In this document: one piece after another, positions 1 to 21,281 of the stretch
Numbering within the stretch: the stretch's first letter is position 1
How the letters are laid out: the number at the start of each line of letters is the position of its first letter
Virus record (IMG/VR): IMGVR_UViG_2671180673_000012
Reading direction: 5' to 3' (one strand)
From: a virus
Taxonomy: Duplodnaviria > Heunggongvirae > Uroviricota > Caudoviricetes
Length of the DNA: 21,281 nt
Notes under the pieces: generated by a model
Databases searched by the model: none
Told to the model about the DNA's origin: nothing
Seen by the model: only the letters and a program-made list of their open reading frames with translations
Position numbers and translations under genes: made by a program

Positions 1-1131
1 TCAAATGACCAGTTTTTTCCATTCCTTACCGCGTGCGTCGTTGTAAATATCGGTCATTTTTTGATTCGAATGGCCCAGCAAAATTTTGGTATCAACCCCC
101 TGCTCTCTGAACAATCGCTCTGATAAAGATCTCTGCTCATGGAAAGAGGGTGGGGTGCCATTAGCACGCCAGTTGTAATCCACAGAATCCCGGGCTTTTT
201 TAAATGCAACGGTTAATGTTGCTGGCTTAACCATCCCGCCGCGCTTAGCTGTCCCTTTCGCGTGATGGTGGTGCAATAGCCACGGACTAAGAACGCAATC
301 GCGGCAGGATGACACTACATCATCCAGGGTGAGATTTAATTTATCGCAACGCAGAGCCAGAGGGATGGCAATCCGGGTTCCTGTTTTTTGCTGTTCGACA
401 TGAAGATAACCATCCCGGATATCCGAAAATTGCATTTTGCAAATATCTGAAAGGCGCTGGCCTGTCATCAGTGCCAGCAGCATACCGCGCTGTAAAAAGT
501 AACCATCCTTTTCCGCTGCGTTATAAATCATCATCCACTCATCAAAAGTCAGTCGCTGTCTTGATATCCGCACCTGCGGTTTTTTTGCCGATTCTGCAGG
601 GTTAAAGCCTGGCGGGACATCGCCCGTTTGCTGAGCTTCCCGGAAAACATCGATCAGTACTTTCCTGAAAATTTGTCCCATTCTGTTATGTCCTCTGGCC
701 TTGTACTCTTCCAGTACTGATACCACATCTTTTACGGTTATGGCATCTAACGGTCTGGTGCCAAAACGTTCATCAAATACCCTGAGAGGGGCCGCTTTCT
801 GTTTCAGCGTGTTGAGTTTGATCTCGCCGTTTTCATATCTTTCCTGTTGAATTTTTCTGTAATTATTCAGAAAAATGGTAACGGTTGATGAACCGCCGGT
901 ATCACTAATAATTTTCTCCTGCAGACTGAGCATTTGTTCCATTTGCTGCCGGGCAAGACGGCTGTTCGCTTCTGCTGCAATAGTTTCTGCCAGTTTCTGG
1001 TCAATACTGCCGAGACCGTGATTTTTGCCTGTTATGGGATGCCTGTAACGCCAGTAAACTTTGTTATTTCTTTTGTCAAAATACGGAGATAATCCCGGAA
1101 CATCGGTTTTATATTTTCGCGGGCGCGCCAT
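1..1131 (-). CDS. int: Tyrosine-type site-specific integrase (phage integrase)
   Basis: 376-aa ORF; C-terminal region has R...HxxR...Y-type catalytic residues (HEQRSLSERL ... LLGHSNQKMTDIY); start overlaps the upstream small basic gene as in int-xis pairs. Confidence 0.9.
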   Translation of the reverse strand: MARPRKYKTDVPGLSPYFDKRNNKVYWRYRHPITGKNHGLGSIDQKLAETIAAEANSRLARQQMEQMLSLQEKIISDTGGSSTVTIFLNNYRKIQQERYENGEIKLNTLKQKAAPLRVFDERFGTRPLDAITVKDVVSVLEEYKARGHNRMGQIFRKVLIDVFREAQQTGDVPPGFNPAESAKKPQVRISRQRLTFDEWMMIYNAAEKDGYFLQRGMLLALMTGQRLSDICKMQFSDIRDGYLHVEQQKTGTRIAIPLALRCDKLNLTLDDVVSSCRDCVLSPWLLHHHHAKGTAKRGGMVKPATLTVAFKKARDSVDYNWRANGTPPSFHEQRSLSERLFREQGVDTKILLGHSNQKMTDIYNDARGKEWKKLVI

Positions 1132-1357
1132 CTTCCAGTATCCTCTTCAAAGCAGGGTGATCTGTGGCGATCACCTCCGGCTTGTTTACCATTCCGACAA
1201 AGCGAGCTTGCGGATCCACTCGCCAGCGTCTTCCAACTTTTTTGGGGAGAGGAAATATCATTCCGGCTTTAGCGTATTTACTTAACGTACTCGGAGTTGG
1301 GACCGGTTCACTGAATTCCTCTTTTGCCCACTCAGTGAGCAGAATAAGTCTTGCCAT
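1109..1357 (-). CDS. xis: Excisionase-like small DNA-binding protein
   Basis: 82-aa basic protein immediately upstream of int, with its 3' end overlapping the int start by 23 nt; classic xis position. Confidence 0.65.
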   Translation of the reverse strand: MARLILLTEWAKEEFSEPVPTPSTLSKYAKAGMIFPLPKKVGRRWRVDPQARFVGMVNKPEVIATDHPALKRILEDGAPAKI

Positions 1358-1421
1358 GGGCGTCGTTCGCTAATCATGGTCGCCGCCACTATAGTTGGTG
1401 GGCAACGACCGGGGTTGAACA

Positions 1422-3896
1422 TTAAAAATCAGCCTGACTCGGGATCAGTTTTTGCCAGATAACTGAAACGTATTTTGCCTGGTAACGGGCGTCATCAAGT
1501 GCATTATGGCGCTCACCTTCGAATGGAATAGCCGTTCTGGNATCGAAGTCTATGGCTTTCCCCAGCTCAACGATTGTGCGTACATCGCGATCGTTGTAGT
1601 AACGCCACGGGCAGGGGATCCCCTGCCGTTCGTATGAACGGCGCAAAATCGTGTTGTCGAAGTTGGCTCCATTTCCCCAAACCTGAACAAAAAATTCACC
1701 GGAGTTTTCGTCGATAAATTCNCGCAATTGTAACAGTGCATCATCTAACGGGATTTCATCGGTCATAATGGCAGATTGCGCTTCGCGTGATTGCTTAAGC
1801 CACCATTTAATGGTGTCCCGATCAATGACTCCGCCAGCAGTTTCCAGATCGATAGTCTTACTAAATTCCGGTCCCATATCTCCGGTTTGCGGATCGAAAA
1901 ATATTGCACCTATTGAGATGATCGGGGCATCAGGATTTTTTCCCATGGTTTCAAGGTCGATCATTAGATGGTCACACGTCCTGCTGGTGGATGTGATTTC
2001 NTGATGACCGTTCACCTTAATTGNGTGATCTGCCGTCTCGCCAGTTTCATTATCGCTATNGTGATGCTGATTGCCGNCAGTGTTCTCCTTGTGTGGATGT
2101 TCAGCGCCTTCCATTTCCTCCGGATCATCTTCCTGAACTTCAACCTGATACTCTTCATCGAATGTTTCNTGGTATGTTGCGTCGCCCATCACCGCGCCAC
2201 AATCAGGGCAGTTGCCGCCGCCGGTCTGACCGCAGGCGGTGCAGACTTTTTCCACTTCCTGTTGCGCCACTGGTTCAGGCTGTTTCGTTTCTGGCTCGTT
2301 TTGTAACGCATTTGGGCTGTTTTGTTCCGCTTTCTGGCCGTTCTGTTCCGTTTCTTGCTGGTTCTGATTCACTGAATCGCGGGTTTCAATCCCCTTCACC
2401 CATTTCGGATCATTCGGGTCGCTAATCCCTGCAACAAATTCACCACGTGATACAGCAAGCAACTTATTGGCGTCAGGCTGGCTGATATTGGCTGCCTGCA
2501 TAATTTTGTTTACTTCGTCAGCGGTAACTTTTACCGGCTCTGGTTGTGCGATCGTGTCAGATGCACCAGTATTTTGTTGTGAACCTGAGTACGTGCCGTT
2601 TTTACGTGCGAAGTATTCCTCTTTTGTGATTTCCGTAGCTCCCAGGGCCAGTGCTTTTTCCAGACCAGAAAGTTTGTTTGCGCGACCGTATTTTTCGCCG
2701 TCCTTATCGGTGAAAAGGAAGTAGAACGGTCCCTCACGCTCTACAGATGGTTCGTCTTCCACTTCGCATTCGTTTTTTTCGTTGTCCGGCATTGCCGTTT
2801 CCACTGCATCAGTTTCTGGTACTGGTGACGGGAGAGTACCAGCTGTGCCCTGATTTGTTCCTTCGTCATCTTCAAACACGCCCTTGGTAGTCAGGTATTC
2901 AGTGATGTATTTGTTCAGTGCTACGGGATCTTTGTGAATGTCGATCGGACGCTCACGGACAAGGCCAAAAATAGTCTGACGGTCGTAGCGAACGGCATCG
3001 GGTTGTTTGCGCATTGATGCGGAAATGCGCTTCCAGTCTTCGCGATCTTTGTCGATAACTTCATTTTTTGCCCAGCGATGGATGCTGCCGTCAATGTTTC
3101 CGGTATCAATATCGCCAGGCCAGAGAGCGTAGGCCAGTTCTTCATCCAGCGTTTTCCATGTCTGCTTGTATTCGCGACAAATGGCGGCAGTGACTGGGTT
3201 GATTTTTCCTGCTGAGTTTTCAGTGTTCTGTTGATTGACTCTGGCGCTGGCGAGATCAACAACAGACGTGTATTTTCCAGTCTCTTTGCGCTCTGCGTCC
3301 TGCCGTTTTTTCCAGTTACGTAATTCAGCCTGAATTTCGGGCCATTTGGCACCCGGATTACATTTGTGTTTAACCCATCCGATAGCGAACAGTTTGCGTT
3401 CCGGATACATAGCGTTAATTTCAGGCGTTTTCATCAGTGCTTCAACGATATGCCCGTCAAAGGTAGCAACGTCTTCCTGCAGTAATTCCTGCGCGTCAAT
3501 CGCCATATCAACGGTGATGTTTTCACATGTACCGAACTTAACCAGGACCGCGTTCTGTACTTCAAGGGACAGCTTGTCAAAATTGACGTTCATCGGATCG
3601 GATTCTGGTTCGACCGGAATAAAGGAAGCGGATTCCTCATCCCAGCGGTTTTCCTGCATATATTCAGCATCCCAGGAATCGAGGGCAGGGCGGGGTATAC
3701 CGGGTTTATCCTCGCAGACAAGAAATTTATAAGCGCAGTCCTGAGCAGCCGGATAATGTTCCAGGAATTGCCAGTGAAATTTTGCGCGGGCGCGACGTTC
3801 ATCACCGGCTTCAATGGCAGTGGCTACAGCGACGGCACCTTCTTCCTTTATTGCCTGTTCGTCCGGAATGGCGGCGCAAATAAAGACTTTACTCAT
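1422..3896 (-). CDS. Large early protein with C-terminal DnaQ-like (DEDDh) 3'-5' exonuclease domain and central Cys4 zinc ribbon
   Basis: 824-aa ORF; exonuclease motifs near the C-terminus (MIDLETMG ... WGNGANFD ... HNALDDA); [16 protein letters not shown] zinc ribbon; GAGG RBS 9 nt upstream of ATG at 3896; several n-derived X residues. Confidence 0.8.
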
Positions 3897-3975
3897 TTTG
3901 TTTTACCTCATTACAGATTTAAGGGTGAACAAATCCCTGCCATTGCTGGCATATAAAAATGAAACTGGATATTAA

Positions 3976-4179
3976 TTACGGCGCTGTTTTTAATCCTGCC
4001 GGGATTTCGTTATTGTCCATGTGAATAACTTTATCGACCGGATAACAGTTGCCGGGAATTTTCTGTTCCGCTGCGGCAGCCATGCATTCTTTCATTGAGT
4101 TGTACATGCCGGTGATTGCATCAAGCGACTCACCAGTATTGAGATGTACAGTCAGAATGAGTACGAATAATGTGTTCAT
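3976..4179 (-). CDS. Small hypothetical protein with hydrophobic signal-peptide-like N-terminus
   Basis: ORF-track entry 3976..4185 trimmed to the ATG at 4179, which has a GGAGAG RBS 6 nt upstream; N-terminus MNTLFVLILTVHL; ATGA overlap with upstream gene stop. Confidence 0.5.
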   Translation of the reverse strand: MNTLFVLILTVHLNTGESLDAITGMYNSMKECMAAAAEQKIPGNCYPVDKVIHMDNNEIPAGLKTAP

Positions 4180-4364
4180 CGCCACTCTCCGAAAATACCG
4201 AGTTTAAGAAGGGCAATTCTGGAGAGTATGGAATTGTCATTCAGCAGGTAGGGTTCATATTTTCTCATATTGATTGCATCCTCGGTGAAATCCCTGTTAC
4301 TGAGCAGAACACCAATATTAAAGCACCCGTCAGACGTATTAACGTTTGGTAGTGACGTTTCCAT
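4176..4364 (-). CDS. Hypothetical small protein (62 aa)
   Basis: ATG at 4364 with GAGGA RBS 8 nt upstream; starts 10 nt after the Rha stop; stop overlaps next start (ATGA). Confidence 0.5.
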   Translation of the reverse strand: METSLPNVNTSDGCFNIGVLLSNRDFTEDAINMRKYEPYLLNDNSILSRIALLKLGIFGEWR

Positions 4365-4374
4365 TATCGCGTCC

Positions 4375-4932
4375 TCAACAATGAATTTTTAGCAATTGCT
4401 CCACAGTCATATTTTTAATTGCGCTCCGGTTTACAAGAGTCCATCCTTGTTTCTCCAGATAAAACCGGAAGGTATCCAGGGTGCAGACCATTGCGCCGTC
4501 AGGAACGGTTTCAGTGAATTTGATATTGCCGTGTTCGTCGAGACGGATAACCAGGGTGCGTCCGTCCCCGTGAATCATTTTGTCGGGAGACGGGGCGTTA
4601 TTCTGGCGCAGTTCTGCTTCCATGCGGTCGAACTCAGCAATGTATGCCTCTTTAAATGCAGCGGCTTTTTTGCCAGTGAAGCCCATCACCAGGAAAACGA
4701 AGCCGTTTTTGGTGATTTGGTACATTGGGAGTTTGCGCCCGGTTGAGTCGGTGTATTCGCTCGACACAAAATTGTGCTCAGTGAATTTTGCTGAACAGTC
4801 CAGATTGCGAATTTTATCCAACACTCGTTCGTGGCGTTTGCCAAAGAACTCGGCGATCGCAACAGACGTAGTGACAGCGCGACCATTTTCGATGGTTACG
4901 TCAGGGTGAGAAAGGGTAAGGATAGTAGCCAT
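4375..4932 (-). CDS. rha: Rha-family phage regulatory protein (antirepressor-like)
   Basis: Sequence matches the Phage_pRha pattern (AEFFGKRHERVLDKIRNLD ... FVFLVMGFTGKKAAAFKEAYIAEFDRME). The supplied ORF extends to 5229, but the internal ATG at 4932 has a GGAGG RBS 8 nt upstream and the extension runs through a terminator hairpin. Confidence 0.8.
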   Translation of the reverse strand: MATILTLSHPDVTIENGRAVTTSVAIAEFFGKRHERVLDKIRNLDCSAKFTEHNFVSSEYTDSTGRKLPMYQITKNGFVFLVMGFTGKKAAAFKEAYIAEFDRMEAELRQNNAPSPDKMIHGDGRTLVIRLDEHGNIKFTETVPDGAMVCTLDTFRFYLEKQGWTLVNRSAIKNMTVEQLLKIHC

Positions 4933-5099
4933 GATGGCAGCCTCCGCGATGAATTTGATTAACTCACCACCGAGGTTTTCCACGACCATAAGGGTGGTGA
5001 GACGTACAGGGGTGGAAATACCGGTCATCACGGAACCCGGCCAGCCTTGCGGCTGCCCTGCACGCCCCACCATAATGCGAATGTGGCTGTGCTTAACGC

Positions 5100-5124
5100 A
5101 TAAAAAAACCGCCTGAGCGCGGTT
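5100..5124 (-). terminator. Rho-independent terminator, leftward transcription
   Basis: On the minus strand: 6-bp stem AACCGC/GCGGTT, 6-nt loop, then a run of T; located upstream of the Rha RBS. Confidence 0.5.
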
Positions 5125-5775
5125 ATGCGCCGTGAATGATTTCGGGTTTCCACGCCCGGCACCCGTTTTATGAGGTGCAGGTGCACTATAATTCCACCCG
5201 TTCTGGTTTTCAATAGCTACATTCAACATTTTCTCTACCTTTCATCACCGAAGTGAACTTTGTTGATGCGGTGCCTGGTGCCTCCAGGTGACGTTAACCA
5301 GTTAACAATTAACGTCGGATACAGAGCATTCCCGTTACGCCCGTAAAAGACCGCTTGTTTTAACTGTTCCGCGTGCGCTGAGCCGCATTCACCGCATCAC
5401 AAAATTCACTTTAAAAAGGGCGGCAGAGCAGTCACGGAGTAGAACTGATACCGCCAAAAGTCACCAGAAAATTGATAACAGAGGGCGTTGCAGCGGAGTT
5501 GTCACTTAAGCGTATGGTCAACCTGACAACCCGGTGTCCTCAACGGGGGAAGGAATAACCCCGCCATACTTACCGCCGCGCCATTTCGCGGATTGCCACA
5601 ACCGGAAGCGCACGATCGAATTAAATTTAACGACGACCTATACAGAGAGACTAACTTCTCCGGGCGCTTTCGTGTTATGCCCTGACTTTTCAGGGATATA
5701 TCCTTTTCAGTAAACTGTCAGTGCCGGATTCTTATCCGTGTCCGGCGCACGCACTCTACCTCACCTGTGAATAAA

Positions 5776-6162
5776 TTAATGATTAATTGATATTTTGTTG
5801 TTTGATTCAACTTTCCCATCGGATGTGTGATGCTTTAAATCACAGGAATTAATACTGCTCGCTGTAAAATGATTTTCAAGGGGAGCTATTCGAATCCCTT
5901 TCTTTTTCATTAACAAGCCAAATCCTTTATTAATGATGTCCATTAATTCCAGGAAGTATTTTTCATGTAAATCCTGGTTATCAGAGAGCTGCTTCTCTTC
6001 GTACAGACCGATAAAGGCACGACGCACGTTACCGGATATAGTATCGATGGTTTCTTTTTCTACGGTACTCAGGTCAAGAGTCGCCAGTTGAGAGCGAACC
6101 ACATTCGATGCCATTTCCTGGAATGGTACTGGTAAATCTTTAAATTCCATCGTCAACCTCAT
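5776..6162 (-). CDS. Hypothetical protein, AT-rich gene of the early left operon
   Basis: 128-aa ORF; ATG at 6162 overlaps the upstream small-ORF stop (TGATG); alternative ATG at 6150 has a GAGG RBS 6 nt upstream; no domain recognised. Confidence 0.6.
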   Translation of the reverse strand: MRLTMEFKDLPVPFQEMASNVVRSQLATLDLSTVEKETIDTISGNVRRAFIGLYEEKQLSDNQDLHEKYFLELMDIINKGFGLLMKKKGIRIAPLENHFTASSINSCDLKHHTSDGKVESNNKISINH

Positions 6163-6314
6163 CAGTCAGTGTTTCTGGTTAACCAGCGACGCGCGCCAGC
6201 TTCAGTTTTAAACGTTTTGCTTCTGGTATACGTCATCGCGGTGAATGTGCCGTCCTGGTTGGGAAACACGCCGTACACCAGAGATTCGTTGTTGCCAAGC
6301 TCGATAGTATCCAT
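6162..6314 (-). CDS. Small hypothetical protein (50 aa), first ORF downstream of the leftward early promoter
   Basis: Hand-translated minus-strand ORF MDTIELGNNESLVYGVFPNQDGTFTAMTYTRSKTFKTEAGARRWLTRNTD; GAGG RBS 5 nt upstream of ATG at 6314; below the ORF-track length cutoff. Confidence 0.35.
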   Translation of the reverse strand: MDTIELGNNESLVYGVFPNQDGTFTAMTYTRSKTFKTEAGARRWLTRNTD

Positions 6315-6385
6315 GCTGACCTCATTTCCCCTTAACGCCGGGTGGCGGAACTAAAACCTACAGCGCCGTGCTGTTCTTGATAGAA

Positions 6386-6414
6386 ATATTAGTAACGCGG
6401 ATATTTTAAGTCAA
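6386..6414 (-). promoter_or_regulatory. Candidate leftward early promoter (pL-like)
   Basis: Minus-strand TTGACT, 17-nt spacer, TAATAT; lies between the repressor-gene terminator and the first leftward ORF. Confidence 0.45.
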
Positions 6415-6511
6415 CAGTATGGCGTATGATATTTTTGATTTGGTAACTATGTAAATGTTTTTTCAAGGGAAAAATATTAGTTATACAGCTGATTTGCAGA
6501 AGTTATGGCAC

Positions 6512-6541
6512 AAAAAAACCGACTAAGACGTCGGTTTTTTT
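6512..6541. terminator. Bidirectional rho-independent terminator downstream of the repressor gene
   Basis: 7-bp stem AACCGAC/GTCGGTT flanked by an A-tract on one side and a T-tract on the other. Confidence 0.6.
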
Positions 6542-6567
6542 GTTGTGGATGGGGTAGTGAGCGGTGG

Positions 6568-7029
6568 CTACTGGTTACGTTTCTTTAGTGCCAGCATGTT
6601 CTCGAAGGCTTCCTCGTAGAGCTTGTTTAGTCCACGTAGCTGGTTAAGGAGTTTGGCTTTTTCTGACGCAGGTAGAATCTCGAAGAGGTTAAGTAACTCT
6701 GCCTGTTCTTCATTGACCAGCCTCCATCCTTTGCCTGAAAAGTTATCATCATAAGTATCTGATGATCTTACATAATTCATTAAGTCTTTAAGGTCTTCTC
6801 GAATGTCCTCTGGTTTTACCTTTAACAGAGCCGCAAATTTTAGCGCAGCGTCGGTATTTACCGGTATCTTGCCGTTCAGATACTGGCTAACGGTGCCTTG
6901 AGATTCGAATCCCAACAACTCAGCCGCCAGCTCTTGAGTCAGCTTCAGCTCTTTTTTTCTTGCATTCCATGCGGCTTTTAAATTCTTGCTCGCTTCTGGA
7001 GTTGCAATCACTTCGCGTGTTTTTTTCAT
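6568..7029 (-). CDS. DicA-like XRE-family HTH repressor (prophage immunity repressor)
   Basis: 153 aa; N-terminal HTH (LTQELAAELLGFESQGTVSQYLNG); C-terminal region resembles DicA as recalled from memory (LPASEKAKLLNQLRGLNKLYEE); transcribed divergently from the Cro-like gene; no S24 peptidase domain. Confidence 0.8.
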   Translation of the reverse strand: MKKTREVIATPEASKNLKAAWNARKKELKLTQELAAELLGFESQGTVSQYLNGKIPVNTDAALKFAALLKVKPEDIREDLKDLMNYVRSSDTYDDNFSGKGWRLVNEEQAELLNLFEILPASEKAKLLNQLRGLNKLYEEAFENMLALKKRNQ

Positions 7030-7035
7030 ACATAG

Positions 7036-7063
7036 AGTTTATTTGTTTTACCAATATTATCAA
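7036..7063 (-). promoter_or_regulatory. Candidate repressor maintenance promoter (pRM-like), predicted leaderless transcript
   Basis: Minus-strand TTGATA, 16-nt spacer, TAAACT; predicted start site falls at or next to the repressor ATG at 7029. Confidence 0.35.
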
Positions 7064-7077
7064 AGATAGTCTGGCTG

Positions 7078-7106
7078 TTGATCTTTAAAATTAGCGGGGC
7101 TAATAT
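7078..7106 (+). promoter_or_regulatory. Candidate rightward early promoter (pR-like)
   Basis: TTGATC, 17-nt spacer, TAATAT, about 30 nt upstream of the Cro-like gene. Confidence 0.4.
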
Positions 7107-7136
7107 TTGCTCGAGGCATAACGTAGAAGGTTGGCT

Positions 7137-7412
7137 ATGAACTTAAGAGACTATTTAAAAGAGAAACATATCACCCAGCTACAGTTTGGGAAGCTAACGG
7201 GTTTATCTCAGGTGCATGTAAGTCGAGTGCTGGGGGGCTATGAAAGATTCAGCCCTGAAAAAGCATTACGTGTTGCTGAAGTAACGAATTTCGAGGTTAC
7301 ACCTCATGAACTCCGGCCTGATATTTACCCGAATCCAACCGACGGCTTACCTGTTGGATTCAAGGCTAACACACCAAATGCATCGGAGTTGATTCATGAA
7401 AATCAGGCATGA
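7137..7412 (+). CDS. Cro-like / YdaS-DicC-type HTH regulator
   Basis: ORF-track entry starts at a TTG at 7131; ATG at 7137 has a GAAGG RBS 6 nt upstream; HTH segment ITQLQFGKLTGLSQVHVSRV; first rightward gene opposite the repressor. Confidence 0.7.
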   Translation: MNLRDYLKEKHITQLQFGKLTGLSQVHVSRVLGGYERFSPEKALRVAEVTNFEVTPHELRPDIYPNPTDGLPVGFKANTPNASELIHENQA

Positions 7413-7821
7413 GCACATCCGCATGGCGATGAATGCCTGGGCGCATCCGGACGGTGAAAAAGTTCCGGCAGCTGAAATAACCCGGGCTTATTTTGAGCTT
7501 GGTATGACGTTCCCGGAATTATATGACGACAGCCATCCGGAAGCCCTGGCTCGCAATACCCAGAAAATTTTCCGCTGGGTGGAGAAAGACACTCCTGATG
7601 CGGTTAAAAAAATTCAGGCGTTGTTACCAGCGATCGAAAAAGCAATGCCGCCTCTGCTGGTGGCCCGAATGCGCAGCCACAGTTCAGCTTATTTTCGGGA
7701 GCTGGTGGAGACGCGGGAACGACTGGTGAGAGACGCTGATGATTTTGTCGCAGTGGCGATCGCTGGTTTCAACCAGATGAATCGTGGTGGCCCTGCAGGA
7801 AATATTGTGGCCGTGCATTGA
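7396..7821 (+). CDS. YdaT-like regulatory protein (possible CII-position regulator)
   Basis: 141 aa starting MKIRHEHI; GGAG RBS 7 nt upstream; overlaps Cro-like gene end by 17 nt; assignment to the YdaT family is from recalled similarity. Confidence 0.55.
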   Translation: MKIRHEHIRMAMNAWAHPDGEKVPAAEITRAYFELGMTFPELYDDSHPEALARNTQKIFRWVEKDTPDAVKKIQALLPAIEKAMPPLLVARMRSHSSAYFRELVETRERLVRDADDFVAVAIAGFNQMNRGGPAGNIVAVH

Positions 7822-7892
7822 CTCGCAATATTCATACCGGATCACTTCCGGCAATTTGTGAGTAAAAAGATTCGGTATCAGAAGAGGTGAGT

Positions 7893-8933
7893 ATGGCTAA
7901 CGCCTGGCTCAGATTATGGCATGACATGCCAAATGACCCTAAGTGGCGAACAATTGCCAGGGTGTCAGGGCAGCCAATTGCAACAGTGATGGCAGTGTAT
8001 ATCCACCTTCTGGTGAGCGCGTCACGAAATGTCACGACATGTCACGGCGTGTCACTACGTGGTCACATTGATGTCACGACGGAAGATTTAGCAAGTGCGC
8101 TTGATGTGACGGAAGAAGTAATTGATTCAATTTTACAGGCAATGCAGGGGCGGGTACTTGATGGAGATTTAATCACCGGATGGGAAAAACGCCAGGTACT
8201 GAAAGAGGACAATGGCAACGTTTCACAAACCGCGAAATCCCCGGCAGAGCGCAAGAGAGCGCAGCGCGAGAGGGAAAAATTACGAAAACAGAATGAGGGG
8301 TGTCACGACGAGTCACGCATATGTCACGACATGTCACGACGAGTCACGACAGATAAAGATACAGATAAAGAATTAAACCCCACACATAACGCGCACGTGC
8401 GCGAGAGTGCTCCGACCAGTGAGTCGAGTGGTACGCCGTTGCAGGCAGCAGAACCTGCATCCCTGGATGGACTGAGCGAACCCATCGGGAAATTTCCGAT
8501 GGTCGATGACTGGCATCCGTCGCCGGATTTTCGACGACGGGCTGCGTTGTGGGGGATGGCTTTGCCGGAGCCGGAATTTACACCTGCTGAACTTGCCGCT
8601 TTCCGGGACTACTGGGCAGCGGAGGGGAAAGTTTTCACGCAGGTTCAGTGGGAGCAGAAATTCGCCCGTCACGTAAATCACGTCAGGGCGCAGGTTAAGC
8701 CAGTCAGCAAGGGGGTAAACCATGCAGCAGCACCAGGTGGCACCGCATCACGGGCAGTTCAGGAAATTCGGGCAGCACGTGAGCAGTGGGAACGTGAAAA
8801 CGGATTTATCAGCGACGGAAACGGTCTGGAAGCTGTGGGAACTCATGGGGGAGGTTTATTCGAACCGCTGGACCCAGAAGAACGGGGCCGCACCTTCGAA
8901 GCTCTGGATTGCCCAGATTGGCGCGATGACTGA
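7893..8933 (+). CDS. Replication initiation protein (O-like position) with DnaT-like C-terminal region; contains iterons
   Basis: ORF-track entry starts at GTG 7887; ATG at 7893 has an AGAGG RBS 5 nt upstream; two clusters of 10-11-bp GTCACGAC repeats lie inside the coding sequence. Confidence 0.75.
   Translation: MANAWLRLWHDMPNDPKWRTIARVSGQPIATVMAVYIHLLVSASRNVTTCHGVSLRGHIDVTTEDLASALDVTEEVIDSILQAMQGRVLDGDLITGWEKRQVLKEDNGNVSQTAKSPAERKRAQREREKLRKQNEGCHDESRICHDMSRRVTTDKDTDKELNPTHNAHVRESAPTSESSGTPLQAAEPASLDGLSEPIGKFPMVDDWHPSPDFRRRAALWGMALPEPEFTPAELAAFRDYWAAEGKVFTQVQWEQKFARHVNHVRAQVKPVSKGVNHAAAPGGTASRAVQEIRAAREQWERENGFISDGNGLEAVGTHGGGLFEPLDPEERGRTFEALDCPDWRDD
8021..8080. repeat. Iteron cluster 1: six direct repeats of (T)GTCACGNC at 10-11 bp spacing
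   Basis: GTCAC(G) cores start at 8021, 8031, 8041, 8051, 8062 and 8073. Confidence 0.6.
8302..8370. repeat. Iteron cluster 2: five GTCACGAC repeats followed by an AT-rich AGATAAAG doublet
   Basis: GTCACG cores at 8302, 8312, 8323, 8333 and 8343; AGATAAAG at 8351 and 8363. Confidence 0.6.
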
Positions 8934-9387
8934 ACAGCAAATCCGGCTGGTCTGCCGTCAGTGCATGGACCGCTGCCGGGCGGGTGAAACGTGGCCCCCG
9001 GACCTAGCTGAGTTTGTTGCACTGATTTCGGAGAGTGGGGCAAATCCATTTGGTCTTACGGTGGATGCAGTGATGGAAGAGTACCGGCGCTGGCGCAATG
9101 AATCCTGGCGATACGACGGGAGTGATAAATACCCGTGGCCACAGCCTGTGCTGTACCACATCTGCCTCGAAATGCGTACCAGAGGGATTGAGCGCCAGAT
9201 GACGCAGGGTGAGTTAAAACGACTTGCAGAACGGCAACTGACGAAATGGGCAAAGCATGTTGGTAACGGGATGAGTGTTCCGCCAGTGCGACGACAACTG
9301 GAAGGGGCGAAACACCCGCAAGGGCCAACGCCAATTGAACGGCTGAAACAGGAATACGAACGCCGGAAGGCAGCTGGTTTTATTTGA
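8722..9387 (+). CDS. Replication protein P-like (DnaB helicase loader family)
   Basis: Resembles lambda P as recalled (WIAQIGAMTEQQIRLVCRQ ... WPPDLAEFVALISE ... KYPWPQP); GGGGG RBS 6 nt upstream of ATG at 8722; start uncertain (alternatives at 8845 and 8926) because the ORF overlaps the upstream gene by 212 nt. Confidence 0.65.
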   Translation: MQQHQVAPHHGQFRKFGQHVSSGNVKTDLSATETVWKLWELMGEVYSNRWTQKNGAAPSKLWIAQIGAMTEQQIRLVCRQCMDRCRAGETWPPDLAEFVALISESGANPFGLTVDAVMEEYRRWRNESWRYDGSDKYPWPQPVLYHICLEMRTRGIERQMTQGELKRLAERQLTKWAKHVGNGMSVPPVRRQLEGAKHPQGPTPIERLKQEYERRKAAGFI

Positions 9388-9420
9388 ATCTGAGAAACGA
9401 TTTTGTCGGAGGAAATTTTA

Positions 9421-10146
9421 ATGGAAACCGTATTTGACGTACTGAAAGCACTGAAAAGAGCCTCTTCACAGGTAGTGGCGGCCCGCCTTGGAATCAGCCG
9501 TAAAGATGCGATCAACGAACTGTGGAAACTGAAGCGCCGCGGTGAAGCGGATAACAAGGGTTCGATGTGGTGGCTGATTCAGGCTGGTGAAAGTGAACCG
9601 GTGTCACCGGTACCGAAAGTGACAGCGCAAATGCTGACTGAGGCGATTGAACAACATGGCCCACAAACGGCGGATGAGCTGGCACTGATGTTCGGGATTA
9701 CCTCCCGCCGGGCGAATTCATCGCTGGCCATGGCAATCAGCAAAGGGCGTCTGATTCGCGTGAATCAGGGCGGTAAATTTCGTTACTGCATACCGGGCGC
9801 TGATTTACCGGCAGAGCCGGAAGCTGCATCCGTAGCGGAAACCGATGGTAAAGCCTTTCCTCAGCCAGCAGGTGTTGCGTTACCAGTTCGGGAAGCAGAA
9901 ACACAGGAAGAAATAAAAACGGAAAGTGTGGCGGTCACAGTGCAGTCACAGCCGTCGTTCACCAGAAAACATCCGGATGGTCTGATTTTACCATCGCTGT
10001 ATGTGACTAACCGTGAGCTGCGCCGGGCAAAAGGTCAGGTTCAGAAGTGGGAGCGAGTCTGCGCCGCGCTGCGGGAGCTGAATAAACACCGGGATATTTT
10101 CAGTTCGATTGCTGATATTCCGGTTCATTCACCGACAACAAAGTGA
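9421..10146 (+). CDS. Hypothetical protein with two winged-helix-like repeats
   Basis: ORF-track entry starts at TTG 9403; ATG at 9421 has a GGAGG RBS 8 nt upstream; internal repeat of a (V/L)xxxLxxxxxxxxxELAxxxGISRKDA-type segment. Confidence 0.6.
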
Positions 10147-10161
10147 TCTCCGGAGGTGCTT

Positions 10162-10584
10162 ATGACAAGAGCATTTACACCAGAAGAGCGGGAAAAAATT
10201 AAGGGGCTGATCGTGGAATTCGTACGCCTTAACGGACGAGGCACGATTCGGCAGTTATCGGATGAAATTGGTGTCAGTCATGCGTCTGTCGGTCGTTTAT
10301 GCATGGAGCTGGCCGCCAGTGGTGATGTTTACAATTCCGGTTACGGAGTATTCCCGTCTGAGCAGGCGCGCAAGGACTGGCAAAACGCCCGCAAAAAACT
10401 CTCAAGGGCAAAGCTGAAGAAACCATCTGTGGTTGATCCGGACCTTATCTGGCTATTACCAGACGGCGAAATACGCCGCTACGACAGGCGCCTAAACATA
10501 ATCTGTCGCGAGTGCCGGAAGAGTGAAGCTATGCAGCGTGTACTGGCTTTCTATCAGGGTAATTTTCAGGAGACGGTACTGTGA
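10162..10584 (+). CDS. Hypothetical protein (winged-helix-like N-terminus)
   Basis: ATG at 10162 with GGAGG RBS 5 nt upstream (ORF-track entry starts at GTG 10156). Confidence 0.6.
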   Translation: MTRAFTPEEREKIKGLIVEFVRLNGRGTIRQLSDEIGVSHASVGRLCMELAASGDVYNSGYGVFPSEQARKDWQNARKKLSRAKLKKPSVVDPDLIWLLPDGEIRRYDRRLNIICRECRKSEAMQRVLAFYQGNFQETVL

Positions 10585-10641
10585 GTGAAATTAGCTATCA
10601 GGCTTCAATTACCGCTGGCATTCGCATCAAAGGAGAGGAGC

Positions 10642-10941
10642 ATGGAAATAAAACCAGAGGATGAGTTAAGCAATATCGTTTTATTTCCGGTAAAAGAGGA
10701 TGACCCTCGTAATCAGGTTAATTTTCTTTATGAGCCATCGGAAAGACCATATTGTCATCACGCCTCTGTTCGGGTTGACGAAAAAGAGCGTCAGGTCCGC
10801 TGTAAAATCTGCGGTGCAGTTGTGGAGCCGTTTGACTGGATGCTCTCTGTGGCGAAAAGAGAAACCAGACTGGCAGATGATGTAAGGCTATTGCGCCAGG
10901 AGGAACAGGAAAGGCGGAAAAATATAGAAAAGTTAATTTAG
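10642..10941 (+). CDS. Small hypothetical protein with putative zinc-binding C/H cluster
   Basis: ATG at 10642 preceded by GGAGAGGAG; CHH ... CKICG motif; ORF-track entry begins at an upstream GTG. Confidence 0.5.
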   Translation: MEIKPEDELSNIVLFPVKEDDPRNQVNFLYEPSERPYCHHASVRVDEKERQVRCKICGAVVEPFDWMLSVAKRETRLADDVRLLRQEEQERRKNIEKLI

Positions 10942-11093
10942 ATTGAGCGTAACGCGAAAGCGCGGATATGCAGGGCGACAAAATCCAGAACTGAATAATT
11001 AAATTTAGCACTGTAAATAAAATCAAATCCTTAACCGGAGGGATTTCTGCACCCTCAGAACATCAGGAGGCCGTCCGAAAGGGCGGTAGTGAA

Positions 11094-11276
11094 ATGCGAA
11101 AATTCAAAATAATTATTGAAACGGGAATAGCCGGTGGAGATTTCGAGGATGAATTCGAAGTGGATGATGATGCAACACCAGATGAAATACAGGATGAAGC
11201 TAAAGATATTTTCTTTAACTACTGCAATTACTCATACCACGAAATAAAAGACGAAGAGGAAGAACAAAATGGCTGA
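11094..11276 (+). CDS. Small acidic hypothetical protein
   Basis: 60-aa ORF rich in D/E; GGAGG lies 23 nt upstream but is separated from the ATG by a GAAA-tetraloop hairpin. Confidence 0.4.
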   Translation: MRKFKIIIETGIAGGDFEDEFEVDDDATPDEIQDEAKDIFFNYCNYSYHEIKDEEEEQNG

Positions 11277-11445
11277 TTTTGGTTCAACTAAATATAACGC
11301 CAGTTTTGAAGAATGGCATGAACTGTTAATGGATTATGCAGAGTTACGCGGTGGAAGTGCCGCTGATGCTGAAGCATGGCGTGATGATTATGAAGCAGGG
11401 AAAACACCGGTCGAAGCATATTGTGATGAGTGGGGCGATGAATGA
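11269..11445 (+). CDS. Small hypothetical protein (58 aa)
   Basis: Hand-translated ORF MADFGSTKYNASFEEWHELLMDYAELRGGSAADAEAWRDDYEAGKTPVEAYCDEWGDE; GAGGAAG RBS; start and stop both overlap neighbours; below the ORF-track cutoff. Confidence 0.45.
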   Translation: MADFGSTKYNASFEEWHELLMDYAELRGGSAADAEAWRDDYEAGKTPVEAYCDEWGDE

Positions 11446-11801
11446 GCGAGATTAATTATCAGGAAGGGCATGAAAAGGTAGGGCAGGCAAAACCAGTGGC
11501 ATGGCGATATCGCTACGTGAAAAAAGGCGTTACAGACTTTCAGGGGAAGCAGTGGGTTGGTGACTGGAAATATGTCCCGACAAAAGAGGATTGTAACGAC
11601 AGACCAAACTATGAAATTCAGGCGTTATTCACGGCCCCGCCAGCTTCGGTGACATCAGAAGGACTGGTTAAAGCTGTGCGCTTTTATGAACAGGTACGGC
11701 GTGAGGATCCGCCAGTTGAAACCGGAGCATGGAAAGACGCTATTGACTGGGTACTCAAGGAGGCCTGCCTGGTTGTAAACACGGGCATCAAAGGAGGCTG
11801 A
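11442..11801 (+). CDS. Hypothetical phage protein (119 aa)
   Basis: ATG overlaps upstream stop (ATGA); continuous ORF in the coupled gene run. Confidence 0.6.
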   Translation: MSEINYQEGHEKVGQAKPVAWRYRYVKKGVTDFQGKQWVGDWKYVPTKEDCNDRPNYEIQALFTAPPASVTSEGLVKAVRFYEQVRREDPPVETGAWKDAIDWVLKEACLVVNTGIKGG

Positions 11802-12017
11802 ATGGGTATTGCCGCAAGTTATACCATGCATCTCTATTGTGATTGCCGCCAGTGTACGGATGGCAAATATCAGTCGCCAGATTTTGGTGAGTATATCGGT
11901 ACGTCATGGGCTGGCTGTGCAAAAGAGGCACGTAAAGATGGGTGGCGAATAAGTGCCGACAAAACGCGTGCTTTTGCGCCAGGGCATAAAATTTTGAGGA
12001 GCAACAAAGGAGAGTGA
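11802..12017 (+). CDS. Small Cys-rich hypothetical protein
   Basis: AAGGAGG RBS 4 nt upstream; start immediately follows the previous stop; CDCRQC motif. Confidence 0.55.
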   Translation: MGIAASYTMHLYCDCRQCTDGKYQSPDFGEYIGTSWAGCAKEARKDGWRISADKTRAFAPGHKILRSNKGE

Positions 12018-12018
12018 T

Positions 12019-12237
12019 GTGCCTACATTATTCAGAAAAGAATATCCGCGAAAAAGTAGAGCGACAGAATTTTTGTTTCTCATTCTGTTTATCGTGTTGA
12101 TGATACCGATATCCCCGTTAATTCTGGTATGGGGAATCGGAAAAATAATTGAGCCAGTTATTGAATTGTATAACGACGTGGTATGGACTCCGTTCAACAC
12201 ACTGCACAATAAAATTAATCCGTATAAGGAAAACTGA
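12019..12237 (+). CDS. Small predicted membrane protein
   Basis: GTG start with AGGAG RBS 6 nt upstream; hydrophobic segment FLFLILFIVLMIPISPLILVWGIG. Confidence 0.45.
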   Translation: MPTLFRKEYPRKSRATEFLFLILFIVLMIPISPLILVWGIGKIIEPVIELYNDVVWTPFNTLHNKINPYKEN

Positions 12238-12238
12238 T

Positions 12239-12502
12239 ATGGCAACTTTGACAAAAAAAGAACAGGCATGGTTGAACGAATTACAGGACGTTCTTGATCG
12301 CTGTCCATCACCGAAAAAAATTGGTTTTTACACCATTGGCGATAAAAGCATTTACCTGTATGACCTGCGCCGCATGGATGAAATCATGGAGGCTCTTGAT
12401 AATCGTTCGTCAATGGATTGGTGTGTTGCTGTCCATGATATGAATGCAGGGTTTGATGAAAAGATTTTGTTCCCGTCATCAGTTGAAAGCACTGCGGGTT
12501 AA
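12239..12502 (+). CDS. Hypothetical protein (87 aa)
   Basis: ATG at 12239 with AAGGA RBS 8 nt upstream; the ORF-track entry 12149..12502 is an upstream in-frame extension overlapping the previous gene. Confidence 0.55.
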   Translation: MATLTKKEQAWLNELQDVLDRCPSPKKIGFYTIGDKSIYLYDLRRMDEIMEALDNRSSMDWCVAVHDMNAGFDEKILFPSSVESTAG

Positions 12503-12512
12503 GGAGTAACAC

Positions 12513-12680
12513 ATGACCACTATTACCAAAGAACGTATTGAATTGTTCATTAAAAACCCGCTTGAAAACGGGCTTACCCGTGGTGAACAAATGGAACTGG
12601 CACGGATTGCGCTGGCATCGCTGGAAGCAGAGCCGGTTGTGTTCTGGTTTGAAAAATATCAAGAAGGGGCTACGGCATGA
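12513..12680 (+). CDS. Small hypothetical protein (55 aa), paralogous to the next gene
   Basis: Hand-translated [58 protein letters not shown]; AAGGAG RBS 6 nt upstream; stop overlaps next start (ATGA). Confidence 0.45.
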
Positions 12681-13021
12681 CGACTTTTACCAGAGAGCAG
12701 TTAATAGCTCACGCAGAGGAGACTATTGAAGCACAGAGACTGTGCATACCGGGCACAATCGACCATGACATCATCCGCACATATAAGATGGATATTGCTG
12801 TTCTGGAAATCGCACTGGTATCGCTGGCAGCAGAGCCAGCCGGTAAATTGCATGAATACAAACCAGTGGGATATCAGCGTCTGGTCGATGAGTTAACCAT
12901 GCTGGTAAAGCAGTTAACCTGGCAACTGAGGAAAGCGAAGCCAGACTGCAAATTACCGGATAAGGCGATGAGTTATCTGGAGCGGAACGGACTGATAAGC
13001 GTGGAGGATATTTTACGATGA
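12677..13021 (+). CDS. Hypothetical protein (114 aa), paralogous N-terminus to the preceding gene
   Basis: Starts [18 protein letters not shown] ... [15 protein letters not shown], sharing the MTT and L(A/V)SL(E/A)AEP motifs with the upstream small ORF. Confidence 0.55.
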
Positions 13022-13101
13022 CCTGGCCTGAAGCATTAACAACGGTAGGAATTGCGATGGCGGTGGCGCTGGTGGTGTATTCGATTTGCCGCTGGGGATA
13101 A
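13018..13101 (+). CDS. Possible 27-aa hydrophobic micro-protein
   Basis: ATGA-coupled [30 protein letters not shown]; no independent RBS; speculative. Confidence 0.3.
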
Positions 13102-13107
13102 AAACGG

Positions 13108-13136
13108 TTTGCGGGAAAAGGAGAGTTAAGTAGAAT
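13108..13136 (+). promoter_or_regulatory. Candidate hok mRNA promoter
   Basis: TTTGCG, 17-nt spacer, TAGAAT; predicted start just upstream of a GCUUGAGGCU-like leader resembling the 5' end of hok-family mRNAs. Confidence 0.35.
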
Positions 13137-13194
13137 TGCAGCGGGTGCTTGAGGCTATCTGTCTCAGGCATGAACACCAAAAGGCAGATAGAGA

Positions 13195-13265
13195 AAAGCC
13201 CCAGTTAACATTACGCGTCCGGCAAGACGCTTAACATTAATCTGAGGCCATATCTATGCTCTACA
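13195..13265 (-). ncRNA. Putative Sok-like antisense RNA region (approximate)
   Basis: Inferred only from hok/sok architecture, where the antisense RNA overlaps the mok-like start region of the leader; boundaries not determinable from sequence. Confidence 0.3.
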
Positions 13266-13312
13266 CACGTAGGTTAGCCTCTTACGTGCCGAAAGGCAAG
13301 GAGAAGCAGGCT

Positions 13313-13468
13313 ATGAAGCAGCAAAAGGCGATGCTAATCGCCCTGATCGTCATCTGTTTAACCGTCATTGTGACGGCACTGGTAACGAGGAAAGACCTCT
13401 GCGAGGTACGAATCCGAACCGGCCAGACGGAGGTCGCTGTCTTCACAGCTTACGAACCTGAGGAGTAA
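13313..13468 (+). CDS. hokD: Hok/Gef-family type I toxin (51 aa)
   Basis: MKQQKAMLIALIVICLTVIVTALVTRKDLCEVRIRTGQTEVAVFTAYEPEE: single transmembrane helix plus conserved RK(D/S)LCE(V/I)R motif; AGGAG RBS 9 nt upstream; the ORF-track entry from 13256 is an in-frame mok-like extension. The hokD/relF assignment is from recalled sequence. Confidence 0.85.
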   Translation: MKQQKAMLIALIVICLTVIVTALVTRKDLCEVRIRTGQTEVAVFTAYEPEE

Positions 13469-13536
13469 GAGACCCGGCGGGGGAGTAATCTCCCGCCACC
13501 TCTGATGTGCCAGGCATCCTCAACGCACCCGCACTT

Positions 13537-13558
13537 AACCCGCTTCGGCGGGTTTTTG
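13537..13558 (+). terminator. Rho-independent terminator (copy 1 of duplicated terminator)
   Basis: ACCCGC-TTCG-GCGGGT hairpin followed by TTTTT. Confidence 0.7.
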
Positions 13559-13569
13559 CATTAGTCTGG

Positions 13570-13598
13570 TTGACAAAAATAGAAAAATGCGAAAATAT
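13570..13598 (+). promoter_or_regulatory. Candidate promoter of the AT-rich two-gene insert
   Basis: Perfect TTGACA -35, 17-nt spacer, weak AAATAT -10, about 35 nt upstream of the 13634 ATG. Confidence 0.35.
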
Positions 13599-13633
13599 GT
13601 GGTTTACGAATTCTAAAAAAAGCGAAACTTGAA

Positions 13634-14284
13634 ATGAATGAAAATCAGTTAGCTCCTTGTTGGGAATTTCAACCTTATCTTGCTGAAAACTATGTTCGCC
13701 ACTTGTTGGCGGAGATCGCTAACGTACTTGAGCAGCTGTACTATCATAAGCACGCATTAGACAGCAACTGGTCTGAAGGTGTAAGGGCTTATGATTGGGT
13801 CAGAAATCATCTTATTCAAAATGAAGATGCAATTCCTGGCCTTGAGATGATTTCCAAGGGGTTGGACTATGTAGTTGCTTTAAATAAAGTTCCGCTACAA
13901 TTTACCAAAGATTGCATTAATAACCCCAAAAAGAAACATCGTCTGCGTCGAAATAAAGTAGAGTATGAGCAGCTCTCATTGTTTGGTGATGTTGAGGCTG
14001 AGCAAGATATTACATGGCGAGTCATAGCTGAGCCTTTTTTATCCGAAGAGGGCGATGGTGAATTAGAGTCCACACTGCCTCGTTGGGAGGTAGCTCTTGT
14101 TGGATTTAATACTTATGGTGCTCAGATTAGTATAGTTTCTCATCAATCTACAGCATCGATGCCGCTTATGCCTCTTGATTATAACACACTCCCTGACGAA
14201 GCGGAGATTAATAAGGTGCCTCTTCGCCGGCGTACGAAGGATAAAGATTTGGATGTGAGCAGTGATGGAACATCAGGTGAATAA
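13634..14284 (+). CDS. Hypothetical protein (216 aa), first gene of the insert; candidate effector/toxin partner
   Basis: Continuous ORF; about 33% GC over the first 60 nt against about 50% in flanking phage genes; no domain recognised by eye; 3' end overlaps the downstream gene by 20 nt. Confidence 0.6.
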   Translation: MNENQLAPCWEFQPYLAENYVRHLLAEIANVLEQLYYHKHALDSNWSEGVRAYDWVRNHLIQNEDAIPGLEMISKGLDYVVALNKVPLQFTKDCINNPKKKHRLRRNKVEYEQLSLFGDVEAEQDITWRVIAEPFLSEEGDGELESTLPRWEVALVGFNTYGAQISIVSHQSTASMPLMPLDYNTLPDEAEINKVPLRRRTKDKDLDVSSDGTSGE

Positions 14285-15368
14285 CTTCACTGAGTATCGG
14301 GGTGATAAGCTCAAACTAGCGAGAATGGCTGTTGGGCTTTCTTGTGAAGAGTTAGCCGAAAAAATTGGCAAGACAAAGCAATTCGTTAGCAAACTGGAGA
14401 AGGGGTGCAGGCCATCGGAGCAATGTCTTGAGTTAATATCTTCAGCGCTTATGATTAAGTCCAGTTTTCTTTTTACTGAACGAAAATACGCTCTGGAAAG
14501 TGATGTCTGCCATTTTCGGAGTAAGAAGTCCAGGACTCAAACGCTGACTAATAGTGTATTGGCCAGGGCTGAGATTCTTAATATTATAATTTCTGCTGTT
14601 GAAGGTGAAATCGAATTTCCTGACGTTAACATACCGGAGCACCCAGGGGCTGAATTACTTACTCCGAATGATATTGAGCGAGTGGCAGAAGATTGTCGCC
14701 GTGCCTGGAATTTAGGTCTTGGCCCTATATCATCAATGGTTAAATTGGCGGAGAGTTTAGGGGTAATCGTTGCGCATGTTACGGGAGTCGATGATCGTGT
14801 TGATGCTTTTACTGTTCACAATAACAGGCCTGTTATCATCAGGAACAATGTTAAAAAAAGCATATGTAGATTTCGCTCTGATTTAGGTCATGAATTAGGG
14901 CATTTAGTAATGCATGAGGGCATAACGACAGGTGATAAACTTACGGAATCACAAGCCGATCACTTTTCGAGCGCCTTATTAGTTCCCAGGTTATCTTTCA
15001 TTAAAGAATTTCCACGAATACGAGGTAAGCAATTCGACTGGAATGCTCTGGTTGAATTTAAACTTAGATGGAAAATCAGCCTTAAAATGTGTATTTATCG
15101 AGCCAGCGCATTAGGCTTATTGACCCAGGAACAGGCAAGAACTGGCTATATGCATCTTAATTCCAGAGGGTATACGAGAGTTGAACCTGGTGATGAACTT
15201 TTGCGCCCTGAAGAACCCGGCATGCTGGCCGAGGCGATTGAAATGCTGGATGATGCAACCTGGCTAAGAATTCTTATGAAAACTGGCTTGAGCCAAGATT
15301 TAATTCGTGAGTTGTTCTCCATCAACAGACCTATTACAAATCCAAGAAATATTTTCCAGATTGTTTGA
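14265..15368 (+). CDS. Fused XRE-family HTH + ImmA/IrrE-family (COG2856, HEXXH) zinc metallopeptidase
   Basis: N-terminal HTH (LSCEELAEKIGKTKQFVSKLEKG); HEXXH motif DLGHELGHLVMHEG in the central region; ATG at 14265 (ORF-track entry starts at GTG 14262). Confidence 0.8.
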   Translation: MEHQVNNFTEYRGDKLKLARMAVGLSCEELAEKIGKTKQFVSKLEKGCRPSEQCLELISSALMIKSSFLFTERKYALESDVCHFRSKKSRTQTLTNSVLARAEILNIIISAVEGEIEFPDVNIPEHPGAELLTPNDIERVAEDCRRAWNLGLGPISSMVKLAESLGVIVAHVTGVDDRVDAFTVHNNRPVIIRNNVKKSICRFRSDLGHELGHLVMHEGITTGDKLTESQADHFSSALLVPRLSFIKEFPRIRGKQFDWNALVEFKLRWKISLKMCIYRASALGLLTQEQARTGYMHLNSRGYTRVEPGDELLRPEEPGMLAEAIEMLDDATWLRILMKTGLSQDLIRELFSINRPITNPRNIFQIV

Positions 15369-15372
15369 GTAT

Positions 15373-15393
15373 ACCCGCTTCGGCGGGTTTTTT
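15373..15393 (+). terminator. Rho-independent terminator (copy 2, same sequence as 13537-13558)
   Basis: ACCCGC-TTCG-GCGGGT hairpin followed by TTTTTT. Confidence 0.7.
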
Positions 15394-15412
15394 GTTTTTA
15401 TTTTCAACGTGT

Positions 15413-15442
15413 TTGAAGTTTTGGACGGTGCCAGAATAGAAT
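15413..15442 (+). promoter_or_regulatory. Candidate promoter for the downstream rightward genes
   Basis: TTGAAG, 18-nt spacer, TAGAAT. Confidence 0.4.
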
Positions 15443-15477
15443 CAAAAATACTTAAGTAGCGCGCAGGGAGAAGAGGG

Positions 15478-15699
15478 ATGGACCCCGAACAGGGGGAGTG
15501 CTATTTATCTGGAAGGATTCTGTTGATGAAAATCGAAGAATTACGTGAAATTTTTAGTGAAGATGGCCTCTATGCTGTGCGCGTTGAGAATGGGGGTATT
15601 ACCTACACAGCGTTAATTCCTGATGATCATGTAGTGTTATCTGTTGAGGCATTCATTGAATACTTGGAAAGACTCGGTTTCAAGGTAGTTCGGGAATAA
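15478..15699 (+). CDS. Small hypothetical protein
   Basis: ATG at 15478 preceded by GGGAG; alternative ATG at 15526 has a GGAAGGA RBS 8 nt upstream, giving a 57-aa product. Confidence 0.5.
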   Translation: MDPEQGECYLSGRILLMKIEELREIFSEDGLYAVRVENGGITYTALIPDDHVVLSVEAFIEYLERLGFKVVRE

Positions 15700-15758
15700 G
15701 TTATAATACGTGAGCCAGCCTGAACAACTGGCAACCTGCAGCGCCATTGGAGATGACA

Positions 15759-16031
15759 ATGGCGCATAATTTCAAATTTCGCAATTCTGATTCTGCCTTT
15801 GCCAGCAGGCACGGGTGGCGTTCTCACGCATTCAAATATGACTGGTATCAGCACGATCCCTGTACTGAAGAACAGGCCGAATGGCTGATTCATAACTACC
15901 GCAGACGTGGATATGAGTTTAGGAAAGCCCTCACCCTCGATTATCGTCACTGGATAATCTACGTCAGACTCCCTTATTCCGAACGCCCACCGCGTCCGTC
16001 CCGCACATTCCAGCAACGCATCTGGAGGTAA
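15759..16031 (+). CDS. Hypothetical protein (about 90 aa)
   Basis: ATG at 15759 with GGAG 6 nt upstream (ORF-track entry starts at TTG 15747); stop abuts the next gene. Confidence 0.5.
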   Translation: MAHNFKFRNSDSAFASRHGWRSHAFKYDWYQHDPCTEEQAEWLIHNYRRRGYEFRKALTLDYRHWIIYVRLPYSERPPRPSRTFQQRIWR

Positions 16032-16032
16032 C

Positions 16033-17079
16033 GTGCGGGTATTACTTCGACCTGTTCTGGTACCGGAACTCGGGCTGGTGATCGTTAAGCCGGGCCGTGA
16101 ATCCATGCCGGTATTCCACAATACCCGGGTACTGGTGGAGCCGGAACCGAAAAGCATGCGTAATCTGCCGTCCGGGGTCGTTCCTGCCGTTCGCCAGCCG
16201 CTGGCGGAGGATAAATCATTACTGCCATTTTTCAGCGACGAACGAGTGATTCGTGCTGCTGGTGGCGCTGGCGCATTGTCTGANTGGTTACTGCGCCATG
16301 TTAAATCCTGCCAGTGGCCACACGGCGATTATCACCACAGTGAAACCGTCATTCACCGTTATGGTACCGGCGCAATGGTGTTGTGCTGGCACTGCGACAA
16401 CCAGCTGCGCGACCAGACCTCCGAATCACTCGGGCAACTTGCTCACCAAAACCTGTNTGCATGGATGATTGACGTCATACGCCATGCAATGAATGGCTCG
16501 CAGGAACGGGAATTATCGCTGGCTGAATTATCCTGGTGGGCGGTCCGCAATCAGGTGGCGGACGCGCTACCGGAAGCGGTATTACGTCGTTCGCTGGGGT
16601 TGCGTGCGGAAAAAATCCGCTCAATGTACCGTGAAAGCGACATCGTACCGGGAGAGCAGACCGCCACCAGCATACTGAAGCAGCGCACAAAAAATCTTGC
16701 GCCGCTGCCTCACGCCCACCAGCAAAACCCGCCACAGGAAGAGACGGTGGTCAGCATTGCCGTTGATCCTGAGTCTCCGGAATCTTTCATGAAACGACCT
16801 AAACGTCGCCGCTGGGTTAACGAGAAATACACACGCTGGGTGAAGACACAGCCGTGTGCGTGTTGTGGTAAGCCAGCCGACGATCCCCATCACCTGATTG
16901 GTCATGGTCAGGGCGGAATGGGGACAAAATCTCACGATATTTTCACGCTACCGCTGTGTCGGGAGCATCACAACGAGCTTCATGCGGATCCTCTGGCGTT
17001 CGAAGAAAAACATGGTTCTCAGGTTGATTTAATTTTTCGTTTTCTTGATCACGCCTTTGCAACTGGCGTGCTTGGGTAA
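16033..17079 (+). CDS. DUF968/YdfU-like protein with C-terminal HNH-like Cys/His motif
   Basis: 348 aa; CACCGKPADDPHHLIGHGQGG ... CREHHNELH at the C-terminus; GTG start with GGAGG RBS 4 nt upstream; two n-derived X residues. Confidence 0.75.
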   Translation: MRVLLRPVLVPELGLVIVKPGRESMPVFHNTRVLVEPEPKSMRNLPSGVVPAVRQPLAEDKSLLPFFSDERVIRAAGGAGALSXWLLRHVKSCQWPHGDYHHSETVIHRYGTGAMVLCWHCDNQLRDQTSESLGQLAHQNLXAWMIDVIRHAMNGSQERELSLAELSWWAVRNQVADALPEAVLRRSLGLRAEKIRSMYRESDIVPGEQTATSILKQRTKNLAPLPHAHQQNPPQEETVVSIAVDPESPESFMKRPKRRRWVNEKYTRWVKTQPCACCGKPADDPHHLIGHGQGGMGTKSHDIFTLPLCREHHNELHADPLAFEEKHGSQVDLIFRFLDHAFATGVLG

Positions 17080-17091
17080 AAGAGGTGACTG

Positions 17092-17466
17092 ATGCTCATA
17101 GATTTGGTTTTACCTTACCCGCCGACGGTGAACACTTACTGGCGACGCCGTGGCAGCACATATTTTATCTCGGAGGAGGGAAAGCGTTATCGCCGGGCTG
17201 TGGCGCTTATTGTTCGCCAGCAGCGGCTGAAATTAAGCCTGTCCGGAAGGCTGGCGATAAAGGTGATTGCAGAGCCACCGGATAAGCGTCGTCGCGACCT
17301 GGACAATATCCTGAAAGCACCGCTGGATGCGCTGACGCATGCGGGAGTGTTAATGGACGATGAGCAGTTTGATGAAATCAATATCGTTCGTGGTCAGCCA
17401 GTATCTGGTGGACGTATGGGGGTGAAGATTTACCCCATAATGCATGAAGAGCAGGTCAAAAAATGA
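17092..17466 (+). CDS. rusA: RusA-family Holliday junction resolvase
   Basis: 124 aa; RusA-like motifs (PPTVNTYWRRRG ... KRRRDLDNILKAPLDALTHAGVLMDDEQ); GAGGTG RBS 5 nt upstream. Confidence 0.85.
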   Translation: MLIDLVLPYPPTVNTYWRRRGSTYFISEEGKRYRRAVALIVRQQRLKLSLSGRLAIKVIAEPPDKRRRDLDNILKAPLDALTHAGVLMDDEQFDEINIVRGQPVSGGRMGVKIYPIMHEEQVKK

Positions 17467-18284
17467 AACTGGAAGATTTACCGAAATACTACTCCCCAAA
17501 ATCCCCTGGCCTGACCGATGCATCGGCCTCAACGTCAAAAGATGCGCTGAGTATCACTGATGTGATGGCCGCGCAGGGCATGACACAGAATCGGGCTGAG
17601 ATGGGGTTTTCTGCGTTCCTGGGGAAAATGGGCATCAGTATGAATGACAGGGCGCGGGCAACAGAATTACTGGCAGATTATGCACTCAGTCGGTGCGATC
17701 GTGTGGCGGCGTTGAGAAAACTTCCGGCAGAAATAAAACCGGTAGTGATGCGCATTATGGCTTCGTATGCGTTTGAAGATTATGCCCGTAGCGCGGCGAG
17801 CAAAAAACAGTGCCCCTGCTGTCACGGAAAAAAATTTATTGAAAGCGAGGTTTTTACAAACAAGATCCAGTATCCGGATGGTAAGCCACCAGTGTGGGCA
17901 AAGTGCACAAAAGGCGTGTATCCGTCTTACTGGGAAGAATGGAAAAAAGTCAGGGAGGTGGTAAAAGTTGCCTGTCCGGAGTGTGGCGGAAAGGGTGAGG
18001 TTTCCACCGCCTGTAAGGATTGCCGTGGGCGTGGTGTCGCCATTCATCGTGAAGAGTCGGTAAAACGTGGTATGCCTGTTATCAGAGANTGCCAGCGTTG
18101 TGGTGGTCGTGGCTGTGAAAGNCTNCCATCAACGGAGGCATTTAATGCCATATGCAAAGTGACGAGTGCTATCACGCTTGATACGTGGAAAAAATCAGTG
18201 AAACGCTTTTACGATACGTTGGTGGTTCGGTTTGACATTGAAGAGGCATGGGCGGAGCGGCAGTTAAAGAGGGTAACGCGATAG
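17463..18284 (+). CDS. Late-gene antitermination protein Q
   Basis: 273 aa starting MKLEDLPKYYSPKSP; repeated CxxCxGxG zinc-finger motifs; ATGA coupling to rusA; immediately upstream of the late promoter and terminator. Confidence 0.85.
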   Translation: MKLEDLPKYYSPKSPGLTDASASTSKDALSITDVMAAQGMTQNRAEMGFSAFLGKMGISMNDRARATELLADYALSRCDRVAALRKLPAEIKPVVMRIMASYAFEDYARSAASKKQCPCCHGKKFIESEVFTNKIQYPDGKPPVWAKCTKGVYPSYWEEWKKVREVVKVACPECGGKGEVSTACKDCRGRGVAIHREESVKRGMPVIRXCQRCGGRGCEXXPSTEAFNAICKVTSAITLDTWKKSVKRFYDTLVVRFDIEEAWAERQLKRVTR

Positions 18285-18289
18285 TGTTG

Positions 18290-18317
18290 TTGATTTTTCC
18301 CGAATCTGTGGTAAATT
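18290..18317 (+). promoter_or_regulatory. Candidate late promoter (pR'-like) with extended -10
   Basis: TTGATT, 16-nt spacer, TGgTAAATT, directly downstream of Q. Confidence 0.5.
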
Positions 18318-18365
18318 TGCTCTAACGATGGGCGTTTTATGCCTGACGTTAGAAGATTTTTTACA

Positions 18366-18389
18366 CCCCGCCGCCTGGCGGGTTTTTTA
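18366..18389 (+). terminator. Rho-independent terminator (tR'-like), presumed target of Q antitermination
   Basis: CCCGCC-GCCT-GGCGGG hairpin followed by TTTTTT, about 50 nt downstream of the promoter -10. Confidence 0.6.
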
Positions 18390-18510
18390 TGACTGAAATC
18401 GCGTCAGTACAGTAAACGCGCTGGTGGCGGTGAATACCTGTCTTTCAGCTTGCTGGCTTTTTCGACAAGAGTTATTGGTGTGTCACGTTAACCGGAAAAG
18501 GGAAAAAGAC

Positions 18511-18708
18511 ATGCTAAAACAGCAGGATATGACAGAAACCGCCAGAGTNGTGTTTAATGAATTAAGCGTTACCGAACCGGCGACAGTCGGGGAGATNGCN
18601 CAGAATACTTACCTTTCACGCGAACGCTGCCAGTTAATACTGACCCAGCTGGTTATGGCGGGTCTGGCAGACTATCAGTTCGGTTGTTACAGACGCCTTC
18701 CGCAGTGA
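18511..18708 (+). CDS. Small hypothetical protein (65 aa)
   Basis: ATG at 18511 with AAGGGA upstream; the ORF-track entry from 18424 is an N-terminal extension; n-derived X residues present. Confidence 0.45.
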   Translation: MLKQQDMTETARXVFNELSVTEPATVGEXXQNTYLSRERCQLILTQLVMAGLADYQFGCYRRLPQ

Positions 18709-18718
18709 AGGCTTTTTT
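18695..18718 (+). terminator. Hairpin plus T-tract overlapping the small-ORF stop
   Basis: GCCTTC-CGCAGT-GAAGGC followed by TTTTTT. Confidence 0.5.
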
Positions 18719-18858
18719 ATTTGTGGTAAATGGGCGGCTGGTGGGTGTTAGGGGCACCCACCAGCCATCTGCTCATGCGTTGGGTTCACAAGCAAACCTC
18801 AGGCCCACTGCTTTGCGCAAAAGCAGAATGAGCCTATCAGAGACAGGCTTAATGATCC

Positions 18859-19908
18859 ATGCTTAATACTGTAAAAATATCCAGTTGTGAGTTAATCAAC
18901 GCCGACTGCCTGGAATTTATCCGGTCGTTACCCGAAAATTCTGTTGACCTGATAGTCACGGACCCGCCGTACTTTAAAGTGAAGCCTGAGGGCTGGGATA
19001 ACCAGTGGAAGGGCGACGATGATTACCTGAAGTGGCTGGACCAGTGTCTGGCGCAGTTCTGGCGGGTGCTGAAACCTGCCGGAAGTCTTTACCTGTTCTG
19101 TGGTCATCGCCTGGCATCTGATATCGAAATCATGATGCGTGAACGCTTCAGTGTGCTGAACCATATTATCTGGGCGAAGCCGTCCGGACGCTGGAACGGA
19201 TGCAACAAGGAAAGCCTGCGGGCGTATTTCCCCGCCACAGAGCGCATTCTGTTCGCGGAACATTATCAGGGGCCGTATCGTCCGAAAGATGCCGGGTATG
19301 CGGCGAAGGGCAGTGCACTGAAACAGCATGTGATGGCCCCGCTGATTTCTTACTTTCGTGATGCGCGCGCGGCCCTGGGGATAACGGCAAAACAGATTGC
19401 AGATGCCACAGGAAAGAAAAACATGGTGTCGCACTGGTTCAGTGCCAGTCAGTGGCAGCTACCGAACGAAAGCGATTATCTGAAATTACAGTCGCTGTTT
19501 GCCCGGGTGGCAGAAGAGAAACATCAGCGCGGTGAACTGGAAAAGCCCCACCACCAGCTGGTGGATACGTATACGTCACTGAACCGGCAGTATGTGGAGC
19601 TGCAGAGTGAATATAAGCATCTGCGGCGGTATTTTGGTGTGACGGCGCAGGTGCCGTACACGGATGTGTGGACACATAAACCGGTGCAGTTCTATCCCGG
19701 GAAACATCCGTGCGAAAAACCGGCAGAAATGCTGCAGCAGATAATCAGCGCAAGCAGTCGTCCGGGTGACCTGGTTGCAGATTTTTTTATGGGCTCAGGT
19801 TCAACGGTAAAAGCNGCACTGGCGCTCGGGCGTCGTGCGATTGGCGTTGAACTGGAGACCGGACGTTTTGAGCAGACAGTCAGGGAAGTTCAGGATTTAA
19901 TCGTTTGA
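18859..19908 (+). CDS. DNA N6-adenine/N4-cytosine-family methyltransferase (DPPY motif), orphan phage methyltransferase
   Basis: 349 aa; motif IV DPPY near the N-terminus (LIVTDPPYF) and AdoMet-binding FFMGSGST near the C-terminus (beta-class order); no adjacent restriction endonuclease gene. Confidence 0.85.
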   Translation: MLNTVKISSCELINADCLEFIRSLPENSVDLIVTDPPYFKVKPEGWDNQWKGDDDYLKWLDQCLAQFWRVLKPAGSLYLFCGHRLASDIEIMMRERFSVLNHIIWAKPSGRWNGCNKESLRAYFPATERILFAEHYQGPYRPKDAGYAAKGSALKQHVMAPLISYFRDARAALGITAKQIADATGKKNMVSHWFSASQWQLPNESDYLKLQSLFARVAEEKHQRGELEKPHHQLVDTYTSLNRQYVELQSEYKHLRRYFGVTAQVPYTDVWTHKPVQFYPGKHPCEKPAEMLQQIISASSRPGDLVADFFMGSGSTVKXALALGRRAIGVELETGRFEQTVREVQDLIV

Positions 19909-19957
19909 AACGGATGAGATTGCAGAATTAATTACGCACCATTATTATTCTGCTNCC

Positions 19958-20033
19958 GGCCCTTTAGCTCAGTGGTGAGAGCGAGCGACTCATAATCGCC
20001 AGGTCGCTGGTTCAAATCCAGCAAGGGCCACCA
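19958..20033 (+). tRNA. ileZ: tRNA with CAU anticodon, Ile2 (lysidine)-type by resemblance to ileX/ileY
   Basis: Manual cloverleaf: acceptor GGCCCTT/AAGGGCC, D-arm GCTC..GAGC, anticodon loop CTCATAA, T-loop TTCAAAT, encoded CCA. Confidence 0.85.
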
Positions 20034-20040
20034 TCACATA

Positions 20041-20117
20041 CCGCCATTAGCTCATCAGGAAAGAGCGCCAGCCTTCGAAGCTGGTTGCGCGGAGTTCGGG
20101 TCCCCGAAGGCGGTCCA
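20041..20117 (+). tRNA. argN: tRNA-Arg (anticodon UCG) with atypical T-loop and one acceptor-stem mismatch
   Basis: Manual fold: D-arm GCTC..GAGC, anticodon stem CCAGC/GCTGG, loop CTTCGAA, T-loop TTCGGGT, encoded CCA. Confidence 0.7.
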
Positions 20118-20130
20118 TTATCTGTATCCT

Positions 20131-20207
20131 GCGTTGTTAGCTCAGCCGGACAGAGCAATTGCCTTCTAAGCAATCGGTCACTGGTTCGAATCCAGTACAA
20201 CGCGCCA
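20131..20207 (+). tRNA. argO: tRNA-Arg (anticodon UCU)
   Basis: Manual fold: acceptor GCGTTGT/ACAACGC, anticodon stem ATTGC/GCAAT, loop CTTCTAA, T-loop TTCGAAT, encoded CCA. Confidence 0.85.
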
Positions 20208-20223
20208 CACTTATTTTCCCTGG

Positions 20224-20246
20224 CTCGCTTTTGCGGGCTTTTTTTT
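20224..20246 (+). terminator. Rho-independent terminator after the tRNA cluster
   Basis: GCTCGC-TTT-GCGGGC hairpin (one G-U pair) followed by eight T. Confidence 0.55.
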
Positions 20247-20443
20247 AAATGTCTCACAATTCAGGCGGTTGACTGTTGTCTGGTTTGCGGGGAGTTTGTT
20301 AAAAGAAACTGGCATGGTGAATCCCCCTGTGCGGAGGGGCAATCAGCGAGTAGGTATATGGGATAATCGCGGATTCAGGTGCTGGTACTGAATTCACCGG
20401 GAGGCACCCGGCACCATGCAATGGCACATAGCGCCACTCTCCA

Positions 20444-20465
20444 GCCCCTCTCCGGAGGGGCTTTT
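20444..20465 (+). terminator. Hairpin terminator-like element
   Basis: GCCCCTC-TCCG-GAGGGGC followed by TTTT. Confidence 0.4.
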
Positions 20466-20656
20466 CTGTGCCGGATACATCACAGTTTCTGGAACCTTAG
20501 GTACTACAGTATCAGTCAGGGTGCTATATTTTCAGATGTGATGAAAGCCTGTCAGCAGGCAGGGCGTATCGGAAATGACCCAGTAGAGAAAACGTTGACT
20601 CAGATACCGGTGCTGAGTTACCGGGAAACCGGCATCACATGACCGCTATCCTTCCA

Positions 20657-20683
20657 GGCCCATCCGCTCCGGTGGGCCTTTTT
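20657..20683 (+). terminator. Hairpin terminator-like element just upstream of the IS boundary
   Basis: GGCCCA ... TGGGCC stem followed by TTTTT. Confidence 0.4.
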
Positions 20684-20772
20684 ACTGCAGAAAACAGGTT
20701 CCCCGTTAAATGCTATGTTGAACCGCCCCGGGAATCCTGGAGACTAAACTTCCTGAGAAAGAGGTAAACAGG

Positions 20773-21099
20773 ATGACTAAAAATACTCGTTTTTCCCCCG
20801 AAGTCCGTCAACGGGCAGTCCGTATGGTTCTGGAAAGTCAGAGCGAATATGACTCACAATGGGCGACAATTTGTTCCATTGCTCCAAAGATTGGCTGTAC
20901 GCCGGAGACTCTGCGTGTCTGGGTTCGCCAGCATGAGCGGGATACCGGGGGCGGTGATGGAGGGCTCACCACCGCTGAACGTCAGCGTCTGAAAGAGCTG
21001 GAACGTGAAAATCGTGAACTGCGCCGCAGTAACGATATCCTTCGCCAGGCTTCCGCTTATTTTGCGAAGGCGGAGTTCGACCGCCTCTGGAAAAAATGA
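20773..21099 (+). CDS. IS629-like transposase OrfA (HTH, leucine-zipper region)
   Basis: 108 aa: [19 protein letters not shown] ... [31 protein letters not shown], an IS3-family OrfA pattern. Confidence 0.85.
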
Positions 21100-21281
21100 T
21101 GCCACTGCTGGATAAGCTGCGTGAGCAGTACGGGGTCGGACCGCTATGCAGCGAACTGCATATTGCCCCGTCAACGTATTACCACTGTCAGCAACAGCGA
21201 CATCATCCGGATAAACGCAGTGCCCGTGCGCAGCGCGATGACTGGCTGAAGAAAGAGATACAGCGCGTATACGATGAAAAT
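21096..21281 (+). CDS. IS629-like transposase OrfB, N-terminal fragment (partial, runs off window)
   Basis: -1 frame relative to OrfA, starting in the AAAAAATGATG overlap; reads [30 protein letters not shown]...; no stop before the window end. Confidence 0.8.

Follow-up and report, generated by a model that had tools for sequence, protein, structure and literature searches.

The stretch between positions 5775 and 5100 of the window (the whole 21,281-nt piece of viral DNA that was analysed) raises the question of what a region devoid of convincing open reading frames is doing inside a leftward early operon, and of how transcription would pass the intrinsic terminator that lies in its path to the rha gene. 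On its minus strand the region is a cluster of RNA genes, namely DicF, IsrK, an antisense RNA of the C4 type and a fourth, structured RNA akin to STnc100. We read it, with a probability of roughly 85%, as the RNA-rich middle of a dicBF-type early-left operon into which an RNA-controlled antirepressor module of the P1/P4/Gifsy-1 type has been inserted.

The operon is the leftward early operon of an Escherichia coli lambdoid prophage, of which the 2.3 kb surrounding the region are 100% identical in strain EcPF7 and others, and at least 80% of this 2.3-kb stretch is present in 258 of 5,426 complete genomes. The order on the minus strand is repressor, promoter-like sites, a ydfA-like DUF1391 gene, a 128-aa ORF of unknown function, the RNA region, a Rha-family gene, dicB, DUF1482, exonuclease, xis and int. 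The features that frame the region are as follows.

7029-6568, minus strand: HTH repressor of 153 aa, without a peptidase domain
6455-6386, minus strand: promoter-like sites
4176..4364, minus strand: DicB homologue (Pfam DicB, E 1.3e-32; dicB in RefSeq)

The closest counterpart is the dicBF operon of K-12 (ydfABC-dicF-dicB), the pL-type operon of the Qin prophage. Both share the order repressor, pL-like promoter, ydfA-like gene, non-coding leader, DicF and structured spacer, with a DicB homologue downstream in the window too, and positions 5775-5263 are 91% identical to the K-12 spacer, which starts just past ydfC and ends shortly before dicB. The window differs in having the 128-aa ORF in place of ydfB and ydfC, and in that the IsrK-C4-rha module separates the structured spacer from dicB, whereas in K-12 dicB directly follows the STnc100-like element. 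The claim of the sequence-only reading that the stretch lacks a gene for a protein is borne out, as the longest ORF within 5230-5775 is 59 aa and single-base indels relative to K-12 would break any frame, which fits non-coding sequence. The RefSeq annotation of the identical EcPF7 genome has neither a CDS nor an RNA in 5230-5775, and its 284-aa Rha CDS (4375-5229) covers the 5100-5229 part. The value of finding four regulatory RNAs in a stretch left without RNA annotation by RefSeq is mainly corrective. Terminator-like sites are not enriched over shuffles between 4300 and 7200 (4 found, 3.1 expected), so the significance of the features comes from homology and not from such a scan. The earlier suggestion that the region could encode a small RNA proves understated, with three Rfam families above their gathering scores in addition to the STnc100-like element. 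The first of these families is encountered at the upstream end of the region.

5470..5775, minus strand: non-coding leader of the DicF precursor (homology to the K-12 Qin ydfC-dicF spacer)
5469-5418, with the terminator U-run to 5413, minus strand: DicF small RNA (Rfam RF00039)

DicF scores 71.5 bits against a gathering score of 48, covers model positions 1-52 of 52 and differs from the K-12 copy at two positions. Its 3′ end is a GC stem followed by U5 at 5417-5413, i.e. a rho-independent terminator, and its setting is that of a dicBF-type operon, with the DUF1391 (ydfA-like) gene upstream and the DicB homologue downstream. As a small RNA that depends on Hfq, DicF represses ftsZ as well as metabolic mRNAs. 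Whole-length RNAduplex energies against the ftsZ leader are −36.0 kcal/mol for the window and −37.6 kcal/mol for K-12, values that lie within the spread of shuffled sequences (mean −31, down to −42 kcal/mol). In K-12, RNase III releases a 190-nt species from the polycistronic transcript, and cleavage by RNase E generates the 53-nt DicF (bioRxiv 10.1101/2023.04.14.536235); by analogy the RNase III cut for the 190-nt species would fall near 5606 in the window. Two hairpins noticed earlier lie in the leader upstream of this presumed cut. The first (CCCTGA/TCAGGG, 5680-5695) is present as described, with a lower stem that is disrupted in K-12 Qin, and the second also exists but is located at 5723-5746 (GCCGGA/TCCGGC) and not at about 5717-5738. 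The leader as a structured RNA in its own right was rejected, as the fold of 5775-5410 gives a z-score of only −1.9, i.e. no convincing structure beyond that of shuffled sequences.

Downstream, the remaining two Rfam families together with the Rha-family gene occupy a compact block.

5185..5213, minus strand: predicted sigma-70 promoter of IsrK (TTGAAA-17-TATAGT, 10 of 12 consensus matches)
5102..5178, minus strand: IsrK small RNA (Rfam RF01394)
5153-5147, minus strand: box b1 in IsrK (GUGGAAA)
5139-5130, minus strand: box a1 in IsrK (UCAUUCACGG)
5124-5102, minus strand: intrinsic terminator of IsrK (AACCGC/GCGGTT stem at 5124-5107, 6-nt loop, U run)
4990..5077, minus strand: C4-type antisense RNA (Rfam RF01695)
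5036-5025, minus strand: C4 recognition loop a′ (GUUCCGUGAUGA)
5019-5012, minus strand: C4 recognition stretch b′ (AUUUCCAC)
4930..4983, minus strand: C4 target region (boxes b2 and a2 and the start of rha)
4983-4977, minus strand: box b2 (GUGGAAA)
4952-4941, minus strand: box a2 (UCAUCGCGGAGG), including the rha Shine-Dalgarno sequence GGAGG (4945-4941)
4375..4932, minus strand: Rha-family regulator, 185 aa from ATG 4932 (Pfam Phage_pRha, E 1.1e-30)

IsrK scores 67.7 bits (gathering score 50; model positions 1-77 of 77) and the C4 RNA 81.9 bits (gathering score 45; model positions 1-87 of 87), while a match to the c4-a1b1 model (RF03163) over the 5′ half of IsrK stays below gathering at 25.7 bits (gathering score 46.7). 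The start codon of rha is the ATG at 4932-4930, and GGAGG stands 8 nt before it. DicF with its terminator (5469-5413), the C4-type RNA (5077-4990) and the promoter at 5213-5185 had not been picked up by the sequence-only reading.

The complementarity of these elements was examined in an alignment of 12 loci comprising the window, Gifsy-1, P4, ST64B, several Stx phages, P88 and others, in all of which IsrK is followed by C4. The a′/a1/a2 and b′/b1/b2 sequences differ between loci yet vary together such that complementarity is kept; for example, b′ and its b1/b2 partners read UUUCCAC/GUGGAAA, CGCCAA/UUGGCG, UGCGAA/UUCGCA and UCUCAC/GUGAGA, the first being the pairing of the window, where GUGGAAA of b2 meets UUUCCAC. 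The a′-a2 duplex of the window has 11 pairs that include the Shine-Dalgarno sequence and an energy of −16.5 kcal/mol, compared with −4.3 to −9.5 kcal/mol against the targets of the other loci. Over the 12 loci, the mean duplex energy of cognate and non-cognate combinations is −13.3 and −6.8 kcal/mol, respectively, for a′-a2, −11.9 and −7.1 kcal/mol for a′-a1, −9.0 and −6.0 kcal/mol for b′-b2, and −8.4 and −6.3 kcal/mol for b′-b1, and in 11 of 12 loci the upstream a1/b1 copies prefer their cognate partners. To judge from the sequences, IsrK, C4 and rha form an antirepressor control module of the P1/P4/Gifsy-1 type with its own conserved promoter.

Three known systems share this design. The immI locus of P1/P7 (c4-icd-ant), compared through established knowledge and the Rfam models and without alignment, likewise makes an antisense RNA from the transcript of its own target, and as in the window two loops pair with a2 and b2 over the ribosome-binding site of the antirepressor operon, a1/b1 copies lie upstream, and specificity is set by the box sequences. 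The P1/P7 C4 RNA is processed from its precursor by RNase P and represses antirepressor synthesis. The window differs in that no separate icd-like ORF was identified and in that the c4-a1b1 match is below gathering. In the P4 immunity region (seqA-CI RNA-seqC), IsrK (60.8 bits) is followed by C4 (74.9 bits), the promoter is at the same place and the boxes match; in P4, however, the CI RNA acts by terminating transcription prematurely, instead of or besides blocking translation, and IsrK and the C4 core are ∼80 nt further apart. The nearest experimental parallel is isrK-orf45(STnc1160)-anrP of the Salmonella prophage Gifsy-1 (Hershko-Shalev et al. 2016, PMC4825925), which has a promoter, IsrK (79.3 bits) with its terminator, a C4-type RNA (69 bits) and an antirepressor-type gene in the same arrangement, the Shine-Dalgarno sequence of that gene lying within box a2 as in the window and the complementarity of the boxes being conserved. 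There, PisrK makes the short IsrK, some transcripts pass the terminator to give a long RNA that is translationally silent, and IsrK activates translation of the AnrP antirepressor in trans (PMC4825925); its authors point to P4 seqA as the relative of IsrK and to P4 CI as that of the downstream RNA (PMC4825925). The two modules differ in cargo, the Rha-family protein being barely similar to AnrP (E 0.007), in the sequences of the recognition boxes, in location (downstream of antQ in Gifsy-1, in the early-left operon after DicF in the window) and in that orf45 ends in a stop, whereas the equivalent frame of the window is fused in-frame to rha.

These RNA identities and homologies, together with the co-variation of the boxes, the conservation of the promoter and the helices of the spacer described below, are observed in the sequences and lead us to propose a scheme in which the processing sites, the direction of regulation and the role of Rha are inferred. 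Transcripts would start at a repressor-controlled promoter upstream of the ydfA-like gene and traverse the conserved leader, which would yield DicF through RNase III and RNase E as in K-12. The STnc100-like RNA, placed directly after the DicF terminator, may serve the toxic gene downstream of it as a leader for processing or insulation. A constitutive-type promoter (5213-5185) would then make IsrK, with read-through transcripts extending into the C4-type RNA and rha. On these, loops a′ and b′ of the C4 RNA would pair with boxes a2 and b2 and thereby cover the ribosome-binding site of rha, which would keep its translation off. IsrK carries what would be decoy copies of the boxes (a1/b1), and by analogy with Gifsy-1 free IsrK in trans may switch the read-through mRNA to a translatable state. 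The Rha-type antirepressor, a role inferred from family annotations (the protein also matches the Rha and anti-repressor families of PHROG), could then inactivate the 153-aa repressor. As the latter is without a peptidase domain, it is presumably not RecA-cleavable, which makes induction of the antirepressor type plausible; no LexA box was seen by eye near the IsrK promoter. The RNAs of the region would in this scheme control the production of a cell-division inhibitor and of an antirepressor, and would thereby bear on prophage induction and on host filamentation in clinical E. coli. DicF, IsrK and C4 are already known biology in a mosaic common among E. coli genomes, and the points that are possibly new are secondary, namely the pseudoknot and the gene context of the STnc100-like element and the likely mis-annotation of Rha, of Pfam Ash and of some PHROG families over the RNA module.

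This likely mis-annotation concerns the one part of the region to which a protein has been assigned. RefSeq lists Rha as a 284-aa protein from ATG 5229 (WP_000935597.1), the first 99 residues of which are a translation of IsrK, C4 and the target boxes. If this form were the correct one, 5229-4933 would be protein-coding, giving the N-terminal ‘Ash’ domain of Rha, and the RNA matches would be secondary. No stop interrupts the ORF 4375-5229 in the 99 codons ahead of ATG 4932, residues 14-109 match Pfam Phage_ASH (E 2e-16), PHROG 995 and 821 match the 99-aa extension, and ATG 5229 is at the position of the kil start codon in a Rac-like phage. Moreover, the frame upstream of the ATG is also open in 7 of the 12 relatives, and Gifsy-1 orf45, which overlaps the C4-like RNA, is translated (PMC4825925). 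The pattern of substitution nevertheless points the other way. In one pairwise alignment with an Stx2a phage, substitutions are distributed 22/23/43 over the three codon positions of rha (p = 0.008) and 13/21/20 over those of the 245 nt preceding ATG 4932 (p = 0.35); the even spread in the extension is also seen against 11 other loci, and the excess at third positions begins only at 4932. An in-frame stop occurs 12-33 nt upstream of the conserved ATG in 5 of 12 loci, the putative Ash domain would contain the IsrK promoter and terminator, and the variable positions are exactly the RNA recognition boxes, where changes preserve base pairs. From the substitution pattern and the in-frame stops we conclude that regulation acts on the start at ATG 4932, with no protein-coding selection on the extension. 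A protein-coding role for the extension is therefore improbable, the annotated Rha probably starts 99 codons too early, and Pfam ‘Ash’ as well as several PHROG families seem to represent a translated RNA module. Some translation from ATG 5229 through the RNAs may still occur on read-through transcripts.

With rha probably governed by an RNA module, the terminator in its path takes on a different meaning. The sequence-only reading had described a strong minus-strand terminator at 5100-5124; the terminator is real (5124-5102) and does lie in the operon path to rha, but it is the end of the IsrK small RNA, which had not been recognised, and with a 6-bp stem of which four pairs are G-C it is moderate and not exceptionally strong. 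It had further supposed that read-through would imply either antitermination or an independent promoter of rha. The latter is supported by the predicted TTGAAA-17-TATAGT promoter, the 3′ end of which sits 7 nt before the first base of IsrK, and whose −35/−10 hexamers are conserved 6-8 nt upstream of IsrK in 12 of 12 loci, including PisrK of Gifsy-1 and its counterpart in P4. The Gifsy-1 promoter has been shown experimentally to drive the downstream antirepressor gene (PMC4825925). For antitermination to apply, the region would have to hold a nut-like or put-like site that carries the early-left transcript past the terminators as far as rha, dicB, exo, xis and int. Such a site would suit the presence of two intrinsic terminators (those of DicF and IsrK) in the operon path and the placement of the STnc100-like fold between them, and to the eye the CCCUGAAAAGUCAGGG hairpin (5695-5680) looks like a boxB of lambdoid phages. 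This boxB-like stem is, however, disrupted in K-12 Qin, and no N-like protein was recognised among the upstream ORFs of the early-left operon (Pfam and PHROG give DUF1391 and a family of unknown function). IsrK, moreover, has its own predicted promoter, and the IsrK terminator of Gifsy-1 is partly read through with no antiterminator involved (PMC4825925). A put-type antiterminator in particular was rejected on architecture, as the put RNAs of HK022, compared by published description only, are ∼70 nt with two stem-loops and lack a closing helix or pseudoknot (PMC9378689), as opposed to the 136-nt five-helix element of the window. Partial read-through of the DicF and IsrK terminators is described or implied in the K-12 and Gifsy-1 literature, and the antitermination that had been taken as implied is thus a still less probable explanation than a coding extension. 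The RNA-controlled antirepressor module with its own promoter remains our preferred reading of this part of the operon.

The spacer between the DicF and IsrK terminators contains the fourth RNA, which includes the inverted repeat with three TTAAC copies.

5264..5399, minus strand: STnc100-like RNA core of 136 nt (Rfam RF02076 below gathering, fold and co-variation)
5398-5390/5273-5265, minus strand: closing helix P1
about 5386-5371, minus strand: helix P2, followed by a variable hairpin
5316-5309/5297-5290, minus strand: helix P3 (TTAAC palindrome)
5288-5284/5278-5274, minus strand: helix P4 (CCUGG-AGGCA-CCAGG)
5365-5359 (CAGUUAA) with 5305-5299 (UUAACUG), minus strand: proposed pseudoknot
20283-20473: full STnc100 copy (Rfam RF02076)

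The match to RF02076 at 5406-5259 scores 35.6 bits (E 6.7e-6) against a gathering score of 47 and spans model positions 22-154 of 206, leaving the 3′ terminator hairpin (155-206) unmatched; being below gathering and without a terminator, the element is considered related to STnc100 and not filed as a member. Copies from K-12, a Rac-like phage and D6 score 34-40 bits. The core shared with the STnc100 (RF02076)/PasD prophage small RNAs consists of a closing helix, AAU, a hairpin with a GCG-containing loop, and a further hairpin that abuts the invariant CACC-GGAGGCACC-GGCACC hairpin, although P4 is CCGGG/CCCGG in STnc100 and CCUGG/CCAGG in the window. Covariance and fold analysis, which the sequence-only reading had put forward, bears out structure here, with co-variation in P1-P4 and a minimum free energy of −53.7 kcal/mol for 5399-5264 (z −3.8), as opposed to the leader. 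A tRNA-like reading of the five-helix fold was rejected, since ARAGORN calls only the three real tRNAs.

An invariant 20-mer at 5290-5271 (CACCNGGAGGCACCNGGCAC), which occurs within the window only here and in the full STnc100 copy, was found in at least 120 viral contigs. Among the matches listed, removal of duplicates left 119 unique elements in 38 clusters below 88% identity. P1 keeps its pairs despite changes of sequence (GAUGCGGUG/CACCGCAUC, GCAUGGUG/CACCAUGC, AAUGCAGUG/CACUGCAUU and GCUGCUGUG/CACAGCAGC), and RNAalifold on 31 sequences gives compensatory changes in 5 of 8 pairs of P1, 3 of 5 pairs of P2 and one pair of P4. These three helices co-vary together with true STnc100 copies in one alignment. 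As P3 and the pseudoknot could not be registered by MAFFT and RNAalifold in the 31 STnc100-like sequences because of length variation, they were parsed sequence by sequence. In the 38 clusters from the matches listed, seven of the eight positions of P3 are occupied by 4-6 different pair types, and the pair at its base is an invariant G-C.

The palindrome itself is as reported, a perfect 8-bp inverted repeat at 5290-5316 with a third TTAAC between its arms; it is conserved in K-12 and appears in the minimum-free-energy fold, so that the repeat stands, but its earlier interpretation as a DNA repeat does not, as it behaves as the RNA hairpin P3. That these same features, i.e. the perfect arms, the third copy and the conservation in K-12, denote a DNA site (an operator or recombination site) for a phage protein is very improbable, as the arms vary but stay complementary in the 38 clusters from the matches listed, with 4-6 pair types at most positions, contain G-U pairs that only make sense in RNA, and belong to a hairpin inside a larger co-varying fold whose P3 loop co-varies with the upstream linker.

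The last point underlies the proposed pseudoknot. In the RNA fold, the loop of P3 would pair with the linker after P2, such that the three TTAAC copies represent the two arms of P3 and one strand of the pseudoknot. Loop and linker are complementary with sequences that differ by cluster (AGACUGACAAA/UUUGUCAGUCU, GCCAGGUCG/UGACCUGGC and ACUGGAUA/UAUCCAGU). In a best-match search with a linker window narrower than that of the energy test, the longest complementary run averages 6.85 nt for cognate pairs, compared with 4.86 nt for non-cognate pairs and 4.70 nt for shuffled loops, and runs of at least 6 nt are found in 85, 26 and 20% of cases, respectively. In the energy test, the cognate mean is −9.6 kcal/mol and the non-cognate mean −6.0 kcal/mol, with the cognate partner strictly best in only 6 of 34 elements. 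This test is weakened by G+C-rich loops that bind the P2 strand lying within the linker window. In the TTAAC variant, an extended P3 of 10-11 bp competes with the pseudoknot, and the structure line of the Rfam STnc100 model is without it.

The function of STnc100 is described as unknown (PMC12370729; bioRxiv 10.64898/2026.05.13.724894). Elements with CCGGG/CCCGG in P4 score 52-132 bits as true STnc100, have a terminator 35-60 nt downstream and often form tandem arrays beside tRNA genes, whereas those with CCUGG/CCAGG, the variant of the window, are below gathering at 34-40 bits and without a 3′ terminator hairpin; where true STnc100 is followed by a terminator, the DicF-linked variant is followed by the start of an ORF. 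In other phages, a host-killing or division-inhibitor gene, namely dicB, the Rac kil gene (kilR) or a P1-type tciA, starts 33-45 nt after the CCUGG/CCAGG element. It is conceivable, though we regard it as somewhat unlikely, that the DicF-linked element represents a separate class within a widespread phage RNA fold, built from five helices closed by P1 plus the pseudoknot and acting in cis as the immediate leader of dicB, kilR or tciA. Such an RNA would be dedicated to the processing or gating of toxic early genes, or would sense a ligand or protein, and would not be an Hfq small RNA of the conventional kind; the pseudoknot together with a terminator-less variant tied to these three genes offers a testable handle on the function of the family. 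A 72-nt form of DicF with an RNase III-made 3′ end has been reported; by arithmetic this end would fall at ∼5398, the first base of P1, which suggests that P1 is an RNase III substrate and may be the site giving the 72-nt DicF. Downstream of the element, the leader of the window retains homology to that of kil as far as the start codon, where the IsrK promoter follows, such that the IsrK-C4-rha module appears to have replaced a kil-type gene.

The conceptual translation of the minus-strand RNA module that comprises IsrK, the C4-type antisense RNA and the C4 target boxes matches the Pfam family Phage_ASH as well as PHROGs 995, 821 and 6928, and the RefSeq protein WP_000935597.1 has its start placed at 5229. 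The codon-position statistics speak against protein coding in this stretch, and thus Phage_ASH and the three PHROGs may largely be models of an RNA. In the phages Stx2a_1447 (L004) and ST64B (L005), a CDS of 383–385 aa annotated as ‘antirepressor’ or ‘transcriptional regulator’ spans IsrK and C4, and extends another 360–400 nt 5′ of them with no frame interruption. The features concerned are as follows, with the CDSs in the coordinates of their own loci.

4933-5229, minus strand: Phage_ASH-matching stretch (PF10554, E 2e-16)
L004 687-1838: annotated CDS across IsrK and C4, Stx2a_1447
L005 675-1832: annotated CDS across IsrK and C4, ST64B
4961-4970, minus strand: GGUGGUGAG, 3′ of C4
5227-5262, minus strand: ATG 5229 and its upstream leader
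L014 1363-1417, minus strand: weak DicF-like match, scoring 34.4 bits and so under the gathering score

The segment GGUGGUGAG is nearly invariant across the 12 related IsrK and C4 loci compared and can pair in sequence with the 3′ strand of the C4 closing stem (CUCACCACC). In the minimum free energy fold, the same segment is predicted to aid sequestration of the rha Shine–Dalgarno sequence, and it is probably part of the alternative structures described for Gifsy-1. At the 5′ end of the module, the ATG at 5229 together with its leader shows positional homology to where the Rac-type kil gene begins in the Rac-like phage L014, and the kil ORF seems to have been replaced by the IsrK-C4-rha module immediately after the kil start codon. 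In L014, the weak DicF-like match lies directly 5′ of the STnc100-like element (a structured RNA) and kil, a hint that the combination of small RNA and STnc100-like structured leader predates DicF proper.

The prophage repressor comprises only 153 aa, with an HTH domain and without an S24 peptidase domain, and cleavage of it through RecA is therefore improbable, in which case an antirepressor, e.g. the Rha protein under IsrK-C4 control, would be required for induction. The match to sok antitoxin RNA indicates a hok/sok-type toxin–antitoxin locus within the prophage, and the ALIL frameshift pseudoknot match indicates the start of an IS3-family insertion sequence at the window's right end. In the 824-aa ‘exonuclease’, an Rv2179c-like 3′-5′ exoribonuclease domain (E 5e-67) forms the C-terminal part, and the ∼640 residues before it have no match to any Pfam family.

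6568-7029, minus strand: prophage repressor
13143-13318, plus strand: sok match (117.1 bits)
21054-21170, plus strand: ALIL match (120.2 bits)
1422-3896, minus strand: ‘exonuclease’
20283-20473, plus strand: full-length STnc100 copy (136.3 bits)
19958-20207: tRNA genes Met-CAT, Arg-TCG and Arg-TCT

With the full-length copy, directly 3′ of the three tRNA genes, the STnc100 fold is present in both the early-left and late regions of one prophage. Tandem STnc100 arrays of 3–5 copies, spaced by ∼250 nt and adjoining tRNA genes, occur in the viral contigs L026 (2265-3380), L114 (4349-5513 and 8357-8555) and L042 (342-1038), and one of the L114 arrays is broken up by an isrI match.

Follow-up and report, generated by a model that had tools for sequence, protein, structure and literature searches.

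Here we analyse a pair of small genes at the start of the leftward early operon in a 21,281-nt stretch of viral DNA (hereafter the window; features lie on the minus strand, (−), unless stated otherwise). The window is a lambdoid, Qin/Rac-like Escherichia coli prophage integrated beside ompW. It shows 100% identity to E. coli EcPF7 over 1371 nt, where the RefSeq/PGAP gene order is ompW-int-xis-exonuclease-DUF1482-dicB-Rha-hypothetical-DUF1391-HTH. The immunity repressor (6568..7029 (−); 153 aa) carries an HTH_3 domain (Pfam, E 1.1e-9) and is of the short, DicA/RacR-like kind that lacks a peptidase domain. Its match to the DicA subfamily in NCBIfam is weak and its PGAP name is 'helix-turn-helix domain-containing protein'; an identical repressor is found in phage Rac-SA53, where it is annotated as dicA. 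At the 3' side of the repressor gene lies an intrinsic terminator hairpin (6510..6543 (−)), whose 14-nt inverted repeat is perfect and is bordered by runs of A and of T. The hairpin shields transcription of the module from read-through out of the repressor gene. In the opposite direction, starting from 7131, are YdaS(Cro)-like and then YdaT(CII)-like genes (Pfam).

Downstream of the terminator, a promoter scan located the leftward early promoter, the PL/dicBp equivalent (TTGACT-17-TAATAT, 6386..6414 (−)), which is controlled by the 153-aa repressor. It is followed by a short 5' leader (6315..6379 (−); defined by alignment and fold) and by two leftward open reading frames directly downstream of the promoter, as the initial annotation had described. 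The first, ORF50 (6162..6314 (−); ORF call, Pfam and PGAP), encodes a 50-aa DUF1391 protein. The second is a 128-codon frame (5776..6162 (−)), the true start of which is Met5 (MEFKDLP..., 124 aa), the start used by RefSeq/PGAP, by PHROG 6937 and by all homologues; the gene, ORF124, thus occupies 5776..6150 (−). Met5 is preceded by a GAGG Shine-Dalgarno sequence 6 nt upstream and lies 11 nt past the ORF50 stop. An antisense frame at 5933-6091 (+) was judged to be spurious, because the conserved ORF124 frame encloses it and no homologue supports it. A structured untranslated region (UTR) of 306 nt (5470..5775 (−); fold z −2.65) separates ORF124 from the small RNA DicF, which has its own intrinsic terminator (5418..5469 (−); RF00039 in Rfam, with 71.5 bits where the gathering score is 48). 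Further along the same operon are the cell-division inhibitor gene dicB (4176..4364 (−); PGAP annotation of the identical sequence) and, after it, a DUF1482/YdfD-like gene (3976-4185 (−); Pfam DUF1482). Between DicF and dicB are isrK-like and C4-like RNAs, which fall within the 5' portion of a frame annotated as Rha-family, and 3' of the YdfD-like gene come a RecE-like exonuclease gene, xis and int. The initial annotation had overlooked this known dicBF operon, with DicF 306 nt downstream of the gene pair and DicB beyond it.

The leftward promoter is an inverted-repeat sibling (34 nt) of the rightward promoter at 7078-7106 (repeat 7075-7108), and a putative operator half-site, AAATATTAGY, is present at 6384-6393, at 6472-6481 and, in the rightward promoter, at 7099-7108. 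The leftward promoter aligns position for position with K-12 dicBp (TTGACC-17-TAATCT), and the leaders align too. Since promoter and leader are homologous to those of K-12 dicBp, and DicF and dicB are both present, the transcription unit is a dicBF operon; by identity and operon context, ORF50 and ORF124 are almost certainly its promoter-proximal coding part. dicBp has been treated as an analogue of PL (PMC10448788; PMC5069750), so that the positional comparison with the PL-proximal N segment of lambda made in the initial annotation is borne out. A promoter is kept at this position in class A loci with other repressors. The leader begins with a small 5'-terminal hairpin (6360-6374), followed by a block, GTTCCGCYACCC(C)GGCGTTAAGGGGAAATGAGGTCAGC, which includes the ORF50 Shine-Dalgarno sequence and is conserved in all relatives (62 distinct upstream regions aligned); the mosaic junction of the immunity region falls just 5' of this block. 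The leader fold is no steadier than those of shuffled sequences (z +1.37), with hairpins of only 4-5 bp, and no known RNA element was found in it by Rfam in the window and three relatives. The long leader of the relatives is almost invariant, and covariation is therefore uninformative.

A second conserved block begins at the ORF124 stop; many phages share it at ~89-90% identity. In K-12, the operon transcript begins upstream of ydfA, and RNases E and III process it to yield DicF (PMC10448788; PMC5069750); RNase E processing destabilizes the RNA upstream of DicF, and the level of ydfA RNA follows that of DicF (PMC10448788). By analogy, we take the UTR at 5470-5775 to be the precursor segment for DicF processing.

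ORF50 matches Pfam DUF1391 (PF07151) with an E value of 1.8e-27 and 95.2 bits against a cut-off of 27.3, over profile positions 1-47 of 48, and phrog_751 with an E value of 6e-35; its PGAP name is 'DUF1391 family protein'. It is, as expected of this family, a ~50-residue enterobacterial prophage protein encoded just downstream of an immunity repressor, an arrangement that it shares with Qin and Rac of K-12 and with 80 viral contigs, these being the loci retrieved with ORF50. Across Escherichia and Salmonella the protein is 76-98% identical. Among 40 distinct alleles the variable sites number 9, 11 and 26 at the first, second and third codon positions, and dN/dS is ~0.17. Megablast located DUF1391 in 2540 of the 5426 complete E. 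coli genomes (47%), at 1-4 copies per genome. The gene upstream of it is of at least 12 different types in the 80 viral contigs (13 clusters), which include S24-type cI repressors, short DicA-like and RacR-like repressors and ParE, the toxin of the paaR2 module in CP-933P. Behind these differing immunity regions, hardly any variation is seen in the DUF1391 gene or in the 40 nt that precede it, which places the mosaic junction in the leader and makes ORF50 the first conserved gene beyond it. ORF50 is thus a backbone gene and not cargo. It is not universal, as Rac-SA53 has the repressor of the window and a different first gene.

ORF124 matches phrog_6937 (E 1.5e-76); its 224 homologues come exclusively from Escherichia or Salmonella. 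Its residues 1 to ~52-53 form a conserved acidic helical hairpin (MEFKDLPxxIQxIAAxxL...NVRxAFxGLY), for which dN/dS is 0.48; a third helix and a disordered tail (residues 90-124), encoded by AT-rich DNA, follow. Past about residue 53 the members of PHROG 6937 have unrelated C-termini, and their total lengths range from 100 to 216 aa; the N-terminal hairpin is kept even in members with only 22-35% overall identity. The predicted model is of moderate quality (pLDDT 62), and no specific structural match was found for its three-helix bundle. ORF124 DNA occurs in 928 of 5426 complete E. coli genomes (17%). In 71 of the 80 loci a gene with the ORF124 N-domain directly follows ORF50, in 61 of these at a distance of exactly 11 nt. 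Both frames are real genes rather than chance open reading frames, given their matches to DUF1391 and phrog_6937, the 224 homologues of ORF124 and dN/dS values of 0.17 and 0.48.

The initial annotation described both genes as strongly AT-rich and free of recognizable domains, and in each respect ORF124 and ORF50 part company. The GC content of ORF124 is 0.379 (0.316 in its 3' half), within the lowest 0.3% of same-size windows, whereas ORF50, with a GC content of 0.503 and a GC3 of 0.61, falls at the 63rd percentile (window mean 0.486). Likewise, ORF50 is a DUF1391 protein, whereas nothing was found for ORF124 in Pfam, NCBIfam, PADLOC or the PDB, and when 1.84 billion representatives were searched exhaustively with a profile built on the ORF124 alignment, only 57 clusters came back, none linked to an annotated family. 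Sequence searches of NCBIfam, PADLOC and the PDB gave nothing usable for either protein; with ORF50, the only match in PADLOC-DB was to AbiEi (E 0.004 over 29 residues). The statement that neither protein is arginine-rich like N was correct: Arg makes up 8% of ORF50 and 3.2% of ORF124, the pI values are 6.1 and 5.9, and there is no N-terminal Arg cluster. An N-like antiterminator was rejected on this composition (Arg content and pI), and a SieB-like membrane exclusion protein on hydropathy, the maximal 19-residue Kyte-Doolittle windows being 0.17 for ORF50 and 0.51 for ORF124.

Between the ORF50 stop and the conserved DicF-UTR block lies a slot of variable content. Its length ranges from ~380 nt, in the window, to ~1410 nt, and at least 10 length classes can be told apart. 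In many relatives it holds opposite-strand frames of at least seven unrelated PHROGs, all without a Pfam match, and in K-12 Rac sieB is found at the slot position, on the opposite strand. The Qin slot contains ydfB-ydfC, and NCTC86 has ydfA-ydfB-ydfC plus an ORF124 homologue; in the window, ORF124 alone fills the slot, and ydfB and ydfC are absent. Since ydfB-ydfC are missing here and NCTC86 has both kinds of gene, the K-12 ydfB-ydfC layout is one variant of the dicBF operon and not its defining feature. The suggestion in the initial annotation that this is a site for cargo therefore applies to the slot between DUF1391 and DicF (~380-1410 nt; sieB in Rac) and not to ORF50, which belongs to the backbone.

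Among known systems, the closest counterparts of ORF50 are YdfA of Qin and YdaF of Rac, which share its length, leader, ribosome-binding site and place behind a repressor-controlled promoter. YdfA-type sequences have ~84-88% identity to ORF50, and the proteins differ in the C-terminal tail (..WLERNSGE in YdfA/YdaF, ..WLTRNTD in ORF50). In K-12 Rac the order is racR-ydaG-ydaF, with the 44-aa ydaG preceding ydaF, unlike the ORF50 locus. The K-12 Qin operon (dicA-ydfA-ydfB-ydfC-dicF-dicB-ydfD-ydfE) has in common with the window a DicA-like repressor in the same orientation, a divergent Cro-like gene, a dicBp-like promoter, a DUF1391 gene in first place, a long UTR, DicF with its terminator, dicB and a ydfD-like gene. 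By contrast with Qin, the window has a PHROG 6937 gene in the place of ydfB-ydfC and an isrK/C4-like RNA pair with Rha/Ant between DicF and dicB, and its prophage, inserted at ompW, appears to be intact on the left (exonuclease, xis, int). The order of the window recurs in the functional temperate phage mEp460_ev081 (repressor, 50-aa gene, MEFKDLP-type gene, DicF region, dicB, exonuclease, xis, int), again with no N-like gene between repressor and ORF50; the phage differs in its 135-aa repressor and in its second protein, which shares only the N-terminal ~52 aa with ORF124. The N/ral/sieB segment of lambda maps to the corresponding position, its genes being the first in a repressor-controlled leftward operon, and is similarly prone to cargo. 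Both leftward operons encode an inhibitor of cell division (kil in lambda, dicB in the window) and end in recombination, xis and int genes. Unlike lambda N, ORF50 and ORF124 have neither an arginine-rich motif nor a basic pI, and no boxB-like stable hairpin is apparent in the leader fold; unlike the lambda segment, the pair includes no transmembrane protein, and no similarity to N, Ral or SieB was found in Pfam or PHROGs.

A literature search found no function assigned to YdfA, YdaF or DUF1391 and no experiment on a DUF1391 or PHROG 6937 protein. In 2023, YdfA, YdfB and YdfC were listed as uncharacterized, and the only characterized products of the operon were DicF, DicB and YdfD (PMC10448788). 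No toxicity results when the K-12 operon is induced after deletion of dicF and dicB (PMC5069750), the K-12 ydfABC genes in that operon including no ORF124 homologue. When RacR is perturbed, ydaF and ydaG of Rac are derepressed 40-70-fold, together with other early-left genes (PMC11014345).

The AF2 model of ORF50 (pLDDT 82.6) consists of four strands (residues 2-5, 11-18, 24-27 and 32-35) and a helix (38-48). This predicted topology, an antiparallel sheet packed on a single C-terminal helix, fits a class of β-sheet fold in which AtERF, CedA, lambda Int-N and Tn916 Int-N have been grouped (PMC8614690). The CedA C-terminal domain, AP2/ERF, lambda Int-N and Tn916 Int-N all match predicted ORF50 in topology and size, none with statistical significance; AP2 domains superpose closely on the model, and the named matches in a Foldseek search of BFVD were an integrase and HNH endonucleases. 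CedA bears a weak sequence likeness to the last strand and helix of ORF50 (RS..F....A.RW), and Pfam CedA weakly matches 2 of 22 DUF1391 members. An hhalign comparison of DUF1391 with the CedA family gave an E value of 0.003 but a probability of 9.9%, aligning the last strand and helix (TYTRSKTFKTEAGARRW with SFLRSPAFTVPESAQRW). Scores for AP2, YegP and the prophage's own integrase were below that for CedA, and hhalign of DUF1391 was never significant against AP2, CedA (as single sequence or as family), YegP/DUF1508 or the prophage's own integrase. ORF50 lacks both the N-terminal tail with which CedA reaches sigma70 and the basic sheet residues of AP2 and Int-N. On the strength of the predicted model, we treat membership of the AP2/lambda Int-N/CedA class as a weakly supported lead and not as a demonstrated relationship. 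A separate match, to the head decoration protein SHP of phage 21 in a PDB profile search with the DUF1391 alignment, covers 19 residues only and was rejected as a chance match; it probably explains why the DUF1391 gene is labelled 'head-DNA stabilization protein D' in some phage records.

With ORF50 and ORF124 as the leading pair of a dicBF-type early-left operon, the account of the locus as a whole that we favour, and hold to be reasonably probable, is the following. The promoter at 6414-6386 is shut off by the short DicA-like repressor. Derepression gives rise to a polycistronic RNA that starts ~65 nt upstream of ORF50 and spans ORF50, ORF124, the structured UTR and DicF; where the DicF terminator is read through, the RNA also takes in Rha/Ant, dicB, the ydfD-like and exonuclease genes, xis and int. 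The first proteins of the early-left programme are those of ORF50 and ORF124, which, with a GAGG ribosome-binding site each and only 11 nt between them, are made together. In this arrangement ORF50 is the backbone gene, little changed behind many immunity regions, and ORF124 a mosaic filler of the variable slot. Both proteins are small, soluble and mildly acidic and would be cytoplasmic, and their early role probably consists in binding other macromolecules. Neither is likely to be an antiterminator of the N type, a membrane protein for exclusion or a toxin.

How the two proteins act at the molecular level can be proposed only tentatively, and the following scheme is itself doubtful. ORF50 probably works through a β-sheet-plus-helix domain (AP2/lambda Int-N/Tn916 Int-N/CedA class), whose target would be RNA polymerase or another protein (as for CedA), or DNA, and ORF124 probably docks by its constant N-terminal hairpin, with specificity supplied by its variable C-terminus. 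The C-terminal domain of CedA binds the β-i4 region of RNA polymerase and not DNA (PMC10803263). A more specific proposal, and a long shot, is that DUF1391 is a tail-less, phage-encoded mimic of that domain, which would dock on β-i4 upon derepression with its PHROG 6937 partner serving as an adaptor. If so, DUF1391 would displace CedA or otherwise retune sigma70-dependent transcription; a modulator of transcription and division would be coupled to the division inhibitors DicF and DicB (or KilR) in the same operon; N-less phages of the Qin/Rac type would gain a first early gene directed at RNA polymerase; and the variable C-terminus of the adaptor would pick a second target. β-i4 is a lineage-specific insertion of E. 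coli RNA polymerase.

Among the rival explanations, that of superinfection-exclusion or anti-phage cargo, like sieB, ral or rex in lambda, is unlikely, and it realistically concerns ORF124 alone. The initial annotation had extended it to both genes, but the comparison with relatives shows that ORF50 is conserved across them, as a backbone gene present in 2540 of 5426 genomes behind at least 12 types of repressor. A cargo-like reading is conceivable for ORF124, which is compositionally foreign (GC 0.38, lowest 0.3% of windows) and mosaic, being found in only 17% of genomes (928 of 5426). It also sits in a slot that holds diverse cargo in relatives, including sieB in Rac, and a variable C-terminus on a constant N-terminus would suit a protein in an arms race. 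In addition, DicB, from the same operon, is known to guard against some phages (PMC6832061). Nothing, though, links the gene itself to exclusion or defence. ORF124 has no PADLOC, Pfam or NCBIfam match and, unlike SieB, no transmembrane segment. It lies on the operon strand behind a repressed promoter and has no promoter of its own, and would therefore be silent in the lysogen, whereas the slot's true cargo genes in relatives are on the opposite strand. Moreover, 71 of 80 related loci retain a gene of the ORF124 type, as does the functional phage mEp460.

It is distinctly unlikely that ORF50 is a sequence-specific DNA-binding regulator that inserts its β-sheet into the major groove, in the manner of AP2/ERF and the arm-binding domains of the lambda and Tn916 integrases, with ORF124 as its modulator. 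Such a protein might be an early accessory factor at operators, att arm-type sites or the origin. The predicted sheet is poor in basic residues, which argues against DNA binding.

Very unlikely, in turn, is a role in which the proteins matter little and the two frames serve mainly to keep ribosomes on the 5' part of the DicF/DicB precursor, shielding it from Rho termination and RNase E and thereby setting the yield of DicF. The behaviour of the K-12 RNA described above (destabilization by RNase E upstream of DicF, and ydfA RNA levels that track DicF) is in keeping with it, as are the free exchange of slot content and the lack of a known phenotype for ydfABC. Ribosome loading would not, however, account for the purifying selection on the ORF50 protein (dN/dS 0.17; 9/11/26 variable sites), its 76-98% identity across Escherichia and Salmonella or its confidently predicted compact fold, nor for the retention of the ORF124 hairpin in members that are 22-35% identical overall. 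Finally, a toxin-antitoxin-like pair, with ORF50 as a β-rich antitoxin and ORF124 as a helical toxin, is highly improbable. ORF50 occurs without ORF124 in K-12 Qin, in Rac and in 9 of 80 loci, and it bears no signature of a DNA-binding or toxin family; ORF124 lacks a catalytic motif, and its C-termini are exchangeable; and the promoter is under a phage repressor rather than autoregulated.

The module is thereby reclassified, from possible exclusion cargo to part of a known operon in which one gene belongs to the backbone and one to a variable slot. About one in two complete E. coli genomes carries a DUF1391 gene, often as more than one copy, and DUF1391 is the first gene expressed on derepression by a class of N-less lambdoid prophages that comprises Qin, Rac, CP-933P, PPompW and mEp460. 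Once settled, the role of the pair would fill a gap in the early-left programme of these prophages, including read-through of the DicF terminator into dicB and the recombination and excision genes, and would clarify how cryptic prophages influence the division and phage resistance of their host.

The variable stretch 3′ of the DUF1391 gene is a hotspot for dark-matter cargo. We compared this slot, which in the window holds ORF124 only, across the related viral loci L003–L082, from the DUF1391 gene (locus 3001–3150) to the conserved DicF-UTR block, and in the K-12 Rac locus L084. In L003–L082, the slot carries at least seven unrelated ORF families on the opposite strand (phrog_18692, 7249, 4987, 6315, 1244 and 8894, and one 91-aa family), all of which have their starts within the conserved DicF-UTR block and none of which has a Pfam match. 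In K-12 Rac the equivalent place (L084, 2172–2660) is taken by sieB.

Phage Rac-SA53 (L087) has the same 153-aa repressor as the window, but its first leftward gene is rac11 (4575–4880), which encodes an unrelated 101-aa protein and replaces both the DUF1391 gene and ORF124. P0285, a 149-aa protein found in the profile search of representative proteins with the ORF124 alignment, joins a YdfC-like N-terminal half to the MEFKDLP N-domain, and is either a natural fusion of the two adjacent slot genes or an artefact, arising from a frameshift or from gene calling.

The DUF1391 gene itself is labelled ‘head-DNA stabilization protein D’ in some phage records (for example, ON470583.1 and PV340562.1). 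The sole basis found for this label was a chance resemblance, over 19 residues, to SHP, the head decoration protein of phage 21 (PDB 1td0).

In most relatives, the promoter and the DUF1391 gene are separated by a leader of approximately 150 nt (about 2840–3000 in L003, L009, L014 and others) that is GC-rich and near-invariant (ACCCACCCCGCCCCACAGAA...GGCGTAAGAACATGACGGC...) over many immunity types. This leader has no Rfam match and lacks covariation by which structure could be judged; some annotations take it for an N-terminal extension (77–83 aa), but several variants have a broken frame. The window, by contrast, has a short leader of the K-12 type, with a small hairpin (6360–6374, minus strand) directly after the predicted transcription start. 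The hairpin is kept at the 5′ end among short-leader relatives with differing sequences (ACAGC..GCTGT, CACCG..CGGTG and GCAC..GTGC), and may stabilise the operon mRNA from its 5′ end.

Elsewhere in the window, a match to the sok antitoxin RNA (13143–13318, plus strand; 117 bits) implies a hok/sok-type type I toxin–antitoxin locus in the rightward region of the prophage. Three tRNA genes followed by an STnc100 sRNA match (136 bits) lie at 19958–20473 (plus strand), and an ALIL pseudoknot, an IS3-family frameshift element (21054–21170, plus strand), indicates an IS element at the right end.

Between DicF and dicB, the 5′ third of the annotated 284-aa ‘Rha family’ ORF (4375–5229, minus strand) carries two RNAs, at 4990–5077 and 5102–5178, both on the minus strand; one is isrK-like (67.7 bits) and the other a C4 antisense RNA (81.9 bits). 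Pfam assigns this stretch to its ‘Ash’ domain. The true start of the Rha/Ant coding sequence is probably the ATG at 4932 (MATILTL, preceded by GGAGG). Given that start, the C4 and isrK-like RNAs with the Rha/Ant gene would form an antirepressor control cassette resembling P1 c4-icd-ant and Gifsy isrK.

Follow-up and report, generated by a model that had tools for sequence, protein, structure and literature searches.

The window analysed here is the whole 21,281-nt stretch, one strand, of IMG/VR record IMGVR_UViG_2671180673_000012 (Caudoviricetes). It carries a lambdoid prophage that is integrated beside ompW and looks complete within the window: integrase, excisionase, replication genes and Q are all present. 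Three of its genes have the CI/Cro/CII-type layout:

6568–7029, minus strand: repressor gene, 153 aa (ATG at 7029–7027), with a lambda-CI-like HTH and a DicA/PaaR2-like helical tail
7137–7412, plus strand: Cro-like gene of the YdaS family, 91 aa (Pfam YdaS_toxin and HTH_3; phrog_35, E 2e-25)
7396–7821, plus strand: CII-like gene YdaT, 141 aa (phrog_163, 'CII-like activator')

A sequence-only reading of this DNA had placed a 107-bp gap between a DicA-like repressor gene and a Cro-like gene, and the ORF ends confirm exactly that length (7030–7136). Of 5426 complete E. coli genomes, 180 (∼3%) contain the 1.2-kb immunity region at ≥80% coverage; E. coli ABU 83972 and 042 are among the prophage carriers, and phage Rac-SA53 encodes the same repressor.

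A short repressor related to DicA and PaaR2

The start codon of the repressor is fixed by an in-frame TAA four codons upstream, the next Met being residue 84. Its HTH_3 domain was matched at E 1.1e-9, and the N-terminal domain resembles that of lambda CI (E 2.6e-4 to 8e-4). Relatives with 50–60% identity in the N-terminal domain carry Peptidase_S24 (PF00717), the domain that the sequence-only reading had found missing here. A search for a cryptic copy bore this out: at E ≤ 0.1, Pfam returned HTH families only, with PF00717 absent, and the protein lacks the Ala-Gly dipeptide at which cleavable repressors are cut. Lacking an S24 domain, the repressor cannot be inactivated through the self-cleavage that RecA stimulates.

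Helices are predicted for the C-terminal half. AlphaFold2, run on a 10-sequence alignment, modelled the N-terminal domain confidently and the C-terminal region at pLDDT 42–58. A phmmer search with residues 78–153 against 1.84 billion representatives returned only four proteins, which shows no more than that the C-terminal domain in its entirety is restricted to a small family; relating the repressor to DicA and PaaR2 took profile comparison. Full-length profile alignment (hhalign) gave a probability of 95% for DicA (E 4.7e-8) and of 90% for PaaR2 (E 1.9e-6). Over the C-terminal 42 aa, identity to DicA is 38% (tail BLASTP E 8e-6), and the motif ELLxLFxxLPxxE is common to the tails of all three proteins, so that the description of the repressor as DicA-like holds. 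A score of 35.1 bits against the NCBIfam DicA model NF007257, below its cut-off of 101, makes it a relative of DicA and not an orthologue. RacR was also considered as a relative and ruled out, no similarity being found.

With a single HTH, fewer than ∼160 aa, no S24 domain and no AG dipeptide, the repressor fits the short non-cleavable DicA/PaaR2/Gifsy type. Our literature search found no paper naming this repressor family.

Promoters, operators and terminator

Promoters and start sites at the immunity region are predictions from sequence. The two control regions, one in the gap and one downstream of the repressor gene, contain the following elements:

7036–7063, minus strand: PRM-like promoter (−35 TTGATA at 7063–7058, 16-nt spacer, −10 TAAACT at 7041–7036)
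7078–7106, plus strand: PR-like promoter for ydaS/ydaT (−35 TTGATC at 7078–7083, 17 nt, −10 TAATAT at 7101–7106)
7086–7108: predicted operator OR1, palindrome TAAAATTAGC-GGG-GCTAATATTT over the PR spacer and −10
7050–7074: candidate weaker operator(s) of uncertain assignment over the PRM spacer and −35, CCAATATTATC...
6384–6414, minus strand: PL-like promoter (−35 TTGACT at 6414–6409, 17 nt, −10 TAATAT at 6391–6386), a match in the promoter scan
6384–6406: predicted operator OL1, palindrome AAATATTAGT-AAC-GCGGATATTT over the PL −10
6455–6426, minus strand: second leftward promoter-like site (TTTACA, 18 nt, TATCAT; scan 10/12)
6472–6480, minus strand: third half-site copy AAATATTAG, an exact 9-mer within an element at 6426–6494
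6510–6543, minus strand: intrinsic terminator immediately following the stop codon of the repressor gene

The promoter scan of 1.4 kb returned five promoter-like sites against 2.4 ± 1.5 in shuffles, a count that is not significant alone, so the case for the promoters is made by comparison with PL, the palindromes and homologous loci. PR matches the consensus at 8/12 positions, too few to pass the scan threshold; its alignment with PL is gapless, and its −35 TTGATC is kept in Enterobacter and Hafnia loci. Both divergent promoters proposed by the sequence-only reading, at 7036–7063 (minus) and 7078–7106 (plus), were located in the sequence and are backed by such comparison. Downstream of PL lies a leftward ydfA-like / DicF / Rha / dicB operon. 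The PL/OL copy of the control elements had been overlooked in that reading.

The 23-bp palindrome occurs at only two sites in the window, OR1 and OL1, against 0 expected in shuffles, a test that is partly circular because the pattern was derived from these two sites. OR1 has the top PWM score. Among 17 E. coli variants its outer half-site bases do not change, and all substitutions but one lie in or beside the central spacer. Exact copies of the half-site 9-mer AAATATTAG number three in 21 kb, and none lies outside the two control regions. A search of the gap for repeated half-sites, as the sequence-only reading had advised, thus yielded the OR1 palindrome, but further sites there are weak: a CTAATATT-like element holds the 7050–7074 position in all lineages compared, yet has a poor palindromic partner and a PWM score of only 8–9. 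Each control region has one strong predicted operator, and the candidates overlapping PRM score poorly. Three lambda-style operators could not be assigned in the 107-bp gap, where OR1 alone is clear.

The 73-nt stretch that contains the terminator (6500–6572) folds with an MFE of −22.7 kcal/mol (z −6.8), and with an A-run and a T-run on either side of the stem it can work both ways.

The Cro-like and CII-like genes

The Cro-like gene has a Shine-Dalgarno sequence (GAAGG) 6 nt upstream, with anti-SD pairing of −5.8 kcal/mol, and its product matches solved phage Cro proteins weakly. YdaT is 83% identical to YdaT of CP-933P and matches the PDB entries 3C4R (E 3e-91) and 8BT1 (E 4e-79). The footprinted YdaT site of CP-933P is TTGATT-N6-AATCAA (PMC9986795), and a counterpart lies at the ydaS/ydaT junction:

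7389–7406: predicted YdaT operator, TTGATTCATGAAAATCAG

It has one mismatch to the CP-933P site, is the sole match with ≤1 mismatch in the window (0.12 expected) and sits at the ydaS end, as in CP-933P. This operator would mark a PRE-like region giving a second, leadered repressor transcript. It was overlooked by the sequence-only reading and is added by the present analysis.

A predicted leaderless start for the repressor mRNA

The PRM-like promoter matches the consensus at 9/12 positions in the promoter scan, and its hexamers are weak. The repressor ATG begins 6 nt past the −10 TAAACT, which places the predicted +1 at the A of the ATG (7029). The spacing is identical at lambda PRM (TAGATT-TAACGT-ATG) and at PRM of CP-933P (GATAAT-TACCAC-ATG). 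Across 29 distinct upstream sequences of homologous loci, drawn from several genera, the pattern T-A-x-x-x-T stands equally far from the ATG, the conserved leftward −10 being found in loci of Hafnia, Serratia and Enterobacter; diverged loci have TAAACT, TAAAAT, TAAGAT or TAGAAT, and the 6 nt before the ATG vary. The sequence-only reading had a minus promoter starting transcription at the repressor ATG as in lambda PRM, a placement with which the shared 6-nt spacing and the conserved hexamer agree.

A conventional leader and ribosome-binding site, sought as evidence to the contrary, were not found, nor was a Shine-Dalgarno sequence before the repressor ATG. The 20 nt before it pair with the anti-SD at +1.6 kcal/mol; 90% of random 20-mers from the window pair more strongly, neighbouring genes reach −5.5 to −6.1 kcal/mol, and a homologous S24-type cI with GGAGG reaches −9.3 kcal/mol. 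From geometry, conservation and the missing Shine-Dalgarno sequence, we infer that the maintenance mRNA is leaderless. Such a design in a non-cleavable repressor is less unusual than the sequence-only reading had taken it to be: 5' RACE, N-terminal sequencing and mass spectrometry have already demonstrated leaderless expression of PaaR2, the repressor of CP-933P (PMC8630535).

Alternatively, the repressor mRNA could be leadered, starting at the PRE-like promoter near 7410–7450 or elsewhere in the gap, with the ATG used without a canonical Shine-Dalgarno sequence, for example via ribosomal protein S1 and an A-rich coding start. The YdaT operator at 7389–7406 does imply a leadered PRE transcript that also needs translation, the PRM hexamers are weak, and promoter-like matches arise by chance in AT-rich intergenic DNA. 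Against this, the distance between −10 and ATG stays constant in diverged lineages, two systems with mapped leaderless starts have identical geometry (lambda; CP-933P, PMC8630535), and a lysogen needs a maintenance promoter while YdaT is repressed. We consider a solely leadered message quite improbable and keep the leaderless start as the prediction for maintenance.

Candidate inducers

For a repressor that cannot cleave itself, the sequence-only reading had proposed either the Rha-family protein or an HTH-peptidase as the inducing factor. A third gene is the better candidate:

15526–15699, plus strand: Rem-like ORF, 58 aa, candidate antirepressor (Rem similarity, synteny)
15413–15442, plus strand: promoter of the Rem-like ORF (TTGAAG, 18 nt, TAGAAT)
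15373–15388: terminator ahead of this promoter
4375–5229, in the leftward operon: Rha-family gene (Pfam)
14262/14265–15368: HTH + M78 peptidase gene (Pfam Peptidase_M78/ImmA-like)

The last two are located as in the sequence-only reading, which had overlooked the Rem-like ORF. The first 26 aa of this ORF share 73% identity with K-12 Rem (E 7e-12), and its C-terminal half is dissimilar. The gene order hokD – rem – DUF968 – Q matches Qin, and the promoter and a leader of ∼85 nt are conserved; folding of the leader gave a modest signal (z −1.84). Phage Rac-SA53, which has the same repressor, carries a 58-aa rem that matches over its full length. With dN/dS of 0.24–0.52, the ORF, which RefSeq labels only as a pseudogene fragment, is an intact gene under purifying selection. 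Rem derepresses the DicA-controlled promoter dicBp 165-fold (PMC10448788), and Gifsy repressors of the non-cleavable class are inactivated by small antirepressors (PMC3121763).

We examined co-occurrence in 80 loci, the closest relatives of the query. Among IMG/VR loci with sufficient upstream sequence, short-type Rem accompanied this repressor family in 32 of 41 and long-type Rem in 0 of 6 (Fisher p 5e-4), an association that may reflect shared descent since the loci are close kin and not independent. Nor is the pairing exclusive, as short-type Rem also occurs with RacR (two loci), PaaR2 (one), distant DicA-like repressors and one S24-type repressor.

No LexA box was found upstream of the Rem-like ORF, rha or the immunity genes, so induction may be triggered by something other than the SOS response. 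Allowing ≤1 mismatch, the motif CTGT-N8-ACAG had eight matches against 6.25 expected. These were rejected as SOS evidence; both exact ones lie inside coding regions (14812 and 15860). On one reading, which we offer tentatively, the short Rem would be the cognate antirepressor of this repressor family, the shared role being carried by its conserved N-terminal half and repressor specificity by its variable C-terminal half, and would provide an SOS-independent route to induction.

There may instead be no dedicated antirepressor, with a stochastic or physical-stress switch arising from repressor instability and YdaS feedback, and with the Rem-like gene acting on other prophages or having another role. 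In the DicA/DicC system, dicBp is derepressed spontaneously and by stress (urea, heat) independently of Rem (PMC10448788), and PaaR2 of CP-933P shows bistability and is not induced by mitomycin C (PMC8630535); the occurrence of short-type Rem beside unrelated repressors and the lack of a detected LexA box upstream of rem point the same way. Against this, Rem-type genes are under purifying selection and hold the same position in prophages with this repressor, and the prophage looks complete, retaining integrase, excisionase, replication genes and Q, which speaks for a functional induction pathway. We regard a switch of this kind as rather unlikely, and prefer the Rem-like antirepressor.

Rha fares less well as the inducer, in the role of an antirepressor under translational control by isrK/C4 RNAs, like P1 immI (c4-ant) or Gifsy-1 isrK-anrP. 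In its favour, Rfam matched isrK at 67.7 bits and C4 at 81.9 bits in the 5' third of the Rha ORF, PHROG relatives of Rha are annotated anti-repressor or Ant, and IsrK of Gifsy-1 turns on the translation of an antirepressor-like gene (PMC4825925). The gene, however, belongs to the PL operon, which the repressor silences, so Rha could act only via a hypothetical promoter of its own RNA gene. The protein also lacks the ANT domain of classical antirepressors (Pfam), phages with S24-type repressors have the same N-terminal module, and no Rha-family protein binding a DicA-type repressor was found in the literature examined. We judge Rha an unlikely inducer.

The HTH-M78 protein is a full-length match to RmrA (E 6.2e-105), and the gene upstream, overlapping it at 14262–14284, matches RmrT (E 4.6e-25). 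The protease-domain protein serves as the antitoxin in the RosmerTA defence pair (PMC10440598), and the two genes here form such a toxin-antitoxin pair, inserted next to hok/sok. That this protein cleaves the repressor as ImmA cleaves ImmR in ICEBs1, a role suggested by its Peptidase_M78/ImmA-like domain and HTH, is very improbable given the RmrA match with the RmrT toxin gene alongside, the position of the pair between hokD and rem in a typical accessory-gene slot, and its absence from Rac-SA53, which has the same repressor.

Proposed mechanism

We propose that 6384–7821 is the immunity switch of a lambdoid prophage, and put the probability of the following five-step working model as a whole at roughly 0.7. 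In the lysogen, the repressor would bind the palindromic operators covering the −10s of PR (7086–7108) and PL (6384–6406), shutting off the rightward ydaS/ydaT–replication and the leftward ydfA–DicF–Rha–dicB–recombination operons. Its maintenance would depend on the weak PRM-like promoter and, as geometry and conservation suggest, on an mRNA running from the A of the ATG to the hairpin at 6510–6543; starting at the ATG, this mRNA would be translated without a leader or Shine-Dalgarno sequence. By homology, the YdaS-like Cro analogue would compete for the same 107-bp region, giving bistability. During establishment, the YdaT-like CII analogue bound at 7389–7406 would drive a PRE-like leftward transcript. 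Induction is the least certain step: most likely a small antirepressor would inactivate the repressor, as for DicA and the Gifsy repressors, the best candidate being the Rem-like protein, encoded behind its own promoter ∼8.5 kb to the right of the repressor ATG.

Implications

If the proposed role of the short Rem with its LexA-independent promoter is true, a prophage of ∼3% of complete E. coli genomes would be induced independently of SOS. The N-terminal domain of the repressor and its half-sites also resemble those of the S24-type CI of some Stx2 phages, so non-cleavable and cleavable repressors may share operators, in which case a resident prophage could influence immunity towards incoming Stx phages or their induction.

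Two annotations can be corrected: the 'HTH-peptidase' is probably a defence antitoxin and no component of the switch, and the Rem-like 'pseudogene fragment' is an intact conserved gene. The repressor family is unstudied, yet its control logic can be read almost completely from characterised relatives, and operator and promoter coordinates are now concrete enough for experiments. As a complete-looking prophage in well-studied strains, it is possibly a better model for the Rem trigger than the cryptic Qin or CP-933P.

Comparison with known systems

By published description, Gifsy-1, -2 and -3 share with this prophage short non-cleaved repressors (GfoR, GtgR and GfhR) resembling the CI N-terminal domain, and a small antirepressor in a separate, terminator-preceded transcription unit (PMC3121763). 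Their antirepressors are LexA-controlled, whereas no LexA box precedes the Rem-like gene here.

Lambda has a homologous HTH N-terminal domain, the same PRM geometry and the cI-cro-cII layout with paired PR/PL operators, predicted in our case. It differs in its S24 domain, without which the present repressor is not open to direct RecA-dependent induction, in its three evenly spaced operators, which are not evident here, and in CII, replaced here by the unrelated YdaT.

Qin shares the leftward order of repressor, ydfA (DUF1391), DicF and dicB, and the position of rem between hokD and the DUF968 gene, with promoter and leader conserved; dicA, too, lacks a Shine-Dalgarno sequence. The N-terminal domain of the present repressor, in contrast, is nearer to lambda and Stx-phage CI, Rem has 83 aa in K-12 and 58 aa here with a different C-terminal half, and the place of DicC is taken by a YdaS-type Cro.

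CP-933P, whose sequence we rebuilt from primer sequences and a genome match, has a divergent repressor/ydaS pair with a gap of 97 bp (107 bp here), the 6-nt spacing from −10 to ATG with no Shine-Dalgarno sequence, and a short repressor without S24 and with a homologous C-terminal tail. Its PR promoter and operators likewise have a PL counterpart downstream of the repressor gene (PMC8630535, PMC9986795), and the 83% identical YdaT has its operator at the ydaS end. The differences lie in the repressor and Cro proteins, which have no detectable BLASTP similarity; in the operators, GTTTAGTAA repeats there and AAATATTAG half-sites here; in the paaA2-parE2 toxin-antitoxin pair, which stands behind the repressor there and is missing here; and in the lambda-CI-like N-terminal domain and 13-residue linker insertion of the present repressor. 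CP-933P is cryptic, whereas this prophage looks complete in the window. The switch is built like the characterised switches of lambda, CP-933P and Qin, an ordinary example of a mechanism that is not new.

Prophage context

The 1.2 kb around the immunity region matches the E. coli EcPF7 chromosome at 100% identity; of 5426 complete E. coli genomes, 180 contain it at ≥80% coverage, including ABU 83972 and 042. RefSeq annotates a lambdoid prophage with an integration site adjoining ompW. Its left side runs integrase, excisionase, exonuclease, dicB, Rha, and a DUF1391 gene up to the repressor gene; on the right side come ydaS, ydaT, replication genes, hokD, two adjacent genes without assigned function, a DUF968 gene, rusA, and the Q antiterminator. 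The same repressor, at 99.3% amino-acid identity, is encoded by phage Rac-SA53, where its annotation is dicA.

The window also holds a hok/sok type I toxin-antitoxin locus at 13143-13468 (sok RNA match 117 bits; hokD in RefSeq), three tRNA genes (19958-20204), the sRNA STnc100 (20283-20473), and an ALIL frameshift pseudoknot (21054-21170). Ambiguous bases (N) occupy 17 positions (e.g. 1541, 2001, 16284, 18089, and 19955); 6300-7900 and the Rem-like gene discussed below are free of them.

Promoters and predicted operators

The sequence-only reading had placed divergent promoters in a 107-bp gap between the repressor and Cro-like genes. The ORF coordinates agree with that gap, and both promoters are present in the sequence, with the rightward one under the scan threshold:

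6384-6406, predicted operator palindrome OL1, 23 bp, AAATATTAGT-AAC-GCGGATATTT, covering the PL -10
6414-6386 (-), putative PL: TTGACT (6414-6409), 17 nt, TAATAT (6391-6386)
6568-7029 (-), repressor ORF
7063-7036 (-), leftward, PRM-like promoter: TTGATA, 16 nt, TAAACT; 9/12 in the promoter scan
7078-7106 (+), rightward promoter PR: TTGATC (7078-7083), 17 nt, TAATAT (7101-7106); 8/12
7086-7108, predicted operator palindrome OR1, 23 bp, TAAAATTAGC-GGG-GCTAATATTT, covering the PR -10
7137 (+), ATG of the Cro-like ORF (ydaS)
7389-7406, predicted YdaT operator, TTGATTCATGAAAATCAG

Promoter-like site counts were not significant by themselves (5 vs 2.4 ± 1.5 in shuffles), and independent support was therefore sought. 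Just 3' of the repressor's terminator, the minus strand carries a PR paralogue that aligns with PR without gaps, identity clustering at CTGTTGA (-35) and CTAATATTT (-10); this is the putative PL expected before the ydfA-like/DicF/Rha/dicB operon. Directly 3' of its predicted start, before the DUF1391 gene, lies a terminator-like hairpin (6360-6374, minus strand; ACAGCACGGCGCTGT plus a T-rich tail) that could be an attenuator or nut-like element.

The operator pattern has only two matches in 21 kb, OR1 and OL1, and none in shuffles, a test that is partly circular since the pattern was built from the very sites found. With a half-site matrix the two palindromes score highest (25.2 and 24.2; next 12.0), and all three copies of the exact 9-mer AAATATTAG in the window fall within the PR and PL control regions. 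Support that does not depend on the pattern comes from 17 distinct E. coli gap variants, in which OR1 substitutions lie, with one exception, in or beside the central spacer, and the outer half-site bases are constant. No further operators could be assigned with confidence over PRM.

A short repressor of mixed type

Pfam returned only HTH families for the repressor, in line with the earlier claim that it lacks an S24 peptidase domain. A PDB match to the lambda CI DNA-binding domain (E 2.6e-4) covers its first 78 residues, and this N-terminal domain is 50-60% identical to those of Peptidase_S24-bearing repressors; unlike theirs, its C-terminal half is predicted to be helical and has no Ala-Gly. 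Identity to the K-12 DicA tail is 38% over the last 42 residues, profile comparisons link the protein to DicA (E 4.7e-8, 117 columns) and PaaR2 (E 1.9e-6, 97 columns), and the motif ELLxLFxxLPxxE is common to all three. Only a small enterobacterial family has the C-terminal domain in full. By these comparisons the protein combines a CI-type DNA-binding domain with a DicA/PaaR2-type tail, and we assign it as a new member to the short, non-cleavable repressors known from the Gifsy prophages, Qin, and CP-933P (PMC3121763, PMC10448788, PMC8630535).

The repressor is not DicA itself (35 bits vs a cut-off of 101), and RacR is unrelated by sequence comparison. Our literature search found no paper naming the protein. 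The S24-type CI of Stx2 phages (Lys12581Vzw, NC_049917.1, 1040-1875), whose N-terminal domain is 50% identical to the repressor's, has a conventional GGAGG ribosome-binding site, and the gap 5' of its gene contains apparently similar half-sites, GATATTAGC and GCTAATAAAA, as judged by eye. This comparison suggests that cleavable and non-cleavable repressors have exchanged C-terminal modules.

A predicted leaderless repressor mRNA

Transcription had been predicted to start at the repressor ATG, and this holds up well. Six nucleotides separate the end of the PRM-like -10 hexamer from the A of the ATG, the same arrangement as in lambda (TAGATT-TAACGT-ATG) and CP-933P (GATAAT-TACCAC-ATG), where paaR2 is expressed without a leader according to 5' RACE, N-terminal sequencing, and mass spectrometry (PMC8630535). 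Across 29 distinct homologous upstream sequences from E. coli, Enterobacter, Hafnia, and metagenomic prophages (repressor proteins 68-100% identical) and a Serratia locus (58%), the hexamer is TAAACT, TAAAAT, TAAGAT, or TAGAAT at a constant position, the six bases following it vary freely, and the gap measures 106-107 bp in all homologous loci compared.

Anti-Shine-Dalgarno pairing in the 20 nt before the repressor ATG is only +1.6 kcal/mol; of random 20-mers from the window, 90% pair more strongly. The corresponding values are -0.9 kcal/mol for paaR2, -5.5 to -6.1 for ydaS, ydaT, and the Rem-like gene, and -9.3 for the Stx-phage cI with GGAGG (N-terminal domain of the product 50% identical to the repressor's). 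The start codon is not movable, given an in-frame TAA four codons upstream and a basic N-terminal arm conserved at the protein level. A leaderless repressor mRNA is well founded, but a prediction. Among other repressor genes, K-12 dicA (Qin, 2414-2434) likewise has no Shine-Dalgarno complementarity (+0.3 kcal/mol) and may therefore be leaderless or nearly so; racR has GGAG (-7.3 kcal/mol).

A second, leadered repressor transcript is likely during establishment, because the predicted YdaT operator lies exactly on the ydaS/ydaT junction and CP-933P YdaT footprints on TTGATT-N6-AATCAA at the ydaS end and activates a PRE-like promoter (PMC9986795, PMC8630535). That operator is the sole match in the window at ≤1 mismatch to the CP-933P site (0.12 expected), and the YdaT-like protein is 83% identical to CP-933P YdaT and near-identical to PDB 3C4R.

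Candidate inducers

DicA repression in Qin is lifted by Rem, a small protein whose gene lies 3' of hokD (PMC10448788). The window carries an intact ORF in the corresponding place, 3' of hokD and ahead of the DUF968 gene, with an inserted gene pair before it:

13634-14284, RmrT
14262-15368, RmrA
15373-15388, terminator
15413-15442, promoter of the Rem-like gene
15526-15699 (+), Rem-like ORF, 58 codons

Its product shares 73% identity with Rem over the first 26 residues (E 7e-12), a Shine-Dalgarno sequence is present, and the ~85-nt leader, whose sequence is conserved in K-12 Qin rem, shows only modest folding (z -1.84). In RefSeq just the first 75 bp appear, labelled a pseudogene fragment, yet 67 related loci keep the ORF intact and it is under purifying selection (dN/dS 0.24-0.52, five variants compared). 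Rac-SA53 has a 58-aa rem matching over its full length, and in phages with other repressors the match is confined to the N-terminal part. Among IMG/VR loci with enough upstream DNA, which are not independent, short-type Rem accompanies this repressor family in 32 of 41 cases and K-12-type Rem in 0 of 6 (Fisher p 5e-4); exceptions have short Rem beside RacR, PaaR2, distant DicA-like repressors, and one S24-type repressor. Because of these exceptions and the non-independence of loci, an antirepressor role for the Rem-like protein is plausible, not established. A motif search of the window found no LexA box upstream of its gene; exact CTGT-N8-ACAG matches at 14812-14827 and 15860-15875 are probably not LexA sites, being inside coding regions, at chance frequency, and with GC-containing centres.

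The Rem-like protein, a third candidate that the sequence-only reading had missed, fits known biology better than the two inducers proposed from sequence, which do not hold up well. For Rha, the gene lies inside the PL operon predicted to be silenced by the repressor, and Pfam found no ANT domain in the protein. Rha may nevertheless have a role in induction: isrK and C4 RNAs control access to an antirepressor-like gene of Gifsy-1 (PMC4825925), and the 5' third of the Rha/Ash ORF (4375-5229, minus strand) overlaps Rfam isrK (5102-5178) and C4 antisense RNA (4990-5077), with DicF just 5' of it (5418-5469, minus strand). This layout suggests that RNA regulates the Rha gene in the manner of P1 immI or Gifsy-1, and, given the overlap, the "Ash" part may not be coding.

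The HTH-peptidase near 14265 fares worst, being a full-length match to RmrA (E 6.2e-105) preceded by an overlapping RmrT gene (E 4.6e-25), a pair assigned by these matches to RosmerTA, an anti-phage defence toxin-antitoxin system whose antitoxin is the protein with the protease domain (PMC10440598). The pair is absent from Rac-SA53 despite the same repressor. RefSeq labels the two genes only "hypothetical" and "helix-turn-helix domain-containing".

Comparison with known switches

The useful outputs are corrected annotations and coordinates open to testing, and the locus is possibly a better model for finding what triggers Rem-type antirepressors. It is a previously unstudied example of an already known switch type, and characterised counterparts exist for all its elements: lambda shares the PRM geometry; CP-933P combines a leaderless, non-cleavable repressor with YdaS and YdaT; the DicA-type tail, leftward operon, and Rem are found in Qin; and antirepressor-driven induction is known from the Gifsy prophages.

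Follow-up and report, generated by a model that had tools for sequence, protein, structure and literature searches.

The question raised by this locus is whether two arrays of short direct repeats, which lie inside the replication initiator gene of a prophage, are the place where replication of that prophage begins. The window, meaning the whole stretch of 21,281 nucleotides that was analysed (IMGVR_UViG_2671180673_000012), is a lambdoid prophage of Escherichia coli integrated beside ompW. Positions 7850-8400 were 100% identical to strain 118UI, where the genes are ordered integrase, excisionase, exonuclease, dicB, HTH repressor, YdaS-like and YdaT-like genes, followed by genes for a 'DnaT-like ssDNA-binding domain-containing protein' (window 7893-8933) and 'replication protein P' (8926-9387), and beyond these by the DUF1627, DUF977, RusA and Q genes. 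The product of 8926-9387 matched the Pfam family Phage_lambda_P (PF06992, E=1e-15, 58 bits against a cutoff of 26) and PHROG 109, 'P-like helicase loader' (E=4.5e-54), and its name in RefSeq is 'replication protein P'. A P-type helicase loader was thus encoded directly downstream of the initiator, as is the case in lambda-type modules. A promoter and terminator scan of the initiator gene gave no signal above chance. At least 80% identity to positions 7850-8400 was found in 2212 of 5426 complete E. coli genomes (about 40%), at up to five places per genome. The carriers of the replication module included O157:H7 prophages, and the module was also present in isolated phages (Tritos, Evi, vB_EcoS-813R8 and others) and in prophages of Pseudomonas, Bordetella, Chromobacterium, Serratia, Stenotrophomonas, Sphingomonas and other hosts. 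Judged from the comparison of sequences, the GTCACG arrays together with the adjoining A+T-rich tract are quite likely a theta origin of the prophage that is embedded in its own initiator gene. The features of the locus are as follows.

7893-8933, plus strand: replication initiator gene (346 aa), with a modelled N-terminal winged helix, possibly DnaD-like, and a C-terminal DnaT-like domain (aa 201-267).

8019-8082, plus strand: iteron cluster 1, six direct GTCAC(G) cores (8021, 8031, 8041, 8051, 8062 and 8073), coding for aa 43-63.

8106-8110, minus strand: single inverted core (GTGAC on the plus strand, GTCAC on the minus strand), 33 bp downstream of cluster 1.

8300-8350, plus strand: iteron cluster 2, five direct GTCACG cores (8302, 8312, 8323, 8333 and 8343), coding for aa 137-153; candidate origin core.

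8349-8378, no strand assigned: A+T-rich, purine-biased tract, ACAGATAAAGAT twice and then AATTAAAC; candidate DNA-unwinding element and module recombination joint.

8390-8403, no strand assigned: perfect 14-bp G+C-rich palindrome CGCGCACGTGCGCG, just past the A+T-rich tract and tentatively counted with the origin.

8926-9387, plus strand: lambda-P-like helicase loader gene, overlapping the initiator stop codon (PF06992, PHROG 109, RefSeq name).

Eleven GTCAC cores were identified on the plus strand, six at 8021-8080 and five at 8302-8350. The spacings between the cores were 10, 10, 10, 11 and 11 bp in cluster 1 and 10, 11, 10 and 10 bp in cluster 2, and TRF reported period-10 arrays over both clusters, at 8021-8066 and 8301-8351. 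Both the core positions and the repeat finder therefore agreed with the first-pass annotation, which had described eleven iterons in two clusters spaced at one helical turn and an AT-rich doublet after the second cluster; this doublet was found as two copies of ACAGATAAAGAT at 8349-8371. The core had been given there as GTCACGAC and needed to be corrected, because the exact sequence was present in only six of the eleven cores, while three cores were one-base variants (GTCACGAA, GTCACGGC and GTCACTAC) and the remaining two copies, GTCACATT and GTCACGCA, matched GTCAC(G) alone. The core common to all copies was GTCAC, mostly with G after it and T or A before it, and the conserved core is GTCACG. 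The repeat units measured 10-11 bp, contained a 6-bp asymmetric core and were found in one orientation except for the one inverted site. The clusters were separated by a gap of 221 bp (8081-8301), or 281 bp from start to start. In 1000 first-order Markov simulations modelled on the whole window, the maximum number of cores in 60 nt was one in 589 runs, two in 406 runs and three in 5 runs, while the observed maximum was six. Eleven cores at a spacing of 10-11 bp make up a helically phased array of the type known from iteron-type theta origins.

To place the arrays in a wider context, GTDB species-representative genomes were scanned, and 55 loci were identified in Alpha-, Beta- and Gammaproteobacteria. 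Nearly all of these loci carried arrays at the same two gene offsets, at about nt 116-190 and about nt 340-500, and the repeats were spaced 10 bp apart 86 times and 11 bp apart 27 times over the family. The motif differed by lineage, being GTCACG, GTAACG, (C)GAACGC or GCAACG. Both clusters had the same motif in 41 of the 41 loci with calls in both zones, a count inflated by shared ancestry and probably produced by three or four independent motif switches. The classes among these concordant loci were GTCAC (24 loci), GAACG (10), GTAAC (6) and GCAAC (1), and the two arrays, 220 bp apart, always changed motif together. The motif class followed the phage module and not the host, with GTCACG in Serratia, Pseudomonas and Bordetella and GTAACG in Enterobacter (locus L034) and Pantoea (locus L030). 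Most relatives had four copies in cluster 1 at the same gene offset, and the six-copy and four-copy forms were separated by an indel of 21 bp (two repeats, 7 aa). Among close E. coli relatives, cluster 1 had four or six copies and cluster 2 had four to nine. In the distant members L033, L039 and L044, cluster 1 was absent or the repeats were weak, and cluster 1 was missing while cluster 2 was kept in L046, L053, L057 and L059.

The A+T-rich tract was located directly 3' of cluster 2, where the lowest 30-nt window had 23% GC and the 40 nt at 8340-8379 had 35% GC. An AGATAA-type or AGATAAAGATAAAGA-type sequence was found right after the last cluster 2 iteron in all 21 of the GTCACG-class loci examined, and the lowest 30-nt GC content of the tract was 10-33% across the loci of this class, even at a locus GC content of 59-69%. 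Among the 12 codons that follow the last iteron in nine high-GC hosts, A or T was the final base of 64 of the 75 codons for Asp, Lys or Glu, compared with 178 of 493 in the remainder of the same genes (p=4e-16). An array of binding sites beside a selected, easily melted tract is the signature of an origin, and at the sequence level an AT-rich element of this kind was present beside the array. The AT-rich patch after cluster 1 (8100-8139, 35% GC) was not kept in the high-GC relatives, where the GC minimum was 40-53%. That this patch is not conserved in the high-GC relatives points to cluster 2 and the tract as the likely initiation site and to cluster 1 as an accessory element. A separate origin at cluster 1 was also considered and is unlikely on the same grounds.

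The repeats might instead bind the initiator for the purpose of control, as an autoregulatory roadblock, by titration or by 'handcuffing', with the true origin located elsewhere; a softer version of this reading is limited to cluster 1. Cluster 1 has no conserved AT-rich neighbour and is missing in the four relatives named above that retain cluster 2, and plasmid iteron arrays are known to serve copy control. However, the AT tract is strongly selected and invariably joined to cluster 2, and a pure control site needs no such tract. Moreover, no further GTCACG cluster was present in the 21 kb window, and the characterised analogues with the same layout are origins (PMC6022878, PMC5737612, PMC5703833). 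Control rather than initiation is improbable as an account of the repeats and is plausible mainly for cluster 1, which may be a separate control element (for looping, autoregulation or origin pairing) and not a part of the initiation site.

The reading of the repeats as an origin was further examined by following what is inherited together with them. In E. coli, one N-terminal domain with its repeats (88-90% nucleotide identity) was joined to three different C-termini. The first was DnaT-like and accompanied by the P-like loader (the window and O157:H7), the second had no adjoining loader gene (EC20, Tritos and 606R7), and the third was followed by a DnaC-like ATPase (O145 RM9467). Over the 55 loci, the N-terminal domain alone always accompanied the repeats, and a DnaT-like C-terminus was found in 5 or 6 of them. 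Of the 10 loci scanned for their downstream gene, 5 encoded a helicase loader or helicase there (lambda-P-like, IstB/DnaC-like or DnaB), and 4 had no Pfam match. The upstream genes, the C-terminus and the helicase loader were swapped, while the repeats stayed with the N-terminal winged-helix domain. The swapped C-termini and loaders, together with the concordance of the motif in all 41 loci, showed at the level of locus comparison that the N-terminal domain and the repeats are inherited as one module, that is, the repeats travel with the putative DNA-binding domain of the initiator. A search of plasmids for a natural minimal replicon yielded only large E. coli plasmids, mislabelled chromosomes and P. 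aeruginosa phage-like elements of about 51 kb, and so gave no proof of replicon function.

The AGATAAAG tract marks the exact point at which homology to alternative C-terminal modules is lost, and both arrays and a 12-bp unit vary in copy number among close relatives. These two observations would suit repeats that are slippage-prone simple sequence, or homology at a module boundary that promotes recombination of lambdoid modules, without any binding of protein. We regard this as very unlikely, because it leaves unexplained the invariant 6-bp core with variable spacers and strict 10-11 bp phasing, the concerted switches in arrays 220 bp apart, and the upkeep of the repeats across Alpha-, Beta- and Gammaproteobacteria; in addition, the module boundary is not at cluster 1.

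The protein encoded by 7893-8933 was analysed by profile searches and structure modelling. Its C-terminus matched the DnaT DNA-binding domain (PF17948, aa 201-267, E=9.6e-18, 64 bits against a cutoff of 25). Equivalence to full-length DnaT was not found, as NF002770, which has a cutoff of 201 bits, scored 97 and was matched in its C-terminal half alone. The initiator strongly matched PHROG families annotated 'replication initiation protein', and also matched the PHROG annotations 'replisome organizer' (E=4.5e-5) and 'DnaD-like helicase loader' (E=4e-7). Pfam assigned no family to the N-terminal 160 residues, and a Pfam search with 55 family members gave no N-terminal domain, only weak HTH_Crp_2 matches. 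The N-terminal domain was aligned with TIGR01714 (phage_rep_org_N) over profile positions 1-118 of 119 with E=9e-4 and 19.4 bits, which is below the cutoff of 49.8. An AlphaFold model with 55 homologues was confident for residues 11-100, and the N-terminal domain (aa about 1-100) was modelled as a winged helix, possibly DnaD-like, with a helix at 29-45, a loop, helices at 63-70 and 74-84, and a beta wing. Beyond the wing, the model contained a basic helix at about 117-134 and then a disordered tail or linker. A Foldseek search with the modelled N-terminal domain returned nothing significant.

On this model, cluster 1 codes for the last part of helix 29-45 and for the loop that leads to helix 63-70, and cluster 2 codes for aa 137-153 of the disordered linker. 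The earlier placement of both clusters in the linker-coding part of the gene was therefore half right: it applies to cluster 2, but cluster 1 (aa 43-63) belongs to the folded N-terminal domain. The segments coded by the repeats were a low-confidence loop and a linker in the model, and indels of 7 aa were tolerated there; the variation in copy number fits the position of the arrays in DNA that codes for a loop and a linker. Across the motif classes, the predicted recognition helix and wing (AMQGRVLDG...GW.KRQ) were nearly identical. No residues that track the motif class could be assigned; where the classes differed, they did so chiefly in the loop coded by the repeats and in the basic stretch beyond aa 105.

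Since the predicted recognition helix and wing hardly vary between motif classes, it could be argued that the repeats are read by another factor, either a host protein or a phage protein such as the upstream YdaT/CII-like regulator. A YdaT-family gene is indeed located directly upstream in the E. coli loci with an intact region (some of these genes are annotated Rha or cII). This reading has little probability, however. The repeats persist although among the 55 loci YdaT was found in only 5, YdaS in 5, the P-like protein in 6 and an immunity repressor in 1, and the hosts belong to three proteobacterial classes, yet the motif follows the phage module.

Selection on the initiator-coded repeats, here read as initiator binding sites, was investigated with the codons in which they are written. 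Successive GTCACG copies are read in three frames, as A-S-R, V-T and G-H in cluster 1 and as S-R, C-H and V-T in cluster 2. The first 160 codons were aligned over 16 genera with a pairwise amino acid identity of 57-76%, including Escherichia, Serratia, Entomomonas, Aquitalea, Rahnella, Gilvimarinus, Bordetella, Superficieibacter, Chromobacterium, Acidovorax, Stenotrophomonas and Scandinavium. Invariant residues with degenerate codons were written with a single codon in all 16 genomes at 6 of 8 sites when the third base was in a core, and at 3 of 38 sites elsewhere (Fisher p=2e-4). Mean codon entropy was 0.13 bits in the cores compared with 1.37 bits outside. Of the three single-codon exceptions outside the cores, two were ACG codons, which supply the final G of GTCACG, and one was the GAT codon in the AGATAA tract. 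Up to six codons were used for other invariant residues in the alignment. The inverted core at 8106-8110 was kept in 17 of 21 GTCACG-class loci; its Val codon was GTG in 15 of 15 cases, and the other frame (TGT GAC) keeps the motif in two loci. The peptide at the repeat sites changes with the motif, for example ASRNVTRGH compared with ASNATERGRTQ, which indicates that the DNA sets the protein sequence at these sites and not the reverse. With reading in three frames and frozen synonymous sites, the codon data showed that the repeats are selected as DNA and not as protein. That the DNA repeats merely mirror a peptide repeat required by the protein was rejected as contradicted by the codon data and keeps hardly any probability, even though the protein alignment shows no variation at residues S44, V47, T48, G57, H58, V61, T62, S148 and V151: the copies in different frames give unrelated dipeptides, the synonymous freezing is confined to the cores, relatives with other motifs have a different peptide in the same place, and the segments concerned are modelled as a low-confidence loop and a linker in which 7-aa indels are tolerated.

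The proposed origin was compared with four known systems. Lambda ori is located within O and contains four 18-bp iterons (18-19 bp, dyad symmetry, initiator dimers) and a 39-bp AT-rich region (PMC6022878). The first-pass annotation had suggested initiator-binding iterons and an origin inside the gene in the O position, in the manner of lambda, and the comparative evidence strongly backs this suggestion, with the origin function itself predicted from sequence. As in lambda, the putative origin is inside the initiator gene, and on their 3' side the phased repeats adjoin a candidate A+T-rich unwinding element (PMC6022878). The repeats can also be exchanged as a single module together with the N-terminal DNA-binding part, and the C-terminal part pairs with a P-type loader, a P homologue being encoded next. 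Unlike lambda, the initiator has no homology to O and is recognised by Pfam only as DnaT (PF17948). The eleven repeats of the prophage are short and direct, have a 6-bp core without a dyad, and form two arrays 221 bp apart, one of which is within the coding sequence of the DNA-binding domain. The AT tract is about 30 bp compared with 39 bp in lambda. The system would appear to work like lambda ori, yet it is not a member of the O family.

In SPP1 oriL, G38P binds repeated boxes inside gene 38 beside an AT-rich unwinding element (PMC5737612). By analogy, the repeats of the prophage would likewise be binding sites embedded in an initiator gene beside an AT-rich element. Many members of the present family are named 'phage replisome organizer' by NCBI, the match to TIGR01714 is weak but of full length, and the initiator has no AAA+ domain, as in SPP1. 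The differences are that the TIGR01714 score is below the family cutoff (19.4 compared with 49.8 bits), that SPP1 has a distant second binding region, oriR, whereas the prophage window has no GTCACG cluster elsewhere, and that the host range and the loader types are other ones. In pSK41 Rep, a DnaD-like N-terminal domain binds four Rep boxes that are central in rep, and the central linker is coded by ori DNA and is dispensable for the protein (PMC5703833). In contrast to pSK41 and RepA_N, the prophage initiator has no Pfam RepA_N match, it belongs to a phage of Proteobacteria and not to a plasmid of Firmicutes, there are two arrays and not one, and the C-terminus is DnaT-like with a P-like loader and not a DnaG-interacting domain. 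Based on the model, the DnaD-like initiators (RepA_N and replisome organizers) appear to be closest in fold and layout, though below the sequence cutoffs.

An active origin, oriJ, was reported for the Rac prophage (PMC3945230), and oriJ plasmids are cited in PMC11014345. The position of the gene after ydaS/ydaT-type genes is the same as in Rac, and the C-terminal residues (about 190) are about 90% identical to YdaU of Rac-SA53, which shares the P-like neighbour. The homology of this YdaU to the window starts exactly at the AGATAAAG tract; the palindrome CGCGCACGTGCGCG sits on the C-terminal-module side of this joint, and its equivalent in Rac-SA53 is an imperfect version. Rac YdaU differs in its N-terminal domain, which is DUF1376, and in its repeats: those of the GTCACG type are absent, and the DNA coding for the linker contains TGTTCAA(ACA) repeats instead. 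In K-12 the gene next to ydaU encodes a DnaC-like ATPase and not a P-like protein.

We propose that derepression would lead to transcription and translation of 7893-8933, and that the putative N-terminal DnaD-like winged helix of the product would bind the short direct repeats, probably as head-to-tail monomers on one face of the helix, as suggested by the spacing of 10-11 bp and the lack of dyad symmetry. The bound sites would be those of cluster 2, plus cluster 1 about 220 bp upstream with its one inverted site. The complex of protein and DNA formed in this way, perhaps with a loop between the clusters, may then destabilise the AGATAAAG tract (8349-8378), and the C-terminal DnaT-like domain and the lambda-P-like protein (8926-9387) would bring host DnaB to the opened DNA. 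We infer binding, unwinding, helicase recruitment and the role of cluster 1 by analogy with the systems described above; experimental data on binding, unwinding or origin activity for this family were not found in the searchable literature. Further points that weigh against the origin reading are the shortness of the AT tract, the near identity of the recognition helix and wing between motif classes, the weak repeats or missing cluster 1 of some distant members, and an N-terminal domain that matched no Pfam family and scored below the TIGR01714 cutoff. The mechanism fits the textbook scheme of an iteron origin and so extends current understanding without changing it.

A description of this origin was likewise not found in the searchable literature, subscription journals being outside the search, and the loci probably constitute a widespread origin-initiator family that has been undescribed so far. 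The analysis places a probable origin to the base for a module carried by about 40% of complete E. coli genomes, whose gene is currently annotated only as 'DnaT-like domain protein' or 'replisome organizer'. It also gives a clear case in which selection at the DNA level overrides codon choice within a coding gene, and the four motif classes are a natural series for a change of specificity in initiators with a putative DnaD-like winged helix. A further question is whether prophages of one class that share a host activate one another's origins. As the GTCACG type occurs in about 40% of E. coli genomes, some with up to five places, the initiator of one induced prophage could start replication from the origins of others in its class, whether these are co-resident or defective. 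If true, such cross-firing would drive amplification in situ and mobilisation of neighbouring DNA. A 'specificity code' of motifs (GTCACG, GTAACG, GAACGC and GCAACG) that defines prophage replication groups is conceivable but doubtful.

Cluster 1 is unusual in its position, within the very DNA that codes for the DNA-binding domain. A candidate binding site at this position would dictate the sequence and the length of a surface loop of its own reader.

The number of iterons was found to differ between closely related E. coli prophages. Copy numbers were compared across the IMG/VR E. coli prophage contigs L063–L142, where cluster 1 (the first GTCAC(G) array of the initiator gene) had 4 or 6 copies, cluster 2 (the linker-coding array) had 4, 5, 6 or 9 copies, and the 12-bp ACAGATAAAGAT unit was present in 2 or 3 copies.

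Two further elements were located near the arrays of the window:
8106–8110, minus strand: single inverted core (GTGAC on the plus strand), 33 bp 3' of cluster 1
8390–8403: perfect G+C-rich palindrome of 14 bp, CGCGCACGTGCGCG, about 12 bp past the AT-rich tract

The inverted core was retained in 17 of the 21 loci whose repeats carry GTCACG. Its Val codon was GTG in 15 of 15, and two loci preserved the core in another reading frame (TGT GAC). This inverted core could represent a twelfth, oppositely oriented site. With respect to the joint between the modules, the palindrome lies on the side of the C-terminal module. Immediately 5' of cluster 1, TATATCCACC at 8000–8009 encodes V-Y-I-H-L and differs at two positions from a DnaA box (TTATCCACA), which it resembles.

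The DUF1376-type initiators of Rac contained a repeat set different from GTCACG, with both direct and inverted copies of TGTTCAA(ACA):
L143:2970–3080: TGTTCAA(ACA) repeats, E. coli K-12 Rac ydaU
L002:2360–2475: TGTTCAA(ACA) repeats, Rac-SA53 ydaU
These repeats occupy the equivalent linker-coding position, directly 5' of the same AT-rich joint. They may be the cognate sites of the Rac DUF1376-type module, and possibly oriJ.

Family members in other genera had other repeat arrangements:
L018:3140–3185 and 3410–3455: Erwinia member, overlapping and palindromic repeat units (likewise in L030 and L034)
L060:3056–3110 and 3370–3430: Lysobacter, distant member, two repeat sites
L050:3300–3480 and L055:3300–3480: Serratia and Pantoea members, same N-terminal domain, different fusion partner
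In L018, L030 and L034, copies overlap at 5-bp spacing (CGTCACGTCACGTCACG) and are accompanied by palindromic CGTCACGTGACG units; therefore, one cluster holds both orientations. The Lysobacter locus has six GTCAC copies with a 9–10 bp period, far closer to the gene start and coding VTSVTSVTNVTV, and GTGACGC copies in reversed orientation at the cluster-2 position. Cluster 1 was absent in L050 and L055, and their linker carried CTACGTAG-type repeats in place of the GTCACG type. By eye, the segment joined to their N-terminal domain looks like a GIY-YIG nuclease (YVYYV...GIS.NPWAR).

The N-terminal module was also present, with 64% identity, in CP137943.1 and CP124671.1 of P. aeruginosa, which are circular, about 50.9 kb and catalogued as plasmids. 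Because they are similar to 52–59 kb Pseudomonas phages in the phage collection, both records may be phage genomes or phage-plasmids.

Single N characters occur in the window at 1541, 1722, 2001, 2024, 2060, 2077, 2169, 16284, 16457 and 18089, all distant from the repeat clusters. Two other repeats were recorded in the window:
2280–2355: 21-nt tandem repeat, 3.7 copies, within the exonuclease gene
14881–14923: 20-nt tandem repeat, 2.1 copies, downstream of the 2280–2355 repeat

Follow-up and report, generated by a model that had tools for sequence, protein, structure and literature searches.

The window (the whole stretch of DNA analysed here, 21,281 nt) carries a prophage integrated beside ompW. 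Its genes follow in the order integrase, excisionase, exonuclease, dicB, Rha, repressor, ydaS/ydaT, replication genes, small ORFs and hok; past hok come two further genes, DUF968, RusA, Q, a methyltransferase and tRNAs. The segment at 13108-13560 is almost certainly an intact hok/mok/sok type I toxin-antitoxin module of the hokD/hokW type, located in the nin-like region of a lambdoid Escherichia coli prophage. An earlier note on this DNA had proposed a complete hok/sok-type locus in such a region. Both parts of the proposal hold: the module lies between the replication genes and DUF968-RusA-Q, and the toxin ORF, mok, the tac/fbi, tac/ucb, mok-SD/ucb and mok-SD/dcb pairings, the predicted Sok promoter and hairpin and the terminator are all intact at the sequence level. 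The relBE pair was said to be missing upstream, and it is; a run of small phage ORFs precedes hok instead. The sequence elements, the pairings and the conservation of a hok/mok/sok module are all found in the window, as detailed below.

The toxin gene hok (13313-13468, +) codes for a protein of 51 aa, rightly recognised earlier as a member of the Hok/Gef family. The protein matches the full 42-position Pfam profile PF01848 (Hok/Gef) with an E-value of 1.2e-23 and 82.9 bits (cut-off 22), is named HokD by PGAP (WP_000813254.1), is 100% identical to HokD (RelF) of E. coli K-12 and shares 42% identity with Hok of an R1-type IncFII plasmid. K-12 HokD/RelF, the same protein as the product of the window gene, has been reported to be toxic on overexpression. 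The hok Shine-Dalgarno sequence (SD), AAGGAG (13298-13303, +), is located 9 nt ahead of the ATG at 13313 and marks the point where homology to K-12 hokD begins. The in-frame ATG at 13256, which the earlier note had placed in the position of mok, opens an ORF of 70 aa (13256-13468, +) that shares the hok stop codon and was picked from the ORF list; mokW is annotated likewise in phage 933W. The mok SD, GAGG (13244-13247, +), lies 8 nt ahead of this ATG, is the same motif as the mok SD of R1 and falls into an alignment column invariant in 38 related loci. Within the toxin gene, TACGAA (13451-13456) is invariant at the nucleotide level in the same 38 loci and agrees with UACG, the motif described for TadA editing of hok genes.

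Both promoters of the module, that of hok and that of Sok, are predictions made by homology and not by score. The predicted hok promoter (13109-13136, +) consists of a -35 box TTGCGG (13109-13114), a 16-nt spacer and a -10 box TAGAAT (13131-13136). Relative to the conserved GGxGCUUGAGG 5' end, this -10 box has the same position as TATGAT of R1, which was verified by mutagenesis (PMC9841398). Four phage contexts share the -10 stretch, GAGTTAAGTAGAATTGC, without any change, even if homology further upstream has ended. A simple sigma-70 consensus scan of 12950-13700 missed the hok promoter, since its -35 box matches only three of the six consensus positions; the Sok promoter was missed by the same scan. 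A candidate that the scan did return, TTAACA-18 nt-TATGCT at 13231-13260 (+), was set aside as being at chance level (1 found vs 0.7 expected).

The predicted full-length hok mRNA is about 415 nt long (13143-13557, +), with the 5' end taken from the start of the Rfam model and the 3' end from the terminator. Rfam model RF01794 ('sok') matches 13143-13318 (+) over its full length (model positions 1-157 of 157) with 117.1 bits and an E-value of 1.8e-26, the gathering score being 59; this is well above what chance would give. Since the model is sense-oriented and runs from the 5' end of hok mRNA to the hok AUG, it describes the hok leader, while Sok is the reverse complement of its middle part. 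The match substantiates the hok-like leader proposed in the earlier note, and the motif noticed there near the predicted 5' end, GCTTGAGGCT, is located at 13147-13156, directly past G13143.

The minimum free energy (MFE) fold of the full-length mRNA (-167.2 kcal/mol) has the 5' end paired to the 3' end. The partners are tac, GGGUGCUUGAGG (13143-13154, +), and fbi, CCUCAACGCACCC (13518-13530, +): the first 11 nt (13143-13153) are paired to 13519-13530 with C13524 bulged, and G13154-C13518 is a possible twelfth pair. The tac/fbi duplex has an energy of -22.6 kcal/mol, a value reached by only 6 of 2000 shuffles of tac when tried on the same 3' UTR. A tac/fbi lock is part of the R1 model (PMC9841398). 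In the same fold, GCC (13198-13200) of ucb, the anti-SD of mok (AAGCCCC, 13196-13202, +; named by R1 nomenclature, PMC9841398), pairs with GGC (13246-13248) of the mok SD region. As modelled by the full-length fold, this pairing is the closed, untranslatable form of the message.

The Rfam consensus structure corresponds to the open form, in which tac pairs with ucb, a hairpin forms in the middle and the mok SD region pairs with dcb. In the dcb region, UAGCCUCUUAC (13275-13285, +), it is GCCUC (13277-13281) that pairs with GAGGC (13244-13248) of the mok SD region. The earlier note had drawn attention to an element ahead of the hok SD, and TAGCCTCTTAC is indeed found at 13275-13285 (+); its naming had to be corrected to dcb, which on the minus strand is the Sok-promoter region. 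That UAGCCUCUUAC might be ucb, with GUAAGAG at the stop codon as its partner, was rejected, because PMC9841398 makes the element the dcb/Sok-promoter region. Folding of the 3'-shortened mRNA did not reproduce the tac/ucb switch: its MFE structure takes instead a 5' hairpin of tac with the adjacent downstream sequence (13145-13171, +), also found when the leader is folded alone. This hairpin is a candidate metastable structure and fits the metastable hairpin concept published for R1 (PMC9841398). For the leader, the Rfam-type open structure has -29.5 kcal/mol vs -60.3 kcal/mol for the MFE structure. As thermodynamic folding misses the open form, the latter is deduced from the covariance-model match and from conservation.

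Hairpins had also been suggested between the toxin ORF and the terminator. A G+C-rich one, GGCGGGGGAG-UAAU-CUCCCGCC (13476-13497, +), is present in all folds and conserved in the 38 loci; by analogy, it may be the counterpart of the protective hairpin of R1. It is followed by fbi and then by the intrinsic hok terminator, a hairpin with a T run (13537-13557, +), which was found by a terminator scan and is the same in K-12 hokD.

The predicted Sok RNA is encoded on the opposite strand (13192-13264, -) and is about 71-73 nt long, starting at about 13264 and ending at about 13192-13194. This matches the annotated sokW of 933W by coordinate transfer (positions 2594-2664 of locus L002). In the minus-strand fold, Sok consists of a 5' tail across the mok start, one long hairpin and a U-rich tail, CUUUUCUCU. 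The earlier note had suggested looking for a Sok promoter on the minus strand, and one can be predicted at 13271-13299 (-) from its R1-like layout: -35 TTGCCT (13299-13294), a 17-nt spacer and -10 TAACCT (13276-13271), with TTGCGC, 17 nt and TATCCT in R1. The stretch 13269-13312, which takes in the whole Sok promoter from -10 to -35 and also the hok SD, is identical to 933W. In Sakai prophage 5 (Sp5), replacement of the -10 box TAGGTTA by CCGGCTC (primer YO-421) silenced sokW and unmasked HokW toxicity, and sokW RNA was seen by Northern blot (PMC8621323). A YUNR U-turn motif was not found in the predicted Sok-target loop of the window allele; it is lacking in 15 of the 38 loci and is therefore not a defining feature.

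A scan of one genome per species yielded 53 related loci. The alignment comprised 38 non-redundant full-length loci from Escherichia, Shigella, Kluyvera, Citrobacter, Pseudocitrobacter, Pantoea and Photorhabdus, along with 933W and an R1-type plasmid. The tac/fbi pairing is kept in Escherichia, Kluyvera, Photorhabdus, Pantoea and others, and 89% of its cells are paired in the 38-locus alignment vs 33-55% for slid controls. Compensatory changes turn GGGUG/CACCC into GGGCG/CGCCC and GAGG/CCUC into GAGA/UCUC, and pair 4 changes from U:A to C:G in 12 sequences. Pairs 7-12 are partly out of register on the MAFFT alignment, due to Photorhabdus loci that lack the bulged C, so a duplex search performed for each locus is the better evidence here. 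This search placed the best tac complement 45-56 nt past the stop codon in nearly all tac-bearing loci; the exceptions are L018 (+65) and L050 (+27), the ORF of the latter being frameshifted.

The leader structure is conserved as well: 74.8% of its cells are paired in the 38 loci, vs 37-44% for slid controls, and 15 pairs are changed on both sides. In the Sok-complement hairpin such two-sided changes affect 5 of the 10 pairs. The tac/ucb pairs are essentially invariant in the 38 loci, and so are the five mok-SD/dcb pairs, with a few gaps in the fifth. According to the earlier note, mutational inactivation of the leader would have made the locus a decayed relic; every regulatory element of the leader is intact in the window, with compensatory changes across relatives. 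Relatives that have decayed are recognisable. In some the leader has been swapped, for relE-like sequence in K-12 and Kluyvera L030 and for unrelated sequence in Photorhabdus L048; L050 has the frameshifted ORF and L033 has lost the mok ATG.

Several features of the neighbourhood deserve a separate description. Just upstream of the module, a conserved hydrophobic ORF of 27 aa (13018-13101) starts exactly at the onset of 933W homology, and its frame is kept in 933W. Directly past the hok terminator lies a RosmerTA defence pair, RmrT (13634-14284) and RmrA (14262-15368), the latter combining an HTH with an IrrE-type peptidase. Twenty nucleotides of the hok terminator (13538-13557) recur exactly at 15373-15392 and frame the 1835-bp RosmerTA segment; with this segment removed, the window aligns with K-12 Qin straight across the junction at 94.9%. 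The hok-to-Rosmer junction was found in 232 of 5426 genomes. The slot between the replication genes and Q in lambdoid prophages gathers toxin-antitoxin or defence cargo, relBE in K-12 and RosmerTA in the window.

Many E. coli genomes, those of ABU 83972 and E. coli 042 among them, have a copy 100% identical to a 501-bp query covering the module. The query has a match in 4938 of 5426 complete E. coli genomes, and in 3825 (about 70%) at least 80% of it is covered. It also matches 79 phage records, one of them that of 933W with its annotated mokW, hokW and sokW. According to a 2025-26 catalogue, almost 80% of Enterobacteriaceae genomes contain Hok, which is enriched four-fold in prophages (bioRxiv 10.1101/2025.08.07.668861). 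The module is real but ordinary: most E. coli genomes have it, and experiments have characterised a copy that is 94% identical. PGAP naming of HokD, the widespread copies and the work on hokW-sokW make the finding already known; a common allele of a textbook module, which automated pipelines already name, adds little.

By analogy with characterised relatives, we infer that both RNAs of the window copy are transcribed, that the mRNA is processed at its 3' end and that the toxin kills. By homology with R1, a weak constitutive promoter would start a stable hok mRNA, about 415 nt long, at G13143. With fbi at its 3' end locking the 5' tac, and with ucb holding the mok ribosome-binding site, the full-length RNA would be open neither to translation nor to Sok binding. 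Slow 3' trimming, of which the sequence itself shows the protective hairpin (13476-13497) and the removable fbi, would take off fbi, letting tac pair with ucb and displaying the mok start region in a hairpin. The short-lived Sok, transcribed leftward from 13264, would then bind the trimmed mRNA and cause its destruction; in the hok/mok/sok family the Sok-hok duplex is cut by RNase III. Once Sok is gone, the trimmed mRNA could be translated, with mok translation driving that of the overlapping hok, and Hok would enter the inner membrane and kill or arrest the cell.

What the module does for the prophage may be judged mainly from hokW-sokW of Sp5, a working type I pair that is partly RNase III- and Hfq-dependent (Takada et al., 2021, PMC8621323). 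HokW is toxic, both RNAs are expressed and killing follows once sokW is silenced; upon RecA-dependent Sp5 induction sokW RNA vanishes, and HokW appears about an hour ahead of endolysin (PMC8621323). Deletion of hokW-sokW halves phage release, indicating that the pair aids prophage-induced lysis (PMC8621323). By analogy, help with lysis at induction is the most likely role of the window module, followed by prophage stabilisation and exclusion of other phages, a silent relic being the least likely. As Sp5 hokW sits elsewhere in its phage genome, its role may not transfer to the window copy.

Stabilisation of the prophage by post-segregational killing, in which the unstable Sok is lost, the stable hok mRNA stays and the cells die, is a possible main role, though we would not bet on it. 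It is the established role of the R1 module, and the delayed-activation architecture that serves it, the tac/fbi lock and the protective 3' hairpin, is fully conserved in the window. However, growth of the Sp5 lysogen was unaffected by hokW-sokW deletion, and the role reported for that pair concerns lysis, not stability (PMC8621323). Moreover, chromosomal hok loci failed a post-segregational killing test in earlier work cited in the catalogue (bioRxiv 10.1101/2025.08.07.668861); as the loci concerned were hokA, hokB and hokC, a plasmid-like stabilising role is not assured. The same source reports that these three loci, although intact, also failed a rifampicin activation test, which could be taken to mean that the window module too is a silent relic, complete in sequence and either unexpressed or unable to kill. 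Both promoters being weak by consensus and the target loop lacking YUNR would agree with this, and the prophage may itself be defective: homology to other genomes ends at 20720 and an IS3-type element follows. Nevertheless, we regard a relic as very improbable, for the regulatory elements are all intact and visibly constrained, with compensatory changes; in hokW-sokW, which is 94% identical, both RNAs are made and silencing of sokW leads to killing; and copies that did decay, such as those of K-12, L030, L048, L050 and L033, look different.

Phage defence through abortive infection or exclusion, where shut-off of host transcription depletes Sok and frees Hok, appears unlikely to be the main role. 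R1 hok/sok on a high-copy plasmid lowered T4 plating, according to a study cited in PMC8621323, the module adjoins the RosmerTA pair, and relBE in the same slot of K-12 suggests a cargo or defence islet. On the other hand, hok was not enriched near defence systems in the catalogue (bioRxiv 10.1101/2025.08.07.668861), and the only direct test of a prophage copy gave a pro-lysis role (PMC8621323). Hok is not in PADLOC either, and since PADLOC has no Hok model, its silence on Hok is meaningless.

We consider, as a rather doubtful proposal, that in prophage copies the trigger for Hok is read-through transcription at induction. In the nin-region copies examined, those of the window, phages Tritos and 689R5, and K-12 Qin, hok is found between the replication genes and Q and is oriented like the early rightward operon; in 933W it has the orientation of the pL operon and lies just beyond the attachment site. 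A terminator scan of the plus strand of the window from 7000 to the hok promoter found no strong intrinsic terminator. Early transcripts running through the module in the sense direction could then run into the convergent sok promoter or block it, and hok might be carried on RNAs free of the tac/fbi lock at their ends. If true, this would explain the RecA-dependent loss of sokW RNA, left unexplained by Takada et al., and would offer a simple mechanism by which prophage induction switches on a type I toxin. As a corollary, the hok terminator, doubled around the RosmerTA insertion, would act as a nin-type barrier before Q.

Among known systems, the closest is hokW-mokW-sokW of Stx2 phage 933W/Sakai prophage 5, with 94% nucleotide identity over 441 bp (leader 93.5%, ORF 93.6%). 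The two share the in-frame mok, the tac and fbi sequences, the Sok promoter stretch and the upstream 27-aa ORF. The proteins are 90% identical and differ at the C-terminus, TAYEPEE in the window vs VDYESEK in HokW. Six substitutions are clustered in the Sok 5' tail and mok start (13249-13251, 13255 and 13261-13262). Unlike the window, 933W has no ACCCGCTTCGGCGGG terminator past fbi, and its module is located at the far right prophage end on the strand of the leftward (pL) operon, whereas that of the window lies in the nin region.

K-12 hokD (relF) of the cryptic prophage Qin resembles the window in having the same 51-aa protein, 3' UTR, fbi and terminator, and it occupies the same slot upstream of DUF968 (ydfU) and Q (ydfT), without the 1835-bp RosmerTA insertion found past the terminator in the window. 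Ahead of the hok SD, nothing of the module is left in K-12: tac, ucb, the mok start and the Sok gene with its promoter are all gone. Homology to K-12 starts only at 13299-13300, and relE is immediately upstream in K-12. The contrast with K-12 hokD drawn by the earlier note is therefore correct: in K-12, relBE has taken the place of the leader, so that hokD survives only from its ribosome-binding site on. The window module is a clean example of what the full-length ancestor of this truncated gene looks like.

Comparison of the leader with R1 and other hok loci, also advised in the earlier note, revealed the same set of elements in the same order as in hok/mok/sok (parB) of R1: promoter, tac, ucb, Sok hairpin, mok SD, in-frame mok, dcb/Sok promoter, hok SD, hok, protective hairpin, fbi and terminator. 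This common order is kept at 42% protein identity and about 47% leader identity. The window module differs from R1 in its longer Sok hairpin, with a 16-nt insertion relative to the Rfam consensus that is common to hokD/hokW-type and Kluyvera loci, in the bulged C of its tac-fbi pairing, and in its carrier, which is a prophage in the window and a plasmid for R1.

A RosmerTA anti-phage defence pair is placed directly 3′ of the hok terminator in the window. It consists of two overlapping plus-strand genes (13634-15368) recognised by PADLOC and Pfam matches. The 216-aa product matches RmrT (PADLOC, E 5e-25), while the 368-aa product matches RmrA (E 6e-105) and carries the Pfam domains HTH_3 and Peptidase_M78/IrrE. 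A perfect TTGACA is located at 13570-13575, between the hok terminator and the RosmerTA genes, and may serve as the -35 box of a RosmerTA promoter. A gene pair of similar size, one member of which is of the HTH/ImmA type, also lies 3′ of hok in phage Tritos, ABU 83972 and Ec-U3.

The hok terminator is present in the window as an exact 20-nt direct repeat, ACCCGCTTCGGCGGGTTTTT (13538-13557 and 15373-15392), the two copies flanking the 1835-bp RosmerTA segment on both sides. With this segment removed, the window gives a 94.9% alignment to the cryptic prophage Qin of E. coli K-12 (hokD to rem), continuous across the junction. Because of this continuity, the sequence comparison leaves two histories: either the RosmerTA cassette would have been inserted at the hok terminator, or K-12 would have lost it by a deletion between the repeats. 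The hok-to-Rosmer junction was found in 232 of the 5426 complete E. coli genomes searched.

A terminator scan (window 7000-18300) has found no strong plus-strand terminator from the immunity region to hok. Beyond that point it detects two copies of the hok terminator on the same strand (13537 and 15373), both of them before the gene for the antiterminator Q (about 17463-18284). No N-like gene is present among the window annotations.

Immediately upstream of the hok module, the ORF list contains an unannotated plus-strand ORF (13018-13101) coding for a hydrophobic peptide of 27 aa, the ATG of which overlaps the stop codon of the preceding gene. Homology between the window and the Stx2 phage 933W starts exactly at this ATG, and the frame is kept in 933W, where it also has 27 residues; judged by this conservation, the ORF therefore seems to travel together with the hok module. 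A variant of it is annotated in phage 689R5.

Within hok, the TACGAA at 13451-13456 (Hok Tyr47-Glu48) shows no nucleotide change across 38 diverse loci, not even at synonymous positions. The tetranucleotide UACG is described as the TadA A-to-I editing motif (bioRxiv 10.1101/2025.08.07.668861). Recoding of Tyr to Cys has been reported in the case of hokB, and the introduction of the same preprint extends this to hokC, hokD and hokE.

Elsewhere in the window, Rfam matches on the minus strand include the C4 antisense RNA (4990-5077), isrK (5102-5178) and DicF (5418-5469), all three in the neighbourhood of dicB and Rha in the leftward operon. Plus-strand matches are three tRNAs (19958-20204), the sRNA STnc100 (20283-20473) and an ALIL pseudoknot, an IS3-family frameshift signal (21054-21170). 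Homology with the closest genomes ends at 20720, a sign that an IS element may have been inserted close to the end of the window.

The species scan also yielded examples of decayed hok loci: in Kluyvera sp. the leader is replaced by relE-like sequence, as in K-12, in Photorhabdus khanii the upstream sequence is unrelated, in Shigella flexneri the Hok ORF is frameshifted, and in Kluyvera ascorbata the mok ATG is changed to ATA.

The YUNR motif was not found in the predicted Sok target loop of the window allele and is also absent from 15 of the 38 loci. Compared with hokW-sokW of 933W, 6 of the 26 differences are clustered in the Sok 5′ tail and mok start within 13249-13262 (13249-13251, 13255 and 13261-13262). 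Such clustering could prevent cross-reaction between co-resident Sok RNAs.

Follow-up and report, generated by a model that had tools for sequence, protein, structure and literature searches.

A probable RosmerTA-type toxin-antitoxin cassette between hairpin terminators beside hok/sok in an ompW lambdoid prophage

What kind of system is encoded by a two-gene insert that lies between two copies of the same hairpin terminator in the middle of a prophage, and how did it come to be placed there? The window, by which we mean the whole stretch of 21,281 nucleotides that was analysed (IMG/VR record IMGVR_UViG_2671180673_000012), is a lambdoid prophage located at ompW and shares 99% identity over 20 kb with the EcPF7 prophage of E. 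coli. The insert of 1.8 kb separates hok/sok from the rem-DUF968-rusA-Q genes. ORFs, Pfam and the RefSeq annotation of EcPF7 agree on the order hok, insert, rem-like gene, orf94, DUF968, RusA and Q, and this is the position, between hok and the DUF968/RusA/Q genes, that the original prediction had given. Two co-directional ORFs, rmrT and rmrA, are the only genes of the insert (Table 1), and no transposase, integrase or other mobility gene is found among its ORFs. The opposite strand of the insert holds no long ORF; the ORFs of 59-68 aa on that strand are unsupported and were taken as spurious. Neither the insert nor the control region of the cassette gave a match to an Rfam RNA family.

Table 1. 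Positions of the cassette features and of the adjoining hok/sok genes in the window
Feature	Position	Strand	Description
sok	13143-13318		Rfam
hok	13256-13468		Pfam HOK_GEF
left hairpin terminator	13538-13557	+	closes the hok/mok/sok locus; outside the cassette
cassette control region	13567-13633	+	-35, weak -10, tandem repeats and leader before rmrT
rmrT (ORF A)	13634-14284	+	216 aa; catalogued RmrT family, putative toxin
rmrA (ORF B)	14265-15368	+	367 aa from ATG (RefSeq start); putative antitoxin/regulator
right hairpin terminator	15373-15393	+	intrinsic terminator of the cassette; stem recurs after rmrA where hok is lacking

The base composition of the insert (41.6% GC at 13558-15372, and 33.6% at 13558-13700) is lower than that of the whole window (48.6%) and of hok, DUF968, rusA and Q, which range from 50 to 55% (52.6% for hok and 54.8% for DUF968). 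The description of the insert as AT-rich, especially at its 5′ end, is thus correct for the insert itself, but the neighbouring rem-like gene downstream also has a GC content of only 41.9%, and therefore the low-GC tract extends beyond the right-hand terminator.

The second gene had been predicted to be a fusion of an XRE-type HTH with an ImmA/IrrE metallopeptidase, and Pfam bears this out with an N-terminal XRE HTH (HTH_3, residues 17-63) followed by Peptidase_M78 (177-282). When compared with the PADLOC profiles, its product matched RmrA (PDLC03943, E = 6e-105, residues 12-351 against 2-342 of the 370 profile positions) and 13 further RmrA profiles, while the NCBIfam search gave a sub-threshold match only, to the pneumococcal spr1629 antitoxin family. 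The HELGH motif corresponds to H209-E210-L-G-H213, and HExxH, H217, E228 and F84-R85 do not vary among 18 homologues; F84-R85 sits in a CHFRS motif just past the HTH, and a C-terminal L-x-L/I-V tail is also conserved. An alternative GTG start at 14262 gives a protein of 368 aa with the same end at 15368. The overlap of 20 nt between the 216-aa and the 368-aa gene that had been noted from the sequence is real, and fits the ATG start of the 367-aa form; an overlap of this kind suggests translational coupling of the two genes.

The product of the first gene was recognized by the PADLOC profile of RmrT (PDLC03929, E = 4.6e-25, residues 7-209 against 5-195 of 198), and its family is contained in PHROGs, where it is marked as unknown. 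No hit was obtained in Pfam or NCBIfam, and Pfam assigned no domain to any of 60 family members. An exhaustive profile search collected about 60-69 representative clusters at 50% identity, most of the proteins being about 200 aa long. Inspection of the family showed that D43 and E110 are near-invariant and that W46, G49, R51, Y53, VPxRF, Q113, W128-R129 and E133 are frequent; a canonical D...(D/E)xK motif is not conserved within the family. The RmrT profile found nothing below E 0.09 among the PDB sequences, and Foldseek returned no relative. The structural model gives a weak signal, with degenerate topology, for a restriction-endonuclease-like fold, which we regard as a lead and not as an assignment. 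Neither the sequence nor the model of RmrT shows an evident transmembrane segment. The protein is probably soluble and of the alpha/beta type. No experiment on this RmrT family was found in the literature searched.

RosmerTA was described as a pair of a Zn-peptidase antitoxin and a toxin whose function was not known, and the experimentally verified system, that of E. coli OLC-716, protects against phages and has an rmrA that could not be deleted (Millman et al. 2022, bioRxiv 10.1101/2022.05.11.491447). The cassette in the window shares with the OLC-716 system the two-gene operon with the toxin gene first and an RmrA of about 370 aa with N-terminal XRE HTH and M78 domains. The two RmrA proteins are 29% identical over 301 aa and have the same HELGH and the same downstream E..A[DN].F.S..L.P motif, whereas comparison of the two RmrT proteins detected no homology (BLASTP E 7; hhalign probability 0.1%). 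A shared RmrA with an unrelated RmrT fits the published picture of a single antitoxin scaffold that is combined with many toxins. The copies differ also in that the one in the window is a terminator-bounded moron inside a lambdoid prophage. The profile and domains of RmrA, a catalogued RmrT family, and a toxin-first operon with overlapping genes are all present, in line with the RosmerTA-like architecture proposed at first from the sequence, and we consider it very probable that this is a RosmerTA-type toxin-antitoxin or abortive-infection cassette, carried as an accessory unit in the nin region of the ompW lambdoid prophage.

The original prediction had regarded the insert as a candidate for an undescribed system, and this part has to be abandoned. 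Both families were catalogued in a defence-profile library of 2023, and, when presence was counted at a coverage of at least 80% of the 1.8-kb insert, the cassette was found in 237 of 5426 complete E. coli genomes (4.4%), strain 042 included. Among the 238 matching E. coli records, 224 are at least 99% identical to the insert. The cassette is therefore an already known kind of system, both genes of which are recognized by standard defence-gene profiles; it would be picked up by DefenseFinder or PADLOC in any run, and for this reason there is no case for following it up as something new.

The two genes are tightly linked. A shallow alignment search detected RmrT homologues in only 2 species-representative genomes and in 53 IMG/VR prophage contigs. 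In all of 55 further independent loci that carry an RmrT homologue (50-100% identical), RmrA follows directly downstream, beginning no more than a few bases from the RmrT stop. A tblastn search of RmrT against deposited phage genomes gave no match; the cassette is encountered in prophages and not among the records of isolated phages. In more distant pairs of E. coli (RmrA 58% identical) and Pseudomonas (45%), the upstream partner still matched the RmrT family profile with E of about 1e-51. Taken together, the linkage in 55 of 55 loci and the distant pairs indicate that the RmrT family and this RmrA clade co-evolve as a unit. RmrA is always better conserved than RmrT (92 versus 85%, 73 versus 63% and 65 versus 52% identity), and by this comparison the putative toxin is evolving faster than the putative antitoxin. 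The cassette, together with RmrT, occurs across unrelated prophage backbones, and the Pseudomonas pair adjoins IS elements.

Which of the two proteins is the toxin is suggested by other pairs of this kind. In the RosmerTA of phage Kita, which defends E. coli, RmrT depolarises the membrane; the two toxins are unrelated, and RmrT of the window is without an evident transmembrane segment. The pair Vmi480/Vmi470 on the genomic island MGIVmi1 of Vibrio mimicus is a validated toxin-antitoxin pair with the toxin gene first (Luo et al. 2015, PMC4671572). For E. coli E101_02645/02644, and, of these two modules, for E101 only, dependence on clpP was reported (Rousset et al., bioRxiv 10.1101/2020.05.25.114553). 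By their description both modules resemble the present cassette, having a domain-less upstream toxin of about 200 aa, an antidote of about 362 aa with HTH and Zn-peptidase, tightly linked genes and their own promoter, and the E101 module is likewise prophage-borne. A cluster look-up and a profile search for Vmi480 and E101_02645 in the RmrT family gave no Vibrio or matching accessions. Tn-seq in three Pectobacteriaceae showed rmrA to be essential, and ClpX and ClpP turn essential where RosmerTA-type modules are present.

The polarity of the pair is not guaranteed, however, because in PD-lambda-2 it was the Xre-peptidase that was toxic on overexpression, and a HigB-like protein encoded upstream rescued the cells. 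By analogy, RmrA could be the toxic effector and the 216-aa upstream protein its inhibitor or sensor. We give this arrangement very little weight, since, in the systems nearest to the cassette in size and layout, the toxin is encoded upstream and the HTH-peptidase acts as the antidote, as in OLC-716, Vmi480/470, Kita, E101 and the Tn-seq data of Pectobacteriaceae, and since PD-lambda-2 requires a third gene, which the cassette in the window does not have. By analogy with other RosmerTA-type pairs, RmrT would be toxic and neutralised by RmrA, and the cassette would confer resistance to phages.

How the cassette came to lie between two hairpins was approached by comparing the site with related prophages. 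The duplicated 20-bp terminator seen originally is exact, apart from coordinates that were off by one or two bases: the 20-mer ACCCGCTTCGGCGGGTTTTT occurs exactly twice in the window, at 13538-13557 and 15373-15392, and its 14-nt core CCCGCTTCGGCGGG was found 2 times in the window against 0 expected from 100 shuffles. Each copy consists of a G+C hairpin followed by a T run, and both are scored as intrinsic terminators (-15.1 and -10.9 kcal/mol). It had been anticipated that a related prophage without the insert would have a single terminator, and the otherwise syntenic prophage of TUM9812 (L002) represents such an empty site, with hok, one terminator and then rem. Both terminator copies of the window align to the lone copy of this prophage, and the sequence 3′ to that copy is the one that follows the right copy of the window. 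The alignment thus places the insertion point directly 3′ of the left (hok/sok) terminator.

The prediction that the duplication is a scar like that of a target site is unlikely to be correct. In variants of the cassette that are approximately 83-87% identical and located in prophages without hok, the 3′ end AACCCGC-loop-GCGGGTTTT is kept; the loops vary (TATAT, TTCAT, TGCAT, TGCTT and CATTG) with a constant CCCGC/GCGGG stem, and on the left side most of these variants carry no matching copy of the hairpin. Because the stem persists with other loops where hok is absent, the right hairpin is the cassette's own terminator. A variant of 94% identity located behind hok has unequal loops, TTCG in the left hairpin and TACG in the right one. 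At the same site, O157:H7 F6321 carries a 59-aa ORF and a Doc toxin, and this unrelated cargo, present in 125 genomes, again has the 3′ end ACCCGCTTCGGCGGGTTTTTT. A target-site duplication of the transposon type was accordingly rejected, given the lack of a mobility gene, the retention of the hairpin without hok, the unequal loops and the same end of the Doc cargo. It was probably through recombination that the cassette came to lie just 3′ of the hok terminator, and, as the near-identical hairpins would offer short homology, recombination inside them is a plausible route for the formation of the right junction. The start of the cassette is GGTTGACA, which is found 10-20 nt past whichever terminator precedes it.

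Lambdoid morons are promoter-gene-terminator units inserted between backbone genes, and the cassette resembles them in its own promoter and terminator, its lower GC content, its presence or absence between syntenic prophages and its location in the nin region. Judged from the sequence comparisons, it is a self-contained moron with its own putative promoter, two genes and its own terminator, and is optional at the hok site. What makes it notable among morons is that the 20-bp hairpin end is common to the different cargos of this site.

The location raises the possibility that the cassette is purely an addiction module, which, together with hok/sok, stabilises the prophage by post-segregational or excision killing and plays no part against other phages. 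Its direct contact with hok/sok, the presence of a classical toxin-antitoxin gene (Doc) at the same site in other strains and the description of Vmi480/470 simply as a toxin-antitoxin pair on a genomic island are all compatible with this. Nevertheless, two RosmerTA systems with homologous RmrA have given phage defence, and we therefore consider an addiction role without defence improbable, with the reservation that the one role does not preclude the other. The RosmerTA-type defence cassette remains the reading that we prefer.

The region upstream of rmrT was analyzed with regard to expression. The cassette does contain the TTGACA -35 box expected from the original prediction, at 13570-13575; the promoter as a whole is less clear, because the best -10 is a weak AAATAT at a spacer of 17 nt, and the promoter scan made no call at this TTGACA/AAATAT pair. 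Two direct repeats of 28 nt, TGGTTGACAAAAATAGAAAAATGCGAAA and TGGTTTACGAATTCTAAAAAAAGCGAAA, are located at 13567-13594 and 13600-13627, with a start-to-start distance of 33 nt, or about three helical turns. The first repeat spans the region from -35 to -10, and the second spans the expected transcription start and the leader, which is short and A-rich and has no clear Shine-Dalgarno sequence. The 67 nt from GGTTGACA to the ATG are 85-93% identical to the window, compared with approximately 65-80% for the DNA of rmrT and rmrA, and this control region is nearly invariant in 15 loci with unrelated upstream flanks. By this measure of identity, the non-coding 5′ region is more strongly constrained than the genes of the cassette. 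The simplest reading of the tandem repeats is that they are candidate operators for the HTH of RmrA, with autorepression as in most type II toxin-antitoxin operons. The constrained control region of 67 nt with its tandem repeat is beyond what the defence catalogue records, and the same holds for the lack of Pfam or PDB relatives of the RmrT family and for its weak fold signal.

In ImmA/ImmR of ICEBs1, IrrE/DdrO of Deinococcus and CapP/CapH of CBASS, a stress signal causes a protease to cut an HTH repressor, and these pairs have the same M78 and XRE HTH domains as RmrA. In these systems, protease and repressor are two distinct polypeptides with other genes under their control, whereas RmrA is a fusion and is paired with a toxin. 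The shared domains, the matches of RmrA to the PADLOC profiles of capP (E = 1.6e-14) and capH (E = 1.5e-4) and the PHROGs label of the RmrA family, transcriptional regulator, would agree with a switch of the ImmR/ImmA type, in which RmrA controls the lysogeny and lysis, or the excision, of the prophage itself and the product of the first gene is an accessory protein and not a toxin. Against such a switch, the cassette is missing altogether from prophages that are otherwise syntenic, so that the phage cycle can proceed without it, and the prophage has a separate repressor region of its own. The cassette also has its own promoter and terminator, and it moves with RmrT over unrelated backbones and lies beside IS elements in Pseudomonas. 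Thus, in place of separate repressor and protease genes, we find a single fused ORF in a dispensable cassette, always together with RmrT, and a switch of this type is in our judgment highly improbable.

For the RosmerTA-type cassette, we infer a mechanism from RosmerTA, Vmi480/470, ImmA-ImmR, IrrE-DdrO and CapP-CapH. In the lysogen, the HTH of RmrA would bind to the tandem repeats that overlie the promoter and the transcription start, and keep the operon low, and RmrA would neutralise the RmrT that is made. When a second phage infects the cell, or when control by ClpXP is lost, the M78 peptidase would be turned on or RmrA removed. One possible route is cleavage of RmrA after the invariant F84-R85 behind the HTH; the CHFRS motif and the C-terminal tail fit an ImmA/ImmR-like self-cleavage combined with RmrA levels that are set by a protease. 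With repression and neutralisation both lost, RmrT would halt the cell before the invading phage finishes its cycle.

A more far-reaching proposal, which we put forward as a tentative and rather doubtful one, is that RmrT is an effector of a new fold with release gated by RmrA and ClpXP, and that the hairpin terminator serves as a portable recombination joint. In this proposal, the release of RmrT could be set by self-cutting of RmrA at F84-R85, and the level of RmrA by ClpXP via the L-x-L-V tail, while the shared 20-bp hairpin may let lambdoid prophages exchange toxin-antitoxin and defence cargos, such as RosmerTA and Doc, at the hok site.

The cassette offers a convenient natural model for the action of a domain-less RmrT and for gating by an HTH-peptidase and ClpXP, as it is compact, has a native promoter and operator, is accompanied by natural isogenic empty sites and is present in well-studied hosts such as E. 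coli 042. If the proposal is true, RmrA levels set by ClpXP would explain the essentiality of ClpX and ClpP in cells with RosmerTA modules.

The slot behind the hok terminator of the window prophage, where the rmrTA cassette resides, also accommodates cargo other than rmrTA. In E. coli O157:H7 F6321 (locus L003), two genes, a 59-aa ORF and a death-on-curing (Doc) family toxin, occupy the equivalent position, and this cargo also terminates in ACCCGCTTCGGCGGGTTTTTT, like the window cassette. The same two-gene cargo was found in 125 of the 5426 E. coli genomes, and in strain LR-03 the slot at the hok terminator carries IS421. The position after the hok terminator looks like a small hotspot for cargo of the toxin-antitoxin type.

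A second, paralogous rmrT/rmrA pair was found in another lambdoid prophage of E. coli (CP157162.1, locus L062). Its RmrA is 58% identical to that of the window and its RmrT belongs to the same family as the window RmrT. The gene order there is DUF977, rmrTA and hok, that is, the pair lies upstream of hok, and therefore the neighbouring slots flanking hok both host related RosmerTA cassettes. Further accessory genes were observed immediately upstream of hok in the empty-site and variant-site prophages (L002 and L005), one encoding a SIR2-family protein, possibly a defence gene, and the other, which lies on the opposite strand, an alpha/beta hydrolase.

Downstream of the window cassette there is a 73-aa ORF whose similarity to Rem is confined to the N-terminal ~40 residues. 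It has a recognisable promoter (TTGAAG-18-TAGAAT) and a GC content of 41.9%, as low as that of the cassette, and its counterpart in the 99% identical EcPF7 prophage is annotated in RefSeq as a partial pseudogene.

Coordinates of features in the window and in the compared E. coli loci
Feature	Position	Strand	Remark
C4 antisense RNA	4990-5077	-	Rfam
isrK	5102-5178	-	Rfam
DicF	5418-5469	-	Rfam
Promoter of 73-aa ORF	15413-15442		
73-aa ORF	15478-15699		3' of cassette
tRNA genes Met-CAT, Arg-TCG, Arg-TCT (n=3)	within 19958-20473		before STnc100
sRNA STnc100	20283-20473		
ALIL pseudoknot	21054-21170		end of window
59-aa ORF + Doc	L003 3340-4205		equivalent to window site 13557/15393
Second rmrT/rmrA pair	L062 2364-4122		
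Accessory genes upstream of hok	L002 1694-2653; L005 2276-3049		

The first three RNA genes (4990-5469) are neighbours of dicB and lie in the prophage's early-left region. The ALIL pseudoknot is a frameshift element of IS3-family insertion sequences. Window and EcPF7 diverge beyond ~20172. Seventeen single N bases are dispersed in the window (1541-2169, 16284, 16457, 18089-18600, 19815 and 19955), giving X residues in the translated DUF968 and Q antiterminator, and suggest a consensus or lower-quality assembly.

In RmrA, encoded at 14265-15368 of the window, F84-R85 of the CHFRS motif, directly after the HTH, is invariant in 18 homologues, including the verified RmrA of OLC-716, and the C-terminal L-x-L/I-V tail (residues 364-367) is likewise conserved. 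The former is a candidate autocleavage site and the latter a candidate degron, and both possibly bear on the dependence on ClpX/ClpP that has been reported for RosmerTA modules.

Follow-up and report, generated by a model that had tools for sequence, protein, structure and literature searches.

Does the ORF with an ATG start at 13634..14284 on the (+) strand of the window (the whole 21,281-nt stretch of viral DNA analysed here) encode a toxin that is controlled by the gene directly downstream? The original prediction had placed a 216-aa ORF at this position and described its product as an orphan with no recognizable domain, a candidate effector held in check by a downstream regulator-protease. 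The ORF was present at these coordinates, with a product of 216 aa. A first word-seeded search returned only enterobacterial relatives, at 53–84% identity, and intact homologues in this range were found in Enterobacter, Buttiauxella, Serratia and Xenorhabdus. The same family includes some 60 additional clusters (50% identity), and RefSeq holds the protein as WP_001004956.1, annotated only as 'hypothetical protein'; no mention of this accession was found in the searchable literature. Because of the intact homologues across genera, the further clusters and the RefSeq annotation, the ORF is, on this comparative evidence, a real gene and not a chance ORF. When the 216-aa protein was searched against Pfam and NCBIfam, no family was matched, in agreement with the predicted lack of a recognizable domain. 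The protein proved not to be an orphan, since it matches PHROG 5786 (E 8e-85) and, over residues 7–209, the PADLOC RmrT model PDLC03929 (E 4.6e-25). The gene is referred to below as rmrT and its downstream neighbour as rmrA; the coordinates of both, and of the features around them, are collected in Table 1.

Table 1. Features of the rmrT–rmrA cassette in the window, in order of position
Feature	Position	Strand	Basis or remark
Left copy of an exact 20-nt direct repeat, ACCCGCTTCGGCGGGTTTTT	13538..13557	+	hok terminator hairpin; left junction
Putative promoter/operator region of the cassette	13567..13627	+	Repeat search; cross-genus conservation
rmrT	13634..14284	+	Probable toxin of the module, Vmi480 family; PADLOC PDLC03929, PHROG 5786
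Family signature codons D43-S-N-W-S47-E-G49-V-R51-A-Y53	13760..13792	+	Alignment
Q113-L-S-L-F117 (codons CAG CTC TCA TTG TTT)	13970..13984	+	Equals the consensus beta-sliding-clamp motif QL[S/D]LF
rmrA	14265..15368	+	367 aa; XRE-type HTH fused to M78 (ImmA/IrrE) Zn-peptidase; overlaps rmrT by 20 nt
Right copy of the hairpin repeat (15373–15392) plus T-run	15373..15398	+	Cassette terminator; right junction

Two features of the protein named in the original prediction, a basic patch and an acidic C-terminal tail, were borne out: PKKKHRLRRNK lies at residues 98–108, with a net charge of +6 over the segment 98–110, and DKDLDVSSDGTSGE occupies residues 203–216. By its composition, RmrT is a soluble, acidic protein (pI 4.9, GRAVY −0.54). 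The maximum Kyte–Doolittle hydropathy over 19 residues is 0.84, and no transmembrane or membrane-anchoring segment was predicted in RmrT. In this respect it differs from RmrT(D5) of the Gordonia phage Kita, which is encoded on the phage genome as part of a RosmerTA module together with an ImmA-type antitoxin, RmrA (Ernits 2023); the Kita toxin is membrane-targeted and depolarizing, whereas the window protein is soluble without a hydrophobic segment. A membrane-toxin mechanism of the Kita type was therefore rejected for RmrT. Structure prediction and a structural search, two of the checks proposed with the original prediction, yielded a moderately confident model (pLDDT 67), and none of its structural matches was significant. 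An alternative is that RmrT is a nuclease toxin of the PD-(D/E)xK (restriction-endonuclease-like) type that degrades DNA. We regard this as improbable; the conserved catalytic D...(D/E)xK residues that this superfamily has in strands beta2/beta3 of its core were not found in RmrT.

We then turn to the partner of RmrT. In RmrA, an HTH at residues of about 13–62 (HTH_3, E 5e-7) is followed by a Peptidase_M78 match (E 6.5e-11), with a HELGH motif at residues 209–213 (nt 14889–14903), the H209, E210 and H213 of which are invariant in nine diverse RmrAs. The PADLOC RmrA model PDLC03943 matches this protein at E 6e-105, and the capP and capH models give partial matches only, to its two halves. RefSeq also uses the ATG at 14265 as the start of rmrA, and an in-frame GTG is present at 14262. 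Since this ATG precedes the stop codon of rmrT at 14282–14284, the predicted 20-nt overlap between the two genes was confirmed. In the ImmR/ImmA, IrrE/DdrO and CapH/CapP pairs, the HTH and the M78 peptidase are encoded by separate genes, whereas window RmrA carries both fused within 367 aa. In addition, no HTH was detected in the gene upstream of rmrA by domain, PHROG, PADLOC and NCBIfam searches of the rmrT product.

The RosmerTA system of E. coli OLC-716 is the defence-verified founding member of its class (Millman 2022). Window RmrA shows 29% identity to the RmrA of OLC-716 (E 2e-35), with the HExxH motifs aligned. For the toxins, homology between window RmrT and OLC-716 RmrT was rejected in both single-sequence and profile tests (hhalign probability 0.2–0.5%). 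The OLC-716 system has a demonstrated anti-phage phenotype, whereas the window pair is known from sequence; among Rosmer systems, only those of OLC-716 and phage Kita, whose toxins are unrelated to this one, have been shown to act against phages. The features of RosmerTA found in the window comprise an HTH-M78 antitoxin with an intact HExxH, an adjacent toxin gene on the same strand and the membership of this toxin in a catalogued RmrT family. Because the upstream product matches RmrT model PDLC03929 and its partner matches RmrA, rmrT–rmrA is in all probability a RosmerTA-type two-gene toxin–antitoxin/anti-phage module in which RmrT is the toxin. In all defining features accessible to in silico tests, the pair fits RosmerTA and, more narrowly, a subfamily formed by Vmi480/Vmi470 and the E101 module. 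Existing defence-system finders would already label the pair as RosmerTA.

Vmi480/Vmi470 is a toxin–antitoxin system of MGIVmi1, a mobilisable genomic island of Vibrio mimicus (Luo 2015, PMC4671572). In E. coli, vmi480 alone is lethal and co-expression of vmi470 rescues growth, while vmi470 alone is harmless and a single deletion of vmi470 was not obtainable (Luo 2015, PMC4671572). The cloning primers in Table S1 of that study give the protein termini MTKKPEFY...QKKVSDE and MIYQAVN...PLRSV. One member of the toxin family (P0194, 198 aa) and its neighbour at locus L010 (362 aa) correspond to vmi480–vmi470, with the primers, the sizes and the 5-bp spacer all matching. Compared with Vmi480, window RmrT showed 26% identity over 176 aa by BLASTP (E 1e-15) and an hhalign probability of 97.9% (E 4.6e-13, 178 columns), and RmrA showed 47% identity to Vmi470 (E 3e-124). 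The motifs PW..P.L, D..W[ST].G.R.Y, VP.[QR]F, E..Q..L and WR are common to RmrT and Vmi480. As judged by these pairwise and profile alignments, RmrT is a true homologue of Vmi480 and a member of the Vmi480 toxin family. The two systems share the order of toxin then antitoxin, a toxin without a known domain and similar protein sizes (198/362 aa for Vmi480/Vmi470 and 216/367 aa for the window pair). They differ in gene spacing, with 5 bp between the Vmi genes and a 20-nt overlap in the window, and in the carrier, which is a mobilisable genomic island for the former and a lambdoid prophage for the latter.

The second relative of the window pair is a prophage-borne pair of E. coli E101, E101_02645/E101_02644 (WP_001179380.1/WP_000481765.1), which makes clpP essential, is 33%/42% identical to Vmi480/470, and loses its effect on clpP essentiality by the suppressor T46S in the upstream protein (Rousset 2021 preprint). 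A near-identical E101-type pair, WP_001179381.1/WP_000481764.1, was found in E. coli strain 504239, with 32.9%/42.8% identity to the Vmi pair and Thr at residue 46; its identification as E101-type is based on the near-adjacent WP accessions, the identities to the Vmi pair and Thr46. The E101-type toxin matches the family HMM at E 2e-51, although the toxins of the window and of the E101 type are only 23.6% identical; the RmrAs are 42.6% identical and belong to the same RmrA family. Thr46 of the E101-type toxin corresponds to Ser47 of the window protein, which aligns with it within the conserved D-x-N-W-S-x-G motif. It is for the E101 type alone that dependence on ClpP is documented. Both Luo 2015 and Rousset 2021 were cited by Millman 2022 as earlier cases of the RosmerTA configuration, and an explicit connection of the PADLOC RmrT model with Vmi480 and with the ClpP-dependence module of E101 appears to be new.

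To define the toxin family, a HMMER profile scan of 1.84 billion representatives was performed and gave 69 proteins, nearly all of 195–225 aa. Among aligned diverse representatives of the family, 54/54 match PDLC03929 and no other PADLOC model, and neither the family profile nor the single protein matched any entry in Pfam, NCBIfam or PDB sequences. The alignment revealed an N-terminal PW..P.L, followed by D43..W[S/T].G49.R51.Y53...R57, VP87.[R/Q]F90, E110..Q113..L and W128-R, with D43, G49, R51 and Y53 invariant (alignment A4). When 50,697 isolated phage genomes were searched by tblastn, no RmrT homologue was detected; the family was seen in prophages and IMG/VR contigs instead.

The toxin gene and the antitoxin gene were found together throughout. 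At four of four distant genomic loci, a gene for an HTH_3 plus Peptidase_M78 protein of 371–377 aa directly follows the toxin gene (a fifth locus, cut off by the contig end, was left out of this count), and the contexts of these loci are integrase-linked islands, the vicinity of a HigB gene and housekeeping genes. With the RmrA profile, 80 IMG/VR loci were recovered at 37–100% identity, 79 of them with upstream sequence; all 79 carry a member of the toxin family (41 distinct proteins) directly upstream of the RmrA-type gene. Because of this arrangement at 79/79 viral loci, the pairing of toxin and RmrA is, by genome comparison, strict and co-evolving. In a single case, strain FDAARGOS_1249, IS5 interrupts rmrT and rmrA is intact, which matches the expectation for a toxin and its antitoxin.

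These data also bear on which of the two proteins is toxic. A reversal of roles, with the HTH-peptidase as the toxin and the upstream protein as its neutralizer, has a precedent in PD-lambda-2: the Xre-peptidase PD-lambda-2B is toxic by itself, and the HigB-like protein encoded upstream relieves this toxicity (Vassallo 2022). For the window pair this is very unlikely, as the Vmi pair behaves in the opposite way in the expression and deletion experiments cited above (PMC4671572), the E101 suppressors fall in the upstream gene, and the strain with IS5 in rmrT and an intact rmrA is viable. The architecture is also different, since PD-lambda-2 consists of three genes and includes a HigB-like partner. 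The arrangement put forward originally, a toxin restrained by the regulator-protease encoded downstream, is supported by the PADLOC matches of both RmrT and RmrA, by the homology to Vmi480/Vmi470 and to the E101 pair, and by the IS5 insertion in rmrT; the confident homology of RmrT is to a toxic family and not to a non-toxic phage family.

Next, we consider the genetic setting of the pair. The layout is that of one operon, with a single promoter region upstream, a terminator downstream and overlapping genes. A perfect −35 element, TTGACA, is present at 13570–13575, and two imperfect 28-nt repeat units of the form TGGTTkACrA...GCGAAA lie at 13567–13594 and 13600–13627, 33 nt apart; these units are presumed to be the binding sites of the RmrA HTH. 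Over about 65 nt upstream of the start codon, sequence conservation is high among the cassettes of E. coli, Enterobacter, Buttiauxella, Serratia and Xenorhabdus, and it ends abruptly 5′ of TTGACA. The cassette promoter was not called by the promoter scan, the best −10 candidates being outside the scan criteria; its putative position is assigned because of the perfect TTGACA and the cross-genus conservation. Two TTGGTTGACAAAA boxes occupy the equivalent promoter position of the E101-type cassette.

The cassette is bracketed by the two copies of the hairpin repeat (Table 1). In phages PhiR42_1 and mEp460_ev081, the hairpin runs straight into the sequence found in the window from 15393 onward, and therefore the window carries a clean insertion of 1,835 bp. 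The GC content of the cassette is about 39–44%, compared with 50–56% in the flanks. From its sequence context, the cassette is a moron of 1.8 kb that forms an autonomous unit directly after hok/sok, within the nin region of a lambdoid prophage of E. coli. A near-identical cassette is present in 237/5,426 complete E. coli genomes, and its two products are labelled in RefSeq as 'hypothetical protein' and 'helix-turn-helix domain-containing protein'. All enterobacterial relatives reside in lambdoid prophages at varying positions; the Serratia pair, for example, is located between Q and the holin gene. Two E. coli relatives are located between gpA and gpQ of P2-like prophages, a site known as a defence hotspot (Rousset 2022). 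Some phages have nothing in the hairpin-bracketed slot behind hok, and others carry one of two divergent Rosmer alleles there. The E101-type module is an allelic replacement in the same slot, between hokD and DUF968/RusA, with the same flanking hairpin repeats and with similar TGGTTGACAAAA promoter boxes. Such a hairpin-bracketed post-hok slot holding alternative Rosmer alleles appears to be new, and it illustrates the swapping of morons among lambdoid prophages.

This setting allows two further explanations to be weighed. The M78 peptidase and HTH domains of RmrA are those of ImmA/ImmR, IrrE/DdrO and CapP/CapH, and the pair could be an ImmR/ImmA-like switch for prophage induction, with the upstream protein as a non-toxic accessory or sensor. 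We consider this extremely unlikely: the cassette is optional and absent from related phages, its position differs among prophages and it also occurs in non-phage islands, a cI/cro-like region of its own is present elsewhere in the prophage, and toxicity has been demonstrated for homologues of the upstream gene product (PMC4671572). The other explanation is that the pair is an addiction or prophage-stabilization module similar to hok/sok, with no role in phage exclusion. The cassette adjoins hok/sok, which is another post-segregational killing locus, and for Vmi480/470, which resides on a mobilisable island, toxin–antitoxin behaviour alone has been shown (Luo 2015, PMC4671572). Against addiction as the only role, relatives are found in the P2 gpA–gpQ defence hotspot, RmrA is homologous to a defence-verified RmrA, and PADLOC lists the toxin family under RosmerTA. 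A function limited to addiction is possible but seems the less plausible view to us, and the roles in addiction and defence are compatible, not mutually exclusive.

Finally, we analysed a short motif of RmrT that may be relevant to the toxic mechanism of the proposed RosmerTA module. QL[S/D]LF is the consensus pentapeptide of clamp-binding motifs, QLSLF itself is named as a consensus motif and reportedly binds more tightly to the E. coli clamp than to the B. subtilis clamp, and a hexapeptide class, QphixLxL, is represented by QLSLPL of Hda (bioRxiv 10.64898/2026.05.27.728225). RmrT contains QLSLF at residues 113–117, between strands beta3 and beta4, where the model has low confidence. This match was noticed post hoc; the chance of an exact QL[S/D]LF is about 3e-4 per protein of RmrT composition. 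Among 125 distinct members of the family, the motif columns contain Q (116/125), L/M/F/I, S/D/T/G, L (93/125) and F (55/125), of which columns 1, 4 and 5 are the ones critical for clamp binding, and a strict near-canonical pattern is present in 38/125 members, compared with 0.15 in shuffles. The pentapeptide variants QMDLF and QLTLF were found in relatives, and hexapeptide forms were found in other members, including QLGLNL, QLSLPL and the QISLEL of Vmi480, which takes the place of the QLSLF of window RmrT. In a subclade including the E101-type and P2-hotspot toxins, Q-phi-x is lost and only [D/E]-L-F is kept; the E101-type toxin is without the Q of the motif, whereas window RmrT has Q113. The comparison of the motif over the 80 RmrA-anchored viral loci covered one toxin family only. 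In the unrelated RmrT of OLC-716, QLKLDL is present in 8/9 relatives and QLNFGF in the most divergent one, these relatives being so close (83–88% identity) that the conservation carries little weight. A conserved clamp-binding-like motif in this toxin family appears to be new.

Sliding-clamp targeting has been described for other toxins. RipA/RipB (Spr1630/Spr1629) of Streptococcus pneumoniae is a Rosmer-type pair in which RipA binds the hydrophobic pocket of DnaN, where the suppressors map, and neutralization of RipA requires ClpX; the paper on RipA makes no mention of a clamp-binding motif. SocB of the Caulobacter SocB/SocA pair also targets the DnaN pocket and is ClpXP-controlled. ClpX or ClpP dependence is reported for two Rosmer modules. 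The clamp targeting by RipA and SocB and their control by ClpX(P) parallel the ClpP dependence of E101 and the QLSLF of the window protein, RipA being likened to RmrT by its published behaviour. For the partners, SocA is not an HTH-peptidase whereas window RmrA is, and RmrA scored 156 bits against the NCBIfam model for spr1629, well under the cut-off of 335. Taken as a tentative proposal, RmrT may bind the protein-binding pocket of DnaN through QLSLF and so poison the sliding clamp. The motif could equally be a structural element, a docking, binding or cleavage site for RmrA, or a degron.

For the proposed RosmerTA module, a working model can be drawn as follows. The RmrA HTH would repress the operon at the repeated TGGTTGAC boxes, resulting in autoregulation, and RmrA, with the help of ClpXP, would keep RmrT inactive. 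In analogy to the ImmA/ImmR, IrrE/DdrO and CapP/CapH pairs, a phage or DNA-damage cue might then lead to the inactivation or self-cleavage of RmrA, with the HExxH site of RmrA acting, upon the signal, on the toxin or on RmrA itself. The freed RmrT would arrest the cell or its replication, or block the replication of the phage. The toxic step, if the clamp proposal is correct, would be the docking of RmrT in the DnaN pocket via QLSLF, in a manner similar to RipA and SocB.

A hypothetical gene of E. coli prophages can now be given a name, as the probable toxin of a RosmerTA system and a homologue of both vmi480, a counter-selection marker in wide use for Vibrio, and the E101 module. The clamp hypothesis ties together three hitherto unconnected observations: Rosmer toxins, ClpXP dependence and DnaN targeting. 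If it is true, toxins of the Vmi480 family would block replication that depends on the host replisome, including that of phages, and the essentiality of ClpX or ClpP in the presence of Rosmer modules would be explained. Together with RipA, and possibly with the QLKLDL of OLC-716, sequence-unrelated Rosmer toxins would then converge on DnaN. Carriers of the cassette, such as E. coli strains 042, ABU 83972 and VR50, may tolerate the loss of ClpXP poorly and may be able to exclude some phages.

We identified a cluster of prophage small RNAs, namely, C4 antisense RNA, isrK and DicF, on the minus strand at 4990-5469 of the window, and colinearity with E. coli 042 placed dicB and a Rha-family gene near this cluster. 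Such a set of genes and small RNAs is typical of Qin/Rac-like lambdoid prophages. Three tRNA genes and the STnc100 small RNA were located 3' of Q and a DNA methyltransferase; Stx phages carry tRNAs at the same position. The ALIL pseudoknot may be part of an insertion sequence at the right end of the window. The window contained 17 ambiguous bases (at 1541-2169, 16284, 16457, 18089-18600, 19815 and 19955), which gave X residues in the DUF968 ORF (16033-17079) and the Q-like antiterminator ORF (17463-18284), and none of the 17 was within the rmrTA cassette.

Features of the window in addition to the two rmrTA genes
Feature	Position	Strand	Remark
C4 antisense RNA	4990-5077	-	
isrK	5102-5178	-	
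DicF	5418-5469	-	
sok	13143-13318		Rfam, 117 bits
Hok/Gef ORF	13256-13468		Annotated hokD in E. coli 042
S47 codon of rmrT	13772-13774		
73-aa ORF	15478-15699		Hit to PHROG 340 (unknown function), just 3' of the cassette
Three tRNA genes	19958-20204		Annotated as Ile, Arg and Arg in E. coli 042
STnc100 sRNA	20283-20473		
ALIL pseudoknot	21054-21170		Rfam type Cis-reg

Two natural variations of the toxin gene were found. In E. coli FDAARGOS_1249 (comparison locus L011, 1812-3371), an IS5 element interrupts rmrT in its 5' portion; 140 codons remain of the gene, rmrA is intact, and this locus is a natural toxin knockout. The position of Thr46 in the toxin of the E. coli E101 prophage module, a divergent allele, is naturally occupied by Ser in the window toxin (S47) as well as in every close relative of this protein. 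The T46S substitution in the E101 toxin abolishes clpP essentiality (Rousset 2021 preprint).

The toxin/antitoxin family of the window cassette has additional members at two comparison loci, L106 (E. coli ABWA45, 1001-2730) and L108 (981-2718), in both cases in P2-like prophages between gpA (replication endonuclease) and gpQ (portal), an interval known as an anti-phage hotspot (Rousset et al. 2022). The defence-verified RmrT of OLC-716 (239 aa, Millman 2022 Table S) is unrelated in sequence to the window toxin. This protein contains QLKLDL at residues 143-148, which fits QphixLxL, the hexapeptide form of the clamp (DnaN)-binding motif; Q143 is invariant in nine relatives (loci L017-L025), the most divergent of which reads QLNFGF.

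Directly 5' of the RosmerTA cassette, the window carries an entire type I toxin-antitoxin locus, hok/sok (13143-13468), and therefore two unrelated toxin systems stand back to back. The sequence duplicated on either side of the cassette is the hok terminator hairpin. The slot following this terminator was found in at least three states: empty, as in phages PhiR42_1 and mEp460_ev081; occupied by the window cassette; or occupied by an E101-type cassette, as in E. coli 504239 (L107, NZ_CP025859.1 69262-73480), the counterpart of window 13538-15392. Between the E101-type and window cassettes, the toxins are 24% and the antitoxins 43% identical, and each occupied state is flanked on both sides by the same hairpin. 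In the cassette-less phages, the counterpart of the 73-aa ORF is the 'rem' gene region, directly 3' of the hok terminator. The post-hok slot looks like a site where morons are exchanged by recombination at the terminator hairpin, which would serve as the substrate.

Follow-up and report, generated by a model that had tools for sequence, protein, structure and literature searches.

The open reading frame at 14265-15368 of the window (the whole 21,281-nucleotide stretch of viral DNA that was analyzed) probably encodes RmrA, the antitoxin half of a two-gene RosmerTA toxin-antitoxin/anti-phage module that works by the mechanism proposed below. RosmerTA is an already catalogued kind of system. By definition, its antitoxin, RmrA, carries an ImmA/IrrE (M78) domain, usually with an N-terminal XRE helix-turn-helix (HTH), and its toxin, RmrT, is diverse and mostly unannotated. 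The features of the two genes are as follows:

13634..14284, + strand: rmrT, predicted toxin, 216 amino acids (PADLOC RmrT model PDLC03929)
14265..15368, + strand: rmrA, probable antitoxin, 367 amino acids (Pfam, PADLOC, structure prediction, fold comparison, and alignment of relatives)
14298..14474, + strand: XRE/HTH_3 DNA-binding domain of RmrA, residues 12-70
14511..14522, + strand: H83-F84-R85-S86 of RmrA, the "FR motif", with a candidate self-cleavage site between F84 and R85 (conservation, analogy with CapH and VapB52)
14889..14948, + strand: zinc site of RmrA, consisting of H209-E210-L-G-H213, H217, a 14-residue loop, and E228 as third ligand (invariance in relatives)

The rmrA gene extends on the + strand from an ATG at 14265 to a TGA stop at 15366-15368, giving a protein of 367 amino acids. 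The mechanical reading frame begins one codon upstream, at GTG 14262 (368 amino acids); the RefSeq record in E. coli 042 (WP_000401168.1) shares the ATG start. In the numbering of the 368-residue product, Pfam finds HTH_3 at residues 17-63 (30.1 bits vs a cut-off of 23) and Peptidase_M78 at residues 177-282 (42.6 bits vs a cut-off of 22). The original prediction, that one chain joins an XRE HTH to an ImmA/IrrE peptidase, had looked to Pfam for such scores, and profile searches, structure prediction, and gene context now agree on it. The HTH (residues 12-70), a five-helix lambda-repressor-like domain, is followed by the HFRS linker motif (83-86) and a long helix (92-113), then by the M78 zinc peptidase (about 134-250) and a C-terminal helical domain (259-351).

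RmrA has the M78 zinc peptidase and the N-terminal XRE HTH named in the definition of RosmerTA antitoxins. The likeness to these antitoxins, also foreseen in the original prediction, holds up well: 14 PADLOC RmrA models match the protein, the best of them over its full length with E=6e-105; an RmrT model, in turn, matches the overlapping gene upstream (E=5e-25). The protein is 29% identical over 301 residues to the verified RmrA of E. coli OLC-716 (E=2e-35). Also, the NCBIfam "spr1629 family repressor/antitoxin" matches it partially, under the family cut-off.

The HELGH motif, previously placed around residue 215, is present, its exact position being residues 209-213 (nt 14889-14903). H209, E210, H213, H217, and E228 are invariant in 82 of 82 RmrA relatives from several phyla, and A231 and F234 are likewise invariant in all 82. 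E228 lies within the motif TExQA(N/D/H)xF, that is, in the M78 context E-x-x-A-(N/D/H)-x-F. The zinc peptidase had been predicted on the understanding that it would need an M78/ImmA fold and a third zinc ligand downstream of HEXXH. The ligand is E228, and the fold is evident both in the Pfam score and in fold searches, which match RmrA to CapP (about 150 residues aligned) and to IrrE. In profile alignment, HEXXH and the downstream Glu are in register with those of CapP (7t5t) and of 9vzy. A single-sequence search of the PDB with RmrA returned HTH proteins only; the peptidase part was matched to the PDB by profile or fold searches only. RmrA lacks the GAF domain that holds the ssDNA groove of CapP and IrrE; residues 259-351 are all-helical in the predicted structure, so ssDNA gating is not simply transferable from CapP. 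It also lacks a cysteine switch loop occluding the zinc, as its H213-E228 loop contains no Cys and is 14 residues long, vs 24 in VapB52. D224 of RmrA occupies the position held by Cys in some Pseudomonas homologs.

The last 20 nt of rmrT overlap rmrA, and the two genes are co-oriented neighbors in a two-gene operon. RmrT, predicted to be soluble, matches PADLOC RmrT PDLC03929 over residues 7-209 (E=4.6e-25), and it has no sequence match in Pfam, NCBIfam, or the PDB. Its family is small, with 69 representatives at E<=1e-3 among 1.84 billion proteins. In the loci examined, members of the family always lie upstream of an RmrA homolog, and the toxin-first pair is kept in 7 close loci (RmrA identity 58-100%) and in 13 more distant gammaproteobacterial loci. 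When the genes partnered upstream with 80 distant relatives of RmrA were compared by BLAST, at least 8 clusters resulted. Links between these clusters are weak by hhalign, with best probabilities of 68-80%, and 19% to the RmrT family of the window. The original prediction did not name the upstream gene as a toxin partner, nor did it describe the cassette as a prophage moron.

The linker just past the HTH carries the FR motif, a candidate self-cleavage site. R85 is invariant in 82 of 82 relatives, and position 84 is aromatic in 80 of them. The F84-R85 pair comes about 13 residues after the HTH domain, in a linker that is probably flexible (pLDDT is about 60 for residues 81-90 of the predicted structure). 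CapP cleaves CapH between F82 and R83, and VapB52 of M. tuberculosis has an FR motif, F75-R76, at the junction of its N-terminal and middle domains; judged by sequence, the position of F84-R85 matches both. RmrA has an aromatic-Arg site soon after the HTH, in presence and in position, with cleavage itself being a prediction.

Four features lie at the edges of the pair:

13539..13558, + strand: left copy of a terminator hairpin, CCCGCTTCGGCGGGTTTTTG, at the 3' end of hokD/mok and at the left edge of the cassette (terminator scan, HannyBb alignment)
13568..13598, + strand: repeat unit 1, GGTTGACA-N13-GCGAAA, with a candidate sigma-70 promoter and a putative RmrA operator over the -35 (conservation)
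13601..13627, + strand: repeat unit 2, GGTTTACG-N13-GCGAAA, putative second operator, between the -10 and the start codon of rmrT (direct repeat, conservation)
15374..15394, + strand: right-hand hairpin copy, CCCGCTTCGGCGGGTTTTTTG, serving the operon as intrinsic terminator and bounding the cassette on the right (terminator scan, RNA fold)

Upstream of rmrT, about 66 nt are conserved, and only those: two 33-nt units that include TTGACA-17-AAATAT. The units form a direct repeat with a 33-nt spacing, placing them three helical turns apart, and the tandem repeat is kept in 7 diverged loci in which the surrounding DNA is unrelated. Within the window, the repeat motif occurs in two exact copies only, both before rmrT. 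It counts against a role as operators that the repeats are direct, inverted repeats being usual for XRE dimers. A weak palindrome around GAATTC in unit 2 is not conserved across loci. The candidate promoter consists of a -35 TTGACA (13570-13575), a 17-nt spacer, and a -10 AAATAT (13593-13598). A generic promoter scan did not call it, because its -10 is weak (3 of 6 matches). The promoter at 13570-13598, proposed in the original prediction, is nonetheless accepted, because it is the sole upstream element conserved across the diverged loci. An extended -10, TGcGAAAAT, with a 15-nt spacer was rejected, as its TG is not conserved in other loci. At the other end of the operon, the right hairpin begins 5 nt past the rmrA stop codon and folds as RNA with -10.9 kcal/mol. 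The phage HannyBb has, by alignment, a single copy of the hairpin and no cassette. The F84-R85 site and the tandem 33-nt promoter repeat are new details for a RosmerTA locus.

The rmrT-rmrA cassette, 1.8 kb long, low in GC, and equipped with its own promoter and terminator, lies between hokD and rem. It forms a self-contained "moron" within the nin (late-regulatory) region of a lambdoid prophage of E. coli, and 13 kb separate rmrA from the integrase. In different prophages the cassette, moving as one unit, occupies different positions. It is carried by 232 of 5426 complete E. coli genomes (about 4%), among them the pathogen reference strains 042 and ABU 83972, and E. coli 042 is 100% identical across the 2.6-kb query. 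Neither of these two strains was found in those parts of the Millman supplementary lists that were examined. RefSeq labels rmrT as "hypothetical protein" and rmrA as "helix-turn-helix domain-containing protein". A separate cI-like/ydaS/ydaT immunity region occupies 6568-7821, 6.5 kb from the cassette, and an S24 autoprotease domain is missing from its CI-like repressor (6568-7029).

The most likely role for RmrA, by analogy with better known relatives, is that of an autorepressing antitoxin that would cut its own linker when triggered and thereby free the toxin. In uninfected cells, RmrA would neutralize RmrT, and its HTH would bind both 33-nt units, over the -35 and over the transcript start, so as to repress the operon. 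Upon an infection signal, the peptidase would cut the RmrA linker between F84 and R85, within a chain or between subunits. If CapP and VapB52 are a guide, the trigger may be ssDNA or some other product of phage replication. The cut would detach the N-terminal, DNA-binding domain from the remainder of RmrA, and both repression and neutralization would be lost. Freed RmrT would then arrest or kill the cell, aborting the spread of the phage. We infer the double role of RmrA, as repressor and as sensor-protease, from homology and from two precedents, the self-cleavage of VapB52 and the action of CapP on CapH.

A more specific version of self-cleavage is tentative and on the whole doubtful. RmrA would be a one-chain CapH-plus-CapP switch, cutting itself between F84 and R85 and responding not to ssDNA but to some other gate, such as RmrT occupancy or a specific phage protein. 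Gating of another sort is proposed because RmrA has neither the cysteine switch loop nor the GAF domain. RmrT would in that case be a new kind of toxin, with a core distantly like PD-(D/E)xK nucleases and without their catalytic motif. More speculatively still, the peptidase might also cut the S24-less CI-like repressor of the prophage in trans, coupling defense to induction. The sequence NYVRSS after the HTH of that repressor was considered as a trans-substrate, and the motif is too weak to claim.

Perhaps the peptidase acts instead on the toxin, continuously cleaving it or processing a pro-toxin rather than cutting itself, with the toxin set off once some phage product inhibits the peptidase or diverts it. 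The family keeps its catalytic site in full, so catalysis does matter. Also, AlphaFold failed on the RmrT-RmrA complex of phage Kita, which fits a transient contact between enzyme and substrate, and the essentiality of ClpP in a related E. coli pair suggests proteolytic control of the toxin level. Nonetheless, this reading seems rather unlikely. RmrA carries in its own linker an invariant F-R of the kind at which M78 peptidases are known to cut, and VapB52 mutated in its zinc site still binds toxin, while the wild type cuts itself. Furthermore, the flexible parts of the RmrT family show no evident counterpart of FR in the form of a conserved aromatic-Arg pair; W128-R129, which is conserved, falls at the start of a predicted beta-strand.

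One might also suppose that RmrA is purely a regulatory switch of the ImmR/ImmA, DdrO/IrrE, or CapH/CapP type, governing prophage induction or neighboring genes, with the 216-residue protein as regulated cargo and not a toxin. The domain content of RmrA does equal that of the repressor/protease pairs, Makarova et al. (2009) proposed a LexA-like regulatory role for Xre-COG2856 fusions, and the prophage's own CI-like repressor is without an S24 autoprotease domain. The idea is unlikely all the same: the prophage has its separate immunity region, the cassette moves as a unit among differing prophage positions, the gene upstream is recognized by an RmrT toxin model, and related pairs act as toxin-antitoxin systems. 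The locus differs from an ImmR/ImmA-type induction module in that the two functions are fused, the location is the nin region, the immunity region is elsewhere, and the putative operator motif is found only before rmrT.

It is equally improbable that the roles are reversed, with the Xre-peptidase doing the harm, as a protease that infection sets free, and the 216-residue protein acting as its inhibitor or sensor. The precedent is PD-lambda-2, whose Xre-peptidase was toxic when overexpressed alone and whose upstream HigB-like protein rescued the cells. However, PD-lambda-2 is a three-gene system in which the partner is HigB instead. In the two-gene system Vmi480/Vmi470, it is the small upstream gene that is lethal; the HTH-peptidase gene does no harm and protects. 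Also, in another member of RosmerTA, deletion of rmrA alone was unobtainable. The last alternative, that HEXXH arose by chance in an ordinary XRE regulator, has nothing to recommend it beyond the shortness of the motif, and it is already refuted by the M78 score above the gathering cut-off, the match to the RmrA model, the invariance of HEXXH and E228, and the fold shared with CapP and IrrE.

The immediate gain is one of routine annotation: two RefSeq genes can be relabeled as a prophage-borne RosmerTA defense/toxin-antitoxin pair. Beyond this, the F-R site, invariant across the family, predicts where RmrA cuts itself. By-products are a defined 66-nt fragment, the putative promoter/operator, and exact boundaries of the cassette for cloning. 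If self-cleavage proves true, RosmerTA joins VapBC52 among toxin-antitoxin systems in which the antitoxin is its own protease.

The closest point of comparison is RosmerTA itself, as described in E. coli OLC-716 (Millman et al. 2022). Phage resistance has been shown for that system and for the one in Gordonia phage Kita. The OLC-716 operon also has two genes, toxin first, with an antitoxin of about 370 amino acids, and RosmerTA PADLOC models match both genes of the window. Its RmrA has the N-terminal XRE HTH, a linker reading VSFRAM (CHFRSK in the window), HELGH, and the downstream Glu. The toxins, however, are unrelated: between the verified OLC-716 toxin, of 239 amino acids, and the 216-residue RmrT of the window there is no detectable similarity (hhalign probability 0.1).

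Similar in arrangement is Vmi480/Vmi470 of Vibrio mimicus (Luo et al. 2015), with the toxin gene again preceding that of an HTH plus Zn-peptidase antitoxin. The 198-residue toxin, assayed in E. coli, is lethal, and it is neutralized when the 362-residue Vmi470 is co-expressed. That pair adjoins mobI, whereas the pair in the window lies in a lambdoid prophage. A marine gammaproteobacterial family of 198- and 362-residue proteins, including a member from Vibrio anguillarum, shares 28% and 46% identity with the pair of the window and is found by the profile of the window's RmrT. There is therefore a circumstantial case, based on protein size, taxon, and family rather than on the sequence of Vmi480 itself, that the pair in the window is homologous to Vmi480/Vmi470. 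A related pair in E. coli E101, with which ClpP became essential (Rousset et al. 2021), is likewise prophage-borne and may be the pair of the window or a paralog of it. The accessions of E101 and of Vmi480 were not found in cluster look-ups.

VapB52/VapC52 (Rv2515c/Rv2514c) of M. tuberculosis (NAR 2026) offers the nearest precedent for the mechanism. As in RmrA, an XRE-like domain stands at the N-terminus of VapB52, an FR motif marks the domain junction, and the peptidase is of the IrrE type, with HEXXH plus Glu. VapB52 needs its N-terminal domain to bind toxin, and self-cleavage triggered by ssDNA removes that domain. The profile of RmrA matches PDB 9vzy_A (393 amino acids, "HTH cro/C1-type domain-containing protein") at 5e-8, and 9vzy_A is probably VapB52, to go by its length and its residue numbers, which are consistent with H216/H220 of the 2026 paper. 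The mycobacterial system differs in that the toxin is a PIN-domain tRNase, and VapB52, at 415 amino acids, carries a further C-terminal domain, which plugs the toxin's active site, and a cysteine switch, C229, absent in RmrA.

Other systems share the peptidase and depart further from RmrA. CapH and CapP (Lau et al. 2022; Calloji et al. 2026) are two separate proteins, of which CapP, gated by ssDNA, contains a cysteine switch loop and a GAF domain, and they control transcription of an adjacent immune operon (CBASS and other defense operons) rather than neutralizing a toxin. ImmR/ImmA of ICEBs1 and DdrO/IrrE of Deinococcus are also encoded by separate genes and control the excision of an element or a repair regulon. 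Moreover, DdrO is cut between L and R in its C-terminal dimerization domain, and the domains of IrrE are in the order peptidase-HTH-GAF. Finally, PD-lambda-2 (Vassallo et al. 2022), which defends E. coli against lambda, resembles the window's pair in that an Xre-peptidase fusion adjoins a toxin-like gene, and differs in having three genes (encoding a HigB-like protein, the Xre-peptidase, and a P4-type antitoxin), with the Xre-peptidase as the toxic component.

The reading frame assigned to rmrA is real, and the original prediction read it correctly. The gene runs on the plus strand from ATG 14265 to TGA 15366-15368 (367 aa), and E. coli 042 carries an identical gene in RefSeq with the same start (WP_000401168.1, "helix-turn-helix domain-containing protein"); taken mechanically, the frame opens one codon earlier, at GTG 14262. 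The fusion of an XRE helix-turn-helix (HTH) to an M78 peptidase in a single chain is borne out by Pfam, with HTH_3 at 30.1 bits (cut-off 23) and Peptidase_M78 at 42.6 bits (cut-off 22). The HELGH core, predicted around residue 215, lies at residues 209-213 (nt 14889-14903), and the third zinc ligand, on which the prediction had been made to depend, is present as E228 within the motif TExQA(N/D/H)xF. Conservation was judged from an alignment of 82 relatives, in which RmrA of the window and the experimentally verified RmrA of E. coli OLC-716 join 80 loci recovered by scanning 185,579 species genomes. In this alignment H209, E210, H213, H217, E228, A231, F234, and P241 are all invariant, and RmrA has every feature of the M78 family that could be tested here. 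The likeness to RosmerTA antitoxins also holds, as the full length of the protein is matched by the PADLOC RmrA model (E=6e-105) and by 13 other RmrA models.

A RosmerTA antitoxin should be accompanied by a toxin. The open reading frame immediately upstream, rmrT (13634-14284, 216 aa), overlaps rmrA by 20 nt, and its product matches the PADLOC RmrT toxin model (E=4.6e-25, residues 7-209 of 216). RmrT found no sequence match in Pfam, NCBIfam, or PDB. Six other loci carry the pair (Limnobaculum, Xenorhabdus, a second E. coli type, Yersinia, Raoultella, and one metagenomic contig); in these, RmrA is 58-76% identical and each time follows an RmrT homologue of 209-217 aa, with an overlap of 14-35 nt. 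More distantly, the pair is found in 13 gammaproteobacterial loci. More broadly, RmrA relatives at 29-47% identity were found in 80 genome loci, from Proteobacteria, Actinobacteria, Chloroflexi, cyanobacteria, and others, and nearly all are overlapped on their upstream side by an ORF, which in most cases encodes 200-350 aa. BLAST sorts the partners of these distant relatives (L007-L086) into at least eight clusters, connected only by weak profile links, some through hhalign at probabilities of 68-80%. The latter hint that RmrT toxins counted as "different" may in some cases be distantly homologous. Such diversity of partners beside one RmrA family fits the published picture of RosmerTA, in which one antitoxin family is paired with many toxins, and the pair in the window shows every RosmerTA feature testable here.

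Only the 66 nt before the start codon of rmrT are conserved among seven loci; DNA farther upstream is unrelated. This block is a tandem 33-nt unit, GGTT(G/T)AC(A/G)-N13-(G/A)CGAAA, at -66 and -33, each copy conserved in the seven diverged loci:

13568-13594, repeat unit 1, containing the -35 element
13601-13627, repeat unit 2, between the -10 element and the ATG of rmrT

Unit 1 holds TTGACA (13570-13575), which is followed after a 17-nt spacer by AAATAT (13593-13598). In the other loci, positions A2, A5, and T6 of the -10 element are kept (AAATAT, AAAGAT, AATCAT). Although a generic promoter scan did not call the TTGACA-17-AAATAT site, we accept the predicted promoter on the strength of this conservation. 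The window has no further exact copy of the motif. The two units are putative operators for RmrA, one over the -35 element and the other over the transcript start, and at 33 nt apart they should present the same face of the helix. Their arrangement as direct repeats is unusual for XRE dimers. The leader of rmrT is A-rich, with no recognizable Shine-Dalgarno sequence. At the other end, a terminator hairpin and T-run lie 5 nt past the stop codon of rmrA.

The cassette sits within a lambdoid prophage, whose other features are as follows:

1-1131, minus strand, integrase
1422-3896, minus strand, exonuclease
4375-5229, minus strand, Rha
6568-7029, minus strand, CI-like XRE repressor
7396-7821, YdaT
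7887-9387, replication genes
13256-13468, hokD
16033-17079, DUF968
17092-17466, RusA
17463-18284, Q antiterminator
18859-19908, DNA methylase
19958-20207, three tRNAs

Directly upstream of the cassette, the hokD/mok type I toxin gene (Pfam HOK_GEF 2.9e-23) places two unrelated toxin systems side by side. The Q-type antiterminator (Pfam Antiterm 8.7e-48) includes a DnaJ-like CXXCXGXG zinc-finger segment, its match to DnaJ_CXXCXGXG (5e-6) falling below the cut-off. The tRNAs, downstream of the methyltransferase gene, are CAU (Met by ARAGORN, Ile by RefSeq), Arg-UCG, and Arg-UCU. The window is mosaic relative to E. coli 042, with 99.6% identity over 10613-20720 and 77-96% elsewhere. It contains 17 single ambiguous bases (1541, 1722, 2001, 2024, 2060, 2077, 2169, 16284, 16457, 18089, 18122, 18125, 18549, 18597, 18600, 19815, and 19955), which put X residues into the DUF968 and Q proteins; the rmrTA cassette has none.

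HannyBb, mEp460, and similar phages match the flanks only and lack the cassette. When the junctions are aligned, a single hok terminator hairpin in these phages leads directly into the rem region. In the window the hairpin occurs twice (13539-13558 and 15374-15394), so that the 20-21-nt direct repeat bracketing the cassette is the terminator hairpin itself, CCCGCTTCGGCGGGTTTTT(T)G. Between the two hairpins lie 1815 bp of 41.5% GC, within 2-kb flanks of 47.5% and 51.7% GC. The duplication could have arisen by recombination between similar terminators or could have been made at insertion. Other loci have the cassette ahead of hok, between Q and the holin gene, or beside a methylase, and it is found just downstream of a T-run in the window and in at least two other loci (L087 and L089). 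Since its positions differ and it has its own boundaries, the cassette, with its own promoter and terminator, is a mobile "moron" and stands outside the immunity circuit of the prophage. A second E. coli prophage (L005) has a paralogous rmrTA (58% RmrA identity) upstream rather than downstream of hok.

Every close relative of rmrTA found here lies in the late-regulatory region of a prophage. The cassette and its flanks (query 13200-15800) match E. coli 042, ABU 83972, and others at 100% identity. Of 5426 complete E. coli genomes, 232 contain this stretch in full and 4722 have the flanks. The pair is also on two E. coli plasmids (99.5% identity), and tblastn against 50,697 deposited phage genomes returned no RmrT homologue.

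The most informative new feature is in the linker of RmrA, where H83-F84-R85-S86 follows the last HTH helix by about 13 residues, in a stretch (residues 81-90) modeled with lower confidence (pLDDT about 60). R85 is invariant (82 of 82 relatives), and an aromatic residue precedes it in 80 of them; the verified RmrA has VSFRAM at this position. Two precedents make use of this site. In the XRE repressor CapH, CapP cuts at F82|R83. VapB52, an antitoxin of M. tuberculosis, joins an XRE-like N-terminal domain to an IrrE-type peptidase through a junction with a conserved "FR motif" (F75-R76). Given ssDNA, VapB52 removes its own N-terminal domain by cleavage; this domain is needed to hold the toxin, and a zinc-site mutant does not cleave. 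The invariant motif and these precedents lead us to propose, as the most likely mechanism, that RmrA cleaves itself. It would then be repressor, antitoxin, and its own protease, all in one, binding the putative operators and neutralizing RmrT until some trigger caused a cut at F84|R85. The cut would part the HTH from the rest of the protein, so that RmrT would be both derepressed and released, perhaps leading to abortive infection. The CI-like repressor (153 aa, without an S24 autoprotease domain) has NYVRSS about 10 residues past its HTH, loosely resembling CHFRSK of RmrA. The resemblance is probably chance, though it raises the speculative idea that the M78 peptidase might cleave that repressor in trans.

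The RmrA family profile matches PDB 9vzy_A (393 aa) at 5e-8, and the alignment brings HEXXH and the Glu ligand into register; by length and residue numbering, this chain is probably VapB52, which has its parts in the same order as RmrA. In CapP and VapB52, a cysteine ("cysteine switch loop") occupies the zinc and holds the enzyme off until ssDNA binds. The H213-E228 loop of RmrA, in contrast, has 14 residues (24 in VapB52) and no cysteine, D224 standing where some Pseudomonas homologues have Cys, and beyond the peptidase the protein is predicted to be all helical. A search of RmrA for a CapP-type cysteine switch and a GAF domain found neither, and its trigger may therefore differ from that of CapP and VapB52. 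The full combination, a self-cleaving switch with a trigger other than ssDNA and a toxin of new fold, strikes us as unlikely.

The kind of system is already catalogued, and standard defence-finder models detect this copy. Makarova et al. (2009) had earlier reported Xre-COG2856 fusions adjacent to toxins. In the literature searched, we found neither a mechanism published for a RosmerTA system nor experimental work on this RmrT subtype. Compared to the RosmerTA of Millman et al. (2022), RmrA is 29% identical to the verified antitoxin (E=2e-35), but the verified toxin is unrelated to RmrT. Vmi480/Vmi470 of Vibrio mimicus, a lethal toxin of 198 aa with an HTH-peptidase antitoxin of 362 aa, is probably a member of the RmrT family seen here. 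A marine family of the same sizes, with members in Vibrio fluvialis and V. anguillarum, matches the profile of RmrT in the window and shows 28%/46% identity to the window's pair. A prophage pair of E. coli E101, 33%/42% identical to Vmi480/470, makes clpP essential and may be the window's pair or a paralogue. PD-lambda-2 is a caution, as there toxicity resides in the Xre-peptidase protein. To these known systems, the present analysis adds where the cassette begins and ends, the operator-like repeat in tandem ahead of rmrT, and the invariant F-R site.

Follow-up and report, generated by a model that had tools for sequence, protein, structure and literature searches.

The locus analysed here raises the question of what a DNA methyltransferase is doing in the late region of a prophage that carries no restriction enzyme to go with it, and how such an enzyme would be held in check in the lysogen. 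The window, that is, the whole stretch of 21,281 nucleotides that was analysed (IMG/VR record IMGVR_UViG_2671180673_000012), corresponds to the early and middle part of an Escherichia coli lambdoid prophage. An earlier sequence-only reading had described the gene as an orphan DPPY-motif methyltransferase that would be expressed under late-promoter control, consistent with either anti-restriction or epigenetic regulation; its structural claims held, but the M.EcoGI/M.EcoGII family and the lack of sequence specificity that goes with it went unrecognised.

The methyltransferase gene is located at 18859..19908 on the plus strand, starts with ATG and encodes an intact protein of 349 amino acids, which is assigned here to the orphan, beta-class N6-adenine methyltransferases of the M.EcoGI/M.EcoGII type. 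The Pfam search showed a match to the N6_N4_Mtase family (PF01555) over residues 29-340, with an E-value of 1.4e-43 and 149.9 bits against a cut-off of 26.7. The DPPY motif occupies residues 35-38 and the FxGxG motif, here FMGSG, residues 310-314, and this is the beta-class order that had been read from the sequence. The sole non-ACGT base of the gene, also remarked on before, lies at 19815 in the third position of codon 319 (GCN), and since GCN encodes alanine whichever base is present, the frame and the protein are intact; the window as a whole holds 17 ambiguous bases, grouped at 1-3 kb and 16-20 kb. A sequence search of the PDB revealed that solved beta-class enzymes match the catalytic core with E-values of 3e-25 to 1e-14, the matches spanning residues 8-141 and 270-343 only, and the same search returned no solved relative of the central 130-165 residues or so, which comprise the target recognition domain (TRD) together with a linker. 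The best Foldseek matches were all beta-class amino-methyltransferases (CcrM, M.BceJIV, M.RsrI, M.MboIIA, and M1.HpyAVI; E-values of 2e-15 to 1e-12). M.BceJIV (8urk/9c3u), CcrM (6pbd), M.RsrI (1eg2), and M.MboIIA (1g60) share the catalytic Rossmann core with the window enzyme and, unlike the M.EcoGI/M.EcoGII type, are all sequence-specific. The AlphaFold2 model of the whole protein was merely moderate (mean pLDDT 68) and was therefore left aside for judging the TRD. It places helices at residues 146-173, 177-184, 190-194, 204-224, and 231-254, with pLDDT values there of only 47-82, and this helical central region agrees, at modest confidence, with the published recognition domain of M.EcoGII, a four-helix TRD containing a helix-turn-helix (about residues 160-237) that a charged helical linker connects with the core (PMC11551740).

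Comparison with characterised enzymes revealed that the window methyltransferase is, as judged by identity, a further copy of the known M.EcoGI/M.EcoGII-type prophage enzyme, so that the gene is not new. Enzymes of the M.EcoGII type are well studied; they are marketed as a reagent and serve in chromatin footprinting. The window protein and M.EcoGII were identical at 330 of 350 aligned positions (approximately 95%), a value of 94-95% being an approximation or a slight underestimate because reading errors remain in the reference, which was a machine-read PDF table with a few obvious errors of this kind (PMC11551740, Table S1). An exact look-up of a rebuilt, “corrected” M.EcoGII sequence among public protein sequences gave no match. 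The two proteins are both prophage-borne, lack an endonuclease partner, share the order DPPY, TRD, and FxGxG, and are collinear over their full length of 349 residues save for single-residue gaps near positions 276 and 325, which are apparently reading errors. They differ by about 13-17 substitutions, concentrated in the charged linker (residues 236-263), with only three in residues 160-237. The enzyme of phage 1720a-02, named a close relative of M.EcoGII by Murray et al. (2018; PMC5778455), was 95% identical to the window protein. The methyltransferase of a prophage in strain EC958 was 99% identical, with only the changes L2A and D346G apart from the masked Ala319; this protein (RefSeq EC958_RS07400) we take to be M.EcoMV (EC958_1545) of prophage Phi4, from its prophage position and not from an old locus tag. 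M.EcoMV is 99% identical to M.EcoGI, was predicted to be non-specific and was not transcribed in LB according to RT-PCR (Forde et al., 2015; PMC4659465). The identity between the window protein and M.EcoGI is thus only transitive and depends on EC958_RS07400 being M.EcoMV.

The activity, the silence and the toxicity ascribed to the family come from the literature on these near-identical enzymes. M.EcoGII, a beta-class protein of 349 amino acids, is carried on a cryptic prophage of E. coli O104:H4 C227-11; adenines are methylated whatever the flanking sequence, with 86% of dA modified in vivo when the gene is on a plasmid and as much as 99% in vitro, and the enzyme also accepts single-stranded DNA, RNA/DNA hybrids, and RNA (Murray et al., 2018; PMC5778455). 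It is silent in the native lysogen, its constitutive expression is harmful and its expression from a plasmid slows growth, while M.EcoGI from the same strain shares 333 of 349 residues with it and is likewise non-specific (PMC5778455). Published annotations already predict homologues with an identity of about 93% to be “nonspecific”, and from its identity of 95-99% the window enzyme is predicted to methylate adenine irrespective of sequence context, as the family does. By comparison, it is very improbable that the gene encodes a sequence-specific orphan enzyme which, like Dam or CcrM, marks one particular motif and exerts epigenetic control over genes of the phage or the host. Orphans of the same Pfam family, CcrM and YhdJ, are indeed sequence-specific, and the NCBIfam models of both gave partial matches to the window protein; these matches were confined to two core segments and fell far under the curated cut-offs, with 112.6 bits against 292 for the YhdJ equivalog (NF008572) and 71.8 bits against 830 for the CcrM equivalog (NF050803), and both assignments were rejected. 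The window protein is moreover 95-99% identical to enzymes demonstrated to have no sequence specificity, and its close relatives showed neither a methylation signature nor transcription in lysogens, which makes them ill-suited to laying down a standing epigenetic mark. Of the two roles offered by the sequence-only reading, anti-restriction is therefore favoured and sequence-specific epigenetic regulation is unlikely, because M.EcoGI and M.EcoGII methylate adenine in any context. The M.EcoGIX/M.BceJIII group was also considered and set aside on genomic context and published description: those enzymes are plasmid-borne, lie in the conjugative leading region and are specific for single strands (PMC7736820), whereas the window gene belongs to a chromosomal lambdoid prophage.

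The genomic surroundings of the gene were then determined from Pfam and PADLOC scans. The integrase gene (1-1131, minus strand) is followed by genes for an 824-amino acid protein with a C-terminal 3'-5' exonuclease domain, a Rha/Ash protein, the repressor, and a YdaT-like protein, and next by those for DnaT-like and P-like replication proteins, DUF1627, DUF977, the RosmerTA defence pair, DUF968/HNH, RusA, and the antiterminator Q. The latter, a protein of 273 amino acids encoded at 17463..18284 on the plus strand, matched PF03589 (“Antitermination protein Q”) with an E-value of 8.7e-48, in agreement with the RefSeq annotation of a locus 99.6% identical. Three tRNA genes follow the methyltransferase at 19958..20207 (plus strand), with anticodons CAU, UCG (Arg), and UCU (Arg), as found by ARAGORN, the Rfam tRNA model, and RefSeq, where the first is annotated as tRNA-Ile (ileZ); an STnc100 sRNA comes after them according to Rfam. 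No restriction endonuclease was detected among the ORFs of at least 100 amino acids in the window by the Pfam and PADLOC scans, as the earlier reading had it. An endonuclease gene beside the methyltransferase had been named as a finding that would speak against this reading, and none lay there in the window or in related loci: in the window the neighbours are a 65-amino acid ORF, Q, and the tRNA genes, and not the cognate endonuclease that would mark a Type II restriction-modification system, while in E. coli, Salmonella, Enterobacter, and 80 IMG/VR loci the gene is flanked by the small winged-helix ORF or Q on the 5' side and by tRNA or lysis genes on the 3' side. The EC958 prophage has the same layout (DUF968, RusA, Q, small ORF, methyltransferase, tRNAs), and in Stx2a_1447 the order is Q, small ORF, methylase, ileZ, argN, argO, stx2A, and stx2B, so that the window represents an stx-less form of that module.

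The position of the gene behind Q bears directly on when it would be expressed. A pR'-like late promoter was identified at 18290..18329 (plus strand), directly after the Q stop codon, with a -35-like TTGATT (18290-18295), a -10 element TAAATT (18312-18317), and, six bases past the latter, an AACGAT pause element (18324-18329). Alignment with lambda positions 44500-44760 showed that the block GGTAAATTTG......AACGATGGG is kept with identical spacing; in lambda, the -10 and AACGAT elements correspond to the late promoter and to the sigma-dependent pause at which Q engages (pR'/qut). The consensus promoter scan missed this site because merely 8 of 12 hexamer positions match. Two intrinsic terminators on the plus strand were found between this site and the methyltransferase: a tR'-like terminator at 18367..18388 (CCCGCC-GCCT-GGCGGG and a T run), detected by the terminator scan, and a second one at 18695..18720 (GCCTTC-CGCAGT-GAAGGC and a T run) that overlaps the stop codon of the small ORF. 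The methyltransferase start thus lies about 535 nt from the inferred pR' transcription start, behind both terminators. The Salmonella (L005) and Enterobacter (L006) loci carry terminators in the corresponding position behind Q, and nearly all related loci have, ahead of the leader of the methyltransferase gene, a hairpin that runs into a pyrimidine-rich tract, with stems that vary by lineage (GCCUCC/GGGGGC, CUGCCA/UGGCAG, CCUCGC/GCGGGG, and GCCUGU/ACGGGC). The order of Q, promoter-like site, terminator, optional small gene, hairpin, and methyltransferase is also found behind unrelated Q proteins in Salmonella and Enterobacter, and the same order from Q to the methyltransferase was seen in loci of many other species.

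In Stx phages, pR' is constitutive, its transcripts stop at tR' in the lysogen and are extended by read-through once Q is made (PMC7547250). The location of the gene downstream of Q and of the pR'-like site, as had been proposed, together with the silence in lysogens reported for M.EcoGI, M.EcoGII, and M.EcoMV, supports late, Q-dependent expression of the methyltransferase. Its place behind pR', tR', and the second terminator would also offer a simple mechanism for the silence of M.EcoGI and M.EcoGII in the lysogen, in the slot which in Stx2 phages carries stx2 a few hundred bases further on. Published descriptions of M.EcoGII make no mention of a position behind Q/pR', of tRNAs or of a leader (“antiterm” and “tRNA” each occur zero times in PMC5778455), and an explanation of lysogen silence by Q/pR' was not found stated for M.EcoGI/M.EcoGII in the literature examined.

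Taken with the identity, motifs, fold class, orphan status, and position observed in this analysis, the reading that we hold with good confidence is that of an M.EcoGI/M.EcoGII-family N6-adenine methyltransferase that is expressed late in dependence on Q and protects phage DNA by anti-restriction methylation. In the lysogen, pR' transcripts would stop at the terminators ahead of the gene. Upon induction, Q would render RNA polymerase terminator-resistant and the methyltransferase would be made late; it would mark a large share of the adenines in the replicated phage DNA before packaging, and in the next host the progeny DNA would then be shielded from many restriction systems that are sensitive to m6A. 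The Q dependence, the timing, and the benefit are what we infer from gene position and from the relatives, and the role is most likely anti-restriction through bulk methylation of adenines; an anti-restriction role was also hypothesised by Murray et al. (PMC5778455) and in a recent review. The literature searched yielded no study reporting, for a phage with this gene, methylated virion DNA or an anti-restriction phenotype, nor one of induction-dependent expression of the M.EcoGI/M.EcoGII family. Two other systems offer points of comparison. The M.HaeV/Hia5 group of Mu-like prophages likewise consists of prophage adenine methyltransferases of little or no specificity with a presumed anti-restriction role, but its members are alpha-class enzymes with FxGxG at the N-terminal and DPPY at the C-terminal side (Drozdz et al., 2012; PMC3299994); the motif order is opposite, and this architecture therefore evolved independently of the beta-class window enzyme. 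Mom of phage Mu, as described in a review, is a functional analogue, a toxic enzyme with a broad spectrum of adenine modification that is made late, stays silent in the lysogen and is controlled at several layers, but it is an unrelated protein and adds an acetamido modification instead of a methyl group.

An alternative in which the intact enzyme is silent baggage, sitting in a cryptic or disabled prophage, at no time expressed during productive lytic growth and persisting only by linkage and recent descent, is a distinctly less probable account that nonetheless deserves weight. An IS3-family element begins at about 20719, in the late operon some 800 bp downstream of the methyltransferase, and the window ends soon after, so that this particular prophage may be defective; M.EcoGII itself was described on a cryptic prophage (PMC5778455), and many E. 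coli prophages with the methyltransferase module are degraded, with frameshifted and partial genes seen. Nevertheless, the IS element would not block expression of the methyltransferase, because it sits downstream, and the window has the ORF with its motifs in intact form, and likewise the leader, the promoter upstream, and Q. The exact window protein occurs on at least 1000 public contigs, and the family is under purifying selection, with a nucleotide identity of 73% overall against 48% at third codon positions.

The tRNA genes bear on another alternative, according to which the main target is RNA or the host chromosome and late m6A on transcripts, tRNAs or host DNA would serve to reprogramme or shut down the host or to interfere with a competitor phage; we consider this improbable. 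It draws on the action of M.EcoGII on single-stranded DNA, RNA/DNA hybrids, and RNA in vitro, on the slower growth caused by its plasmid-borne expression (PMC5778455), and on the three tRNA genes directly 3' of the methyltransferase in Escherichia-type loci, which lie within 400 nt downstream of it in 67 of the 71 testable IMG/VR loci. The methylation of RNA by M.EcoGII is, however, about 90-fold slower than that of DNA (initial velocity 0.12 against 11.12; PMC11551740, Table S3), tRNAs follow the gene only in Escherichia-type loci and are missing from the module elsewhere, and nothing in the data points to RNA as a target in vivo.

Between Q and the methyltransferase, the 65-amino acid ORF at 18511..18708 (plus strand) is a real gene encoding a winged-helix protein (phrog_331; PHROG E-value 9e-35), with homologues in 334 clusters and an identity of 73-83% in the Enterobacter and Salmonella loci examined. 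AlphaFold2 predicted a minimal winged helix of three helices and a beta-hairpin (pLDDT 91), and Foldseek returned only generic winged-helix matches, all with E-values above 1e-3. In 72 of the 73 testable IMG/VR loci, the ORF is found 154-161 nt ahead of the methyltransferase; among the 44 species-representative loci in which the methyltransferase gene is full-length, roughly one third lack it, and it is therefore a frequent companion of the methyltransferase and not an obligatory partner.

The methyltransferase gene is directly preceded by a leader of about 135 nt (18720..18858, plus strand), which conservation, a covariance model, and folding mark as a candidate cis-regulatory RNA. Across 28 loci from many Enterobacterales genera (378 pairs), the mean pairwise identity of the leader was 85%, against 73% for the coding sequence and 48% for its third codon positions, and the leader was the more conserved of the two in 98% of the pairs. 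A peptide-coding function is excluded because one-nucleotide indels separate the lineages, and no match to an Rfam family was found on the plus strand. The covariance model R1, built from 29 sequences, found one copy per locus on the plus strand, abutting the ATG, in the window and in 47 further loci, many of them outside the seed alignment; among the loci that include the gene start, the leader was missing from only four, which are distant or atypical, and it is present also where the small ORF is lacking. A 20-mer of the first leader hairpin was followed by a methyltransferase start 100-160 nt further on in 106 of the 111 testable IMG/VR instances, and in four exceptions the breakpoint lies inside the leader hairpin, the cassette having been swapped by recombination for a different cargo gene of 237 amino acids.

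Folding analyses gave a minimum free energy of -63.4 kcal/mol for the window leader (z = -4.97 compared to shuffled controls) and a z-score of -4.16 for a Salmonella copy. The predicted fold comprises a long 5' hairpin and a branched 3' domain; most minimum-energy folds pair the invariant UGAUC(U/C) that lies immediately 5' of the AUG, and no conserved Shine-Dalgarno sequence was found before the start codon. The sequence hardly varies: in the covariation test only two pairs showed double changes, a number matched by 52 of 500 shuffles, and the score was not above that of the shuffles. The inverted repeat AGCCTATCAGAGACAGGCT (18831-18849) was considered as an operator for the winged-helix protein and rejected, its 3' arm not being conserved outside E. 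coli. We regard the leader as a functional non-coding element, and from its strong folding and its position we infer that it probably adds a second, post-transcriptional brake, acting at the RNA level, on a toxic methyltransferase. By masking the region before the AUG, the leader would resemble the stem that inhibits translation of mom. In phage Mu, Com is the translational activator of mom. More tentatively, and with the odds somewhat against it, the terminator hairpin, the near-invariant leader gating translation, and the coding sequence may form an undescribed regulatory cassette, in which the winged-helix protein might act on the leader in a Com-like manner. The additional layer of control that the conserved leader suggests matters for the way in which phages make use of a toxic anti-restriction enzyme, and for anyone expressing M.EcoGII-type enzymes from the native sequence.

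The distribution of the gene revealed that the M.EcoGI/M.EcoGII type is ordinary for E. coli prophages. It was present in 1917 of 5426 complete E. coli genomes, at up to six places per genome, with 2794 of the 2805 matching places on chromosomes, and many Enterobacterales genera have prophages that carry relatives with an identity of 71-81%. As a further copy of a well-studied enzyme, the methyltransferase gene itself changes nothing, and only the leader and the surrounding cassette structure carry some novelty. The region from Q onward matched 307 records of the phage collection, mostly Stx2-converting phages, in which the gene is annotated as “DNA methylase”. Over these 3.9 kb, the first 3.3 kb were 99.6% identical to the chromosome of an E. 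coli strain from pig, with the same gene order in RefSeq.

The methyltransferase, a 349-aa orphan adenine enzyme of the M.EcoGI/M.EcoGII type, is preceded by a non-coding leader of approximately 135 nt (18720-18858, + strand), which lies directly 5' of its ATG and always accompanies this gene family. Sequence comparison revealed that identity was higher in the leader (85%) than in the methyltransferase coding sequence (73%) or at its third positions (48%). The leader is also predicted to fold strongly, with a z-score of about -5. A search of the leader against Rfam returned no match, and it is a candidate cis-regulatory RNA. In addition, four viral contigs from IMG/VR, recognized by a 20-mer probe from the first leader hairpin (L155, L191, L215, and L234), carry in place of the methyltransferase cassette an AT-rich segment with a gene for a 237-aa protein. 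The breakpoint of the replacement is located inside this first hairpin, and the four contigs are an example of cargo exchange at the methyltransferase slot.

Upstream of the leader, a conserved gene (18511-18708, + strand) encodes a 65-aa winged-helix protein of phrog_331, labeled either "TrmB family" or "DprA-like winged helix" depending on the source. In 72 of the 73 close loci, this gene precedes the methyltransferase by 154-161 nt, and it is absent from about one third of the species representatives. Further upstream, a constitutive short RNA of approximately 65 nt would be made in the lysogen from the inferred start of the late promoter pR' to the first terminator (18324-18388, + strand). 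The predicted transcript would take the position of lambda 6S RNA, and likewise that of the StxS sRNA of Stx phages, which is 258 nt long (PMC7547250).

Downstream of the methyltransferase, ARAGORN and RefSeq place a tRNA cluster at 19958-20207 (+ strand), which was observed in this 3' position only in loci of the Escherichia type. The first tRNA is called tRNA-Met(CAU) by ARAGORN, whereas the RefSeq annotation gives tRNA-Ile (ileZ), presumably lysidine-modified; the remaining two are arginine tRNAs for the codons CGA/CGG and AGA/AGG. Just 3' of the tRNA genes, Rfam detected the STnc100 sRNA (RF02076; 20283-20473, + strand), whose 136 bits exceed the gathering score of 47. A second copy, weak and partial, comes next (20512-20685, + strand), with 30 bits, below threshold. 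In Stx2 phages, the stretch corresponding to this position is occupied by stx2AB. The late operon is then interrupted by an IS3-family insertion sequence, whose left end (about 20719-21281, + strand) includes orfA with an HTH_Tnp_1 domain (20773-21099, + strand). Its end sequence, TGAACCGCCCC..., resembles that of IS629/IS1203. In related prophages without the element, a large DUF6645 (or carbohydrate-esterase) gene comes next, followed by holin and lysozyme genes.

The prophage also has cargo in its nin-like region, where two overlapping open reading frames (13634-15368, + strand) resemble the pair of genes of the RosmerTA anti-phage defense system, with matches to RmrT (E 4.6e-25) and to RmrA (E 6.2e-105), the latter combining an HTH with an M78 peptidase. 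At 1422-3896 (- strand), the slot held in lambdoid phages by the recombination exonuclease contains a gene for an 824-aa protein with a match to an Rv2179c-like 3'-5' exoribonuclease domain (E 5e-67) over its C-terminal 170 residues; several of the ambiguous n bases of the window fall within this gene.

Follow-up and report, generated by a model that had tools for sequence, protein, structure and literature searches.

The three tRNA genes near the end of the window (the whole 21,281-nucleotide stretch of DNA that was analysed) are the ileZ-argN-argO cassette of lambdoid E. coli prophages. The feature itself is already known. What is added here concerns the allele of argN, the middle gene: it appears to be derived and weakened, one of a series of alleles in decay, and it occupies the slot of the cassette that is under the least constraint. 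The best explanation for the feature as a whole – a weakened argN in the cassette of a lambdoid, Stx-phage-like but stx-less E. coli prophage – is likely to be correct.

ARAGORN found three tRNA genes, all on the + strand, and none elsewhere in the 21.3 kb of the window. All three also exceed the gathering score of 29 of the Rfam tRNA model:

19958-20033, + strand: ileZ, CAU anticodon, tRNA-Ile2 (lysidine) type (ARAGORN; Rfam RF00005 72.5 bits, E = 2e-14)
20041-20117, + strand: argN, tRNA-Arg(UCG), derived allele (ARAGORN; Rfam RF00005 43.4 bits, E = 2e-6)
20131-20207, + strand: argO, tRNA-Arg(UCU), canonical (ARAGORN; Rfam RF00005 70.1 bits, E = 1e-13)

The order is CAU, UCG, UCU on the same strand, with spacers of 7 nt and then 13 nt. 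The initial annotation had described a trio with these anticodons at these positions, and ARAGORN and the Rfam tRNA model match it exactly. The window contains 17 ambiguous bases (N), none of them within a tRNA gene. One is at 19955, 3 nt before the start of ileZ, at a site where C is present in related loci; another is at 19815, inside a methylase gene.

Phage records match the cassette at 87-95% nucleotide identity (megablast). They include Stx-converting and other lambdoid phages, several of them labelled ileZ/argN/argO. Some match to the trio was found in 3061 of 5426 genomes, with 7597 matches in complete E. coli genomes, and the 291 bases around it are 99.7% identical in many complete E. 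coli genomes (RefSeq, annotated as tRNA-Ile/Arg/Arg), where the sole difference is an N in the window. The gene naming rests on GenBank feature labels and agrees with the usual names of the trio. No open-access full-text paper was found that has the names ileZ, argN and argO together, and ‘ileZ’ alone led to unrelated papers. The likeness to the lambdoid ileZ-argN-argO clusters that had been suggested from the sequence is thus borne out, both by the labels of the phage records matching this stretch and by the context, which is that of a Q-side late region.

The genes upstream of the cassette are DUF968, RusA, antiterminator Q and an N6/N4 DNA methylase. The last two are:

17463..18284, + strand: antiterminator Q gene (Pfam PF03589, E = 8.7e-48; ‘antitermination protein’ in the collinear locus L001)
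18859..19908, + strand: N6/N4 DNA methyltransferase gene, directly upstream of the cassette (Pfam PF01555, E = 1.4e-43)

With Q at this position, the cassette belongs to the late region of a lambdoid prophage. Between 15714 and 20720 the window runs collinear with a prophage of E. coli ATCC 11775, in which the holin and lysozyme genes lie downstream of the cassette. The gene order rusA-Q-methylase-tRNAs is that of stx phages (PMC3491183, Fig. 5 legend). Stx-converting lambdoid phages (933W and the Sakai-type Stx2 phages; AP012536, AM072972) have the same anticodons, order, strand and spacing, and the same position after Q and the methylase, but in the window no stx genes follow argO. What follows instead is a terminator-like hairpin, then an sRNA of the STnc100 type and an insertion of the IS3 family. 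Genes for tRNAs are also found behind Q in other lambdoid phages (PMC3636060). Phages SfI, Sf6, ST64T and P21 have them in the same slot between Q and the lysis genes and with the same proposed role, matching phage codon usage, but they encode other tRNA species, Asn and Thr (PMC3636060).

Sequences that could start and end transcription of the cassette were found on either side of it:

19920..19948, + strand: promoter-like element (-35 TTGCAG at 19920-19925, 17-nt spacer, -10 TATTAT at 19943-19948), with ileZ 9 nt on
20222..20248, + strand: intrinsic-terminator-like hairpin, GGCTCGC TTTT GCGGGCT (20222-20239), plus a T run, closing the cassette (terminator scan)

The promoter-like element was recognised by locus comparison only. 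A strict sigma-70 consensus scan upstream of the tRNAs listed no promoter, and the -35 hexamer matches the consensus at only 3 of 6 bases. Among loci with three unrelated upstream contexts (the 3’ end of the methylase, a Q-side terminator and another terminator), homology starts exactly at TTGCAG. About 190 of 195 loci retain both the -35 TTG and the TATTAT, with a spacer that varies freely. In O157 Stx2 phages, a ‘pS tRNA promoter’ has been named upstream of these tRNAs (PMC2858043). The cassette probably has its own promoter in addition to read-through from the Q-controlled late transcript. The terminator-like sequence downstream of argO is conserved in two related prophage loci, L122 and L124, and the terminator scan also listed hairpins after Q, at 18367-18382 and 18695-18712.

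The two outer genes appear normal. ileZ is identical at 68 of 76 positions to K-12 ileX, the gene for tRNA-Ile2, in which the CAU anticodon is modified to lysidine. The two genes share the anticodon loop CTCATAA, the pairs C4-G69 and C5-G68, A73 and the CCA end. These two pairs are reportedly TilS determinants (Ikeuchi et al. 2005). ileZ differs from ileX in being phage-borne and in eight substitutions, including a compensated change of C6-G67 to U6-A67 and an A·C mismatch in place of G·U at pair 27-43, at the top of the anticodon stem (window 19984 and 20000). The A27·C43 mismatch is evidently tolerated, since it is present in the majority allele: the window allele of ileZ accounts for 105 of the 128 copies sampled. 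An identical gene is labelled tRNA-Ile by PGAP. In argO, every stem is fully paired, with a TTCGAAT T-loop, a G73 discriminator and an encoded CCA. The window allele is again the commonest sampled, with 58 copies. Relative to canonical elongator architecture – four paired stems, T54 and A58 – argO conforms fully and ileZ conforms except for A27·C43. On their sequences, then, the ileZ and argO genes of the window are consensus alleles and presumably functional.

The argN gene departs from this architecture in three ways. There is a mismatch in the acceptor stem, CCGCCAT/AAGGCGG, at A6·A67, and another in the T-stem, CGGAG/CCCCG, at A52·C62; and the T-loop, TTCGGGT, has a G at position 58, which is a near-universal A elsewhere. 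These irregularities had been read from the sequence before, and cloverleaf threading, a scripted check and pair counts found all three. Another register of the T-loop that would restore A58 was sought by eye and ruled out, as the loop contains no A. The anticodon arm, with a normal 7-nt loop (CTTCGAA, with U33 and A37), the D-arm, G18-G19, A20 and the encoded CCA are all intact. The first pair, C1-G72, and the discriminator, U73, are both unusual for an E. coli tRNA-Arg.

Identity as tRNA-Arg in E. coli depends on A20, C35 and G36 or U36, with a purine at position 73 as a minor determinant. Both arginine genes have the main set. A20 lies in the D-loop of each, ATCAGGAAA in argN and AGCCGGACA in argO, and their anticodons are UCG and UCU respectively. 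The purine at the discriminator (A or G) is absent from argN, as U73 is found in every Arg(UCG) allele sampled, and present in argO as G73. Because position 73 is a minor determinant, U73 does not exclude charging of argN.

In comparison to the canonical alleles sampled in related prophage contigs, the argN gene of the window differs at four positions in the T-arm and acceptor stem and has three structural defects. The changes from the nearest canonical allele are G52A, A58G, U63C and U67A. The cloverleaf of the window allele has a predicted energy of -20.0 kcal/mol, versus -28.3 to -31.3 kcal/mol for canonical alleles, making it weaker by about 8-11 kcal/mol. It also lies 7 kcal/mol above the minimum free energy (MFE) structure of the same sequence (-27.0 kcal/mol), in which the T-arm is replaced by a hairpin, 54-58/63-67 (UUCGG-GUCC-CCGAA, window 20094-20107). 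All four changes favour this hairpin. MFE folding was judged too weak a test of function – the MFE structures of ileZ and argO also miss the cloverleaf – and cloverleaf energies relative to canonical alleles were used in its place.

Alleles were compared in 120 IMG/VR loci found through the argN anticodon arm, 120 found through ileZ, and eight E. coli loci. There were 11 alleles of ileZ, 26 of argO and 34 of argN, the last number obtained although argN-anchored sampling fixes the anticodon arm of that gene. Many of the argN alleles are fully canonical. The L006 type, for example, with a T-stem of CGGGG/CCCCG, a T-loop of TTCAAGT and no fault in the acceptor stem, reaches 58.4 bits against the Rfam model; the commonest allele (L002 type) scores 56.0 bits. 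Alleles with G58 alone or A67 alone score about 54 bits. The window allele, at 43.4 bits, is 13-15 bits below canonical, the window allele with an additional G10T scores 33.8 bits, and several middle-slot sequences are below Rfam detection. The initial annotation had called the gene diverged or non-functional. The first part stands: the allele is derived, and canonical alleles have none of its three lesions. The second part we infer only, since no automated caller rejects the gene: ARAGORN, Rfam and PGAP (without a pseudogene flag) all call a tRNA, and the rejection by a gene caller that had been named as a partial refutation of function was not seen.

The direction of change is indicated by paralogues that are built on the same scaffold. 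The Lys(UUU) and Arg(UCU) genes on the argN scaffold keep A58, A6-U67 and G52-C62, and the three states in the window are therefore derived. Across the 49 distinct alleles of the scaffold, standard pairs make up 97% of pair cells. Anticodon-stem pairs 27-43 and 30-40 and acceptor pair 7-66 show compensated changes; the cells left unpaired at 6-67 and 52-62 are those where window-type alleles have their mismatches, without compensation. The window-type clade gathers more damaging changes, including CCA to TCA, G10T and G50A. Intermediate alleles hold the four changes G52A, A58G, U63C and U67A in several combinations, which are read here as drift and recombination and not as design. Three IMG/VR loci (L047, L070 and L086) have a window-type argN with no encoded CCA together with an argO that has T-stem and acceptor mismatches, which suggests that the entire cassette is decaying in these lineages.

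A scan of species-representative genomes with the argN anticodon arm returned no clear donor lineage for argN; the matches were mostly unrelated coding sequence. Genuine chromosomal tRNA-Arg(UCG) genes of distant phyla were identical to argN at 51-59 of 77 positions and had only the anticodon arm in common with it. The scaffold itself was present in three contigs only, one from E. albertii and two from metagenome-assembled genomes, the latter suspected to be misbinned. The argN scaffold appears to be confined to Escherichia.

Judged by variation across related prophages, no part of the cassette is less constrained than the middle slot. Nucleotide diversity is 0.020 in ileZ, 0.037 in argO and 0.085 in argN. 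The argN value is lower than those of the second spacer (0.16) and the flanks (about 0.3; 0.16-0.32 overall), all of these values being approximate, as only 40 loci (31 haplotypes) could be aligned without gaps. The content of the slot was counted in the ileZ-anchored sample, in which 117 loci were usable. About 33 of the 117 have a canonical Arg(UCG) gene and 15 have the window-type argN. In about 26, the slot is disrupted – the anticodon arm has been replaced, and in most copies the T-loop is also broken. About 16 have a Lys(UUU) gene, three of these frameshifted, and six have an Arg(UCU) gene. An argN/argO fusion is found in three loci and a deletion of the anticodon arm in four.

In the RefSeq loci examined, the middle gene is affected and the flanking genes stay. 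The copy in the Stx2e prophage of ETEC4068 (L122, 1600-1680) is labelled tRNA-OTHER by PGAP. In this locus and in L123 and L125-L127, the middle slot still has the argN acceptor stem, with GACGAC-ACGATAACAGG-GTTGTT in place of the anticodon arm; this sequence could pair over 6 bp to close an oversized loop. ST131 and others have a broken T-loop as well (GGGGGCGGG), and PGAP calls no middle gene in them. Degenerate variants of the trio are also described in stx2i phages, as tRNA-pseudo variants (‘tRNA-pseudo - tRNA-Arg’; PMC13641118). In both these phages and the RefSeq loci the cassette decays or varies, with at least one Arg gene retained. The window allele differs from them in being at an earlier, milder stage, as every caller still gives tRNA-Arg.

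The slot may also be occupied by genes with other anticodons. Locus L129 (1517-1826) has a Lys(UUU)-Thr(UGU)-Gly(UCC) cassette behind the same promoter-like element and ileZ, and its Lys gene has the argN scaffold with compensated anticodon-stem changes. The alternatives behind this element and ileZ in IMG/VR loci L148 and L145 include an Arg(UCU) gene on the argN scaffold with G73 and, in L145, a copy of argN with a single-base switch of the anticodon, TCG to TCT.

The codons that the trio would read are enriched in the prophage. The ORFs in the window have 9.4 ATA, 8.9 AGA, 6.7 AGG and 6.7 CGA per 1000 codons, versus 2.6, 0.7, 0.4 and 2.7 in a 45-kb control region of E. coli K-12, an enrichment of 2.5-17-fold (2.5-fold for CGA). 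This fits the rare-codon logic that the initial annotation had put forward. The rare-codon rationale is textbook for Stx phages, and E. coli otherwise reads CGA and CGG only through inefficient inosine wobble. The cassette would be transcribed from a putative sigma-70-type promoter of its own and by Q-antiterminated read-through, ending at the putative intrinsic terminator, and the single precursor RNA would be cut into three tRNAs. ileZ would give a lysidine-bearing tRNA-Ile, made by host TilS, that reads AUA; argO would read AGA and, less well, AGG; and a canonical argN would read CGA and CGG. The argN gene of the window, having lost two stem pairs and the T54-A58 pair of the T-loop, would most likely be a poorly folding, hypomorphic or dead copy, one stage of a decay or replacement that appears to affect the middle slot in many prophages.

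On its sequence, the window argN is probably impaired in function. It is rather doubtful that the gene is a fully working tRNA-Arg(UCG), with deviations that are tolerated on a phage-specific scaffold, that supplies CGA/CGG decoding. In its favour, the gene passes ARAGORN, PGAP and Rfam (by 14 bits over the gathering score) and has its anticodon stem-loop, D-arm, A20 and CCA intact; against it, the score is 13-15 bits below the canonical alleles, and the predicted cloverleaf lies 7 kcal/mol above an alternative fold. At least six allele backgrounds that are perfect in every other respect have G58, a recurrence which suggests that this change is tolerated, but the T54-A58 pair that it removes is a nearly universal tertiary contact in tRNAs. 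The Lys(UUU) paralogue has a conserved A·C in its T-stem, and the argN scaffold may accept such pairs; all three changes in the window allele are nevertheless derived and uncompensated. In all, 246 complete E. coli records contain exactly this allele, annotated as tRNA-Arg among the matches listed, and CGA is enriched in the prophage ORFs. This wide spread could be hitch-hiking in a long-resident prophage, and the descendants of the allele accumulate further lesions, such as loss of the encoded CCA. Human clinical isolates account for many of the best-matching genomes, and in these the match lies at a similar chromosomal position.

The variety in the middle slot could also be the product of selection. 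Under one proposal, the slot is under diversifying selection against tRNA-cleaving toxins or defence nucleases, or the window allele has been re-shaped into another small RNA through the 54-58/63-67 hairpin; this seems highly improbable. A single scaffold (C1-G72, U73 and the same D- and T-arms) does bear Arg-UCG, Lys-UUU and Arg-UCU anticodons, with compensated changes at 27-43, 30-40 and 7-66 and the one-base switch in L145, and anticodon nucleases such as colicin D and PrrC are known to target tRNAs for Arg and Lys. Such nucleases act at the anticodon loop, however, and this loop is unchanged in the window argN; no defence or toxin gene is linked to any variant here. The four changes do all favour one alternative hairpin, but their several combinations among the intermediates fit drift and recombination, and many variants have plainly been destroyed by deletions, broken T-loops and fusions. 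Put more generally, as a fast-evolving, exchangeable position on the C1-G72/U73 scaffold in which changes to the tRNA body were selected (for evasion of toxins or defence, for replacement, or for a small RNA that is not a tRNA), the proposal is still very unlikely. Decay of argN in the least constrained slot is the preferred reading.

Hundreds of phage records and thousands of E. coli genomes already have the cassette annotated, and it has little weight as a discovery. The argN alleles are of more use as a series, running from canonical to single-defect and triple-defect alleles, then to loss of the CCA or a broken D-stem, and finally to undetectable remnants. The series is a natural example of the decay of a tRNA gene beside two conserved neighbours. 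Since annotation pipelines label the triple-defect argN a normal tRNA-Arg, counts of ‘functional’ prophage tRNAs may be inflated. The anticodon-swapped paralogues on one scaffold could be of interest in research on tRNA identity switching or phage counter-defence.

Downstream of the cassette, the window contains two further elements:

20283-20473, + strand: STnc100-type sRNA (136 bits), directly after the terminator that follows argO
about 20721-21281, + strand: IS3-family element, running off the end of the window, with an ORF at 20773-21099 (HTH_Tnp_1) and an ALIL frameshift pseudoknot at 21054-21170

The sRNA has its own terminator at 20443-20462. Most of the related loci that were examined have a member of the STnc100 family close to the tRNAs, some of them two, and the anti-sRNAs AgvB and AsxR are found in some related loci. 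Homology to the ATCC 11775 prophage ends at 20720 and the IS3-family element comes next, interrupting the region in which the intact relative has its lysis genes. Four other RNAs were identified elsewhere in the window by Rfam:

4990-5077, - strand: C4 antisense RNA
5102-5178, - strand: isrK
5418-5469, - strand: DicF
13143-13318, + strand: hok/sok-type antitoxin RNA
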